DNA of 63,978 bases, the filler included, from Nemertoderma westbladi (taxonomy: Eukaryota; Animalia; Xenacoelomorpha): assembly GCA_032718475.1 (NCBI GenBank). It is 3 parts of 3 records of this genome, joined end to end, with 100 filler letters (N's around TTAATTAATTAA, not from the genome) between each part and the next. Parts side by side here need not be neighbours in the genome. Positions count along the whole stretch, not along the records: positions 28,752 to 57,581 come from JAUCBJ010000353.1; 2 more parts are not named here. One strand, written 5' to 3'. The notes below the pieces were generated by a model. That model saw nothing but the letters and a program-made list of their open reading frames with translations, was not told the origin of the DNA and ran no database searches. Positions 1 through 63,978 of the stretch are shown here, piece by piece. Each line of letters begins with the position of its first letter. The first letter of the stretch is position 1. The position numbers and the translations under genes are program-made.

Positions 1-522
1 AGGCATGCAGTTCCGTCAGTCCGTTTGGTATGTAGTCCGTTAAAGGATATATGCCCTTTATAATTAAACCTACTAGTGTACGACTAAAAAGCAGTACAGC
101 ACAAAATATTTCTAAGCCGTTCTTTCTTTGGCTCAAGACTGAATGAATAAAACACTGCACATAGGCATTGCGTCATTTCTAGGAAATTCTCTGTACAAGG
201 AGCCACAAAAACGCTCTCATTGGCTGACTGAGCTGAGAGACGCCGTAGAACAAAGGAAATCAACACGTATGAATGTCAGCTGTTAACCGTAGTCATAGTA
301 ACTACTGTTCAAGAGTAGCTATCACTCCTTTGCGTCACGAATTGCCATAGAATCATAAAAATATACCTTTCACAATACACATACGGAGGAAATAAGTCTT
401 AGATCCTCTAAAAACACCGATACAGTAATAATACGGTCTCTTACACTTATTAAATCAACTACAGAGTATTTTAATGTAAAAGATAATAAAAATAACGGGG
501 CAATTCAGCAAAGGCTTTTACA
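1..522 (-). mobile_element. 5' part of an LTR distantly related to the LTRs of elements 2 and 3 (cut by window edge)
   Basis: Minus strand begins TGTAAAAGCCTTTGC at 522 (element 2: TGTAAAAGCTTCTG; element 3: TGTAAAGGCTTTTGC). Shares ordered blocks with element 3: AAAACACC..TACAGTAA, CAGCTG, GAACAAAG, CGCTCT(C/G)ATTGG. Confidence 0.6.
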
Positions 523-1831
523 AGTACTATCCTCATGAGATGTTAAAATAAAAATTGAATGCTTTTCGAACGTCTTTCAAATCTTTAAATGGTTGTATTA
601 CTGTTGTTTTATTTTTAGCGATGAAAAATTTCAATCATTTTGGATAAAGTTATTGTTGAACTACTGTATTGCTGAACTTTAAACCCAATAATGTCAGAAT
701 GTATTATTTCATGAAAATGTATATTTATCAAACAATTCATAATGAAATCAGTTGCAATATGGAACAGAGATTCAAAATATGGTTCAAAATATTAGGCTGT
801 GGAAACATCTCAATGAAAGAGGGGTGAAGTTGTATTTGGGGGTCGCTACCTCCTATAATACAGTAATGGTAATGCGGTATGCCTGGTGTAGTGCAATAAA
901 ATAAAATTAGTAATCTACTTTAGTCACCAATTGAGGAAAGGGAGCAGGTTACAGAGACGGCTTTTTCTAACCAAAACAATAAACGGTGATGTTACCAATG
1001 GAGGGAAAAGAGCAGGTTACAGAGACGTTGTTTCTTAAACAAAACAGTAATTGTTTATTGGACGAAGGTTGCTTGCGGGCGAAGGTTTCGGCTGGGCGAT
1101 AGTAGCCATTTTGGGGGCGAAAATTGCTCCGGGCGAAGATTGGACGCTTTGAATAATTAGACTTTCGGAACGCTGCTCTCGAAATCTGGGGTGAAATTCT
1201 GGAGCATTTGGCGCTAGGAAAATGCCCAGAAGGGTGGCATTCCTCGCTGGGGGCATTTCCGCCTGTGACACCTAACTAACTACCTAACTGTGGCCTAATG
1301 ACCCGTGGTAGAATGCTTGTTAATGTAGTTTAGTTTTGATACTTTAGTACTATGTGAAATTGTAACTACAGTCCAATCCCTTCTGTAACTTCTGTTACTG
1401 AATCCAAGCAACCACCAACAGAATTGTAATGAGGATTCCAGTGGCGGCCACTCCTGTAGCCCCGGCAACGTTGCAATCATCCGTGTCGCAGCATACGAAC
1501 CCTGGCAAGTACAAAGGACTAAAGTTACCGTCATTATTCTTAGCAGCATCAATGCAGGTTTGATCAGTGTCAGCGTATACATCATCAACTTGTGGATCAA
1601 CGAAGTTTGTCTCGTCGGCCAATTTTGCGGCTATTCCTTTAATCTAAATTAATTAAAAATTAAATAATTTTCCTGATTAAAGCTTTGTATTGGAAATACT
1701 GTAATCGTTTACAAATTATTTTGGTTGTTAAAAATAATATATTACAGTAGAATAATAAACTACAGTTTTAAACACAAAGTGAATAATGTTAATTTTAACA
1801 AAATTGAACAAAACTATTAAAATATTGGGGC

Positions 1832-3094
1832 AAGTATTGGTTGACCGAAGGATTGGTTGACCGAAGTATTGGTTGACCGAAGTATTGGTTGACCGAAGGA
1901 TTGGTTGACCGAAGGATTGGTTGACCGAAGGATTGGTTGACCGAAGTATTGGTTGACCGAAGTATTGGTTGACCGAAGTATTGGTTGACCGAAGTATTGG
2001 TTGACCGAAGTATTGGTTGACCGAAGTATTGGTTGACCGAAGTATTGGTTGACCGAAGGATTGGTTGACCGAAGGATTGGTTGACCGAAGTATTGGTTGA
2101 CCGAAGTATTGGTTGACCGAAGTATTGGTTGACCGAAGTATTGGTTGACCGAAGTATTGGTTGACCGAAGTATTGGTTGACCGAAGGATTGGTTGACCGA
2201 AGTATTGGTTGACCGAAGTATTGGTTGACCGAAGGATTGGTTGACCGAAGGATTGGTTGACCGAAGGATTGGTTGACCGAAGGATTGGTTGACCGAAGTA
2301 TTGCTTGACCGAAGTATTGGTTGACCGAAGTATTGGTTGACCGAAGTATTGGTTGACCGAAGTATTGGTTGACCGAAGTATTGGTTGAACGAAGTATTGG
2401 TTGACCGAAGGATTGGTTGACCGAAGGATTGGTTGACCGAAGGATTGGTTGACCGAAGTATTGGTTGACCGAAGGATTGGTTGACCGAAGGATTGGTTGA
2501 CCGAAGGATTGGTTGACCGAAGGATTGGTTGACCGAAGTATTGGTTGACCGAAGTATTGGTTGACCGAAGTATTGGTTGACCGAAGTATTGGTTGACCGA
2601 AGTATTGGTTGACCGAAGGATTGGTTGACCGAAGGATTGGTTGACCGAAGTATTGGTTGACCTAAGTATTGGTTGACCGAAGGATTGGTTGACCGAAGTA
2701 TTGGTTGACCGAAGTATTGGTTGACCGAAGTATTGGTTGACCGAAATATTGGTTGACCGAAATATTGGTTGACCGAAGGATTGGTTGACCGAAGGATTGG
2801 TTGACCGAAGGATTGGTTGACCGAAGTATTGGTTGACAGAAGTATTGGTTGAACGAAGTATTGGTTGACCGAAGTATTGGTTGACCGAAGTATTGGTTGA
2901 CAGAAGTATTGGTTGACCGAAATATTGGTTGACCGAAGGATTGGTTGACCGAAGGATTGGTTGACCGAAGTATTGGTTGACCGAAGTATTGGTTGACCGA
3001 AGTATTGGTTGACCGAAGTATTGGTTGACAGAAGTATTGGTTGACCGAAGTATTGGTTGACAGAAGTATTGGTTGACCGAAGTATTGGTTGACC
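1832..3094. repeat. 16-bp tandem repeat (TTGACCGAAGTATTGG)n, left arm, about 79 units
   Basis: Directly visible; common AGTA/AGGA variant; the ORF translations repeat every 16 aa (3 units). Confidence 0.98.
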
Positions 3095-3921
3095 TGTTGA
3101 TGACCTACTCATTGTTGTTATATCTTTTGTAACCCAACCATATGACTCTCCCCACATCATTCACCCTGTTATTATGCGTTGTCCTAACTATAGTTATATA
3201 AAGATAGGCCCATACATTCTATGTGATCTTTTATAAGTGCGCTACATTATTATATGGATAAAGAGGATAGGTATGGTATACCTTAGTATAGTTATACAAT
3301 GCCCACAGTAATTATCAGCAGCTTTAGTAAACCTTCCCTATTGGCCAACCTGTCCACAATATCTAATATTACTCAACCAGTGTTTCTCCTTGTTTATAAA
3401 GTGTATATCTCTCTGATTGGCTCACATGCAATGTTTATTTATCTCATTTGTACTTTCCTGTGGGTTTATATTGCCTTACATATTTGCTATATGATATAGC
3501 GGTTGTTATAGCTAGTTATCTGACAGTGACACTGAAGCGTTAGGGAAGCACAGCCGGTTTCAGTATGTTTAGAGTTGGATCTTTCATTAATGTATTAACA
3601 TCATAACAATTAAGATTACTGATTAAACCACATAAATCTACTTATCAACATTATTGCAATTATCATTATTATTAACGTTACCGTATACATTAACATAGTG
3701 CATTAATTATATTCATCTTGTTATCTTAGTGTAATTTAGAAATGCTATTGGGATTATATTGACAATTATTATTATTATATTTCATTTATATTTATACATG
3801 TTCTTTTAGCTAAGGTTAGATGCTTACATACATATGACAAATGACACAACTCAAAGGTCCATCCTGTTTCGTTTATTGATTTAGTTTATAAACATATCAA
3901 CGACCGAGTTGTGCGTTGATA
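3095..3921 (+). repeat. 5' LTR of element 1 (827 bp, TG...TA)
   Basis: Direct repeat of 11835-12663; by eye only a 2-bp indel and one substitution differ. Confidence 0.95.
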
Positions 3922-6900
3922 TTTTTTAATACATTAAATAGTTCCAGCTGGTTTTATTCTGGGTACCTTAAATGTACTTACATGTAGGAATAACGTTATT
4001 GTAAACGGGTTGGAAAATTATCTGGATGTAAAGGTGCTTCCTTATTTGTGCTTCAGTTTAGTGTCACTGTCATTTGTTTGACAAAGTGTTGGTACCGACC
4101 GTTTTGGTCTTTGGTACAACGTCAAACGTGGTCAGGCTATCCATTGTTATTAATTATTACATTGTGGTAGGCTTTACTGATCAAGTTTATAGACTAACAA
4201 TTATTGTCTGTCTATATGTACTTACGGTATATGCATTTAGGCTTTCAGTTTGTATCTGCCTTACTGCCTATCTGTATCTGTATACCGTATGTTATTGTTG
4301 TAGGCTGGTTGTAGAAGTTAAACAATTAATCAGTCTGTTACAGGACACGGCGGCGTAGTGTATCTTAATAGTTTTAAGATACTTGCTTCCTTACGTTCTT
4401 GTTAAGTCAGTTGGGTTTATATTTTTGTATATCTGTGTTATGTACATTTAGTTACACGACATTTACTATAGTAACCCACTAACCACTCCACGGCATAGTG
4501 ATTGTTTCGCCAGTGCAATTGCAGCAATTAAAGTTTTATATACTGTATGATACATTTATAGCTGATGTTATCATAGGACGTCATGAACCCTATGCTTACT
4601 TTATTCAGCTGGTGAATGTCATACTGTATTTTTTGCTTCAATTTTGCACTGTTGCAGCAGTCATCTATCGTGTCGTACTATCACTCACAGCAACAACTTC
4701 ACACTGTATATCACGGGATGTTTACGTAAAGGTACCGGTAGTTTAATAATAAGTGCACTACTAAAGATAATTATATACAGTTGTGTTCTCAAATAAAGTC
4801 CATTCTTCAATCTGTTCAATTTGCTCAATTTCATCAATCTGGAAATGTCTTTCATGACGCCGCAGGTTTCTAGCCCACTGAGTGATTGACAGGCGGACAT
4901 GGTTGGCTCCCCAAAATATAGCTGTTGGTTTAAAAGAGATTATTGCAGGGGTCAGATAATTATGGGGCACTTGCAAGCAAATAAAGTACATGTAGTAAGC
5001 ATAATTATTGATAACTGTTACAAATTAAATGTTTCACTCACTATGATTACATTTGGTCTAGCTAATAAAGAGATTATTCCATAAATATAATGGCAACATA
5101 ATCGATAGACGCTTTAGTGCAAACTGCGCTGAGTGAAAATTATATTTAACCTTCCTAATGTAACCGCTCCCGCCCATGCCTAACTTTACTTCCTACACTC
5201 ACATCTGCACATCTCTCTATCTATACATGCGGGTATGCGGCCCACAGAAAAGACAAGTCTTTCTTTCCTACTGTACTTATCAATTTCCTCTTGCTGCATA
5301 GGCTATTGTCTAACTAAGCAAGGGGGTTATTATGATACTCGTTAACTCGTTACACAGTTTGTACAGTCTACAAGGCGATTTCTTGACATTCAATAGGTAG
5401 GCCTACGTAGAATACGATGTATTAACCACCATGCCATGGCCATGGCATGTCCGGACCACCTGCACGTGGCGGTCAAACATGGGGGGGGGGGGGGGGGGGC
5501 ATTTACTACTCCCTGCAATCCAATTAGCCCTGTGGAGGTGCCTCAAGTCTATATAACGCATGTGGTGGAATATAGCGGTTAAACAAAGTAACAAAGGTTT
5601 GGACGACAAGAAATTTTGCAACAGAAAATTAAGAATTTGATTCTGCTTTTAAATTTGTTTATTTACATAAAGTGGAAAATATTTATCACTATGACTGTAG
5701 CTTGATTAAATTTATAAAGGGATTCCTGGCTTGACAGGGCAGCATATTAATTCAACTAGGCGGCAAAAGTGCGGCCCATTTCATTAGTGCCATTGTTACA
5801 CAAGGCCATGCCATGTTGAATTATGGAGTTGGAGAAATTGGACAATAACTTCTGCAGACGGCAGGTGTACTGAAACTGCAATTCAGAAAGTCACCACACA
5901 CCATCTGTTTTGTTACTGTGCCTGTCAATCACTCTCAAGCTCTGCAGGATTCCAATAGTAGCATGGCCTATAGATGTTTGAAGTAGCCGCCCTGCTCTTT
6001 GAGCGTAGTCTACCCGCCTAGCCGCCCTGCTCTTTATTCCCCTGCCCTACACAGCCCTATACTAACCCATGGCATCTCTACACAGAGGGATACTTCGGCT
6101 CTACATTTTCAATCTGTTAAATCTGATCAATCTAGACAGAAAGTCTGGATTGAAGAAGTTGAAAGTAGGTTCAATTTCATCAATCTAACTATTATTTTTA
6201 TATGGGACTAGATTGACCTAGATTGATGGAGATTGAAGAATGGATTTTAATTGTGAACAAGACTGTATATATCACCGGTACTGTGTTTACTAGACATACT
6301 TATTAGGCAGACAACACATAGTGCCTACTATATTTTATTATTAAATCTGCGGATATTCTTGTGTTGTTTAAAATGGTGTAGGCCTTTTATCATTATCTAT
6401 CATATCCATGTTCTTTCTGCACATCAAATATTATTGATATTGAATCGTTATATTATTTTGTTAGATTAACACATTTGTTTTGTTATATATATTGTGGAAT
6501 ATATGGCAGTATATAATATTAAACATCGGTTGCTGGTATTGTGAATGGCAATCAGCATTATTTAAAAATCTGCTTAAACATATATTATTGAAATACATTT
6601 GATAGTGTAGGCCTTTGTTTATTTGTAGGGTTTTCAAGTTGAGTAGGCTGCACCATCACTGTTTTCCCTGAATGCGGCCAGTACTTCTGTACAAATTGTA
6701 AGTTGCCTCGTAACGGTAACTCGTAAAATTATTAAAGACGATATCCTACGCAGTACTCACAAGTGGTTGGGTTCAGGTGTTCAGTTTATTTGGGTGGACG
6801 CATTTGAATATATTGAACATTTTGAACTTCGGTTTACCTCTCAAGTTTTTGTCAAATTGTCAATAAATTGGCAAATTAAATTTTCCCCAATATATCAAAT

Positions 6901-6927
6901 AAGTTAAATAAAATCAACAAATGAGAT

Positions 6928-8691
6928 ATGGCTACTGGGGGAAATAATCCCACAGTCAATGAGGATGTTAATGTTGATGACATTTTGGGTCAAAGTTATT
7001 CACGTGTTTCATCCCCATCGTCATCCGTTGGAACGGCAGTAACAGCTACAGTCATGTCTGAAACAGAGACCAAATCGCAGAATGACGCAATATTGTTACA
7101 GGAAACATTGCAATTGCGAGCATTTTTGCAGGAAACTCCAGTAGAACAAGCTGTACTGCAAGTAGAGGCACAACAACCTCCAGAAGAACAAGTGCCACGC
7201 AGATCTACGAGGCATCATCCAACACAAGTGGTGAATGAAAGTGATAATATCAATACATCCTCACTAACTAAGAGTCTGTCTGGATATCTTAGTAATGTTA
7301 CCCGGCTTGATCGTACAATAAGTGAAAATCAACATACAGATAAATCCATACCTCGTGATTTATTGACCAAGTTGGGAAATGCTTATTCCAAAGTAATTGA
7401 TAAAATAGGTGAGTTGAAGTTGGCGTATGAGCGCCAGGGTATGTCTATGCCAGTGAAATATACTGACATGTTAATGCAATTCATAGCCAAGGAGGCCAAT
7501 ATGTGTACCAGTGTAGATGACTTCTATGAGTCTGGACGATCTGTGCAGGCAAAAGAACTCACACGTGTTGGTATACATGCCGAAGCACCATGGCTGAATA
7601 ACCCCGATGTAACAACAACAAATGAGCAGGTCACTATTAGAAATAAAGAATCCGTGCCAAACTATATAAGTTTACCACACAATTCTAGAATTAACAGAAG
7701 TCGAGATATCGCCACAAGAACCGATACAAACAGTATACATCCTTCACACTCTGCTAGTGCAACATTTGCAACAAAGAAGCTGAGGAAGGATAAATCGCGA
7801 CTAACAAGCATTTTAAGTGGCACATCGGCTTCATTATCTAGACTACAAGTTGAAGCTTCGATGGAACTGGAACTCTCCAAACTTATGGACAAACAAGCTG
7901 AGGAACAGCTTGATTGGAAAACCAGTCAGGCAACAAAAGCCAAACTACAGGCAGATGCTGAGGCAAAGGAAGCGAAGTTACAAACTGAACTTGAATCCAT
8001 ACACAAAGCAAAAGAGGTGCAAAGGGCAAATGAATTAAAGGCAAATAATCTTATTGAGCAAGCAACCTTTGACAGACAACAGGCACGGTTTGATCTTCAG
8101 CGCAAACAATTGGTTGCTGATTTATTGCAAAAGGAGAATCAACGCAGGGAAGAATTGTCTGAAAGACATCAGAATGTGATTCCACCAGAGCACCCTCCTG
8201 AGCAACTTGGTCAAACAAAAAACTCAGACAAACCTTATTCACAGACAGTTACTTTTAAACAAGATGATCACATAAATAAACAGATAAAATCTAAAGTAAC
8301 AAAAGTGGTTAATAAAAATGATACACCCGTACTGATTGGTGCACAGGAAGAAATTTCTGGTCTCCGTGCTTCTGCGGACTCCTATGTACCCAGACACAGG
8401 ACAAATGAGTGCGATCAGGATAGGGGATATGAACCATACATGCCCATCGCAGAAAATAATTTTGACAACAACGGTAAACATGTAGATAATAACACACCTC
8501 ATACAGGTATTGGTAACGGATTTAAGGGAAAATATTGGCATGATGATATATCAGCCAATATTCACAAATCTTCTAGTCCCATTGATTTTGAGAAATCACA
8601 TTTACAATCTATGGGTGACAGTCTGCCCAACTATAATCGTGGTCAGTATAACCATATAAACAGCTTGCCAACACATTGTTACTACATATAA
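6928..8691 (+). CDS. gag: BEL/Pao Gag N-terminal region (coiled-coil, low complexity), 587 aa
   Basis: Long ORF inside the LTR element; E/K/A/Q-rich helical segment typical of BEL gag; overlaps the downstream -1 frame ORF. Confidence 0.75.
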   Translation: MATGGNNPTVNEDVNVDDILGQSYSRVSSPSSSVGTAVTATVMSETETKSQNDAILLQETLQLRAFLQETPVEQAVLQVEAQQPPEEQVPRRSTRHHPTQVVNESDNINTSSLTKSLSGYLSNVTRLDRTISENQHTDKSIPRDLLTKLGNAYSKVIDKIGELKLAYERQGMSMPVKYTDMLMQFIAKEANMCTSVDDFYESGRSVQAKELTRVGIHAEAPWLNNPDVTTTNEQVTIRNKESVPNYISLPHNSRINRSRDIATRTDTNSIHPSHSASATFATKKLRKDKSRLTSILSGTSASLSRLQVEASMELELSKLMDKQAEEQLDWKTSQATKAKLQADAEAKEAKLQTELESIHKAKEVQRANELKANNLIEQATFDRQQARFDLQRKQLVADLLQKENQRREELSERHQNVIPPEHPPEQLGQTKNSDKPYSQTVTFKQDDHINKQIKSKVTKVVNKNDTPVLIGAQEEISGLRASADSYVPRHRTNECDQDRGYEPYMPIAENNFDNNGKHVDNNTPHTGIGNGFKGKYWHDDISANIHKSSSPIDFEKSHLQSMGDSLPNYNRGQYNHINSLPTHCYYI

Positions 8692-11030
8692 ACAGTAAAA
8701 TTATAGACAATGTAGAACCAGGAGTTAATTACATGAGTTATCATCCAATTTTTGCTGGACAAAGGGATGTGCCACGAGGTACACATCCTCTTGACATTAC
8801 ATACACTGGCACTCCAAATGTCGGAAGTGTTAGTCCACCATTTGTTGGAAGTGGAGAGCCACCATTCTGGAATTACAGTGGTGAAGGCCACTCTCTAAGT
8901 GGAGGTGGTGGTTTACCAAATAATTGTAGTGGTGGTTGTGGTCACCCTCCAGGTGACAATGGCGGTGGACCACCTGCAGGTAATGGTGGTTGTAAGGATA
9001 GTAATCACCCACCATATGGTGCTTATTTATCACCGGGTGGGCAAAGTGATATATTAAATCCTCTTGGCAGATCTTCATACACAGGAAGAGATGATGGTTA
9101 TGAGAGGGCATTATTAGACCGTGTTGCCCTTTCATCTCATACACCACTACCTAAACCTGAAAGGTTCGGTGGTGCACCAGAGGATTATATTACTTTTTCA
9201 GTAAACTTTAATGCTACAATAGGAATCAAACAAATTAGTGATCAGGAGAAATTTTCATATCTCCTTGCATATCTCACTGGGCCTCCAAAGGAGGCTGTGA
9301 AAGGTTTTATCAATGCACCTTATGGCTATCGTTTAGCATGGGCATTACTTGATCAAAGATATGGTCATGTTACTAAGATAATCCGATCAACCTTCGATTC
9401 TCTTATTCTAAGTAAACCTGCCGTTAAGTTTAATTCAGCTGATTTGATGTTATATGCAGATCAGATACGTAATGTATATAATACATTAAAACATTTGAAA
9501 AATCCTCAGGAGATGAACAGCCATCATAATCTTCGTGCAATCATTGCTCGCCTTCCACAAGAACTTATAAGAAAGTGGCAGATGGAAGCCACACGAATCT
9601 CAAATAGGAGAAGGTCAGAAACAGGTCTAGCTTCTGATCCTACATTATTGGATGTTCTTCGTTTTGTGAATTTCTATGCTGAGGTTGGAGATCATCCTCA
9701 TTATTCACAATTATACACAGTTTCCACAAAGGATCAACAACAGAGTAGTGATAAAGGAAAAGTAGTCAAAGTATCTAATGATCCTCTTAAGGACACAAGG
9801 AAGGTCACATCAATGATAGTTCAAACCAAGCATAAGGGTAATCTGTCATCGCCTGTAATTTCAAATACTCCTCCAGAATGCACTTTGTGTGAAGGAGTTT
9901 CACATTTTTTGTATAAATGTCCACAGTTTATTGCAATGACTGGTTCTCAAAAGGGAAATGTAATTTGGAAACAACATGGTTGTTTCAAGTGTTCCCGTTC
10001 AGGACATATAGCAATAAATTGCCCTTTCTCTCTTATATGTCCAGAGTGTCAAGGTAATCACGCATCCATAATGCATAATGTAAACACTCGTAAATTGATT
10101 AATATCTCATCTTCCAAGCAGCCAAAGGGAGACAAAAATGTCACCGATAAGTACCCATCTGGGTCTAAGGAAAATCCAAAGGTACTGTCATCCACAATGA
10201 CGAACAAGTTTCAGGATAGCCTAAATCAAACAATCCTCCCAATCGTCTCCTTAAAGGTATGCATTTGTGGAAGAATGGTTTCTACCTTCGCTTTAATCGA
10301 TGGTGGTTCTACCAACTCATTCATACACAAGGAAGTTACTCAAATCTTAAATTGTGAACCAGAAGTATATAGTTCTTTGTCGATGACAACTCTTCTTCAC
10401 AATGAAAATGATGTTGAGATTGGTATAACTCAATGCCAATTTTTATCGTTAATTGATGGACGAGTCATAGGTGATGTTAGCGTTTATGTATCAGATAAAT
10501 TGAAGCTAGGAAATAGAACATCACATGATTCCTTGTTATCTAGTTTTCCGCACTTGTCAGCTATTGATCTCAATTCTAAAGGTATAGATTTACCATTTGT
10601 AAGTGTCCTAATTGGACAGGATGTTCCTCTTGCACATTATAAACTAGAACAATGTTATGGTGACTCACCCCTCAGCCAACCATATGCAACATTATCTCCC
10701 TTTGGATGGTACATTTCTGGTCCATTAGTTAATCCACTTTGTAACCAGCGGAAACAAGAATCTGTAAATGCATTTAAGACACAGGTAAAACCTCCACCAC
10801 CTATTGATATTAAACGTCATTTATCCCAGTTCTGGGACCTTGAAAATCTTGGGTATGGCCGACTCGAAGACCATGACAACTCGATTCAACATGAATCAGC
10901 AAATGATAAGCGTGCCAGGCAGATCCTCACAGAGACAACTGTTTTTTGTGAAGAGGATGGTAAGTATGAAGTAGGTATGTTATGGGATTGTGATCCCAAT
11001 ACCATACTTAACCATACTAAATTAATTTAA
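8676..11030 (+). CDS. BEL/Pao Gag core (DUF1759-like, three zinc knuckles) plus aspartic protease, ending before RT
   Basis: PERFGG...QEKFSYLLAYLTGPPKEAV...AWALLDQRYG; knuckles CTLCEGVSHFLYKC, CFKCSRSGHIAINC, CPECQGNH; protease ALIDGGS (D at 10299); BEL pre-RT linker FWDLENLG...GKYEVGMLW, then stop. Confidence 0.88.
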   Translation: MLLHINSKIIDNVEPGVNYMSYHPIFAGQRDVPRGTHPLDITYTGTPNVGSVSPPFVGSGEPPFWNYSGEGHSLSGGGGLPNNCSGGCGHPPGDNGGGPPAGNGGCKDSNHPPYGAYLSPGGQSDILNPLGRSSYTGRDDGYERALLDRVALSSHTPLPKPERFGGAPEDYITFSVNFNATIGIKQISDQEKFSYLLAYLTGPPKEAVKGFINAPYGYRLAWALLDQRYGHVTKIIRSTFDSLILSKPAVKFNSADLMLYADQIRNVYNTLKHLKNPQEMNSHHNLRAIIARLPQELIRKWQMEATRISNRRRSETGLASDPTLLDVLRFVNFYAEVGDHPHYSQLYTVSTKDQQQSSDKGKVVKVSNDPLKDTRKVTSMIVQTKHKGNLSSPVISNTPPECTLCEGVSHFLYKCPQFIAMTGSQKGNVIWKQHGCFKCSRSGHIAINCPFSLICPECQGNHASIMHNVNTRKLINISSSKQPKGDKNVTDKYPSGSKENPKVLSSTMTNKFQDSLNQTILPIVSLKVCICGRMVSTFALIDGGSTNSFIHKEVTQILNCEPEVYSSLSMTTLLHNENDVEIGITQCQFLSLIDGRVIGDVSVYVSDKLKLGNRTSHDSLLSSFPHLSAIDLNSKGIDLPFVSVLIGQDVPLAHYKLEQCYGDSPLSQPYATLSPFGWYISGPLVNPLCNQRKQESVNAFKTQVKPPPPIDIKRHLSQFWDLENLGYGRLEDHDNSIQHESANDKRARQILTETTVFCEEDGKYEVGMLWDCDPNTILNHTKLI

Positions 11031-11677
11031 CTGTTTGAATTATGGTAAAGACGCAGGTTGTTAAAACAACAATAATAACAGACGACGGAACCGACCAATC
11101 TGAGGGCTCAGATGGCGGTGTAGTCATGGATACAAACTAAAATAATTAATGGGAGACGCTAATGGTTTCTACATTTTACACGGATTGTTGAAAACTTTAA
11201 GATAACATCATTAGTTCCCATTACTTGTTTTACAGTATTATAGAATCTTCAAATATTTTCCAATGAGTTTTAGTTTAGTATTAATGGAATTTGGTCAATG
11301 GTGAGCTTTGTGCTGCGTGTAGGCATGTGGTATATTTTTAGTAACGTATTACATAGCTAATGTTCGATTTAATTGTTTGTCATTGTTATGGAATGGAACC
11401 ATTTTTGGAAGGGTTAGTTTATATTTGCCATAATTCGTTTTATTTAGCAAATAATCCATCTTTAATGTGCGGGAGTAAGAAGTATTTTTAGAAAATGTTC
11501 TTTTTTTTTTATTTACGTTATCCTAATAATTCTCTATGTTATTGTTCAGTTACTTTACACATTTTACTTATACAAGACATATACTATTAGCTCACATTTT
11601 CTTTAAACTGGTATTATATTTTTTTGTTATATATACCAATCTATATACAGTCAGTACAAAATGCGTTTATCTTCTCA

Positions 11678-11782
11678 AGGTTTATATTGTCATACTATGC
11701 CAGGTTTATATTGTCATACTATGCCAGGTTTATATTGTCATACTATGCCAGGTTTATATTGTCATACTATGCCAGGTTTATA
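11678..11782. repeat. 24-bp tandem repeat (AGGTTTATATTGTCATACTATGCC), about 4.3 copies, in the element 1 3' UTR
   Basis: Directly visible just upstream of the PPT. Confidence 0.9.
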
Positions 11783-11834
11783 CATTTTCAGTTTGTGAAG
11801 GTAGGGTATTGTACCCATACCTTGAGTGTGGGGA

Positions 11835-12663
11835 TGTTGATGACCTACTCATTGTTGTTATATCTTTTGCCTAACCCAACCATATGACTCTCCCCACATC
11901 ATTCACCCTGTTATTATGCGTTGTCCTAACTATAGTTATATAAAGATAGGCCCATACATTCTATGTTATCTTTTATAAGTGCGCTACATTATTATATGGA
12001 TAAAGAGGATAGGTATGGTATACCTTAGTATAGTTATACAATGCCCACAGTAATTATCAGCAGCTTTAGTAAACCTTCCCTATTGGCCAACCTGTCCACA
12101 ATATCTAATATTACTCAACCAGTGTTTCTCCTTGTTTATAAAGTGTATATCTCTCTGATTGGCTCACATGCAATGTTTATTTATCTCATTTGTACTTTCC
12201 TGTGGGTTTATATTGCCTTACATATTTGCTATATGATATAGCGGTTGTTATAGCTAGTTATCTGACAGTGACACTGAAGCGTTAGGGAAGCACAGCCGGT
12301 TTCAGTATGTTTAGAGTTGGATCTTTCATTAATGTATTAACATCATAACAATTAAGATTACTGATTAAACCACATAAATCTACTTATCAACATTATTGCA
12401 ATTATCATTATTATTAACGTTACCGTATACATTAACATAGTGCATTAATTATATTCATCTTGTTATCTTAGTGTAATTTAGAAATGCTATTGGGATTATA
12501 TTGACAATTATTATTATTATATTTCATTTATATTTATACATGTTCTTTTAGCTAAGGTTAGATGCTTACATACATATGACAAATGACACAACTCAAAGGT
12601 CCATCCTGTTTCGTTTATTGATTTAGTTTATAAACATATCAACGACCGAGTTGTGCGTTGATA
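11835..12663 (+). repeat. 3' LTR of element 1 (829 bp)
   Basis: Direct repeat of 3095-3921, followed by TSD TGACC. Confidence 0.95.
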
Positions 12664-14000
12664 TGACCGAAGTATTGGTTGACCGAAGGATTGGTTGACC
12701 GAAGTATTGGTTGACCGAAGTATTGGTTGACCGAAGTATTGGTTGACCGAAGTATTGGTTGACCGAAGTATTGGTTGACCGAAGTATTGGTTGACCGAAG
12801 TATTGGTTGACCGAAGTATTGGTTGACCGAAGTATTGGTTGACCGAAGTATTGGTTAACCGAAGTATTGGTTGACCGAAGGATTGGTTGACAGAAGTATT
12901 GGTTGACCGAAGGATTGGTTGTCCGAAGTATTGGTTGACCGAAGTATTGGTTGACCGAAGTATTGGTTGACCGAAGTATTGGTTGACCGAAGTATTGGTT
13001 GACCGAAGTATTGGTTGACAGAAGTATTGGTTGACAGAAGTATTGGTTGACAGAAGTATTGGTTAACCGAAGTATTGGTTGACCGAAGGATTGGTTGACC
13101 GAAGTATTGGTTGACCGAAGTATTGGTTGACCGAAGTATTGGTTGACCGAAGTATTGGTTGACCGAAGTATTGGTTGACCGAAGTTTTGTTTGACTGAAG
13201 TATTGGTTGACCGAAGGATTGGTTGACCGAAGGATTGGTTGACCGAAGTATTGGTTGACCGAAGTATTGGTTGACATAAGTATTGGTTGACCGACGTATT
13301 GGTTGACCGAAGTATTGGTTGACCGAAGTATTGGTTGACCGAAGAATTGGTTGACCGAAGTATTGGTTGACCGAAGTATTGGTTGACCGAAGAATTGGTT
13401 GACCGAAGTATTGGTTGACCGAAGTATTGGTTGACAGAAGTATTGGTTGACCGAAGTATTGGTTGACCGAAGGATTGGTTGACCGAAGTATTGGTTGACC
13501 GAAGTATTGGTTGACAGAAGTATTGGTTGACCGAAGTATTGGTTGACCGAAGTATTGGTTGACAGAAGTATTGGTTGACCGAAGTATTGGTTGACCGAAG
13601 TATTGGTTGACCGAAGGATTGGTTGACCGAAGGATTGGTTGACCGAAGTATTGGTTGACAGAAGTATTGGTTGACCGAAGTATTGGTTGACCGAAGTATT
13701 GGTTGACCGAAGTATTGGTTGACCGAAGTATTGGTTGACCGAAGTATTGGTTGACTGAAGTATTGGTTGACCGAAGGATTGGTTGACCGAAGCATTGGTT
13801 GACCGAAGGATTGGTTGACCGAAGTATTGGTTGACCGAAGTATTGGTTGACTGAAGTATTGGTTGACAGAAGTATTGGTTGACTGAAGTATTGGTTGACC
13901 GAAGGATTGGTTGACCGAAGTATTGGTTGACCGAAGGATTGGTTGACCGAAGTATTGGTTGACCGAAGTATTGGTTGACCGAAGAATTGGTTGACCGAAG
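12664..14000. repeat. 16-bp tandem repeat, right arm, about 83 units
   Basis: Same unit and orientation as 1832-3094; resumes in register after the TSD. Confidence 0.98.
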
Positions 14001-14699
14001 CTCCTGAAAATATCTCGTCAACAAGTGAACCCACCGACTAGCGGCATTGGCTGTTTTCGCTGACAGGGATCTGTTGAAAAACGCGTCTCTGATAGTTTGA
14101 TAGCAGTAAAGGGTGTCTCTTTATTGAGGGGAAGTATTATTATTGCCGTGGAAATATGCCCAACTCATCTACTCATCTCATCACCCCTCCGACTCATCCC
14201 GCTCTCCGACGAAAATGAACAACAAATCGAAATACACCAACCCGCACCCCTGCCCCACACCCACACCCACCCGCACACCAACAGTACTGTACGTTCTGGG
14301 AGATTGGACCAAAGACAAAAAAAACAGACCATGTTAAATCATGCAATTAAAGCGGTAAGGTGGCAAAGACGATCGAATGTATGATTGACTGAGATACTGG
14401 CCACAATCGCACTTCATTGAATACATATCGTACATCAACTCATACTAAATTAAGTACAATGCTCACCTGACATTTTGGCTTGTGTCAATATAGGCTTACA
14501 TACATACCCGTTGCTGAACTTTTAACGAACCATTTTTATATTTATACAATTTTTTATAATATGAGTTGCCTTTTTTTCATATTTAAATACATATTTTACA
14601 GATTTTAACATTCTTGTGCTATTGTATATTTTACTATCGGTTGATATATGCCCTAATGATAAATAAAATTAAAAAAAATATATATATATACATACTGGT

Positions 14700-15007
14700 T
14701 GGTTGCTCGTGTGCGAATAATTTTAGGCTACAAACAAAGAGTTCAATGAATGGGAGAATCTAATAGGCTAATTATGCCAAGGAATGCCTGTTCACCACCA
14801 TGGGTGATCTTCCACAGTAAACCCTTCCACCCTGATTACAAAGTTGCCTTGGTTCCCATTTATCAACTACTGAAGGATTAAAAAGCCAGGGTTGGGCTAG
14901 GCTGCAGCATTTAAAGCACTGTGCCCGAAAAGTGCTGCCACATCAAGGGATCGAACCAGGGCTTCCTAATTGGAAGCCCAGGTATGTCACCACTACACCA
15001 AGCTGCT
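14700..15007 (-). mobile_element. tRNA-derived SINE with a Meta-domain-like core (3' boundary approximate)
   Basis: Minus strand: A-box TGGTGTAGTGG, B-box GGTTCGATCCC, then CCAACCCTGGCTTTTTAATCCTTCAGTAGTTGATAAATGGGAACC, which resembles the MetaSINE central domain as I recall it. Confidence 0.7.
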
Positions 15008-16955
15008 TGGTTTAGTAGTAACATTCCTGGGCTGGGCTTGATCTTCTTGAACAAACAGTTCAATAAGAATTACAGTAGCAAGGGATGATGCAGCCCATCA
15101 ACCTCCACCCCGCCAATTCTACCTGAATGAATGAATGAATGCCGGCCTTACGCTGGAGTAACTTCGGCGTTTTATCGCGTGCGTGATGCTCTGGTTATGC
15201 GATGGCGTTACAGTAGGCCTACAGCTGGTTGCTTTTTGTCGCTGTATAAATCACACACGTTAATTAATATAATTCATATTCAATTAATAGAATTTAGTTT
15301 TGCGTCGTAATTTTTGTTGGCGATTTACACAAGTCGAAAAATCCCTAGCAGGGCACTATTAAATAGGAACCGCATCCACAAATGATCTTATTTTGGTTCT
15401 CGAGGGAAAACAAGTTCTACGCTGGAGTTTCGCTCCAGGGGTCGAAGTGGCCTACCTCAAGCCGTTCTCTCAAGCCGAGGAGGTCTCAAACCGCCGGTGC
15501 TGGGTCTTATCCGACAGTCTTCCCACTACAGTACTTTAGGATCCACTAATCACTGCTAATCGATAATCCTTCTCGCGAACAGCGGAAGAACCCCCCCCCC
15601 CCCCCCCCCCACACACACATACTTTCAGAAAAATTTTGTTATAATTACCGGGGAGAAAAATGCGTCCGTGGTACATGACGCTCTACCGTTTAGAATAAGG
15701 TTCATATTATCTAGAGTTAACTCACATAGGCATCGGTATATACAGTGTAGTAATCCACATCCGGATCCCGATAGTAGAAATATTCACCATTTGCGGTACA
15801 GGCATCAGTATACTTTGGAGTTGGCTCTGTTTTGCCAAGACCGCCTACAGCTGTATCCGCCTTTTCCATTTTATTGAGTTTTTCACGATCAGCACATCCT
15901 CCAGTAATAACATACGTTCCACCCAACTTTACAGATCCGACATTTATACCCGCCTATGAATATATTATATGAATGAATTTTAGTTAATATACGACGGGCG
16001 AAAATGGATTATACATCAGGTGAGAATGGTTTTCTACTACTACGTCGAGCGAGCTCAGACAGTGAAAATGAGATCCTTCCAGGCTTCCCGATTGCATATT
16101 TACATACAGTATACAGCCTCGACACTGGCAATGTAATTTAACATGAAGCACATCCAATAACTGACGAGCAGTAATTGGAACTATACTGCTGGGAAGGTCT
16201 ATGGGGATTGGGATTTGGCCGATTCTCCATAGTTGTCGTAATTTTATTTCTCTCAAGTTCAGTATCCCTCTCAAGCTGGTCTATATAGGCCTATGAGACA
16301 GGGGGGGGGGGGGGGGGGGGGGGAACTCGACGCAAAACCCGCCTTGGCGAATTAATATCCCGCCTCAATGTTTAATTCTCAATTTAGGGAAAGGAGCAGG
16401 TTACAGTGTCACGTTATTTTAACCAAAACAATAAACTAAACACAATAGAACAAGATACAGTTATATTTTTGCTCGTATTCAGCTGTTATTTGCGTCCAAT
16501 TTCCCCTAGAGAGGGATTAATTTTTATTGCGTCCAGTTTCCCCCCCTATCTGAGGCCTATAGTCAAGTAACCAAAAAAAAATCAGCCCAAATATTCGTCA
16601 TTGATAAATAACTCACTATTTTTTTTTATAGCAGGTTGTATTCTACAGTTTCTAAGGTATAAAGAAAATAATTTAAAATATTTATTTAATATCATGTGGA
16701 CAAGTATTAAATATAAGTTTGAATGTGTAATAAAAAAATATAAGTTTTTGTCATTTTTCTAAAGTTTTTATTTTTGCCACGAAAATACTTTTCTTTCAGC
16801 TAATAATGACATTAATTACATGTCTTCATAGCATTTAGAGAGGATATATACATAATAGTTACTACTGGTTTGGGAGAAAATGACTAATTTTTTTTTGTGA
16901 CGTAAAATTTCGCAATGTTCCATAAAAATCATTAACCGCTTCTATCTGCTATTAA

Positions 16956-17770
16956 CTAACTGTCCTTTTTGCTACTCTCTATCCATGATCCAAGGTACTG
17001 GAAGTCGTCGACCTTCCTTAGTTGATTATTATCAATGGTTGTCAAGTTTCCATCGACATTAAAAGTCATGAATTCGGTCTTGGTAGCATTTATATGCAAT
17101 CCAACCTCCTTAACAGCCCTTTCCACTTTATTTAGTAGAAGATGTGCGTGCATCTGCTAGTGTATTAGAGAGCAGGGCGATGTCGATGGCGTTCTTGTAG
17201 TGTGAATCCCATTATCCCATTGTGGCCGTCCTCATTGCGTAATCCAGTACAATTACGAATAGTAATGGCGCCAATGTGTACGCCAGTCAGGATTGAGAAA
17301 AAGTCAGTTTCACCATCTGGTGAGAGTACCTGAGCTACTATATCACAATATAAATAATAATCCAATGACAGCCACAATTACCTCTGGTGTTCCATAAGAT
17401 CTCAGTATTTCCAGGATTTTAACTCTCTATGGATGGATTCGAATGCCTTCTTGAAGTCCACAAATGTCAGGACTGCGGGGAGATTCTTTGACTTAATTCC
17501 TTCAATCAGTCTCCGTAGTGCAAGTATCTGAGCTATTGTTGATCTACTTGGTCGAAATCCGTTTTGGCTCTTACGAAGTAGTTTCTCTATGTGAGGCCTA
17601 ATCCTATATAGAATCATTTTATTGTATATTTTGGCAGCTACCACAAGCAGACAGATCCCACGATAGTTTGTATAACGAGGTCTCCTTTCTTGGGAAGAGG
17701 CTTTAGTTGACTTTTAGTCCAAATTGGTGCTGGCTTTTCACCTTTCAGCATCCGGTTGCAAACACCAATA
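16956..17770 (-). mobile_element. Degenerate non-LTR retrotransposon reverse transcriptase fragment (RTE-like)
   Basis: Frameshifted pieces: KIYNKMILYRIRPHIEKLLRKSQNGFRPSRST...FVDFKKAF; SPDGETDFFSILTGV; GLHINATKTEFM...DDFQYLGSWI. Confidence 0.85.
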
Positions 17771-19469
17771 ATGGTCTGTTATGTTTTTTTTTAAATTAAT
17801 TAAGTTAATTTATTTGGACTATATAGCGGTTTTTTGGATGCTGTTCACGATTATATTACTCAAGTATAACATTCGAGAAATATTTGGTAATTTTGAATGT
17901 GCCCATGGGGTACAAAAAAAGCAAGTAGTGAATTTATGATAAAGAAAAATCACAGCCAAACTTTGATAATCGAAAATCATTACCGGTACCAAATCAACCT
18001 GATGTTATGACATTGGGGGTTTTCTCGGATGCTGATCAGGAATATGACACTCAAAAATGACGTATTATCCAACCAAATTCGATTCTTCCCGTTTGAAATT
18101 TAATGCTACTTGATTTTTTCGTCCCACCAGATAAGTAAAAAAACGAAAGTTGCGTTACGAATTATGTTAATTAATTAATTATTTTTAATGAATGTATCAT
18201 GATGAGCGATCTTGAAAACCAGTATAGCTTCAGAATTACCAAACCAAAGGCTAAATTTGGATCGGTTTGGAATAAAATTAGTGACAAAAAATGGGAATCT
18301 TTCAGATAATATTTTCTTATCGATGAACATAACTTGAATTTTCAATCAAACTTATTCAGATTACCTCATTACACCTCATTAGTTTTTTAATCAATTCGAT
18401 TGACATTTCATATTTCCCGATAATTCCCGGTATTCTTCACATGGGGTTAAACTGCAAAGTGAAATATAACAGCAGAAAGTCAATTTTACTTAATATGGCC
18501 CATAGTTTATTTTCATGTTGGTTGAACCTAAAAATAAAACGGCCATGTAGCCATAACAACCCTAGGTGAATTTAGCAGCATTTCGGACTATTTCCGTTGG
18601 CTCAGTAATGGCCGTAATGTCAATAGAAAACGTATTCTCATCAAAATTCTGATGTTACACTCAGAATAGTAACTCAAGTTGTTGTACACTAGTAGGCCTA
18701 CAATACGAATAGGAAAGGCTGGGATTGGTTGACCGACAACGAAACTTTCAATAGAGTTTGATGTTCTGGAATGCTCTCTAAGTCACACTAACGTCTTCGC
18801 CTATTGCAATACTTACATAACAATGTTTGGTGTCAGTAGTTTCAGGTGCGCATTCTTTGGAAATTATTCTTTTTTTAGATATTGCCGTTTACCAATCTTT
18901 CCAACATTAATCCAAATCGCATTTTGTGCAGGTAATAACACCGCCAGTGTAACATTTAATACCCAAGGCTAAAAAAAAAGTAATTATGAAAAATAGCTAT
19001 ATTTATTATTAAACTCACAACCCTATGTAATTAATTAACAGAGAGTTTTTAGACACGTACAGGTATATCTATCATGGATTGTGAAAACTTAGAACAAATT
19101 GAGGGAGATATGGGTGGCCGCAGGTAATAAATATACCTCCAAAAAAGCCAGTTTCCCGCACACCACCGCGACCCACTATTCGAACTACTAAGGGACCATC
19201 TACGAGAAGTCGTGGAGCAGTTCTCCCACAAGAGAAAGATCAAAAAACACTGCCGAATCGTACCGTCCCTTTTACAATAGACTCAGAGACGCCAGTAGAT
19301 CTTAGCGGAATGTCGAGTGAAGAAGTGGCGAGATCTTGTGCATCTGGCAATCTCTGTCTGAGCTTGGCCCGGGGGAGTCAGGGTAACCATACAGCTATGA
19401 ACCCGGGTCACGCTCCTGATGGTCATAGAGTCTGCTCCGGGGCCAGAAAAGTAAAGACTGCTGTGGATG

Positions 19470-20090
19470 AAGGAGTAACGACGGACTCTGTTAGGGTCGG
19501 AGGAGTATCGACGGACTCTGCCAGGGTTGGAGGAGTAACGACGGACTCTGCCAGGGTCGGAGAAGTCACAACGGACACTGCCAGGGTCGGAGGAGTCACA
19601 ACGGACACTGCCAGGGTCGGAGGAGTAAAGACTGACTCCGCTAGGGTTGGAGGAGTCACAACGGACTCTGCCACGTTCGTAGGAGTAACGACAAACTCTG
19701 CCAGGGTCTGAGAAGTAAAGACGGACTCCGCTAGGGTCGGATCAGTCACGATGGACTCTGCTAGGGTCGGAGGAGTATCGACGGACTCTGCCAGGGTCGG
19801 AGGAATGACAACGGACTCTGCCAGGGTTGGAGGAGTCACGGCGGACTCTGCCAGTGTCGGAGGAGTAATGACAGACTCTACCACGGTTGTAGGAGTTTCG
19901 ACGGACTATGCCAGGGTCGGAGGAGTCACGACGGACTCTGCCATGGTCGGAGGAGTCACGAAGGACTCTGCCAGGGTTGGAGGAATCACAACAGACTCTG
20001 CCAGGTTCGGAGAAGTAACGACGGTGCTCCGCTAGTGTCGGACGAGTCACGACGTACTCTGCCAGGGTCGAAGGAGTCACGACGGACGAC
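19470..20090. repeat. 30-bp minisatellite (GGAGTCACGACGGACTCTGCCAGGGTCGGA), about 20 copies
   Basis: Directly visible; gives 10-aa repeat ORFs on both strands. Confidence 0.93.
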
Positions 20091-20147
20091 GGACTTAATC
20101 CTGACATCCTGCTAAGGGATCAACTTTTTAATGATGTTAAACTACTC

Positions 20148-21230
20148 ATGTCTCCAGTAAATTGCGCAAGACTACAGTTCCACAGTCGATCAGCAGCAAG
20201 TGAATTTGCTAATGACATTTACGAACTTTATCGCTGTCAAGAGGATGGCATATTTACAGAATCTTGCAAAAAGCGTTTGAAGGTAGATGCCCCGAATATT
20301 CAGATAATACACATTCTATTGAATGTTTGCGACAAGATCTAATCAATACCATTGCAATAGTTCAAACTCGTCTTTGTCAGATGGAAAATAAGTATGATAC
20401 CTTAAAGACCTGCTATGAAATTATCGAAGAGTAGCTTGCACATGAATGCAATTGCTGTCTTCTATTAGAGCATAAGGTAGAATTGACTACTCCTATAACA
20501 CCACAAAATGTAATCACTGGCAACATTGCTACCACAAACCAGCAGGCTGGATCATCAATTGATACACATGCAGACTTATGTCAATCAAATAATGTTTTAC
20601 AAATATACTTAAGATATCATAATGACTCAGATAATTCCCTAACAACAATTGATTCAACAAACTGTTCCTCAGATCCTGAGAATCTAGAAACATCTGGAGA
20701 TGACAACGTAGACTGGACAAATATTGGCGAACAAAGGAAATCCAGAATCAGGCAGGGAGAGCCTATAGTTACAAATATATCTGTGGTTCCTATGAAGCCT
20801 AGTAAGCAATATAATAGGTTTTCCATTTTAGAGTCCCCCACCTATAGTAAAAGTGCTCCTGATCATTCATCAACATCAGCCCAAACTTCAAATAATGTTA
20901 TGACACCAAACACTAATCAAAACATCACAAATAACAACCCAACCTCAAATCAAGGGAAAACAAACCTATTCTGTGTAGAACCAGGAAGAAACAGGAAAGC
21001 GCTGTAATTTTTGTCAATGGACTACATGCATCAAATACAGAGGCTGACATGAATAATTATTTACTAGAACGAAGTGTAACTCCACGTAAAACTTCCGGCA
21101 AAGTTTATAACAAGATAAAGAACTTCAAGATAATTGTAGATGAACACTCTCTATCAACTGTTCTCACTAAATCCTTCTGGCCCGAGGGTATAGAATGTAC
21201 CGAGTGGTATGAAAGACAAAATATTTTCCA
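20148..21230 (+). mobile_element. Degenerate LINE ORF1-like remnant (boundaries approximate)
   Basis: IFVNGLHASNTEADMNNYL...NFKIIVDE...VLTKSFWPEGI resembles the RRM-like C-terminal block of CR1/L2/Jockey ORF1; NRFSILE motif upstream; broken by stops and frameshifts. Confidence 0.55.
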
Positions 21231-23699
21231 CTTATCTGGAGGCATTGACCAGTATAGGAGAAAGACTCTTTCCAACCCATTTGCCTTATACAACTATACC
21301 CACCCAGAAGGCGCAGCCCCTGTTGAGCAAAGTCAAATTTACCCTTATAACTCTAACTCCCAGCAACAACCAACACAAACCAAAATTAATGACAGAAAGA
21401 GGGATCGTGTAGAATCATATGGAGACAATTATCCAAAGGAATACCGACTTCAACATAAGCGGGATGAGAGACTACTTAATGAAAGGCATCCTTTCACAAA
21501 ACTCCATCATAGTGCACAGACCTACCCCCATGCCAGGACCCAAAAACATAAACCTCAACAACACATAAACTACAGACATCAACAACACCGCCTGTGACAG
21601 GAGCCCAAAGGCACTCCCCCTCCCATATGGCAGGGTCAAGCTCTATTGCGACTAACAACACTATCTTTCGTTGCGTGTCTTGGAACTATTCACAGGATTT
21701 TTATAAAATGTCCAAACTTCAGTTTGCAACTGAGTCTACGAGTAAAGCTTCAGTCAAACTCTCGTTCAAACCATAAGTACATGGGCCTCAGCAGTACTTT
21801 CAAGGATGCAGCCCTAGAACATGGCCTCCTATCCCTATCTTCTCTGCTCAACTACCGCTACCACAAAGGAAACTTGAAGAAGCGCCTGTAACCTCTAAAA
21901 CCAAGTCATATAACTGAAGAACAGGCTAAATTCATAAATGACTGTTACAGCATCAATTGCAGCTTTTCAATGAAGCACCAGCGCCTACTGTATTTCTTCG
22001 GAATTTGAATCAAAACTGTTGCACACCCACACGTTATACCAATTGTTAACGACACTTGCGTTAACTTGGTGCGCACTACTACTTGAATGGCACCTGAAGA
22101 CGGGAGGGGGGCTCGTTTGGGGTTAAGACATGATTTGTAATTGCATCATTTTTAAATACATAATATCTACGATTTTAACCTTTACTTAGATCAACTTTAT
22201 GTCTGTTTTTATTCGTGCAGTGCACTTTTTACTTTATAATTAACTATGTCAATTTTATTTGATTATAAACAATGAATGAATGAACTGTATATCACGGTCT
22301 GGGACAAAGCGATAATCGGTTGATCATGATCTGATAAATTTTTGAGCTACTTATTGTATGTATTTTTCAGGTTTGGGAAAACGAAGACCCCCCCCCCTCC
22401 CCCCACCAACACACACCCGTGCCAGAATTTGTTCCGTAATTTGGTGTACTGCATATGGTGTACTATTAAATATAATTAAATAGCCTCGCGCAGGTGCAAA
22501 ACCATTCATCTTTCGAAAGCTCATAACTCAGCTATTTGATGACGAAATTAAGATTGTGATACATATTTGGTATCCTTGCATGGCACGCTTTCTAACAATA
22601 CCAACAAATCATTATAAGGTAAACCCTATTAAACCCACGGGGGGGGGGGGGGGGGGGGGGGTCAATAGGACCCGCCCCCCCCCCCCCCCCTTGGATTTTT
22701 TGTTATAACTCTAAAACAAACGTAGTTGGGAATCTGAAATTTTATGACTTTTCCTAAAAAATCTATTGTCTTCCTAATAGTAAAAACGGTTTTAAAAATA
22801 ATTGGAAGTTTTCGAGTTATAGCACCATTTTTTAGCCCTACTTTTGGCACTGTTTGAGACGTTTTTTGAAAATTACATTTCATGAAATATTCAATTCAAT
22901 TCATCTTTGTATGTTTGACACGAAATATATAAAAATATATCACGGTTCACTTGCACCAACCCAACAAACTACCTACCATAATTTTTTACACCATAATATA
23001 CACCACCTACCAACATTATATTTAATAGCGGTAGCCAAAAGCTTACTTTACAAACACGTTTAATACATAATACTGTGTGTTCTTAATGGGAGGGATTTTT
23101 ATGTGAAGTCCAGATAGCCACCTACGCCACAGGGGAGAGATAAAAGTTACATCAGAGTTAATAATATTATTGACTATTAAGTTTTTACTAGCAGGCAACC
23201 GAACAATTATACTCAGGGGCGCCGGAAGCAAATTTGTGCGATGGGAGAAGCTGATAAAAAAAGGGCACTGTTTATAATACGATAACATAATTAAAAAAAA
23301 AGTTACACAAAATTCAATTGGGATGTATTTAAAAATACTTATTAATTAACAAGTTTGCATTGTAAACATTTAAATATGTTGTTGTGTGTAAATATGTATT
23401 GTTGTAAATATGTTGTAAACATGTTAGAACAAGTGTTAGTTATCAATTTTGATAAATATTTTGGTTATAGAACACGTTTTTTTTCTAGAACATTTTATGG
23501 AAAAAATACCTTACTGTCAGAAGGTCAAATAATTGTTCTAGAAAAAAAACCTCATGATAAAAGCCTTTTTATAAGAAAAAATTTGGTCAAACTACATGGG
23601 TACCCAGGGTATAGTAATGCCGGTATTTCTCTATGGAAGAAGCTTCGATGGACGATATTGATGCTGAACTAGGCCCAGATAAAAGGGAGAGAAGACTTA

Positions 23700-23815
23700 C
23701 AATAAAACTACGTAAGTGGTGGCAAAAAGTAACATTTTTTTTCTTGCTTTCTTATTTGTCTCGCCACGCTCGATAAAAAAAGCCTACTTTTTTGCCACTA
23801 CTTAAATAGTTATTG
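23700..23815. mobile_element. Short palindromic MITE-like element
   Basis: Imperfect inverted arms CAATAAAACTACGTAAGTGGTGGCAAAAAGTA and TACTTTTTTGCCACTACTTAAATAGTTATTG. Confidence 0.5.
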
Positions 23816-26800
23816 TAACACTATATTGCTCCATCTTTTATTAAAGAATTAGACAACAAAAATGTTCCAATTTAAGAATAAAATTACGTAGGCCTATTAC
23901 ATAGGAAACAAAGTAGAATATTTTTTTTCAATATTCTCTCGACCCTGTATTAACCTCGCTAACGCTCGGTAAATAAAATGCCTCAACATAAAACATTTTA
24001 TTCTTAAATTGTTACGTTTTCGCTTGAATATACCGCAAAATCGGGAGAAAATGTTTCACCTTTATTCCCTAGGATCCAATACGAACTCAATATCCAATAT
24101 TGGTTTATGTAGTTAAGCGGCTCTTTAGTTACGTAATAAATATTCGAGAACACTAAATTAATTATTTTAAAATTGAGTAAGGCAACATCTTGTGTTGAAG
24201 AGTACGCCGAAGGAGGAAAGGGTTGCCAAGTGGTCAATTAGTCTCCCCTTGCTTCCATTGTCCTAGTCACAAGGCCATATTTACAGACTATGCTGTGGTA
24301 GAGATAGGATGGCTTTCTATGAATTTGATTTTATATCATACACGGGAGAGGACTGGGCCGAGGTGGGTGGGGGGCATTATTGGTAATATGGCTTAGGGTA
24401 GGGCTACGACATTTAGATTGAGTCTTCATATATTTAGCTAAAGTTAACCTTCCTTTGGCCACCAGTGAATCCTATCTGGTCTGGCCGCTAATGTAACTTT
24501 AACATTTTTGCAACGATTATACATATATTAATTAATAGTGAGATAGTGTGGGCCGTTTCCGTTGTGAGTTAATTCTGGAGGGGAACATTGCCGCCCCCCT
24601 GTTATACGGGCTGGGAGGGGGGCAACTGCCCCCGTGCTTCCGGCGCCCCTTATAATACTGTACATTAAATTCACACTGCTGCATAATTATCCGCAATAAT
24701 CTTCAAGGCCAGTGACCTTCAAGAGGGGTAACAATCTCGTCGCTAGAGAAACATTTGGAGATAACAGTAACACAGGACTTCGGCTTACGTACAGTAGGCC
24801 GAGTCTAATTAATAATTAAAATTAACTTACCACTGTTGATGAGGCCGATCAAGATGATAGCAAGGAGAAGCATTGCGGTGAATTTGTTCGTCTGTTAGTT
24901 GAAGGAAAAATTTAATGAAGTGAATTTGTTTGAATTAAATTTAAATAATGAACCCTAATGTGGTAAATAATTGTTTTCATGCCGGGTATGTTTTGTTAGT
25001 GAAAGTTCGACCTTTATACCAATCACCTTAACGACCAAGTTGTTTCGTTTTCGCACACATGACGACTATCAGAATGCTGAGTTAAGATTTAGGTGTGTTG
25101 ACCTCGGCCTATTGGTTGGATGGGTTCCTCTCACGTTCAAATAAGCCTAATACTGCAATAATGACTATAGTAATAATTATTTTACGTCAATAACTTTGTG
25201 CCAACATTATAATTGGATTGTTAGAGAAGAAGTATTCATTATTATTATTATGCACTCATCAACAACCTTTTGATGTACCTATAATAATGGTGGCCTATAG
25301 TAATAAATAATTATATCAATTACATTGTGCCAACATTTTAAATGTAGGGGGCCCATTAGTTTGAGTTAAAAACATTATCTCATCGCAACGATTTTGGAAA
25401 TTTCTTCTGCGACATTCGCGAATTTATTGAGCAAAATTCCGCCAATTTTGCGATTAAATGAAGCATTTCGATAGGAGTGGAACCTGTGACTGCTCTACGG
25501 ACACGGACAACCCGTGATGGGCTCTAATATTCCGAAGATACCAGGTCTCACCACAACAGTGAAGACATGTAAAAAAATGTTTTAAACCACCGCGTTTTGT
25601 AACAAGAGACAGTAAATAAATTTAATAAACATATTTATATTTTAATTTTGACAGACAAAATGATAAAATAAACATATTTAACATAGCATTTATTTAATGT
25701 TGGGTTCGAAGTACTGCGATACCTAAAAAGTATTTTTTTTGTATTGATAGTTCAAGTATTGATAGTTTTTCTGTCTGACCAGCGACCTGTCAGTCAATGT
25801 AATAGGAATACATACTGCTGATTTCATGTCAGTTTTCATATGTGACGTCACCTACATTGTCTGTTTATCTGTTCAGCTGTCGGTTATATTTTGACGGACT
25901 GACAGAAGCAATTCAGACAGACATGACACAGTTTAATGAGAAAACTGACTGAGAAATGAAATCACCGAACCGGAAAACCCTGGTAACAAAATTCTCAGCG
26001 GGTTGTGTGCATTCCAACATTTCAATGGAGACAATTTAATTACTCTTACCGCAAATTTTAAATTTCATAATACAAAGTCTTATATATCCAAAATTGAACG
26101 AATTCGTGTAAAATTTGGTATTAATGGTGACTGGGTGATGCTTAACACCTCCTATGACCACTTTTTATTTTCTTTGTTGTAGCTGAAAATCTGAAATATT
26201 TACCAGATTAACACAAATGTGTCAATATTTGATCAAAATTGGAAAAATCTGTCAAAAATGTTGCAAAAAATAAGTTTTTTTTAATTATTTTTAAACATGA
26301 GCATTTATCAAAATTCTGGTCATAGGGTCGATTTAGCATGCCATTCTGCACAAATTTTGAGCACATGACCATCCCTCTAATAGCCTTTGCTATTGAAATT
26401 TTTAATGCATAAATTATGTTAATAAAGGCAAAAAAATTTAAAGATTCGAAAAATTTTTTGAATTTTTTTATCCACCTATTGTATACATGTGTACCAAATA
26501 TCAATAAATCAGGGTAAAATGGAGTCTCATTAATAAGGGAACTAAAATCTTTAGTTAATTAGTCACACCCCCCCCCCCCCCCCACACCTTAAAATAACAA
26601 TTCTGAAGAAATGCTGATTGACGATACAGTGTACACCAGTATGAGTATAGAGTACAGGATTACAGGAAAACATTAAGGTAAAAATCCGAATTTTTTTGAA
26701 AGTAAATTGGTCTTCGCTTCACGTGTAGCCATTTATTTGTAGGAAAGAAAGTCCAACTAGTCGTCGGCTATAAATCAGTTAAAAGAGCAAATTCTGTGAA

Positions 26801-26839
26801 TAATAATCGTTTAATAAATAATAATAGTGACACAAATAA

Positions 26840-28570
26840 TTAGGAGATACCGAACGAGTTTATAGAAGGTCCGTCTACGTGTGTTCTAGAACGCGCGCCT
26901 CTAACGGCAGAGCCCTGCACCGCTGATTGCACCTCGTCCATGAAGCTACCAAGATTAAGGACGCTGGTTGCGCCCAACAGTACGCGAACCCCAGAGCCGG
27001 AATTATTAATCGAATGAACCAGCAAACTCTCCTCGAACGTGCAGCCGCCTATTACGAATATAATGAGGTCCTGTGAGCGGTCGCGAGTCATTGCGTTACT
27101 TAGATATGGGTACACAGATTCCTTGAGCTTACCTTTGACAGCGGAGTCTATCACCGTAGCGATCCAAGGTTTGTGCTGTGTATAGATATTCTCGACGCCT
27201 TTCAACCCTTTAAACAACCGTTTGGTTATGTGAATCGGGTTCTCTGTGCCGAATAGGTCCGAGGACCGCACCCGGTGACCGCCGTATTCCAACACCGAGG
27301 CCGTGAGTCTAACCAAACCGGACTCGGAACCGTGGCGTCGCATCGCGTCTAACAAACCCGCGGAGTCGTTGTTAGTATGCCGCTCGTAACGCAGCTGGTA
27401 CAGCGAAACGAGTCGGCAGAAATTCGCGTGGGAGAGTTTATTAGCGGATATGAGCGCGCGTATCTTGTGGAGGGCAGCGGAATGGTCCCCGTGGCAGGCT
27501 AACTCCTGCTCAACCTCAGATACCTCTAAGAGATGGTTCTTCGCTATGAGTCGAGACAGTTCGCCCACTATGGTCACGTGTTTGGCCACTGTCCCGGACA
27601 TCTTTTTGAACTGCGGGTAGGTCTCAAGGAATGCTTTCATATCGCTTATAGATTCCACCTTCTGTTGGCTCTTCGATTTAACCTGGAATTCGTCCATAAG
27701 GGTTTTAATGTTCTGCGCGATTTCTCCGAAGTTTCCGTACATGTTTGCGGCGTAGAAATCGTCCTGGTCCGGGGAGAGAACGACTTCTTTGAGCTCCTTG
27801 GATACACCGGGGACGTCGCTAAGGTCGACTCGATTGTTACGGATACCAAGCAGCTCATGGACCATGGCCTGGTAGGTCCACTGGTTGAGTAACGGAGTCA
27901 CGACGTCCTCGCTGCGGTCCAACACTATGAGAACCGGCTCGGTCTCCGAGCGACGGAAGTCGAACAAACTCGGCTCCTTGTTGATTAAACTGCGCAGCGA
28001 TTCGGCTAGTCGTCTAGCAGTGTCCGAGGAGTTCTGGTAGCGGATGGCCGGACTGAGTTTTAGGGAGAGGAGAACCGCAGCGAGTCCTTGCGTCGCCCGC
28101 AGCAACGCGGCTGACTGCCACTGACTTCGGCCGCGGTAGCATCCGACTAGATTCAACGAGAACAAATGAGGCGCTGCGGCGATGAAGTCGCAGAAATATT
28201 CCGATACTTCGGAAATAACTTCATTTTCATCGGCTTCCGCTAAGAATTTAAGTTCGGTTTTACTGATGACATTGCTGAAGTAAAGGAAGTAACTGCAATA
28301 CCGCGGGCATTTAAGTTCATCCGCGAGGAGGTTTACGTTCTCGTCGGTTGGTCGGACAAACACAACTGCTTTGAGGTGTTTCATCGAGTCTCGTGACCGG
28401 TTATCGAGTTTCTCGAATAGGTATATTTCTTTCTGCAGCATTTCGGACTGTGGGTAGACCATGCTGACGATACTGGTAGTTTCTGTGTCCATAAGCAGCA
28501 CCTTCATCCCGGGTCCGGCCTCCCTAATCATTTTACTTATGTACATACGGACCGCAGCCACCGCATCCAT
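26840..28570 (-). CDS. VPS45: Vacuolar protein sorting 45 (Sec1/Munc18 family), intronless, 576 aa
   Basis: [58 protein letters not shown] motifs; full length. Confidence 0.97.
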
Positions 28571-28651
28571 TATTCTAATTCAGCAACCAGGTAGGTAGGC
28601 CTAATGGTTCCTAATTCTGTAATTACGGAATTTACAGATTTGCAGAATTAG

Positions 28652-28751
28652 NNNNNNNNNNNNNNNNNNNNNNNNNNNNNNNNNNNNNNNNNNNNTTAAT
28701 TAATTAANNNNNNNNNNNNNNNNNNNNNNNNNNNNNNNNNNNNNNNNNNNN
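28652..28751. other. Artificial assembly spacer (44 N + TTAATTAATTAA + 44 N)
   Basis: Exactly 100 nt with a six-frame stop linker; identical to 57582-57681. Confidence 0.97.
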
Positions 28752-29090
28752 CGAATAAACCGCATCGGCCATCTTTACTCCGCGCTCGGGAGTCAGCTCT
28801 ACAGTATCCGGACTACTGGAGCTGTCAGGCCGCTGAGAAATAAGTTCTCGGCTCGAGTGTTGCTGCTGTTTAACAGCTGCTTCTTGGTCCCGCTTGACTT
28901 GAGCCAGAGTGCCTATGATAGACCTACGGTGTTCTACTAGCCTAGGGTCTGACACTACTACTGTAGGGATGACCTTTCTTACAATAGGAGGGGTCTCAGA
29001 CCTCGGTCTGGGATTCTCTATACTCCTATCTGAGAAACAGACTGTTGTTTCTAGGAGACTATCTGACAGAGTTTGCTTTGTGTCAGCCAT
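28752..29090 (-). CDS. gag: Gag N-terminus of element 3 (partial)
   Basis: IVRKVIPTVVVSDPRLVEHRRSIIGTLAQVKRDQEAAVKQQQH nearly matches ORF 42069. Confidence 0.85.
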
Positions 29091-32000
29091 GTTTGATTGT
29101 ACAGTTGAATGCCTACTGCTATATTACAGTTAAAGCAAGTCTAGTAATTCAGTATCACTGTTAGCCTAGTAATTAATTACCGATATCGTTACTCCATGTA
29201 ACGTGATATATATACAATATATTAGAATACCGGTATACACTTATAGTATATATAAGTATTATTACAGACTAGGTTTGTCACAGAATACCGGTATATAATT
29301 TCAGCACAAATATATAAATATATAATAGGCCTATCGTGAATACCGGTATACAACTCACACTCATAGTATATATATAAGTATAATTATAGACTAGAATTAA
29401 TTACAGAATACCGGAATATAATTTCAGCACAAATATATAGAATATATAATAAGCCTATCGTGAATACCGGTATACAGCTTACACTTATAGTGTATATATA
29501 TAAGTATAATTATAGACTAGAATTAATTACAGAATACCGGTATATAATTTCAGCACAAATATATAGAATATATAATAAGCCTATCGTGAATACCGGTATG
29601 TCAATTATTCTAGAATAATTGAATTTCTGAATTTTAGGGGTTACTTAGTTACTTTACTTTACTTTATTACCGTTATTTAAGCAGTAGTCCAACTGATATT
29701 TAGACCTAATTGTTGTATGACAGGCCTACTATTTTATAAATCGGTTTGAGTTGATTTATAATATATATACCCGTTTAATGGGTTTTTGTCAATATTTGAA
29801 ATAAATGTTATTATTTCTGGGAAGGAGTCACTGCACAGAAGCTGTACGCTCTCAGTGAAGTGCTACTTATTGGACACTAAAACAAATAATTCTACTTGCC
29901 TAAGTTACTTATTACTACAAATTACGTACAATACGGGGTGAGATTACAATCTCTAAATAAACACAAAAATTACACGTACGAATTTTTAGGGTAATTTTAC
30001 AAGAAGTCTACAAACCAGCCTAACAAAGGGTTAGAATATCTGGTTATTACAAACGGACAGGATACTACGGTATTTGAAAATAATAAAGCAGTAGTAAATA
30101 TACTGCGTTGTCCAGATAGGAAAAATACCACCGTCTGACGACTTATAGCCGTAGCGCTATAAGTACTACGTTATGTATCACGGAGTGTTCCTACCTAGAA
30201 GTTAATTACCGCGGCCTACCAGAGCCAACGTGCCTATTAACCACTTTACAACACAAATATACTGCCTACACACTAATTAACTTCGGAAAGCACTGTACAC
30301 TAAACCCTAAATTAGGTACAAGTACTTATACAACAAATAATCGCAGTTAAAATACTTGTACAGCTAAAAGAACCACGGTATCTGCCGGAGTGACCAAAGC
30401 ATAAAATCTCCAGTCTTTACCTACGCCAAACAGCCCTGATGTAGTACCGGGGTTAATTTAACTATAACGGTATATATAACAAGCACAATTACTGTAGGAA
30501 TAAACTTGGGGTATGAATGTTGCGAATAATCGCATAAACTCTGAATAATAAATATTACGCTACCCTTACAGACTACACAAACAAAATACAGACCAAACGC
30601 TGGCAGACTACTATCAAGCCTAAATAAACTACAGTATATGCAGACTCCGAAATGGTTAGTTAGTATGCGTTCTAACCGAGTAGTACGACTTATTCTTTCG
30701 GGGGGATTTACCTTACAGCACTGGATGCCCACCACATTCCTAACTAGTACTTTATCGGACATACACTCTACACACACTGCAATCTCTTCAGACTCAACAA
30801 CAGTCAGACAACAGTCCAGCCTACAAATTACCTGTACAATCTGAGCAGGCTTACACGCCTTCTGCTCAATATTAACCTACAAATAAATAAAACTGACAGA
30901 AATAAGTAAACCATACAAAGGAATAAGGGGTGATCAATCCCTAATCCCCTAACAGCCTACAATATACAATATATCACAATCGAAATAATACTGGTGTACC
31001 TGTACTGCTGTAAGTACCGGTTCGGGTGGTTAGGTAGTTAGGCCTATTGGTTACCGGTCAACCGGTACTTTTGCCCTTTTATTGCCTACGTGCAATAAAG
31101 AAGCTATAACTGTTATTGTTCGCGCTTTTAGACCTTTAGCAGTTTAACCTGCCAAATTTAGGTGTCTTCTAGGTTATAAATCGACTTTAGCCTATGACAA
31201 GTATTTGATTCACATAAAACTACATTAGCCGAAGCCAGCCTATGCGCGACCATTCACCCGCTGGATTTACCCGGGAGACTGGATTCGGAAGCTCTGACCT
31301 TATTGCGGTGTAGGCCTACTGTACTATTCGATTGATCGTTAATATATAATCTCTGACAAATATTATTCACTTTCGGGAAATATTAACAGTTCCTTTAGGA
31401 CGTGGCGCTCTAAGTATGTAAACAGAGTTATGACTTACACTAAACACAACGGGATGGCTAATGATTCACGTATAAAGCGCATTCTTTAGGAGATGCTTTG
31501 TTATCTATCACACTCATGCACACTACCGCACAATGCTGCACACCGATCTGCCGACCTTCACTAATTTTAATCATATATAAGGAGAACAGCAACTGATACA
31601 TGTAGGGTCTATGAAATAGCATTCAATTCACTCCAAAACCAATATAAGGTAAGTCGCAATTGCTATCTGTAACCGGTCTCTCTAACCTTCAGTATATCAA
31701 GAAGATTGGGGTTTTCTGATTATTTATCGATATTCTCCAAATATAACAATATTCCATCAACTGATACAATTAATATCCGACAGTAAAAGCAGTAAAACAA
31801 TGCGGTGAAAGCATAATGCATATGTACTGAGTTGGTTTGATAACAGTTATACGTTTCTATGATCAAAGCCTTCTAATGTTTGGCTAAAGTCTGAAACACA
31901 GAATAATTCCACAGCCGGTGTTCTAGGCTTAGGAAAGATACACACTGACTGAATTGCGTGAGTTTCTATATGCACTGTCCAACACAAAGAAAATCGCTCT

Positions 32001-32274
32001 GATTGGTCGAGTGAGCCGAACAAAGAAAAAGTTACACGTGGACATATCAGCTGATAGATGTCGTCATCGGAACTACACTGTATCAACAGTATTTTGGTGT
32101 ATTGCGACATAAAATCGCTAGTTATGTCCGCTAAAGTACACATACAGAAGAAATGGCTTTTTATGTCCACTAAAACACCTGTACAGTAAGGAAACGGCTT
32201 TTTATGTCCGCTAAAACACCTACAGAGTACTTTGCGGGGGAAAATAACTAGCTAGATCCGCAAAAGCCTTTACA
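28752..32274 (-). mobile_element. BEL/Pao element 3 (relative of element 2): 5' LTR 32274-31117, 5' UTR and gag start; truncated by the gap
   Basis: LTR TGTAAAGGC...AAAGCGCGAACA is homologous to the element 2 LTR; the UTR is colinear with 39805-42068; the Gag N-terminus is clearly homologous to ORF 42069. Confidence 0.9.
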
Positions 32275-33778
32275 ACCTTTAAGTATAATTATTTAAATCT
32301 TATACTAGAAAATAATTAATATCCTTTAAGGAGGCAGGTTGAAATTGATGTTGTTACCCTAATCAACTTAATTAACTATTTAACTGCTATTATCTTAGCT
32401 TCTCGAAGGCCACGCGAAAATTCAACTTGGAAAATTTCTAAACTTTGGCCAGACTACATGTGTACCAAGGTTGGTTAAATTTCATTAACATTTGGCTGAG
32501 GTATTGACGTTTAAAATTGGACACAACAGACACACCGATTGAGTTAGTGGTACCTGTATGCTAAGCTCGCTTACTTTCGTCACCCGCCCTACATTAATAG
32601 GATAAATTGAATTCCAGTTTTGGTAGAGAAATTATTGAAGGGCAATAAGTATAAAAAATATCGGACATTTTGTATCGATGTTATATTTGTGGATTTCATC
32701 CCCAGAAGGCGGGGAGGGGGGGGGGGGTGTGGGGGGGGGGGGGGGGGTGGGAGTATGCTGCGGTATCCACAAACCACCTCCGCTATTACTGGTGGAGGAA
32801 CGCGTTACAGAACAATCGCATTTAATTATTGTTACTAAATGTTAATCAATATCCAATTGACACCTCGACAAAATGTGTTAATTTGCGGGATATTTGAATC
32901 CAATAATTTGTTTTGTTGAGTTTGAAAACTTTTATTTTGTTACATTGTAAAACTAATTTCCATAAAAGGACATTTATGTGAAATTATAATTAATATGCAA
33001 GCATTTTCTTGACAGATTGATAGGCCATAAACGGTTTAGTAAGTTTGATGTTAATTTTAGCAGCTGCGGTGATCAATAACATATTAAACCTACAAACAAA
33101 AAAAGTCAGCCAACGAGACAACTTTCCATCAGGAAAAACAAACACTCATGAAGGAATTCTGGCACTCTCGTCACCGTAGTTACCATTAAACAGTAATTAA
33201 TTTCACTGAGTTCGACCCCATCCCATAGTAATCTAGCTATCTAACTTACGGCTCATATTCACAACGCAATGGTTCCGAGCTACTGTGCAACTCACAAGTT
33301 TAAGGGAAGAATGGCGACCTAACCAAAAGATATATACCAGCATATACCAGTACAGTATAAGTCGTATTTATTATCATGCGTTAGACAATAAATTGTTTGC
33401 GTTCACTTGCCTACCCGTTAGTCACCTTTAAGATGGGGTTTTAATTATTTAATACAGTAATCAACGTACATTTGTCAGCATAGGGTTATCTAACGAAAGT
33501 TCCGAAATACATTTGGGCAGAAAATTTAAAGTCAGAAATATAGTCCGCCGCTTAGTCATTTTAATGAAATGTTAATTTCCCTCATTTGTTAATCATCTCA
33601 ACCCAATCCCGCTGCCATACACCATCTCCTGTAAGATAGAAGAGTTTCTTAATTCCTTCTCGATGAATGAATGAATCGCATGAAAAAGTTCAACCTTCCC
33701 GTTTCCAGCTGCGCAGCTGGGTTAGACCTTACTGTAGCTTAGTCACTCACAACACATTTACACTTTTAACTTTCTGCA

Positions 33779-34368
33779 AAAAACATTTTTGGTGAGATTT
33801 TGCCGCACTGTAAAACATTTTGGCGAAAGTTTGCCGCACTGTAAAACATTTTGGCAAGATTTTACCGCACTGTAAAACATTTTGGCGAGATTTTGCCGCA
33901 CTGTAAAACATTTTGGCGAGATTTTGCCGCACTGTAAAACATTTTGGCGAGATTTTGCCGCACTGTAAAACATTTTGGCGAAATTTTGCCGCACTGTAAA
34001 ACATTTTGGCGAGATTTTGCCGCACTGTAAAACATTTTGGCGAAATTTTGCCGCACTGTAAAACATTTTGGGGAGATTTTGCCGCACTGTAAAACATTTT
34101 GGCAAGATTTTGCCGCACTGTAAAACATTTTGGCGAGATTTTGCCGCACTGTAAAACATTTTGGCGAAATTTTGCCGCACTGTAAAACATTTTGGCAAGA
34201 TTTTGCCGCACTGTAAAACATTTTGGCGAGATTTTGCCGCACTGTAAAACATTTTGGCGAGATTTTGCCGCACTGTAAAACATTTTGGCGAGATTTTGCC
34301 GCACTGTAAAACATTTTGGCGAGATTTTGCCGCACTGTAAAACATTTTGGCGAGATTTTGCCGCACTG
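33779..34368. repeat. 31-bp tandem repeat (CGAGATTTTGCCGCACTGTAAAACATTTTGG), about 19 copies
   Basis: Directly visible; no unique spacers. Confidence 0.96.
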
Positions 34369-34724
34369 TTTTTAAACAAATGTGGGGTTTTGTGGAACTG
34401 TAAAAAAATCAAAGCTGTCAATTGCGCAAATTATTACAATTTATAAACTTACAAAATGAAATAATAATTATTAATAGTAATAATTATTCAAAACTAATTA
34501 AATGACAAAATCAATTTAATTACCGAGGAAAATAATTATATTATCTAATCGGAGTGAAGACCAAGTGAATTAGAGCAACTAGACAGCGGGTCTACGTGGT
34601 AGTGCTACTATATTTAACGCCGTGAAATAAAGTACTTAGTATTCTTAAATCATGATGAACCGCCAATGAAGCACCGAAAGCCGCTAGGAAATATTTGAAA
34701 TAATCGCGATTTAATTAAAAAGAC

Positions 34725-34814
34725 TGCGACTGGAATATTTGCCTCCCTTAGGCTCTTATTGGTTGGATTTGCGACTGGAATATTTGCCTCCCTTAGGCTC
34801 TTAATGGTTCGATT
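34725..34814. repeat. 45-bp direct duplication
   Basis: TGCGACTGGAATATTTGCCTCCCTTAGGCTCTTA(T/A)TGGTT occurs twice in tandem. Confidence 0.8.
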
Positions 34815-35903
34815 TTTCATACTATTCCCAAATATCGGATAAATATTAATTAAAAATATAAACCGATTTTAATTATGTAAATATAATTGCAGTTTTACTA
34901 TAATACAAAAACTAACTGCATCGTTACGGTACATTAATAATTATTTACATAAATCAGTGGAAAGCAGCCCTTTTCAGCGTTATACCCCGAAAATATTTAC
35001 ATAAATAAACGGGTGGATTAAATTCCGAAAGAATTTAGATATGTTTCACACAAATATCGAAAGATGTTTGTAATATTGCAACTGAACGATTAATTAATCA
35101 CCTTAATATTGATATGTTCATGAATTCATATCCATTTACGGAACGAATTGCATTTATTGGCGCTAATTAAAATGTTGGTTGCACAGTGCACACCTACTTA
35201 CAGGGTTCACAGGACAGAGGTTTAGTTGAGCCAATGAGAACGCAATATACCAGCGGCGGCCCCTCTCAGCGAATAAACCGCGCCAATTCAAATCAACCGC
35301 GATGATTTAGGTACTTTATTGGCAGCCCGCGCTCATTGGTAAGGAATGTAAATATTTCGCTTTCGCAAACTTTAATTTTATTGTATCTTTCCCAGTAAAA
35401 GACTCACAGTTACAACCAGATTTAACAACTGCACTTAATAAACAAGCAGAGAGTTTAGGACACAATAAATTATTTTATACTACTAATATCTGTGATACAA
35501 AACAAGAATACACGTCATAATCAAAGCAAAAAGATTTAAGTACTTTACTAGACCTTATAGTTTCATAATAAGTAAAAGTTGTTAAAAAATAATAACAAAA
35601 ATGTTATTAATAAATAGAGGGAACCACTGATTACCACAAAGACACACCAGCAATACTTAATTAGTTACACGAACGAAGGTATTGAGGGAAAACAAATAAA
35701 CAACGAGGATCAGGATACTGTAAAGTAGTTCGTAACAAGTTAATTCTTCAACAAAACTGTCGCAGATATAAAATCTTTCCAATGATATAATGTGTTTTAT
35801 TTCACTTGTTTTACTTTGTGTGTTTTTGTGGTAATTAGAAGTTTTCATACAAATTTAATTTCAAAATAATTTATAAGGAATTAAAAACAAAATGAGGAAA
35901 AAT

Positions 35904-37346
35904 TTAATCGCCGTTAAAAAACACGACAGTGGCGGTTATATCGTCTCGACTCCACCGAACTAGATCGGTCGGTAGGTTGAGCAACTCGGCGACTCGGGTG
36001 GACCTGTAGACGCCGTCCTCCGACTGGCCGAGAGCCTGACGGATGAGATGGGTGGCCGCGTTGCGTTCCTCCCCGCGGCGGTTCAGCACCCGCACCCGAT
36101 CGATCAACCGGTTGTTAACCTCCCCGATAGTCAGCCCGTCCGGCCGGAACTCCGTCTGGCCCTGCCCCTCCAGGAACTCCCCGACCAACTGGACCGCCCG
36201 CTCGCCGCTCATAAACTCCCACAAACCGTCGGACGCGATCACTAGGAACTTATCCCGGGATCCCACTTCGATCTCGCTGATCTCCGGGGTCGCCGTTAGA
36301 TACGGCGGGGTGTGGTAGTTGCTAGGCACCAACCCGTTGGTATTCAACGCCGCTTGGATCCCTAGCAACGTGGATTTACTCCACTTATACTTGACATCCC
36401 CAAAGGACCTTAAAGGCGCCAACTGCCCTAACAACCTCCCGTTCTTTATCAACGTGCTTTCTTCGTTCGGGTGGTCCAGTTGGAGGCGGTTGACTTCATC
36501 CCGATTCTCGGCGTTGTGATCCCGAGTTAATCCGGTGGCCACCCACCCGCCGTCCTCCGTACGGGAACCCAGTACCGCCCTGCAGTCGCCCACATTGCCG
36601 ACATGCAGACGACCCGACTCGGTCGCTAACACGATACAAGCGCAGCTTCCCGAGTAGGCCGTCTTCAAGTAGTCGATGTTAAAGTTTCCCGATTCGTTGG
36701 GCGTCGCTTCCGAACTAATATCGGCGTCCAACGAATCTACTGCAGCGAGGATCGAGTTGGAATGCGAGTCAGGTTGTTCGGAGTCGATTCGCTCTACTAA
36801 ACGACGAATTAAACTCTCTAGAAATACCGTTGAATGTTTTATATCGTAGAATTCTCGCGGGTGTATAAAGTCCTTTATCAGTAGGTTGTGCAGATCCGAT
36901 AAATGAAAGTGTTTACTTATTTCTCTGTGGATTTCCTTTAGTCGACTCCTCGGCAGGAGAGACAGAGCGATATAAGCGAATAATCGTTCGGAGACAGTTT
37001 GAGCGCAACCCCAACCTCCATGCCCATCGAACACGCCGAATAAATAATCGTTAGAGTCGAGCAAGGCGGCCTCCCTGCGTCGGTCCTCGATTGGGTTGTT
37101 GGCGGCGAGTTGGTTGGAATGGAAACCCGCCACAATCCCGGGGGATCCAGTGACCTCCTCGCATTCGTTGGAGCGAAGGATTTTGGATATTTGATCGGAT
37201 GTGAGTTGGTTGCGAACGACGCTCTGTTTGGATTGGAAATGAGAGATTCGGGATCGCTGGTGTTGGAACAGACGCGGCGACGTTTTTAATAGGGGCTTCG
37301 AAAAATAGTTTAACATTAGAGAATTAATTTGAGCGATCTGTAGCAT
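35904..37346 (-). CDS. PDP1: Mitochondrial pyruvate dehydrogenase phosphatase catalytic subunit (PP2C/PPM family), 480 aa
   Basis: Transit-peptide-like N-terminus; SNQLAANNPIEDRR, GVFDGHGG, NVGDCRAVLG, RLLGQLAPLRSFGD, TPPYLTATPEI, ASDGLWE, RDDIT. PDP1 versus PDP2 cannot be resolved. Confidence 0.93.
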   Translation of the reverse strand: MLQIAQINSLMLNYFSKPLLKTSPRLFQHQRSRISHFQSKQSVVRNQLTSDQISKILRSNECEEVTGSPGIVAGFHSNQLAANNPIEDRRREAALLDSNDYLFGVFDGHGGWGCAQTVSERLFAYIALSLLPRSRLKEIHREISKHFHLSDLHNLLIKDFIHPREFYDIKHSTVFLESLIRRLVERIDSEQPDSHSNSILAAVDSLDADISSEATPNESGNFNIDYLKTAYSGSCACIVLATESGRLHVGNVGDCRAVLGSRTEDGGWVATGLTRDHNAENRDEVNRLQLDHPNEESTLIKNGRLLGQLAPLRSFGDVKYKWSKSTLLGIQAALNTNGLVPSNYHTPPYLTATPEISEIEVGSRDKFLVIASDGLWEFMSGERAVQLVGEFLEGQGQTEFRPDGLTIGEVNNRLIDRVRVLNRRGEERNAATHLIRQALGQSEDGVYRSTRVAELLNLPTDLVRWSRDDITATVVFFNGD

Positions 37347-37522
37347 AGTGCTGTTGATCCTCCCCAGTTCGTAAGCTCTAAGTGCTAAGGGCTGAAGGGT
37401 AGGTTAGCAGCTCGGCCTACTGCTGTACTGCTTTACTGCAGTAGTACTGGTACCGCGCGAGAAGAGATTCAAGCAGTCAGGCAGTACTGGAGGTGAATAT
37501 TCGTCACCTTCAATAGTTCAAG

Positions 37523-37615
37523 GCAGCAAGGCGGAGTAGTGGTGGTTGCATTGAATTCCTGAATTCACATCCATCCGGAGGTCGCGTGTTCGATCCAAGC
37601 AAGGGGTCGGGCCGG
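37523..37615 (+). mobile_element. Probable tRNA-derived SINE head; body likely continues at 50980-51190
   Basis: A-box-like GGCGGAGTAGTGG and B-box GTGTTCGATCC; the sequence beyond the far TIR ends in a CTTTACTTTA tail. Confidence 0.45.
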
Positions 37616-38569
37616 GCCGCGTATTCCCAATCCTTACACTAGTAGGAACACATCTTGAATTGACGCTTGGGATTGGTTAATGAGCTATATTTTGATTGGT
37701 CGTTGAAATCATGTAAGGAATGGAGAGAGGGGGTCGAACTACAGTAGTGTAAGGAGTTTATACTCTGTTGATAGGTAGAAAGTGTTCCAAACGCTGTAAG
37801 GAATGGAGAAAGAGGGTGAAATCATGTAAGGATTATCTGCCTATTAAACGGTTCATTGTCAGGTAACAGTAAAAATATATACGAATAACAATATACAGTA
37901 AATTTATTCAGTGATATCGTTGTATAAGGAATCGTTTTACAGAGCATTCTCCATGATTTTTCTGATGGTGATGGAAGAGATTGTAATAATAGAGTAGCTT
38001 TATTGATAGTATTTACGATTTAAATTTATTAATTTGATGTTCATATTTAAAAGCATTTCACAATTTGTAAACATAAATATTCCAATGAAATAAACTCTTA
38101 ATTTTTCAAATGATGTTTAGTATTTGTTCGATTTACATTTATGTTTATCGACAGGTTTCTGCGGCGCTTTTTAGCGCGTTAAGACATATCAAGTACCATC
38201 AGGTCAGCCAGCAGGCATCTGTTTACTTCTTCTTGTAAGAGCTACTCGTCGGCGCGCTAGTGCAGTTGGCTGTACACGAATAGCAAATAGACTATTCCTA
38301 AGCAAACCTACAGTGTAACACTTGAACTCTGTGTAAAAAGGAATGTATCCCTACAGTAGACCCTAGTAGTCAATGTTCCAATTGTTTCAGCACTAGCAAA
38401 CCAGGCGCTCTTACGCGCGTCTGGGGGCCAACTAACAATATAATAATATGTTCGCAATAAATTATTAAAAAGGCAATTTGTCAAGCGCTCAACTGCAGAT
38501 GTACACTACTGTATAACTAAAAAGTCATTCAGGTTGCCAGATTTCCCAGGAACTTACTGTAATAGACAT

Positions 38570-39804
38570 TGTAAAAGCTTCTGTGGGATATAACTGGCCC
38601 CTTTTGCTTCGCAATCCAGTTTCCCCCCAGGCGCTGGAATACTCTAAAAAGGTTCTCAAACTGTATATATATTCCCCTCGCCCGCAAGGTACCGTTACAG
38701 GTGTTTTAACGGACATAAAAGTCATTCTGCTATATACGTGTTTTGGCGGACATGGTAAGGCAAAAAACCTGTAATGCACCAACTACCTTTCATAGCTTAG
38801 CCGTGATGATTCATATTACGACATCTAACAGCTGGTTGCTGACATGGAAACAGCCATTGGACGCACGGTTCTTTGTTTGGCTTGAGCCAATCAGAGCGAT
38901 TTTTCCTGTCGACGTGTAGCTTTTCAGCCGATCATAAGGAGAGTGTTCAGTCTTACTGCTTTTACTTGATACTTTGTTGTTATTGCTGTCTAAGCCAGAA
39001 ACACCGGCTTTTTGGTAAGAACTCTAGTAAACTGCTTAGATTATAGAAAGTATAACTGTTACCGGCGGTGTTACCTCACTTAATTTAACTGCACTAATCA
39101 TATTGTTTGTACTGCTATTTACCGTCAGTTATTAATTGTATCTATTTGTTGATGGAAATATTGCTCTTTGGAGAATACGGATAAATCACCCAAAAATTCC
39201 CAATTTTCTTGATACACTACAGGTTAGAGAGGCGGGCTATATATAACAATTGCGATTTATATCAATGTGGTGTGTATTGAATCTAATGTTATTTAGTAGA
39301 CACTACCTGAGTCAATTGCTGTGCTCTTTATGTGTGATCAAATATACTGACGGTCGGCAGAATAGTGTGCATGATTGTGAGTGTGATGTGACTGGTAACA
39401 AAGCATTTCCTAAAGAATGCGACTTATACTTTAATCATAAGCCTTATCGTTGCGTTTAGTATAAGTCCTAGCTCTGTTTAAATAGATAGAGCGCCACGTC
39501 CTAAAGGAACTGTTAATATTTCCCGAAAGTTAATAATATCTGTCAGAAATTAATTATTAGTGATCTATCGAATAATACAATAGGTTTACACTGCAACCTT
39601 ACACTGCAATAATAAAATCTAAGCATCCGAATTCAGCCTCCCGGGTGTAGATCCATCGGGTGAATGATCGCGCATGGGCTGGCTTCGGCTAATGTTTTGT
39701 TTATTAGCATAAAATATTGTCGTATGCTAAAGGTGTGTTAATTAACTAAAAGACATATAAATTTTGGCAGGTTAAACTGCTAAAGGTCTTCAAAAGCGCG
39801 AACA
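38570..39804 (+). repeat. 5' LTR of element 2 (1235 bp)
   Basis: Direct repeat of 49105-50274. Confidence 0.95.
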
Positions 39805-42068
39805 GTAACAGTTACTTTGTATTGCAGTGTAAGCATTAAATACAGTTTAATACTGTTCTGTCGAACAGTAACAGTTATTATCTTATTGCAGTAGGCAATA
39901 AGGTTGCAAGTGTAGGCATTAAATACAGTTTAATACTGTTCTGTCGAACAGTAACAGTTAGCTTGTATTGCAGTGTAGGTATTAAATACAGTTTAATACT
40001 GTTCTGGCGAACAGTAACAGTTTATAATCTTATTGCAGTAGGCAATAGGGTTGCAAAATACCGTAGTGACTGGTAAAACTGAACCGGTACTTTGTAGGTC
40101 AGTAGGCCTAACTGTCATCACCGGTACCGGTACTGCTGTACAAGTACATTTAGTATTATTCGATTTTGATTATTGTATACCGGTAGGTCTCGATATTAAA
40201 TCGGGGACGCCTGGTTTTTATTGGGATTTTACTTAGGTCTATTTCTGTCAGTTTTATTTACTAGTAGGCTAATATTGAGCAGAAGGCGTGTGACCCTGCT
40301 CAGATTGTTCAGATAATTGTAGGCTGGGCTGCTGTCTGACTGTTGTTGAGTTTGGAGAGATTACGGCGTGTGTAGAGTTTGTCTGATAAAGTGCCGTTAG
40401 TAAGTTGGGGCAGCCATATGCTGAAGGTCAATCCCCTCTTAAAGAATAAGTCGTACTACCGTGTTAGAACGCATACTAACTAACAGTTTCAGAGTCTGCA
40501 TATACTGTAGTTTATTTAGGCTTGATCGTAGTCTGCCAGTGTTTTAGCCTGTGTTTGTTTGTGTGGTCTGTTCAGGTACCGTAATAGTTATTACTCAACT
40601 AATTTGTAGGCTGGATTGTTGTCTAGCTATTTTTAGGTCTGAAGGGATTACGGCGTGTGTAGAGTTTGTCTGATAAAGTGCCGTTAGTAAGTTGGGGCAG
40701 CCATATGCTGAAGGTCAATCCCCTCTTAAAGAATAAGTCGTACTACCGTGTTAGAACGCATACTAACTAACAGTTTCAGAATCTGCACATACAGTAGTTT
40801 ATTTAGGCTTAGTGGTAGTCTGCCAGCGTTTGGTTTGTATTTTGTTTGAGTATTCTGTACGGGTAGCGTAATATTTATTATTCAGAGTTTATGCGATTAT
40901 TCGCAACATTCATGTCCCCAAGTTTATTCCTACAGTAATTGTGCTTGTTATACATACCGTTATAGTTAAACTAACCCCGGTACTACATCAGGGCTGCTTG
41001 GCGTAGGTAAAGACTGGAGATTTTGTGCTTCGGTCACTCCAGCAGATGCCGTGGTTCTTTTAACTGTTCAAGTATATTTAACTACTGATTATTTGTTATA
41101 CCGGTACTTGTACCTAATTTAGGGTTTAGAGTACAGTGCCTTCCGAAGTAATTAGTGTAGGCAGTATTTTTGTGTTGTAAAGTGGTTGATAGGCACATTC
41201 GTTAGCTCTATTAGCTTCCGGGTAGGAACAATCCGTGATACATAACGTAGTACCTATAGCGATACGGTTATAGGTCGTCAGGCGGTGGTATTTTCCTATC
41301 TGGACAGTACAATATATTTACTACTACTTATTATTTAAATACCGTAGTACCCTGTCCTTTGTAATAACCAGAATCTAACCCTTTGTTGGACTGGTTTGTA
41401 GACTTCCTGTAAAATTACCCTAAAAATTTCGTACGTAATATTTTGTTGTGTTTAATTAGAGAATTAATCTCACCCGTATCGTAAGTAATTTGTAGTATTA
41501 AGTAACTTAGGTAAATTAGAATTATCAGTTTTAGTGTCAAATAAATAACACTTCACTGAGAGCGCTCAGCTTCTGTGTAGTGACTTCCCCAGAAATAATA
41601 ACATTTATTTCAAATATTGTCAAAACCCCCTTTAAACGGGTATATATCTATTATAAATCAACTCAAACGATTTATAAATAGTAGGCCTGCCATACAACAA
41701 CTAGGTCTCACTGTCAGTTGGACTACTGCTTAAATAACGGTAATAAAGTAAGTTAAAGTAACGAAGTAACCCCAAAATATTCAGAAATTCAATTATTCTA
41801 AAAATAATTGACATACCGGTACTTACCATAGGCTTATTATATTTATTTCTATAAATTTGAGCTAAAATTATACCGGTACTCTGTGACAAATCTAGTCTGT
41901 AATAACACTTATATATTATAAGCATACCGGTATTCTAATATTGTGTATATATCACGTTACACTGGGTAACGGTACCGGTAATAAATCGCTAGGCTTGCGG
42001 TCATACTGAATTACTAGACTTACTTTAACTGTATTTATAGCCGTAGGCATTCAACTGTGTAAACAAAC

Positions 42069-45000
42069 ATGTCAGATTCAACCAAATCACTGTCAGATAG
42101 TCTCTTAGAAAGTGTTAGAATGAGTATTAGACTTAGACAGCGTATTAAAAGGATCCGTGACCAAGATCCAAGTATAGAACATCCTAGATCCAAGTCTAAG
42201 TCACCTACTATTGTAAGAAAGGCCATCCCTACAGTAGTAGTGTCAGACCCTAGGCTAGTAGAACAACGTAGGTCTATCATCGGCACTCGGGCCCAAGTCA
42301 AGCGGGATCAAGAAGCAGCTGTCAAGCAGCAGCAACATCCTAGCCAAGAACCTAGTTCTCAGCGGCCCGATAGCTCCAGTAGTTCGGATACTGTTGAGCG
42401 GACGCCCGAACGCAGAGCGGAGATGGCGGATATGGTTTATGATGAGCGGCCAACCTATGAAGAATCAACCGACGCCACTTCTTCTCAAGTAGAAAGCGAG
42501 GTGGAAAGCGAAGTGGAAAGCGAATTAACAGCAGCAGAGAAGCCGCGAACTAGAGACGCCATTGACATATATCTGTCAGACTATCAGCGATTCATAGGAG
42601 ACGAAGAGTTGAGGAGACGACTGTCTGGACTTCGCCCTAATAGTGAAGGAACCAAGCTTGTGTTGGACGCAATCGATGCGGAAATGTTAGCTGTAGAACA
42701 AGCTAAATGTGATGAAAAACTCCGCCTCGTTAGAGTCCAAGAAGAACAAATAAAGAAAAGAAGGATAGAGGAACAAAAGGCGGCGGCTATGGCGGAGGCA
42801 AAGGCAGTGGCAGAAGCAGAAAGGAGAGCATTTGAGCAGACTGCTCAACTGGAGTTGGAGAATCTGCAAGAGACACAAGACAGTATAACTAAACAGTTTA
42901 CTGCTAATCAAATGCAGATGATGAGAAAATCTACTCCCAAGCGCCAGGGGTACACATCCTCGGAGGAAGGCGATACTACCGACCCTGAAGGCGGAGGAAA
43001 TAGATCCCATCTAAGTAGACGTAGAAAAACATATTACCGTCGCAAATTGCCTGATTTGCCCCCAGCTGTTAAAAGACAGCTAACTAGCACAGATTTAGGT
43101 AGTGCAGAACCCATGGAACAATTTATCCAGGTCAAAAGACTCCCTACTATAGTCGATGAACCTGAAATAATTAGGCCTGTTGTTCCCAAAGTCACTTCTG
43201 TGCTAGAGACCCCTACACTTCCAGAGCTTAACCCTAAATTCCCTTTACATAGTACTACACTGCCTGTACCCGGTGGAACAGTCCATGCAAATACCCCTGT
43301 CCAGATAGCAGAGAGAGAAATCAATAATTTGTCTCCCGTCGTCCCGCGTCAGCCCGCTACTATGTTGGCGACTCCCGCTTCGGCGGTTGAGTGGGTGGAA
43401 GAGGGACGGCGGGGGATGAATCTCCTGCTAGGACAGATGCAGGAGACTGTCCACCAACTTAAGGGAACAGTGAGGGAAGGTAGAGCAGAGTTGCAAGAAG
43501 TGCAGCAAAGTATCGCGCTAGAACGCGACAAATTAGTCAATATACAAAAAGGCATACCAATGCCCCCTGTAACACTGTGTCAACCCGTTAGGTCTGAAGT
43601 ATTACATGAGCAAGGTGTGGAGCCTACACGCATCTATACTGCTAGTGAAGTTGAAACTCCTATAGCAAACCCTATTAAGGGTGATTATAGACCTGTTATT
43701 AATGATATTCCCTATAGACCTGATAATGATCCGAGAAATTTATATACAGATAATTCGATATTAAATAACACGATGGTCCAAGAAAGCTTTACGCGTCAGA
43801 TGGCTAGAACAAAAGCCCGCCAAGCGGTCAAAGTGGGAGAGATCGTCAAATTCAATGGAGATGAGATGAAATGGTTACCTTTCAACGAATATTACAAAGA
43901 TAGCATACAGAACTCTGTACTATCTAACGGAGAGAAACTTAGATTCCTCATCAAGTGCTTGGAAGGACCTCCCAAGTTAATGGCGTTAAAGTTTATTGGA
44001 CATCCAGATGGATTGAGACAAGTTTGGGATACACTAAACATCAGGTATGGTAACAAGGATAACATAGCTAAGTATTTGTATGCCAAATTAGTAGCCCCCC
44101 GACACTTCCTTAGTAGCGAGATTATAGAGTTTTCCGATGAAATTCAAGAGATCTGTAGACAACTGGTCTGGTTAGGTAAGTCGCATGAATATCAGAGTTC
44201 CATGGTTATTGGAGCCGTAGTCTCTACTTTACCAAAGGGTGGAGTATGTACACGCTGGGACAAGAAAGTGTTGTACATGAATGAACAACAACGACGAAGT
44301 CCTACCATGGCTGATCTCATGTCTTTCTTAGATAGTGAAGTAAAATTACAACTCATAAGGCAGGCCAGAGAGAAAACATCGGAAAATAAGGTAAGTGAGA
44401 AACCCGATTCTAGGAGAAGGATAATACCAGTGTGTTATACTGACGACGGCGAAAGCCAAGCTTCTCAAGAAGAGGACAGCGGGAAAGACACCGAACGATC
44501 TTACTATGACAACAAGACCTATAAAGACGTAAGTAAATACAAGTCTCGAACCAGTGACAGGAGAGAACAGGTAACAACAACTCCTCCTACGTCTCCTAAG
44601 AGAATTCACGGAAGAAAGCCCGAAGAAAGAACGAGAGTGCAGAACGTTAACCAAGTTAAGGTGAGTAACATCAAACCAAAATGTGCGCTGTGCGACGGGC
44701 CCCACCGTTTGAGTGCGTGTGCAGAATTCCTAAAGAAATCCATGGCAGATAGACGTGGAGTCCTGTGGGATAAACGGTTATGTTATAACTGTCTCAGACG
44801 CGGACACCAGCGGCGAACCTGTTACTCTGACGCAAGGTGTGCTAAGTGCGGCGCGAAACATCATAGCTTGTTGCACACGGAATTCGAACGAAACAACCCT
44901 AGTCAGGTAAGTGAGCCCAAATCACATGTCCAATTCAGTGATGTGAACGACACTGACCAAAGTTCTGAGTGGGAAGGATTCTATACGGACGAATTCTCCG

Positions 45001-46112
45001 ATGCCAACGAATCCTGTTACCTAATAAATACCGCAGTGTATCGAGCACTTACTTACGAAAAGGACATCAACGATGAGTTTCCCCCAACTACTTTCGCCAA
45101 ACAACCATCTTGGAAAGCTCCAGCTTCCAACGTAGGAATCAGAGAATTTCCTGTAGTTCAAGTAAGAGTTCACGGTCTTAACAAAAGCTACATAGTGAAC
45201 GCCCTCCTTGACTCCGGCAGCACAGGAACATTCATCGATCAAGAACTAGCCGAAGATATCTTTGCTGGACAACCCAAATTCCAAACTAAGTTGAATATGT
45301 CCGGAATTATGCAGGTTTGGAAATCTACCATAACGGCAGATTACTATGTAGGTGCGTTGTCCACCCCCCAGGATAAATTAGGAACACAAGGTATAAGGTC
45401 AGTAAAAATGGTGGCCATAAAGAACTTTGCTACTACTCAAGCAGAACCTTATAACTGGGACGAGGACGAGTGCATCCAACATCTTGAGATACCTCGATTC
45501 CAAACCGATTATCCTGGAGTGCAAATCCTCATCGGCCAAAACGCGCATGAGGCGCTCGAGACATTGGAGAAACGGCCTGCTCAACCGCAGCCATTACAAA
45601 CTTATGCGGTAAGAACTAGAGTAGGTTGGTACTTCACTGGCCCTTCCCGTAGAACTCTCAAAGAGAGATTACCTCAACAACAGGTATACCAAGTAAAGGG
45701 GGAAGTGGATAGCAGTGATGTGGACGACCCAACTGAGGGAACACCATACTCCTCAGATAATGACGATATTAACTCCAATGTAGATCAATGGAGACATTGC
45801 CTTGGGACGATTAATCCAGCCGACACCGCTTCCAGAGGAGCAACTCTTCAAGAACTGATAGATACTCCAGGCTGGTTAGGTGGACCCTACTCCCTAAGTA
45901 AAGAAGAAGATGAATGGCCTCCTCATCTTACCACTGAGGAGATTAGACAGGCCAAGGGAGCGGAGGAAGTAACACGACAGCCTAATCGCCCAGCTGGTCG
46001 CTTAGGTTTACTGGAAAGAGACCGAAAACTGTCCGGAAACCATGGAAGGCAGGATACTCTTCCTACGACCACTTCCCTAATTCGACAAAGATCTAGGGAC
46101 TCCATAACGTAA
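42069..46112 (+). CDS. gag: BEL/Pao Gag-protease fused in frame to an RNase H C-terminal remnant, 1347 aa
   Basis: KFNGD...EKLRFLIKCLEGPP...WDTLNIRYG; knuckles CALCDGPHRLSAC, CYNCLRRGHQRRTC, CAKCGAKHHSLLH; protease ALLDSGS (D at 45210); QWRHCLGTINPADTASRG...WLGGP from 45786. Confidence 0.93.
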   Translation: MSDSTKSLSDSLLESVRMSIRLRQRIKRIRDQDPSIEHPRSKSKSPTIVRKAIPTVVVSDPRLVEQRRSIIGTRAQVKRDQEAAVKQQQHPSQEPSSQRPDSSSSSDTVERTPERRAEMADMVYDERPTYEESTDATSSQVESEVESEVESELTAAEKPRTRDAIDIYLSDYQRFIGDEELRRRLSGLRPNSEGTKLVLDAIDAEMLAVEQAKCDEKLRLVRVQEEQIKKRRIEEQKAAAMAEAKAVAEAERRAFEQTAQLELENLQETQDSITKQFTANQMQMMRKSTPKRQGYTSSEEGDTTDPEGGGNRSHLSRRRKTYYRRKLPDLPPAVKRQLTSTDLGSAEPMEQFIQVKRLPTIVDEPEIIRPVVPKVTSVLETPTLPELNPKFPLHSTTLPVPGGTVHANTPVQIAEREINNLSPVVPRQPATMLATPASAVEWVEEGRRGMNLLLGQMQETVHQLKGTVREGRAELQEVQQSIALERDKLVNIQKGIPMPPVTLCQPVRSEVLHEQGVEPTRIYTASEVETPIANPIKGDYRPVINDIPYRPDNDPRNLYTDNSILNNTMVQESFTRQMARTKARQAVKVGEIVKFNGDEMKWLPFNEYYKDSIQNSVLSNGEKLRFLIKCLEGPPKLMALKFIGHPDGLRQVWDTLNIRYGNKDNIAKYLYAKLVAPRHFLSSEIIEFSDEIQEICRQLVWLGKSHEYQSSMVIGAVVSTLPKGGVCTRWDKKVLYMNEQQRRSPTMADLMSFLDSEVKLQLIRQAREKTSENKVSEKPDSRRRIIPVCYTDDGESQASQEEDSGKDTERSYYDNKTYKDVSKYKSRTSDRREQVTTTPPTSPKRIHGRKPEERTRVQNVNQVKVSNIKPKCALCDGPHRLSACAEFLKKSMADRRGVLWDKRLCYNCLRRGHQRRTCYSDARCAKCGAKHHSLLHTEFERNNPSQVSEPKSHVQFSDVNDTDQSSEWEGFYTDEFSDANESCYLINTAVYRALTYEKDINDEFPPTTFAKQPSWKAPASNVGIREFPVVQVRVHGLNKSYIVNALLDSGSTGTFIDQELAEDIFAGQPKFQTKLNMSGIMQVWKSTITADYYVGALSTPQDKLGTQGIRSVKMVAIKNFATTQAEPYNWDEDECIQHLEIPRFQTDYPGVQILIGQNAHEALETLEKRPAQPQPLQTYAVRTRVGWYFTGPSRRTLKERLPQQQVYQVKGEVDSSDVDDPTEGTPYSSDNDDINSNVDQWRHCLGTINPADTASRGATLQELIDTPGWLGGPYSLSKEEDEWPPHLTTEEIRQAKGAEEVTRQPNRPAGRLGLLERDRKLSGNHGRQDTLPTTTSLIRQRSRDSIT

Positions 46113-47736
46113 TTATATATGGAGTGGGTGTGTGACTATATTATTTTATATTTTTTTTTATTATTATTTTATATTTAGGTATGTATTATTATGTAATTTT
46201 ATTATAATCGTTTTCTTTAATTTTATTTAGTAGAATGTTATTTTAGAATATTTAGTAAATTAGTGCAATATATTAGTGTTTATTACGTATTTAATTACTT
46301 ACAATATATTTAGTGCGACGGCAAGAAATAATTATTTTTCTCTTTCCTTACTGTCCGTATTATATTATAAATGCGAGACTATAGTAAGATGACATGTCAG
46401 TACTTCTTAAAGTACAATAAAGCCACTACTATATTTAAGTATTATTGGTAGGCAGAGTATTAGGAATGCAAAGTTCAGATCCTCGTGTCTCGGCTAAACC
46501 AGGCTCTGGGTAGACCTTGGAAACGACTTGCCTCTTCACACTGACATTGCTTCGTGCGATATTGCTCTTCTACCTTATAACAAATAATACATATAGTAGC
46601 GTGATGTCCCTCTAACAGTAGCGTAAATCGCAAATAAATCTGTTAAACTTTTGACCATCTGTAATTCTAGTCGATTAAGATATCGTGGCACCCACCGATA
46701 TACTTGAAAGACAAATTCTAGAATCAGTGGTTAACGTCCCCAGACAAGTTCTGGAATAAATTGGTGCCCATCCTAAATATTAATTTAATATTTGTTAAAA
46801 TCTGTAAAATCCCGATCCTTTAAAATTTCTAGTCAATTAAGATATCGCAGTATTTACCGATATTCTTAGAAGGACTATTTACAGAATTAAGGATCCTGAG
46901 TCCCCAGATATGCTCTGGAATAAAATTTATGTCAATTTAATATCAAATAATAAAATTCACGGGAATAAATTTAAATTCATATTCGAATGAATTTCATAAA
47001 TTGCCATTTTGCGCAATTTACAACATTCCCAAAATTCCAGTAATTAATAGATCATGGGAGCGGAGATTCATATTGAGTGTATTAGAGTGTGAGAATCTCC
47101 AACATATAGTCAATAGCCGATAAAATTTATAAAATCATGCATAAAGAGGATATTGACAATTAAAGAATTACTATTAAATAACATCCCAGATCTGTATGCA
47201 TGAGGATTGCCCTAATTCTACCGCTAGTTTTCCATAATGTCACCATGGCAACACCCACGCTAGAATTAGAAGCAAGTTAAAAGAACAATAAAAGGCTTGT
47301 CCCATTGCGTAGCATAAGAGTATACATAGCGCACTATTAGTATCCAAGGATACATAGTAATAACGTGACATTCTGGAAGACAATGACTAACGGACAAAAT
47401 GGCTTGCATGTGTGCAGTAAGTAATGATTGTATGGAATTTGTGCGTTTATAGGTGAATGATACTACTAAAGTGTGTTTACAGTAGCTAATCGCAATTGTA
47501 AAGTAGCCTAACTCTACCGAGATAACCTCAAGTGGATTCAAGCCTTTGGGACGGACAGTGGTGGGACTTGTGTCGATTATCGTTGTCGTGCTGTTGCTAC
47601 ATGTTGGCGCAAACACCGCGACAACGGTACATCGGCGCTGAGAAACCCACTGTCCGGGGTCAAAGTCTAGTAGGCAGCGACGCCCGCTTGCCTAAATATT
47701 GACTCATACTAATATTAATAAACTCAAATAGCAGAT

Positions 47737-49026
47737 ATGACGGAATTAATAGAAGATGACCTTGGTATTAGAGAGCGATATACTCTACCTTTACAAGCGT
47801 TTGTGGATAGCTTGATACGCGGTGAAGCCGATCCGACTATTACGGAGGACGATGGTCGTTATATCGAACCGCCGATGTCCCAAGAGCAACTTACGCGTGA
47901 ATTGGACTATCGAAAATTAACCGCTCGCTATACGCATCGTAATGGTACGTATATGGACTTCTTAACTACCGGCCATCCTATCGATTTACATGATACGGAC
48001 GATGTAGACACCCTAAAGGGAAATGGTTCTATTTAAATATCATACCCAGCGGAGTCGTAACGATAAACCGAGAATAGATCACGAAAATTCTATTCGTAAC
48101 AGACTGGGAAGACGAACCAATATGCCTAGAATCTGAGGAGATTCAGCCTATCGCGCTCGGAACAGCGACAACGATTACATCCTAGAATGGTATCAAGGTC
48201 CACAGCGTCTCACTGCGTACGATTATCGCCATGCCAACTATGTTTCTCGGCAACGTTGTCGGTTATGCGCATCGAGAGACCATGTTACGCCCATGGACAC
48301 AAACGTCCGCTGTTCCTATTTCCACGAACAACCGGCGATGGAAATTTATTGAGCGTATTGCAGATTTAATAATTTGCATATTTTTACGGTTTGCCCTCAA
48401 TTTATGACTCAATGTCACCACTGTCACCACCATGGACACGCCAGTTTCGATTGCCCTTTTAATCGCGATTTGGAAAGCGTAGATGAAATGATCACACTAC
48501 GTTACATTAGAGCTTGGGAAGCGAACGCTGATTTACATCGTGATTCGCGCCATCGCTATTATCCTGGACGCGCTTACGAAGGAATTTATGCGTTCCATCC
48601 TTATCTATTCGCTTCTGTCGAACAGAAATCACGCATATCGAGTTACAGGAAGTATATCGACGGCCTTACGAGTACCGAGCCCGCGAACGCGAGTTGGAAA
48701 GAACCATTAAACCAAGGAAGTTTCTAACTGCCTATGGTCCACCCACGGCCCTCATTCAGACCACTCGTAAAGGACCCGTAAGAGCGGCTGTCTTGAAACG
48801 AGCTCTCAAAGCCGTTAGACCCCTCTCCCCCGACGTTGATGTCAATCAACTCGGCACTTCGACTGGCGGATACACCGACCATAATCCCATACCTTCTGAT
48901 GCAATCATATTGCACCCTTCACCCAGGAGTTATAGCCCTCCTCGTAAAGTGGCTCGCCCCAAAGAGAAAAGGACTCTGGCTAGCTTTAAAAAACTGCGTA
49001 AACGCCGTCCGCGCATGAAAGACTAA
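47737..49026 (+). pseudogene. Decayed accessory ORF (about 430 codons) with three CCHC-type zinc fingers and a basic C-terminus
   Basis: Reconstructed across a frameshift near 48015-48035, TGA at 48134 and 48350, and a frameshift near 48694-48727: CRLCASRDHVTPMDTNVRC, *AYCRFNNLHIFTVC, CHHCHHHGHASFDC; ends KKLRKRRPRMKD. Confidence 0.65.
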
Positions 49027-49104
49027 CTGTTTAGAGTATTTTCGTATTTGAGAAACTGTGATTTTGTATATTTTATAGACTTAAATCCCATTTTCTGGGA
49101 GCGG

Positions 49105-50274
49105 TGTAAAAGCTTCTGTGGGATATAACTGGCCCCTTTTGCTTCGCAATCCAGTTTCCCCCCAGGCGCTGGAATACTCTAAAAAGGTTCTCAAACTGTA
49201 TATATATTCCCCTCGCCCGCAAGGTACCGTTACAGGTGTTTTAACGGACATAAAAGTCATTCTGCTATATACGTGTTTTGGCGGACATGGTAAGGCAAAA
49301 AACCTGTAATGCACCAACTACCTTTCATAGCTTAGCCGTGATGATTCATATTACGACATCTAACAGCTGGTTGCTGACATGGAAACAGCCATTGGACGCA
49401 CGGTTCTTTGTTTGGCTTGAGCCAAACACTTTTACTTGATACTTTGTTGTTATTGCTGTCTAAGCCAGAAACACCGGCTTTTTGGTAAGAACTCTAGTAA
49501 ACTGCTTAGATTATAGAAAGTATAACTGTTACCGGCGGTGTTACCTCACTTAATTTAACTGCACTAATCATATTGTTTGTACTGCTATTTACCGTCAGTT
49601 ATTAATTGTATCTATTTGTTGATGGAAATATTGCTCTTTGGAGAATACGGATAAATCACCCAAAAATTCCCAATTTTCTTGATACACTACAGGTTAGAGA
49701 GGCGGGCTATATATAACAATTGCGATTTATATCAATGTGGTGTGTATTGAATCTAATGTTATTTAGTAGACACTACCTGAGTCAATTGCTGTGCTCTTTA
49801 TGTGTGATCAAATATACTGACGGTCGGCAGAATAGTGTGCATGATTGTGAGTGTGATGTGACTGGTAACAAAGCATTTCCTAAAGAATGCGACTTATACT
49901 TTAATCATAAGCCTTATCGTTGCGTTTAGTATAAGTCCTAGCTCTGTTTAAATAGATAGAGCGCCACGTCCTAAAGGAACTGTTAATATTTCCCGAAAGT
50001 TAATAATATCTGTCAGAAATTAATTATTAGTGATCTATCGAATAATACAATAGGTTTACACTGCAACCTTACACTGCAATAATAAAATCTAAGCATCCGA
50101 ATTCAGCCTCCCGGGTGTAGATCCATCGGGTGAATGATCGCGCATGGGCTGGCTTCGGCTAATGTTTTGTTTATTAGCATAAAATATTGTCGTATGCTAA
50201 AGGTGTGTTAATTAACTAAAAGACATATAAATTTTGGCAGGTTAAACTGCTAAAGGTCTTCAAAAGCGCGAACA
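49105..50274 (+). repeat. 3' LTR of element 2 (1170 bp)
   Basis: Matches the 5' LTR by eye except that 68 bp are replaced by ACA at 49426-49428. Confidence 0.95.
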
Positions 50275-51297
50275 GACATTCAATTTCATTGAATCCAGGG
50301 CAAGAGTTTGTGTTGTATCCTGTTAAAGGAGCTATCAGCTGCGTAAAATGTTATTTGGGAGAGAGACTTGGCAATTGGTGAAATCCATTCAACTGAATGG
50401 CACAGTAGAGAATTGATTCTGGGTTACAACTAATATGCAATCAATGACAAATTCTCGTTGATTTGCACACCGACGTCTAATAATTGGCTGGAGTGTGTTC
50501 GAGGGCAATGGATATTGAGCTCAACATGTTAAGATCTTACATATTCTTAATTATCTCGAGAATTAATTAATTAATTAACGTGTAACTTTCCTATTCCATG
50601 GCCGATACACATATAAACCACAACCACCATACAAAGTATCGTAGCGATTCACCGGAGCGTTTAGGCGGAGATAGAGCTATGACAAACATACAACATTGAT
50701 AATGACTAGCTAATGTCACATGCTGCTGCTTGCATACTCTTCTAATACTGTTGGTATAATAACCCTTACATGATTTCACCCATTTCTCCATTCCTTGCAG
50801 CGTTTGGAACACTTTGTCTCTACCTTTACAGTAAGTGAAACAAAACCCTTACACTAGTTCGACCCCTATCTCCATTCCTTACATGATTTCAACGTCCAAT
50901 CAAATAATAGTTTATTAACCAATCCCAAGCACCAATTCGTGATGTGTTCCTACTTGTGTAAGGATTTGGAATACGCGGCCGGGCCAGGGCAGTATTCGTT
51001 TCGACACGAATGCTTTAAAGGGACTAGTCACGGCGCATATCTTCCTTGCATCCTTAAAGCTAAATTAGTACTGGAGTTCCATCTGGGAAGTTTATTTCAG
51101 GGGGGACCGCACTGGAAAATAAGTCGTGTGTGTTGTTGTGCGTAATAATACCTGCCCTAACGGACGTATAGAAAACTTCACTTTACTTTAGAGAGATAGA
51201 TAGTTATACATTATGCAAAAACAATAACAATAACAAATACACCAAACAATGTAAAATACTACTAATAGGATCGACATGCTGCATTGCAGCTGCATTT

Positions 51298-51525
51298 TTA
51301 AGAATGCTGTGCCGGCTTGTCCACCAAATTGCGCCGCCACAACTCCCTATCACCCATGACATTTGCTAGATCATCCGCATCTTCAAGGCCAGTGTCCTTT
51401 AAGATGCGTCTCAAGAAAGTCATGGGCTGTCCACCATGCTTATTCACTCCATGAGGCTGCCAAAGCACGTACTGTAGATAATGCACAACTTTTAATCGAT
51501 AGCGTGACAATTCGAGCCCCGCCAT
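51298..51525 (-). mobile_element. RTE-like LINE ORF2 C-terminal fragment
   Basis: VLWQPHG...GGQPMTF...KDTGL...MGDRELWRR resembles RTE C-termini. Confidence 0.6.
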
Positions 51526-51984
51526 GGTCGATCACTTCATCCAATAGGGTCGATATAGCAAAACTTGGGATAGGGGATAGCCCACCCCTAATATACATAG
51601 CTGTAGCTGTAGGCCTATGCCTTCTGTTTGCTTTTTTGTATATAAAATGTTATTTAAATTAAAATGAAGAGTCAGTTAGTCCGAAGGTCAATGGTCTGTG
51701 GCAAAGTTAAATTGCATAGTAATATATTATCAGGTGATCTGGTGCGGACAGGTTATAGCAGTTCTTTATGAAATTCAGAGACAAGAATAGGGGGGGGGGG
51801 GGGGGGGTGGGGGGGGACTCGACGTAAATCCCGTCTCCGTGAATTAATAGTAATGCAATGCAGAAGGCGAATTAATAACCTAATGCAGGTGATAAAATAT
51901 ACAGTAGAGCCCTGTTTTAACCATTTCCAGTACTGATAGCCCAGTTTCTCAATATTTATACCAAACTTTAAATATATCGATTAC

Positions 51985-52414
51985 ATCTTAATGACATTTG
52001 ATCACTTCCCGACCACTTAGTGGGTGAGCCATAATTTTTATTTTTGCTTTCAATCTTTAGCTACAATGGTTTGAAAATAGTGCCTCCGATGAAATTGCAC
52101 CAGTCACCCCGCAGTTAATATTCAACCTTCTTATAGTGATTTTGTTGGAACTGATGGAAAGCTGTTCGTGCAAGGATTCCACATATGCAAAACATTAGAA
52201 TTTGGTTAGGAAATAGCTGAGTGAGATATGAGCGTTCAACAGTTCATGGTTTTGAATGCTCCGTAATACAATGTACATATAATGTACTATAGTATGATTA
52301 AAGATGTAATGCATTGTTGTTGGATAAACAAAATGCTCCAGAGTATGATGCATTTAATAAATAGCCTTGTGCAGATGCAAAACCATGAACTTTTAAACAC
52401 TGAGATCTCAGCTA
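51985..52414. mobile_element. Partial palindromic (foldback) element related to 62761-63205, interrupted by a MITE
   Basis: Shares CCCGACCACT..TGGGTGAGCCA..TTTTGCTTTCAATCTTTAGCTACA and GAGATATGAGCGTTCAA with the 62.8-kb copy. Confidence 0.65.
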
Positions 52415-52417
52415 TTA

Positions 52418-52808
52418 GGGACCGTCCAAGTATGACGTCTGCACTTTTTCCCAAAATGTTGACCCCCTCCCTCCCCTAAATCAGATGTCATCAGATAGGC
52501 GTTGACCCCCCCCCCCCCCCCCCCCATCCCCTAAATCAGATTAAAAAAAATTTCGCGTCCTAATCACTGAAACATGGTGACTGGTAACTGAAACAGAAGG
52601 TCGTGCTACGGGCCTTCGGTGGGCTTCGAACAATTAAAATAGGCAAGCTATTTACTCTTCTGCTATATCTCTTCTAGCACCTATAAATAAACATGCTGAC
52701 GTCAGATTTTGGCTGACCCCCTCCCCTCCCCTCATCAGCACGTCATCAGATTTTCCCAACCCCCCCCCCCCCCACCCTAAAGTGCTGACGTCATACTTGG
52801 ACGGCCCC
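52418..52808. mobile_element. PIF/Harbinger (Tourist-like) MITE, 391 bp
   Basis: TIRs GGGACCGTCCAAGTATGACGTC and GACGTCATACTTGGACGGCCCC; TTA TSD on both sides. Confidence 0.88.
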
Positions 52809-53378
52809 TTATACGACGAAATTCAAATGTCGCTCCGGTATTTCGTGTTTCACGTAAACCGATTTTAGGTTTTTATGATAGGCCTACTGCGCTTACAATA
52901 CTCTCTGATAAAGGTCATGTGAAGAAGGGCACTGCCAATAAGTACGACTGTCAGAATGTTTTAATTATTTCTCACAAATATAACTTATAGACGGAAGCTG
53001 TATCTCTTGAGTGACAAAACATGACCCGTACCCATTTTAGACATGAACCGATAATACTACTGCGCTGTTTTACGGTGTTTTTGGCACAGAGTTATAAATA
53101 AGATAATAATTATATCCAATAACCCAAAATTACATTTCGAAAGCGTGTTATTTGAATAATTCGATCTCCAGAAAATATAAATTTAATAAACTACCACCAA
53201 CCAGCACCACACAAAATTACACATAATGTGCTTCTGATAATAATTTACTGTAGTGTTAATTTGCAATTTAAGATTAAACCAATCCATCTAACGGTTCTAT
53301 TACAACATGTGAAACATACAGTACGTCCCAACACAGAGTCTTGCAGATTAATGGTGACCGACTGTTTTATTGACTTCC

Positions 53379-55028
53379 TCACAGCTCATCACTTCTATCT
53401 CGACAGTTCTTCACGCCATCCCCAACCTTAGCGGCGTCAATACAAACACCAGAATCGTGACACTTGAATACCCTAGATGGATCTTCCACGTCACAACACG
53501 CACCATCTAGAGACATGTCTTTGCAATTATCTTTACCTTTGCACATCTTGTGGGTTGGGATGCATTTCCCCGTTTTAGGACAACGGAATTTACGACTTGC
53601 TTTGCAACAGGACGCTTCGTCACTCCCATCTTCGCAATCACTCGCTCCGTCACACAACTTGTTGTAAAAAATACATTCCCCGGATCCACAACGCCAGTTC
53701 TTCAACCCCGGGCACGGGCAATTCTTCTCGTCGCTGCCATCATTGCAATCGCTGACACCGTCGCAACGTTGATCAGTCAACACACATTGAATACCGTCGG
53801 CACATCGAGAGCCATAGGGAGATACACACGGGCAAACATCACCTTCATCGGAATTGTCACCACAATTATTTTCTTTATTGCATTTATCTCCCTTTGGAAT
53901 ACAATGACCATTATCACATTGGAACTCACCAGGTAAACAGTGGTTGCCTCCCTGTCGTACAGCTGTTTGACATTCTGAATTATCTTCTGGACAGACACAA
54001 TTACAATTCTTATCGATATACGATGGTTCTTCGCAGTGGATGTTCGCGTAATCGCAGTAGGTCCCGCAGTCTGGGTTATCCTCTGGACAAACACATTGGC
54101 AGTCTTCTCCGATGTAACCAGGGTATCGGCAGTGAACACTTTGCACATCGCAATCTCGTTCACATGGCGGATAACCTGGGGGGCAGTAGCATTGGCATTG
54201 GGTGTCTATAAATCCCGGCTCCAGACATCCGGTTTCCTCGGATCGTGGACATGTCCTTCCGCAATCAGCTCCTTCTGGACAAACACACTCGCAATTCTTA
54301 TCGAGGTAACCTGGTCGGTCGCAGACAACCGCATCAAAATCGCAATGCGATGCGCAACTGTACATGAGATTGATCTCCTTAGCGTCGTAAAAAGATAAAC
54401 CTCTCTTTGTCAGTTTGACAAATCCTTTTTGGCCAGGAGACATGGGAACTTTAGGAGTAAATTTTTTATTGACAACGGAATAGAAATCGTAAGGCAGATT
54501 GTAATTGTTTCCAAGGGCCTTAAGGGTACCAATTTCCTCGTAATTTGGTTTCACACCTTTGTATTCCATGTACATAAATCGTTCTCGGTCCAGCCGCTGG
54601 AATTCGTGCTTGAATCCCAGTAAATGGCCGACCTCGTGGAGGACATTGTTCTTGGAGTAACAACCTTTTGAAAGTGATAGTTTATTGATCCCCTCACTAT
54701 AACCTATTCTCGACCAGCACCCACCCTCGTTCACAAACTTTAGTTCCCCTTCGTAGCTCACTTGTGATAAAATATTACTCCTTTTTTTAACAAACTTTAT
54801 GCAGGATTTATCTTCTATCTCTTTAAATGCTCTGCTTATTAACAATTTCCTCCTCGCAGTAAAGACTTGCGATCTGGTGTAAGAATAGGGTATTACGACA
54901 ATTGGGTGTTCTTCCGAACTCAAACTGTATTTCGGCCAACGCTTGTCCATGTCTACAACACCTTTGCCTTGGACTTGGAAAACGAAACCACAAAGCATTA
55001 CTAGCGAAACGGTTATTGTGACACTCAT
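53379..55028 (-). CDS. Secreted astacin-like metalloprotease with four EGF-like Cys repeats and five LDLa repeats; intronless
   Basis: Signal peptide from ATG 55028; GCWSRIG; HEVGHLLGFKHEFQRLDR; C..PG[YF].D..C.C.CP repeats; CDG.SDC.DGSDE repeats. The Met-turn is degenerate. Confidence 0.9.
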   Translation of the reverse strand: MSVTITVSLVMLCGFVFQVQGKGVVDMDKRWPKYSLSSEEHPIVVIPYSYTRSQVFTARRKLLISRAFKEIEDKSCIKFVKKRSNILSQVSYEGELKFVNEGGCWSRIGYSEGINKLSLSKGCYSKNNVLHEVGHLLGFKHEFQRLDRERFMYMEYKGVKPNYEEIGTLKALGNNYNLPYDFYSVVNKKFTPKVPMSPGQKGFVKLTKRGLSFYDAKEINLMYSCASHCDFDAVVCDRPGYLDKNCECVCPEGADCGRTCPRSEETGCLEPGFIDTQCQCYCPPGYPPCERDCDVQSVHCRYPGYIGEDCQCVCPEDNPDCGTYCDYANIHCEEPSYIDKNCNCVCPEDNSECQTAVRQGGNHCLPGEFQCDNGHCIPKGDKCNKENNCGDNSDEGDVCPCVSPYGSRCADGIQCVLTDQRCDGVSDCNDGSDEKNCPCPGLKNWRCGSGECIFYNKLCDGASDCEDGSDEASCCKASRKFRCPKTGKCIPTHKMCKGKDNCKDMSLDGACCDVEDPSRVFKCHDSGVCIDAAKVGDGVKNCRDRSDEL

Positions 55029-57216
55029 TTTTAAGTGCTTTACTATAGTCAGATACAATGTGAAGAAATTTTGCGGTGTAAATAGATCTACTGTATATTA
55101 ATCAAATTATAGTACAGTACGTTAACCAAACCCAAGCACACTCGCAACAAACATACAGTAGAAACATACAATCAATCATCTATTATTATGTTATCTATAT
55201 TTTCGGTTCACAGATACACTTTTCGGTGTCAGCCACGTGTTAATGCCATGCTGTCTAATAATATTTATTCCTTAATAAAGCCCGACGTTGGTACAGTATT
55301 ATGGTAGCCTACAATACAATCAAAGTAAACTTATAAATTCATAGCACACACTGTGCGTATTAGTTAGTACAGTATAACAAACAGTAATATCTTAAGTATT
55401 ATTTACATTATTGTTTGGAAAGTTGAATTTTCAACGTTATGATCCGAGTGTATTTATGTAGCAGGCGAGCGCAGCGAGGGAAGTTTACATAAATAAACAG
55501 GAGCTTTTTTTAGGCCGAAGAGTTGATAAAATTGATACTTTTAATTAAAAGCGATGCACTTAATTTAATTACATTATGTCAACTTAATGGAGTCCCGAAG
55601 GCTTAATTAATCCTGTCGCTTATATTCAGACACTGTAGTTGCGGCTTTAAAGTAAAACTAGCAATTCATTAAATGTTGAATTTATATGAGAAAAGAAAGC
55701 TCAAGGAGTCGAATTATATCTGCAGCGAACCAGATATGTTTTCTCACATACACACAACAAACCCACTCCAGTAACAAGTACGACATTCACAAAAACCCCA
55801 ACCCATTATTGTAGATAACAACAGGAAAAATTAATTAACCCTTAGTTCACAAAAAAAACAAACAAAATGGTTTAATATACAGGTGACCACGCAACTTAGT
55901 CTATTATGTGAGTTCTTCTGGAGCACCATGACAATAATAATAATAGTTTTACTAACTCTCTTATTTGTACGCATACAGTTCACGGTGTGCAGTATTATTA
56001 TTGAAAGAAAATAAAGTGCTATAAAATGCCGAGGTTGTAATTGTTCAATGGCTTTTATTTCCGTCCAATTCGTAATCAATAAATATAATTAGAAAATAAT
56101 ATCAAATTAATCGAAAAGATATCGCAACAAATATCCTTTAAACCTGCTAACCTTCCTATTCATGTTACTATATAGACCATGCGGGGTAATTACATCAAGT
56201 ATTGATGTTCTTGAAGAGTTTCTCACTGCTAATCAATGATATGCATCTCGTTACTATGTAATCCCGCTTGGAGGATAAAGTCACTGCCGGTTATCGCACA
56301 CCACGAAATTGATTATATTTAATTAGTTTTTTTTATACTAATAGTTGTTTCTCTCCGAAAATTTATGCCGCCAATCTTTACGAACTGAAGTATGATTGAA
56401 ATATGCGTCACGATAAAGTGGGATTTGGGTGAAAAAGTAAGTTTAATTTGTTGAATATATCTGCAGGCACAGAATACTGTTAAACAGTCTAAGAAATAAT
56501 AAATTCTCTAGTGGATAGTGGACTGGGTGGGACACACAGAAACTCATTATCCTATTGTGTAATCGACTATAACATGTTCCTGCCAAACATCAAACCTGAT
56601 CTTGTCGTTCTGCTCAGAATAGTTTGAGAGCAATCTCATCTATTTAACTCTAATAGTAATAATCTCACAATTTTCCTCTCAGGATGTTGGGTATGCATAT
56701 GTTTGACATACTGTAGTTCCATGTAAACTGTTCTTTCATCACTGGCATTACATAAAGTTTCTAAAAAGGCTATTTGTACAAAGAAACTAAAATCGAACTC
56801 CTAAATGAAGCTACTACAGTATATAACACTACAACAACTCCAGTCTGATGTGACACCGCGCATACTATAATAATGATTCATAAATGTTACCTTCCATCGA
56901 TATGACTGTAATACACCATGAATCGTAATATATTGTCATTTTCTGATAACACGGACCGACAATTTTTCTAGAAATCTTTATCACATTGCTTGAAATTTTG
57001 AAAACAACTACTATAGTTCAACTCATCGTCGATTTCCCCATGAAGCCGGAATTTTATATTTCGCCCTTAAATTTTTTATTTAAAAAAGTGTCTTTTGTGA
57101 AATTGCATCCTTCGAATCGCTGTTATTCCAGTTATAGATCATATCCGTACCTGTTGTATTTTCGTATGTTGCAAAAATAAGACTGTAACCTACAGACCTA
57201 TATTATTGAGGTATCG

Positions 57217-57330
57217 TTTATTGTTTTGGTTAGAAAAGCCCACCACTGTAACCTGCTCATTTCCGTTAATTAAGAAATCTAGTTTTGTTTATTGTTTTGG
57301 TTAAAAAACACCGCCACTGTAACCTGCTCC
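57217..57330 (+). repeat. Dispersed short repeat (TTATTGTTTTGGTTA...CTGTAACCTGCTC)
   Basis: Tandem pair here; further copies near 58225-58345 and, inverted, near 930-1045 and 16385-16435. Confidence 0.7.
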
Positions 57331-57581
57331 TTTTGCCACAGGTACGCATATGAAAAATAACCGTTATTCCTCACATTAACAACATCAGATGTTAATGTTC
57401 GGTGTTGGTACCATTGAGAGCTTGCGGTACAAGGATTGCATATGTAACAATGTCTGAGTTTCGTTGAGAAACAGCTGATATCTAGGCGTTCAAAGATTGC
57501 AGGAATTATCATTCCTGATAAAATAATCCCAGACAACGGCACGGATGCTAATGTGAAGAATTGAAAGACTGCAGGTGCAAT

Positions 57582-57681
57582 NNNNNNNNNNNNNNNNNNN
57601 NNNNNNNNNNNNNNNNNNNNNNNNNTTAATTAATTAANNNNNNNNNNNNNNNNNNNNNNNNNNNNNNNNNNNNNNNNNNNN
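57582..57681. other. Artificial assembly spacer
   Basis: 44 N + TTAATTAATTAA + 44 N. Confidence 0.97.
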
Positions 57682-57757
57682 TAACTATGTGACATAATTT
57701 CAATTTTACGTTGTGTACCTTCTATCTACCAAGTGTAATAATATAAGTTATAATAAG

Positions 57758-59065
57758 TAGTGTTGAGAACTGAATCAATTTTGACTAATTTCAGTTACAG
57801 TTACAGTTTCAGTATTCAAAGTTTTGCATTTCAGTTACAGTTACAGTTTCAGTATTACAAAGTGTAACATTTCAGTTACAGTTACAGTTTCAGTATTACA
57901 AAATTGAGCATTTCAGTTTCAGTTACAGTTTCAGTTATAGATTCAATATATATGATCTCATGTAGTAAGCAGTCATCTGAAACTAAAAATGAGGGACTTT
58001 AATATATTACTGTTATATACGCTAATAATAATGTTCATTACGAAACGTCCTCTTTCTAGAGCTAATAGGTAGTTGTTGTAGGAAAGTTGGACCCACGCTA
58101 TGGTAATATTTTGTAACTAATATACTGATAGTATGTAATGAAAGTGGCACGTCACAAGATCACACTAAATGCACCCACATTTTACTGTACATCTTGTTTC
58201 AGTGCTTGTACAGTACTGTTATCATTTATTGTTTTGGTTATAAAGCCATGCTTCTGAATCCTGCTCATTTTCCTTAATTCGTAATTTGTTTTAGTAATCA
58301 TATATTTATTGTTTTGGTTAGACCCACCTCGATAAGCTGCTCCTTTCACTTTTAAGTTTAATTTTGTAATTTATAATGGTAAACTTGATCAAAATTTAAT
58401 TTCCAGTGTGCCTCTAGTGTGATTGTGATATTAATAGTACCGGTAAAAACATTAATAATTAATAATGTAAAATATATATCCGTTAATCTCCCTCTACCAT
58501 TAGGCCTAACTTTTCTTTGTTTATCTAAAACATTTACATTTAATATGAAGCAAAAGTGGTGATAAGGCTGATAATAGTCTAATAGTTGAGACAGATAAAC
58601 ATAGACTATATGCTACTGTAGATCTTCGTTCACTACTTGATTCGCCAAATAAATCACATTTGAGCTAAGTGGGCAATGGGTCTTTGATTTTATATTGTGT
58701 AATAGTATGGTTTTGTTCAGAAGTGAAAAAATGAGATTGTTTTTTTATAACAATGTTTTACAAATGATACCTATGGTAACCACTGTTATTCATTTATTAA
58801 ACTATACTCTATACTATATTACAATACTGTTTTAAATGCTCATTCATGTTAATTGTGTGATTGAGAACTGAATCGGATTTTGTTAATTTCAGTTTCAGTT
58901 TCAGTTACAGTATTCAAAATACGTAATTACAGTTTCAGTTACAGTTACAGTATTCAAAATTCGAAATTACAGTTACAGTTATAGTTACAGTATCAAAAAA
59001 ATCATCAAAACCATTCAGTTACAGTTGCAGTTACAGTATAATTACAGTTACAGTTCTCAACACTA
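57758..59065. mobile_element. Non-autonomous hAT-type element, 1308 bp
   Basis: TIRs TAGTGTTGAGAACTG and CAGTTCTCAACACTA; perfect 8-bp TSD ATAATAAG (57750-57757, 59066-59073); subterminal (CAGTTA/CAGTTT)n arrays. Confidence 0.9.
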
Positions 59066-59523
59066 ATAATAAGTTAATAGTTAATACAGTAATAAGTGCT
59101 TTCTTTTATTCTTATATGTTAGATATCGAGTATTAAATAAATAAATAAACATAAAAACAAGCCAATAGGAAGATTCCTTTCCTGAAGTTGTTGTTACTTT
59201 GCTATTTTGATTGGTCGATGATGCACGCGAGGCGAAGGTTTGCTGCTTATGTGTCAGTGTAGACTGCTCACTGCTGCACTGGAGCACTGTACCGGAGTCT
59301 GATCGCTTCGCTATACCATATACTCTATACCATACCAGCATACTGGCATGCTGCATGTACTCGTACTGCCATAGTGCTGTAGTGCAGTACAGCTCAGTAG
59401 TGTACCTGTATACGGTATCGTATTACCGTTTAGCCGGTAGCGTAGTACAGACTACTGGACTACAGTAATAGTATCAGAGTATAGACTGATAGAGGCTGGT
59501 TTTCTGTTTGTAATTTATCTAAA

Positions 59524-62025
59524 ATGGCCAATAATTCTACTGCGATGGGGTTAAGTACCAGTACTACCGGTATCGGTACCTACGGGAATTCAACACCCGC
59601 CTCCGAGCAACTTCCGGGGGTTGGTCGGAAATCTTATAGAACCCGTACGCGCTCGGAAACTTCCATCGCTAAACACAGCATCGAGGTCGCCATAAAGAAC
59701 CCGGGAGGTCTTAAAGGACTGCTCACATTCTTCGTGCTCGCATTGGCATGCATCACGGCCTTCTCCTCCCGGCTGTTCGCAGTAATTCGCTTCGAATCGA
59801 TTATCCACGAGTTCGACCCGTGGTTCAACTACCGAGCCACGCACCACATGGTCAGCCACGGGTTCTACGACTTCCTCAACTGGTTCGACGAGAGGTCGTG
59901 GTACCCGCTGGGTCGTATCGTCGGTGGCACCGTCTACCCGGGCCTCATGGTCACCGCCGGGGCCCTCCACACCCTCCTCAACAGCGCCAACATCAGCGTC
60001 CACATCCGGGACGTCTGCGTCTTCCTAGCCCCGACCTTCAGCGGACTCACCAGCATCGCTACGTATCTCCTAACCCGAGAACTCTGGAGTCCCGGCGCCG
60101 GTCTCCTTTCAGCTTGTTTCATCGCCATAGTCCCGGGATACATCAGCAGGAGCGTCGCGGGTTCCTACGACAACGAGGGCGTCGCGATTTTCGCGCTGAT
60201 ATTTACTTTCTATTTGTGGGTCAAAGCTGTTAAGAGCGGGACAATGTTCTGGGCGACGCTGACCGCGCTATCCTACTTCTACATGGTGTCGGCCTGGGGC
60301 GGTTACGTATACATCACTAACATCATTCCTCTGCACGTCTGCGTCCTCATCGTGATGGGCCGTTTCAACTCGAAGATCCACGTAGCTTACTGCACCTACT
60401 ACATCCTGGGGTTGGCCTTGTCCATGCAGGTCCCGTTCGTTGGCTTCCAACCAATCAGGACGAGCGAGCACATGGCCCCCGCGGGGACCTTCGCCTTGGT
60501 CACCGTCTACTCGGCGCTCTCCTACGTGCAGCACCGTCTCACCGCGGCCCAGTTCAAGCGGTTCTTCATCGGCGCGGTGGTGTTCAGCGCGGGGTTGCTG
60601 TTCGCGGGTGTGATCGCGTTGACAGCCGCAGGAGTCGTCGCTCCTTGGAGCGGCCGCTTCTACTCCCTCTGGGACACCGGCTACGCCAAGATACACATTC
60701 CCATAATCGCCTCGGTCTCGGAACACCAGCCGACCACGTGGACTTCCTTCTTCTTTGACCTCCACATGCTGGTCTGCACCTTCCCGGCCGGCGTCTGGTT
60801 CGTCGTTAAGAAGGTGAACAACGAGCGTGTCCTCATCCTCCTCTACGCGGTGAGCGCGGCTTACTTCGCCGGCGTTATGGTCCGATTGATGCTCGTTCTA
60901 ACTCCCGTCGTCTGCATCCTGTCGGCCATCGCGTTCTCCTCCATTCTCGAGCAGTACCTCGTGGACGACACGATAGTGAGCGAAGTCAATCAAACCGACG
61001 ACGAAGACACGGAAGACCTGCTGGAAGAGGCCGGGAAGAAGAGTAAAGTGAAGAAGGATTTATACGATAAGGCGGGGAAGGTTTCTACTAATGTGTCGGC
61101 GAGCGATCGCCCCTCCGGGGATGACGACTCCATCAGCGTTATGCTGAAGTGGTGCGTCGTGACTCTAATCTTTATGATGATGGCGGTTTTGTTTGTGGTG
61201 CACTGCACGTGGGTGACCAGCAACGCGTACAGCTCCCCGAGCGTGGTGCTCAGCTGGGGCGGCGGGCCGGACGGCGGCCGACTCATACTGGACGACTTCC
61301 GGGAGGCCTACTACTGGCTGCGGCGGAACACGCGGGAGGACGCGACCGTGATGAGTTGGTGGGACTACGGCTACCAGATCGCAGGGATGGCCAATAGGAC
61401 GACCCTGGTGGACAACAACACCTGGAATAACAGCCACATCGCGTTGGTCGGGAAGGCCATGAGTCTCCCGGAGGATCGAGCCATCGAGGTGATGCGAGCC
61501 TTGGACGTGGATTACGTGTTGGTTATATTCGGGGGGTTGATCGGTTACTCCGGCGACGATATCAACAAGTTCCTCTGGATGGTGCGGATCGCGGAGGGGG
61601 AGCACCCCGGGGATATCCGCGAGTCGGACTACTTCACGGAGTCCGGGGACTTCCGCATTGACTCCTCCGGCTCCCAGACTATGCTCAACTCGCTGATGTA
61701 CACGATGTGCTACTACCGCTTCGGGGAGGTCCAACTGGACCGGCGGACGCCGCCCGGGATGGACCGGACGCGGAACTCGCAGATCGGGCGGATGGACGTC
61801 CGATTGACCCACATCGAGGAGGCCTTCACCACGGAGCACTGGCTGGTCCGGATCTACCGCGTCAAGGGGCGGCCCAACCGGGAGGTCGGGAGCACGCGAC
61901 GGCATCGGGAGGGGGTGGAGGCGAGACGAGCGCGGTTCGTTAGCAGGAAGACGACTCGACGGAGACGCGGGATCATTCGGAACAAAGTCGTCGTGAAGAA
62001 AGGGAAGAAACGGTCGCCGCGGTAA
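59524..62025 (+). CDS. STT3B: Oligosaccharyltransferase catalytic subunit STT3B, intronless, 833 aa
   Basis: IIHEFDPWFNYR, GSYDNEG, IIASVSEHQP, SWWDYGYQI, GDDINKFLWMVRIA; N-terminal extension and basic tail are STT3B-type. Confidence 0.97.
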   Translation: MANNSTAMGLSTSTTGIGTYGNSTPASEQLPGVGRKSYRTRTRSETSIAKHSIEVAIKNPGGLKGLLTFFVLALACITAFSSRLFAVIRFESIIHEFDPWFNYRATHHMVSHGFYDFLNWFDERSWYPLGRIVGGTVYPGLMVTAGALHTLLNSANISVHIRDVCVFLAPTFSGLTSIATYLLTRELWSPGAGLLSACFIAIVPGYISRSVAGSYDNEGVAIFALIFTFYLWVKAVKSGTMFWATLTALSYFYMVSAWGGYVYITNIIPLHVCVLIVMGRFNSKIHVAYCTYYILGLALSMQVPFVGFQPIRTSEHMAPAGTFALVTVYSALSYVQHRLTAAQFKRFFIGAVVFSAGLLFAGVIALTAAGVVAPWSGRFYSLWDTGYAKIHIPIIASVSEHQPTTWTSFFFDLHMLVCTFPAGVWFVVKKVNNERVLILLYAVSAAYFAGVMVRLMLVLTPVVCILSAIAFSSILEQYLVDDTIVSEVNQTDDEDTEDLLEEAGKKSKVKKDLYDKAGKVSTNVSASDRPSGDDDSISVMLKWCVVTLIFMMMAVLFVVHCTWVTSNAYSSPSVVLSWGGGPDGGRLILDDFREAYYWLRRNTREDATVMSWWDYGYQIAGMANRTTLVDNNTWNNSHIALVGKAMSLPEDRAIEVMRALDVDYVLVIFGGLIGYSGDDINKFLWMVRIAEGEHPGDIRESDYFTESGDFRIDSSGSQTMLNSLMYTMCYYRFGEVQLDRRTPPGMDRTRNSQIGRMDVRLTHIEEAFTTEHWLVRIYRVKGRPNREVGSTRRHREGVEARRARFVSRKTTRRRRGIIRNKVVVKKGKKRSPR

Positions 62026-62760
62026 CCACGGGACGATGCAATATCTACGGCGATCGGTCTGTAGACGTTCTAGAACTTTATATTATCGCTTTGGGCGTTG
62101 CTAATCAATCAATTCACTCCTCGTTATATGTGAGTATCGCCCCCTAGTGGCTAATATTTTTGTTACACGGACTCTTTGGCGTCTTCATTATGTGGGAAGG
62201 GCCAAACAGATGTTGTTCTACAAATATTTAGGTTAGCTGACAACCTGAACTCAACTCAATCTCCCAAACTACCGTGCTGCTCTACTATTAGTTATTTTGC
62301 TATTGTTTTTGTTAACAGAATTTATAATTGTTTGGTACGACGTTGTTTCCCCGTATCGTTCGTTGGTGTTTTGTCTTCTGTTTTCACTCCCATGCGGTTC
62401 ATCTTGTCTTGATAAAGTGAGTTTTATTTGCTAGACATTGCAGTCCCTGATGTCGTCGACGTGCTGACGTGCCTTTACCATAACGGTAGGCGTCTATGTA
62501 ACCAAAGACATTGAAATTCTTTCGGTTTATAGTTTTGGATATAAATTATTTGCTGTAGCTACTTTAGGTTGTCTAGATAACAAATTGTTCGCGATTATAT
62601 TTACAATAAATTAACCCTATTGGTTTAGTGTTAATGTAGAAACTTCCCGTTGTTTTATATGCAACTGTGTAACTAACTGATTATATTTTATTGACAATAT
62701 TTTCCCAGTTTTGGTATTTTTGTTCGGAATTAACATGTAAATGGGGATATACGCCCCCCC

Positions 62761-63205
62761 TTGCATGACATTTGAAACAGAGATAGTTTCACCTCCCGAC
62801 CACTCACTGGGTGAGCCAGAATTTTTAATTTTGCTTTCAATCTTTAGCTACAAGCGTTTAAAAAAAGTGTCTCCAGCGATATTACACCAGTTACACCGCA
62901 GTTATTATTCTACCTTATAGCTGTTTGTTGGTACCAATGCAAAGCTGGCCACGCAAGGATTCCAAATATGTAACACAATTTGATTTCGTTGAAAAATAGC
63001 TGAGATATGAGCGTTCAAATGTTGCACGGATATGCACCGGCGTGAGGCTATTTTATTCAAGAATAACTGCGGTGTAACTTGTGTAATATCGCCGGAGACA
63101 ATTTTTAAACGCGTGTAGCTAAAGTTTGAAAGCAAAATTAAAAATTCTGGCTCACCCAGTCAGTGGTCGGGAGGTGAAACTATCTCTGTTTCAAATTTCA
63201 TGCAA
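62761..63205. mobile_element. Foldback/MITE-like element with about 110-bp inverted arms
   Basis: TTGCATGACATTTGAAACAGAGATAGTTTCACCTCCCGACCACT... is mirrored by ...AGTGGTCGGGAGGTGAAACTATCTCTGTTTCAAATTTCATGCAA. Confidence 0.85.
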
Positions 63206-63538
63206 GCTCATTAAGATGTGTATAAATAATTAGGGGGGGTGGGGGGGGGGGGTGCGTGTCACTGAATTACGACACTATATTCCGGGACATGCTGTTTAGT
63301 GGTCAGAAGTTCACCGACCACGAAAACCCATACGGGGAATTTTTTAGACAGATAGTATGCTTTTCATTGACGGACCGGACAAACCGACAGTAAAACTGAC
63401 AGACAGCCATGACTCGATAAGTAAGATAGATCTAGCTAACGGTTTTCAAATTTGGAATCTTGATAAAAATCTGCTCTAGATGAAAATGAAATAGTTTGTA
63501 AAAAAAATATTTGTAAAAAATTATTGAATAGAGCTGCT

Positions 63539-63570
<32 letters not shown>

Positions 63571-63727
63571 ACCCCCCCCTCCGGGTGAAAAAAGTGTGAG
63601 CGGACATAAAAGTTTAACTTTTTTTGACGCTGTTGAAACTGACATACGGAAATAAATGTTTCAATTTTGAATTAAATTTCACACAAAGGATCCTATTGGA
63701 ACTAAAAACTGCATGACAAGACGCGGC

Positions 63728-63976
63728 TTAGTCCCCACAGCATTCCGTTGCACACTGAATACAGAAAGCCATTATCCCAGTCCCAGTACAGCAGTTATCC
63801 CGGAACCATGTTGGTATGTCGTGCGTTCCATTTGTGGATAATTCGTATTCTATAATTTCATATGTTCGGTTATAATCAATTTCATTTGATATTAGAAATG
63901 TGCGGGGGGGGGAGGGGTTTGCTTTGACGGCATATGGCGAAATATTACCATTCACTTCCATAGCTACTGGACTGCT
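63728..63976 (-). CDS. Possible 3' end of a gene extending beyond the window (Cys-rich C-terminus), unknown product
   Basis: Frame is open to the window edge; protein-like composition only. Confidence 0.3.
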   Translation of the reverse strand, partial: SSPVAMEVNGNISPYAVKANPSPPRTFLISNEIDYNRTYEIIEYELSTNGTHDIPTWFRDNCCTGTGIMAFCIQCATECCGD

Positions 63977-63978
63977 AC

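Follow-up and report, generated by a model that had tools for sequence, protein, structure and literature searches.

The window analysed here, a stretch of 63,978 nt from Nemertoderma westbladi (GCA_032718475.1), contains three recognised LTR elements, numbered 1 to 3 (coordinates are on the plus strand unless the minus strand is stated). Element 2 occupies 38570-50274 and is bounded by an LTR pair and a 5-bp target site duplication (TSD), GACAT, at 38565-38569 (left) and 50275-50279 (right). Its 5′ LTR (38570-39804, 1235 nt) has the termini TG...CA, and the 3′ LTR (49105-50274) is without the 65 nt at 38894-38958 of the 5′ copy; the pair differs by one mismatch over 1170 aligned nt. As the LTR end is given by the TSD and the TG...CA termini, it was set independently of any hypothesis on priming. 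Within the 5′ LTR lie a candidate promoter (38887-38951, with a CCAAT word at 38887 and an initiator-like TCAGT word at 38947), a candidate self-primer (39053-39062, 3′ end at 39062) and a predicted U5 hairpin that is near-invariant relative to element 3 (39762-39785). The primer binding site (PBS, 39805-39814) is flush with the LTR end and is followed by three more copies of the LTR end with a PBS-like sequence (39862-40056, PBS-like starts at 39868, 39951 and 40014). A single ORF (42069-46112) encodes a BEL/Pao Gag, with DUF1759 and zinc knuckles, and a protease, then a short late-Pol stretch; reverse transcriptase (RT) and most of Pol are missing, making the element non-autonomous. A polypurine tract at 49097-49104 precedes the 3′ LTR. 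The genes neighbouring the elements are intron-free, and VPS45 in the window shows 58-63% identity to many animals, the best matches being molluscs, annelids and nemerteans; an exact look-up of five window proteins returned no identical sequence.

Contigs from four sequencing runs aligned to 38500-40300 revealed element 2 to belong to a high-copy, diverse family, in which at least two further post-LTR variants start with ATAACAG (among 40 listed of 198 variant rows). Lower contig depth over the tandem PBS-like copies, together with joints skipping them among those listed, suggests that these copies are absent from most family members. None of the joints listed (15 of 17) fell at the element 2 primer site.

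Element 3 lies on the minus strand and is represented by a single LTR before an N-run (28652-28751). Its 5′ LTR (31117-32274, minus) shares about 77% identity with that of element 2 across the 3′ 720 nt, and its end was placed by homology, 28 of the 30 columns preceding the end being identical. The PBS (31105-31116, minus) is again flush with the LTR end, the candidate self-primer lies at 31840-31851 (minus), and the leader and gag start (28755-31104, minus), the latter 78% identical to element 2, run into the N-run. Element 1 had been overlooked in the first-pass annotation and displays the same PBS-LTR pairing in unrelated letters. Its 5′ LTR (3095-3921, TG...TA) sits in a 16-bp satellite, the TSD is TGACC (3090-3094 and 12664-12668), and the 3′ LTR (11835-12663) differs from the 5′ copy by one mismatch; a purine tract is present. 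The PBS (3926-3937), behind a 4-nt T spacer, is complementary at 12 of 12 positions to the candidate self-primer at 3587-3598, whose letters are unrelated to those of elements 2 and 3. Two overlapping ORFs follow (6925-11030), the second being a BEL/Pao Gag-protease with RT absent.

BEL/Pao elements are classically described as tRNA-primed. The BEL/Pao identity proposed earlier was upheld, with elements 1 and 2 exceeding the DUF1759 cut-off and BEL/Pao polyproteins as the best protein matches (23, mostly carrying PF05380/PF18701). Membership of the Tf1/sushi group (Ty3/gypsy chromovirus) was ruled out by the same protein matches. The three elements are filed as non-autonomous BEL/Pao derivatives, a placement that draws on Gag-protease. 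According to the ICTV profile of the Belpaoviridae, the PBS is 18 nt long and complementary to host tRNA-Arg or tRNA-Gly (PMC8742986). The window elements resemble this family in their DUF1759 Gag, zinc knuckles, protease, LTRs of 0.8-1.2 kb, 5-bp TSD and polypurine tract, whereas they have no tRNA-type PBS and the window copies lack RT and integrase.

All three LTR elements recognised in the window carry a PBS that pairs with their own LTR over 10-12 nt, starting 0-4 nt past the LTR end. The first-pass annotation had noted that no TGG follows the element 2 5′ LTR at 39804, which was confirmed to the letter and extended to element 3. It had also claimed an 11/11 complement at 39052-39062: the complement exists, but the first post-LTR copy, GTAACAGTTA, pairs at 10 of 10 positions with 39053-39062, base 39052 (A) standing opposite C, and it is the second tandem copy, at 39868, that pairs with the LTR site at 11 of 11. 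For element 3, the 12/12 pairing of 31116-31105 with 31851-31840 (minus) was reproduced, and the change from C:G to T:A between elements 2 and 3 is real, being the one covarying primer pair inside this family. The primer site forms a conserved island, in which elements 2 and 3 agree at 10 of 11 columns, as against 12 of 30 just past the predicted primer end. The PBS of element 1 matches the LTRs of elements 2 and 3 over 6-7 nt at most and so does not pair with them. No tRNA genes were found within the window.

That short, AT-rich near-palindromes match here by chance appears extremely improbable. The motifs are indeed short, and a permissive contiguous scan that leaves the LTR ends open is noisy, yielding many matches of 10-12 nt, which were counted only where the LTR end was readable. 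Once the LTR ends are anchored by TSD or homology, however, the observed pairing length was matched in only 7/3000, 2/3000 and 12/3000 dinucleotide shuffles of the LTR for elements 2, 3 and 1, respectively, and the pairing recurs across families, so that this account is already largely refuted. Among 13,711 pseudo-junctions in the window, 0.63% reached 10 nt and 0.26% reached 12 nt of pairing. Near-palindromy does not explain the pairing either, because the longest same-sense PBS-LTR match in elements 2 and 3 is only 5-6 nt.

The comparison was extended to 18 metagenome BEL/Pao loci with a readable LTR end (10 of the 18 ends having been placed by eye, in knowledge of the pattern), giving 21 LTR ends with the window elements. 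At none of the 21 does TGG occur 0-5 nt past the LTR end. Pairing with the own LTR over 11-15 nt was found at 16 of the 18 metagenome loci, and pairing of at least 10 nt at 19 of the 21 ends. Of 420 cross pairs only 6 reached this length, each of them joining closely related elements. Wherever the own LTR matched (19 cases), the pairing began 0-5 nt beyond the LTR end, with lengths centred on 11 nt. Seventeen of the 19 predicted primers terminate in AC or AT, and 15 have C as the next base; elements 2 and 3 conform to both rules. Among the exceptions, L053 pairs over only 6 nt, and L046 over 7 nt with its own 5′ copy, with 11 nt attained only when the LTR of the related L016 is used; L055, with a repeat-defined LTR end and only 7 nt of pairing, was left out of the 21-end count. 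Two LTR motifs gave no matches in metagenome and viral contigs, and BEL/Pao protein searches of the viral contigs returned no relatives. The earlier proposal of priming without tRNA thus holds insofar as a tRNA-type PBS is absent and a family-specific PBS-LTR complementarity is present, in element 1 as well as in many metagenome families.

These data also bear on priming by a host tRNA half or another small host RNA, with the LTR match secondary. In the site of elements 2 and 3, the CT-GTT-A core resembles a tRNA-Asn anticodon loop. Half-tRNA PBSs are described for plant copia elements (PMC6317226). A fixed host RNA cannot account for PBS letters that vary by family and always track the own LTR, even across exon-exon junctions (see below), and we regard such priming as very improbable.

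The LTR of elements 2 and 3 has a rich predicted structure that includes several conserved hairpins. The PBS was predicted to be flanked by two helices formed with LTR sequence. The LTR strand of helix A in element 2 (39598-39611) pairs at 14 of 14 positions with 39820-39833, just past the PBS, and that of helix B (39668-39673) pairs with 39796-39801, just before it; in element 3 the LTR strand of helix A lies at 31290-31316 (minus). Equally stable helices A arose in 3/200, 0/200 and 14/200 shuffles for elements 2, 3 and 1, respectively, which makes it significant in the first two; helix B, a 6-bp pairing that is invariant in element 3 but not significant alone in element 2, reaches significance only in element 1. 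PBS-flanking helices were not significant in any of eight metagenome families (p 0.1-1.0). When the RNA was folded from the site to the PBS, primer-PBS pair probabilities were 0.77-1.0 for element 3 and 0.52-0.97 for element 1. The element 2 duplex has only 10 bp (-10.6 kcal/mol), and in the unconstrained fold the pairing probability of the primer with the first PBS copy was 0.0. A ribozyme-like reading of the conserved hairpins found no support in an Rfam scan of 28000-51000, in which three weak chance matches (E up to 10) were obtained, none within the LTRs.

Near-palindromy is typical of dimer signals, and the window PBS motifs are near-palindromic. Such a motif in so structured an LTR would suit a pairing that serves leader-RNA structure (packaging, dimerisation, translation or splicing control) while another RNA primes. 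The pairing nevertheless falls 0-5 nt past the LTR end in 19 of 19 matches, where a primer must sit, its length clusters around the 11 nt of Tf1, and a tRNA-type PBS is lacking. Moreover, the PBS is not palindromic in several families, and PBS self-dimerisation is weak, at -0.7 to -6.4 kcal/mol, compared with the LTR duplex (-9 to -12 kcal/mol), leaving a purely structural role improbable.

In 11 of the 18 metagenome loci the partner site is split by a GT-AG intron within the LTR, mostly into 4+7 nt. A split-match scan that makes no use of LTR ends covered 42 loci, 33 of 75 having been excluded for want of a usable 5′ region. Split matches of at least 11 nt were found in 11 of the 42 loci, from six families, compared with 28 of 1680 shuffles; the other 31 gave no hit, and in many of these the LTR or PBS is missing from the contig. 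In six pair-defined families, the split score was reached by 0-4 of 1000 shuffles. In L044 the 5′ end shows the precisely spliced form and the 3′ LTR a 117-nt GT-AG intron, and in one contig 83 nt precede the spliced junction. Both splice sites are intact in L062, a copy of the L046 family. The possibility that the AG preceding the metagenome sites is an initiator was ruled out by the matching donors and the spliced contig. The primer site is joined in L002, L005 and L001, while in their close relatives L026 and L003 near-identical halves are separated by an intron; to judge from sequence, joined sites among close relatives of split families likely reflect intron loss.

The reading that we favour, and consider likely, is that the window elements are non-autonomous BEL/Pao elements with a PBS complementary to 10-12 nt of the own LTR, and that they prime reverse transcription with this part of their own RNA and not with a tRNA. 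Transcription would start upstream of the site, probably by about 100 nt in elements 2 and 3, and the 5′ part of the RNA would fold onto the PBS, kept open between the two flanking helices. RNase H of an RT supplied in trans by an autonomous relative would then cleave immediately 3′ of the paired segment, and the resulting 3′-OH could prime minus-strand synthesis through U5 and R. Most of the relatives examined have an intron-split primer, which would exist only once spliced. The window elements would carry it ready-joined, likely through intron loss, the difference in state having been seen among close relatives and not within this family.

In Tf1, Tf2 and Tj1 of the Tf1/sushi group, priming relies on a stretch of about 11 nt in the element's LTR-derived RNA that can pair with the PBS, and helices with LTR sequence flank the Tf1 PBS in a "pretzel" (PMC7175516, PMC10085805, PMC4600332 and PMC5341516 for self-priming; PMC10085805 for the helices). 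Elements 1-3 share with Tf1 the absence of a tRNA PBS and a complement of about 11 nt to their own LTR beside the LTR end; two comparable flanking helices are predicted for them, with the uneven significance given above. They differ in belonging to another superfamily. RNase H cleavage frees the Tf1 primer, while in the window elements such cleavage is a proposal. The Tf1 primer is furthermore the first 11 nt of the transcript, whereas that of the BEL/Pao elements is probably internal. Three observations point this way: the homologous site spans an exon-exon junction in relatives, the spliced junction has 83 nt before it in one contig, and in elements 2 and 3 the site is preceded by the CCAAT word at a distance of about 155-166 nt and by the TCAGT word at about 97-106 nt, the element 3 words (at 32006 and 31952) keeping the element 2 spacing.

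The window elements might instead follow strict Tf1 geometry, in the Tf1-like manner of the first-pass annotation, with the site at the transcript 5′ end, never intron-split and of independent origin. We hold this to be a real though doubtful possibility; it has the self-priming core in common with the favoured reading, and only start site and history differ. Elements 1-3 show no split match and no pyrimidine-rich acceptor adjoining the site, the spacer is zero in elements 2 and 3, the predicted flanking helices are pretzel-like, and the element 1 site begins within a TCATT initiator-like word. In the Gag-protease tree the window elements also form long branches outside the split-primer clade, with an ultrafast bootstrap of only 91 for their sister position. 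Against a strict Tf1 geometry, primer length and end signature match those of the split families, the promoter-like words of elements 2 and 3 stand well upstream, and joined sites are nested among split families in the tree. For the favoured reading in its broadest form, the odds appear about even: a large, old, tRNA-free BEL/Pao branch in which the spliceosome joins LTR exons into the primer, making splicing a replication licence, and from which the window lineages fixed the spliced primer by intron loss.

Non-standard primers have precedents in animal LTR elements, namely an element-encoded tRNA-like primer in Caenorhabditis elegans Cer7 and the spliced-leader RNA in Oikopleura Tor elements. 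Those primers are separate tRNA-like or host RNAs, unlike the own-LTR complement of the window elements. Self-priming has also been predicted for the plant Ty1/copia TAR lineage (Houba, Osr-1) and the Tcn1 clade from a complementarity of at least 10 bp starting 0-5 bp past the LTR (PMC6317226). Elements 1-3 show the same pattern in a different superfamily. An intron-split primer is described neither there nor for Tf1 in the available text of these sources. No description of self-priming BEL/Pao elements was found in the literature searched; supplements, Repbase reports and subscription papers could hold one.

If true, a self-primed BEL/Pao branch would be the third superfamily with this mechanism, would account for many animal BEL/Pao elements without a recognisable PBS, and would no longer be subject to control through tRNA supply or tRNA fragments. 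The intron-split primer of the relatives would represent a new link between splicing and reverse transcription. It also poses a puzzle, in that splicing is required of the 5′ LTR copy, yet inheritance of the intron depends on its being retained in the 3′ copy; the intron-less elements of the window provide a natural comparison. For annotation tools, own-LTR complementarity offers a simple new PBS rule.

Directly after the 5' LTR of element 2, a BEL/Pao retrotransposon, the putative primer-binding site (PBS) GTAACAGTTA is complementary in 10/10 positions to 39053–39062 within the LTR, and in its minus-strand relative, element 3, the first 12 nt past the LTR are complementary in 12/12 positions to 31851–31840. 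The first-pass annotation had proposed Tf1-like self-priming from these pairings; its complementarity in element 2 holds with position 39052 left out, the letters that it gave for element 3 were recovered, and the concerted change that it described at the LTR edge, from C:G in element 2 to T:A in element 3, is present. Element 1, with letters unrelated to those of elements 2 and 3, pairs 12/12 between 3926–3937, located after a 4-nt spacer, and 3587–3598. LTR shuffles reached the observed pairing length in 7/3000 (element 2), 2/3000 (element 3) and 12/3000 (element 1) cases, and among 13,711 pseudo-junctions 0.63% reached 10 nt and 0.26% reached 12 nt; same-sense matches in elements 2 and 3 extended to 5–6 nt. 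Between elements 2 and 3, 10/11 columns of the LTR site were identical, against only 12/30 directly past its 3' end. The PBS–LTR pairing is a real feature of these elements.

Element 2 (38570–50274, TSD GACAT) has LTRs of 1235 and 1170 nt that differ by one mismatch and by 65 nt (38894–38958) present in the 5' copy, missing from the 3' copy and containing an initiator-like word. Its best protein matches were BEL/Pao polyproteins (23 matches); the ORF at 42069–46112 encodes a DUF1759 Gag, zinc knuckles, a protease motif and a short late-Pol stretch, and lacks RT. A further 3 kb of non-Pol sequence (46113–49096), including a 160-codon frame without Pfam match (48544–49026), precede the purine tract at 49097–49104. 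The LTR end and PBS are repeated in tandem at 39799–40056, where a local hairpin can hide the later copies; such copies seem to be absent from most members of the family. A structured part of the LTR that includes a C-UUCG-G hairpin is highly conserved between elements 2 and 3 (39618–39696 and 31287–31222, minus strand) and gave no Rfam match. Element 3 (LTR 32274–31117, minus strand) stops at the N-run at 28652–28751, so that an assembly gap may account for its truncation; this run and that at 57582–57681 are each 100 nt, consisting of 44 N, 12 letters and 44 N. Element 1 (3095–12663, TSD TGACC) represents a distinct family, with about 23% Gag-protease identity to element 2, and was inserted within a 16-bp satellite array (1832–3094 and 12664–14000); both its LTRs terminate in TA, not CA, and a 9-bp inverted repeat lies at the LTR end.

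Folding from the LTR site to the PBS predicted a primer–PBS duplex in elements 3 and 1, and none in element 2. When the PBS was kept open in the folding, helices on both sides of it were predicted in all three elements, an arrangement corresponding to the flanking helices described for Tf1 (PMC10085805). After the PBS, the predicted helix of element 2 is an unbroken run of 14 pairs, and element 3 preserves this helix with different letters (matched in 3/200, 0/200 and 14/200 shuffles for elements 2, 3 and 1, respectively); the helix before the PBS was significant in element 1 only.

The analysis was extended to 75 metagenome loci retrieved with one BEL/Pao polyprotein match (P0006), none of which showed DNA similarity to the window. 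Long-range repeats in 18 loci gave pair-defined LTR ends for nine families, none with TGG after the LTR. In these relatives, a pyrimidine-rich AG immediately precedes the LTR partner of the PBS, and the rest of the complement stands at the end of the upstream exon, ahead of GTRAGT, so that intron removal completes the complement to the PBS. Split totals were 11 nt in L016, L019 and L048, 14 nt in L044 and L029 and 15 nt in L034, each attained by 0–4/1000 shuffles, and 11 nt in L013; the pairing of L046 was found through family copies only, and L055 gave no PBS–LTR match. Scanning without use of LTR ends gave matches in 11/42 loci (6 families) versus 28/1680 shuffles. The 21 readable LTR ends (those of 8 pair-defined loci, 10 placed by visual inspection and those of the 3 window elements) comprised 11 split sites, 8 contiguous sites, 2 misses and no TGG, and cross-family pairs of at least 10 nt numbered 6/420, every one between kin. 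Of the 11 split sites, 9 have 4 nt in exon 1 and 8 have 7 nt in exon 2; a single compensatory pair in the exon-1 part distinguishes L048 from L027. Near its 5' end, L044 has an exactly spliced junction with 83 nt ahead, while its 3' LTR retains the 117-nt GT-AG intron; the contig may represent RNA or a copy lacking the intron. In L001, L002 and L005 the 11 nt are joined, and L003 and L026, closely related to them, have near-identical halves with an intron in between; the difference suggests precise loss of the intron, or else that the joined contigs come from spliced RNA. Changes in the donor or primer half affect one LTR only in L046 (about 785 and 7886) and L034 (about 840), showing that an individual copy need not follow the pattern. 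L041, a contig without PBS, has an LTR intron of the same donor/acceptor layout at 6054–6126.

In Gag-protease trees of 52 and 28 rows, without a true outgroup, elements 1 and 2 were sisters on long branches (FastTree 0.97–0.99; ultrafast bootstrap 95), and in the insect-rooted tree they fell outside the clade of all split families, as its sister (bootstrap 91). Primer length is common to the window elements and the split families; the predicted primer ends in AC/AT in 17/19 cases, followed by C in 15/19, a signature shown by elements 2 and 3. None of elements 1–3 has an intron in the primer site. They represent an intron-less form, with zero spacer in elements 2 and 3 and predicted to be pretzel-like (PBS between two flanking helices), of a deep-branching lineage, in two unrelated families. 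A CCAAT word 155–166 nt and a TCAGT word 97–106 nt upstream of the site in elements 2 and 3 suggest, from the usual promoter spacing, that transcription starts well before the site.

Position, complementarity, family specificity, covariation and the lack of a tRNA-type PBS are established by sequence. Self-priming in these BEL/Pao elements is likely. The 5' part of the RNA, which stems from the LTR, would anneal to the PBS; an RT supplied in trans would cut with its RNase H at the 3' edge of the paired stretch, and the cut fragment would prime minus-strand DNA, the mechanism shown for Tf1 (PMC7175516). Within self-priming, an internal, ready-joined primer appears about twice as likely as a strictly 5'-terminal one. 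That the pairing instead reflects a structural element, a host small RNA or chance is, for the three taken together, improbable. Published work has established self-priming in Tf1/sushi elements and predicts it in plant Tcn1 and copia TAR (PMC6317226, PMC4600332, PMC5341516, PMC6934838, PMC3601003). According to the ICTV (PMC8742986), host tRNA-Arg or tRNA-Gly primes Belpaoviridae, whereas the window elements lack a PBS of tRNA type. No description of BEL/Pao self-priming or of a splice-built primer was found in the literature searched, which mostly excluded subscription papers and Repbase reports; the term "self-prim" was absent from the BEL/Pao surveys PMC554778, PMC3118150, PMC6238403, PMC8556966, PMC8220671 and PMC2774666, term searches gave no PBS discussion in PMC3118150, PMC554778 and PMC6238403, and the accessible text of PMC13524379, PMC3286476, PMC8220671 and PMC2582038 contains PBS of tRNA type only.

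Besides the three LTR elements recognised by self-comparison, the window contains four host genes, each an ORF without interruption that spans its Pfam model: Sec1/VPS45 (26840–28570), a PP2C-type phosphatase (35904–37346), an astacin with LDL-receptor repeats (53379–55028) and STT3 (59524–62025). An intron-poor animal genome would fit intron-less LTR primers, as judged from this one window. VPS45 shares 58–63% identity with many animals, identifying the DNA as animal.
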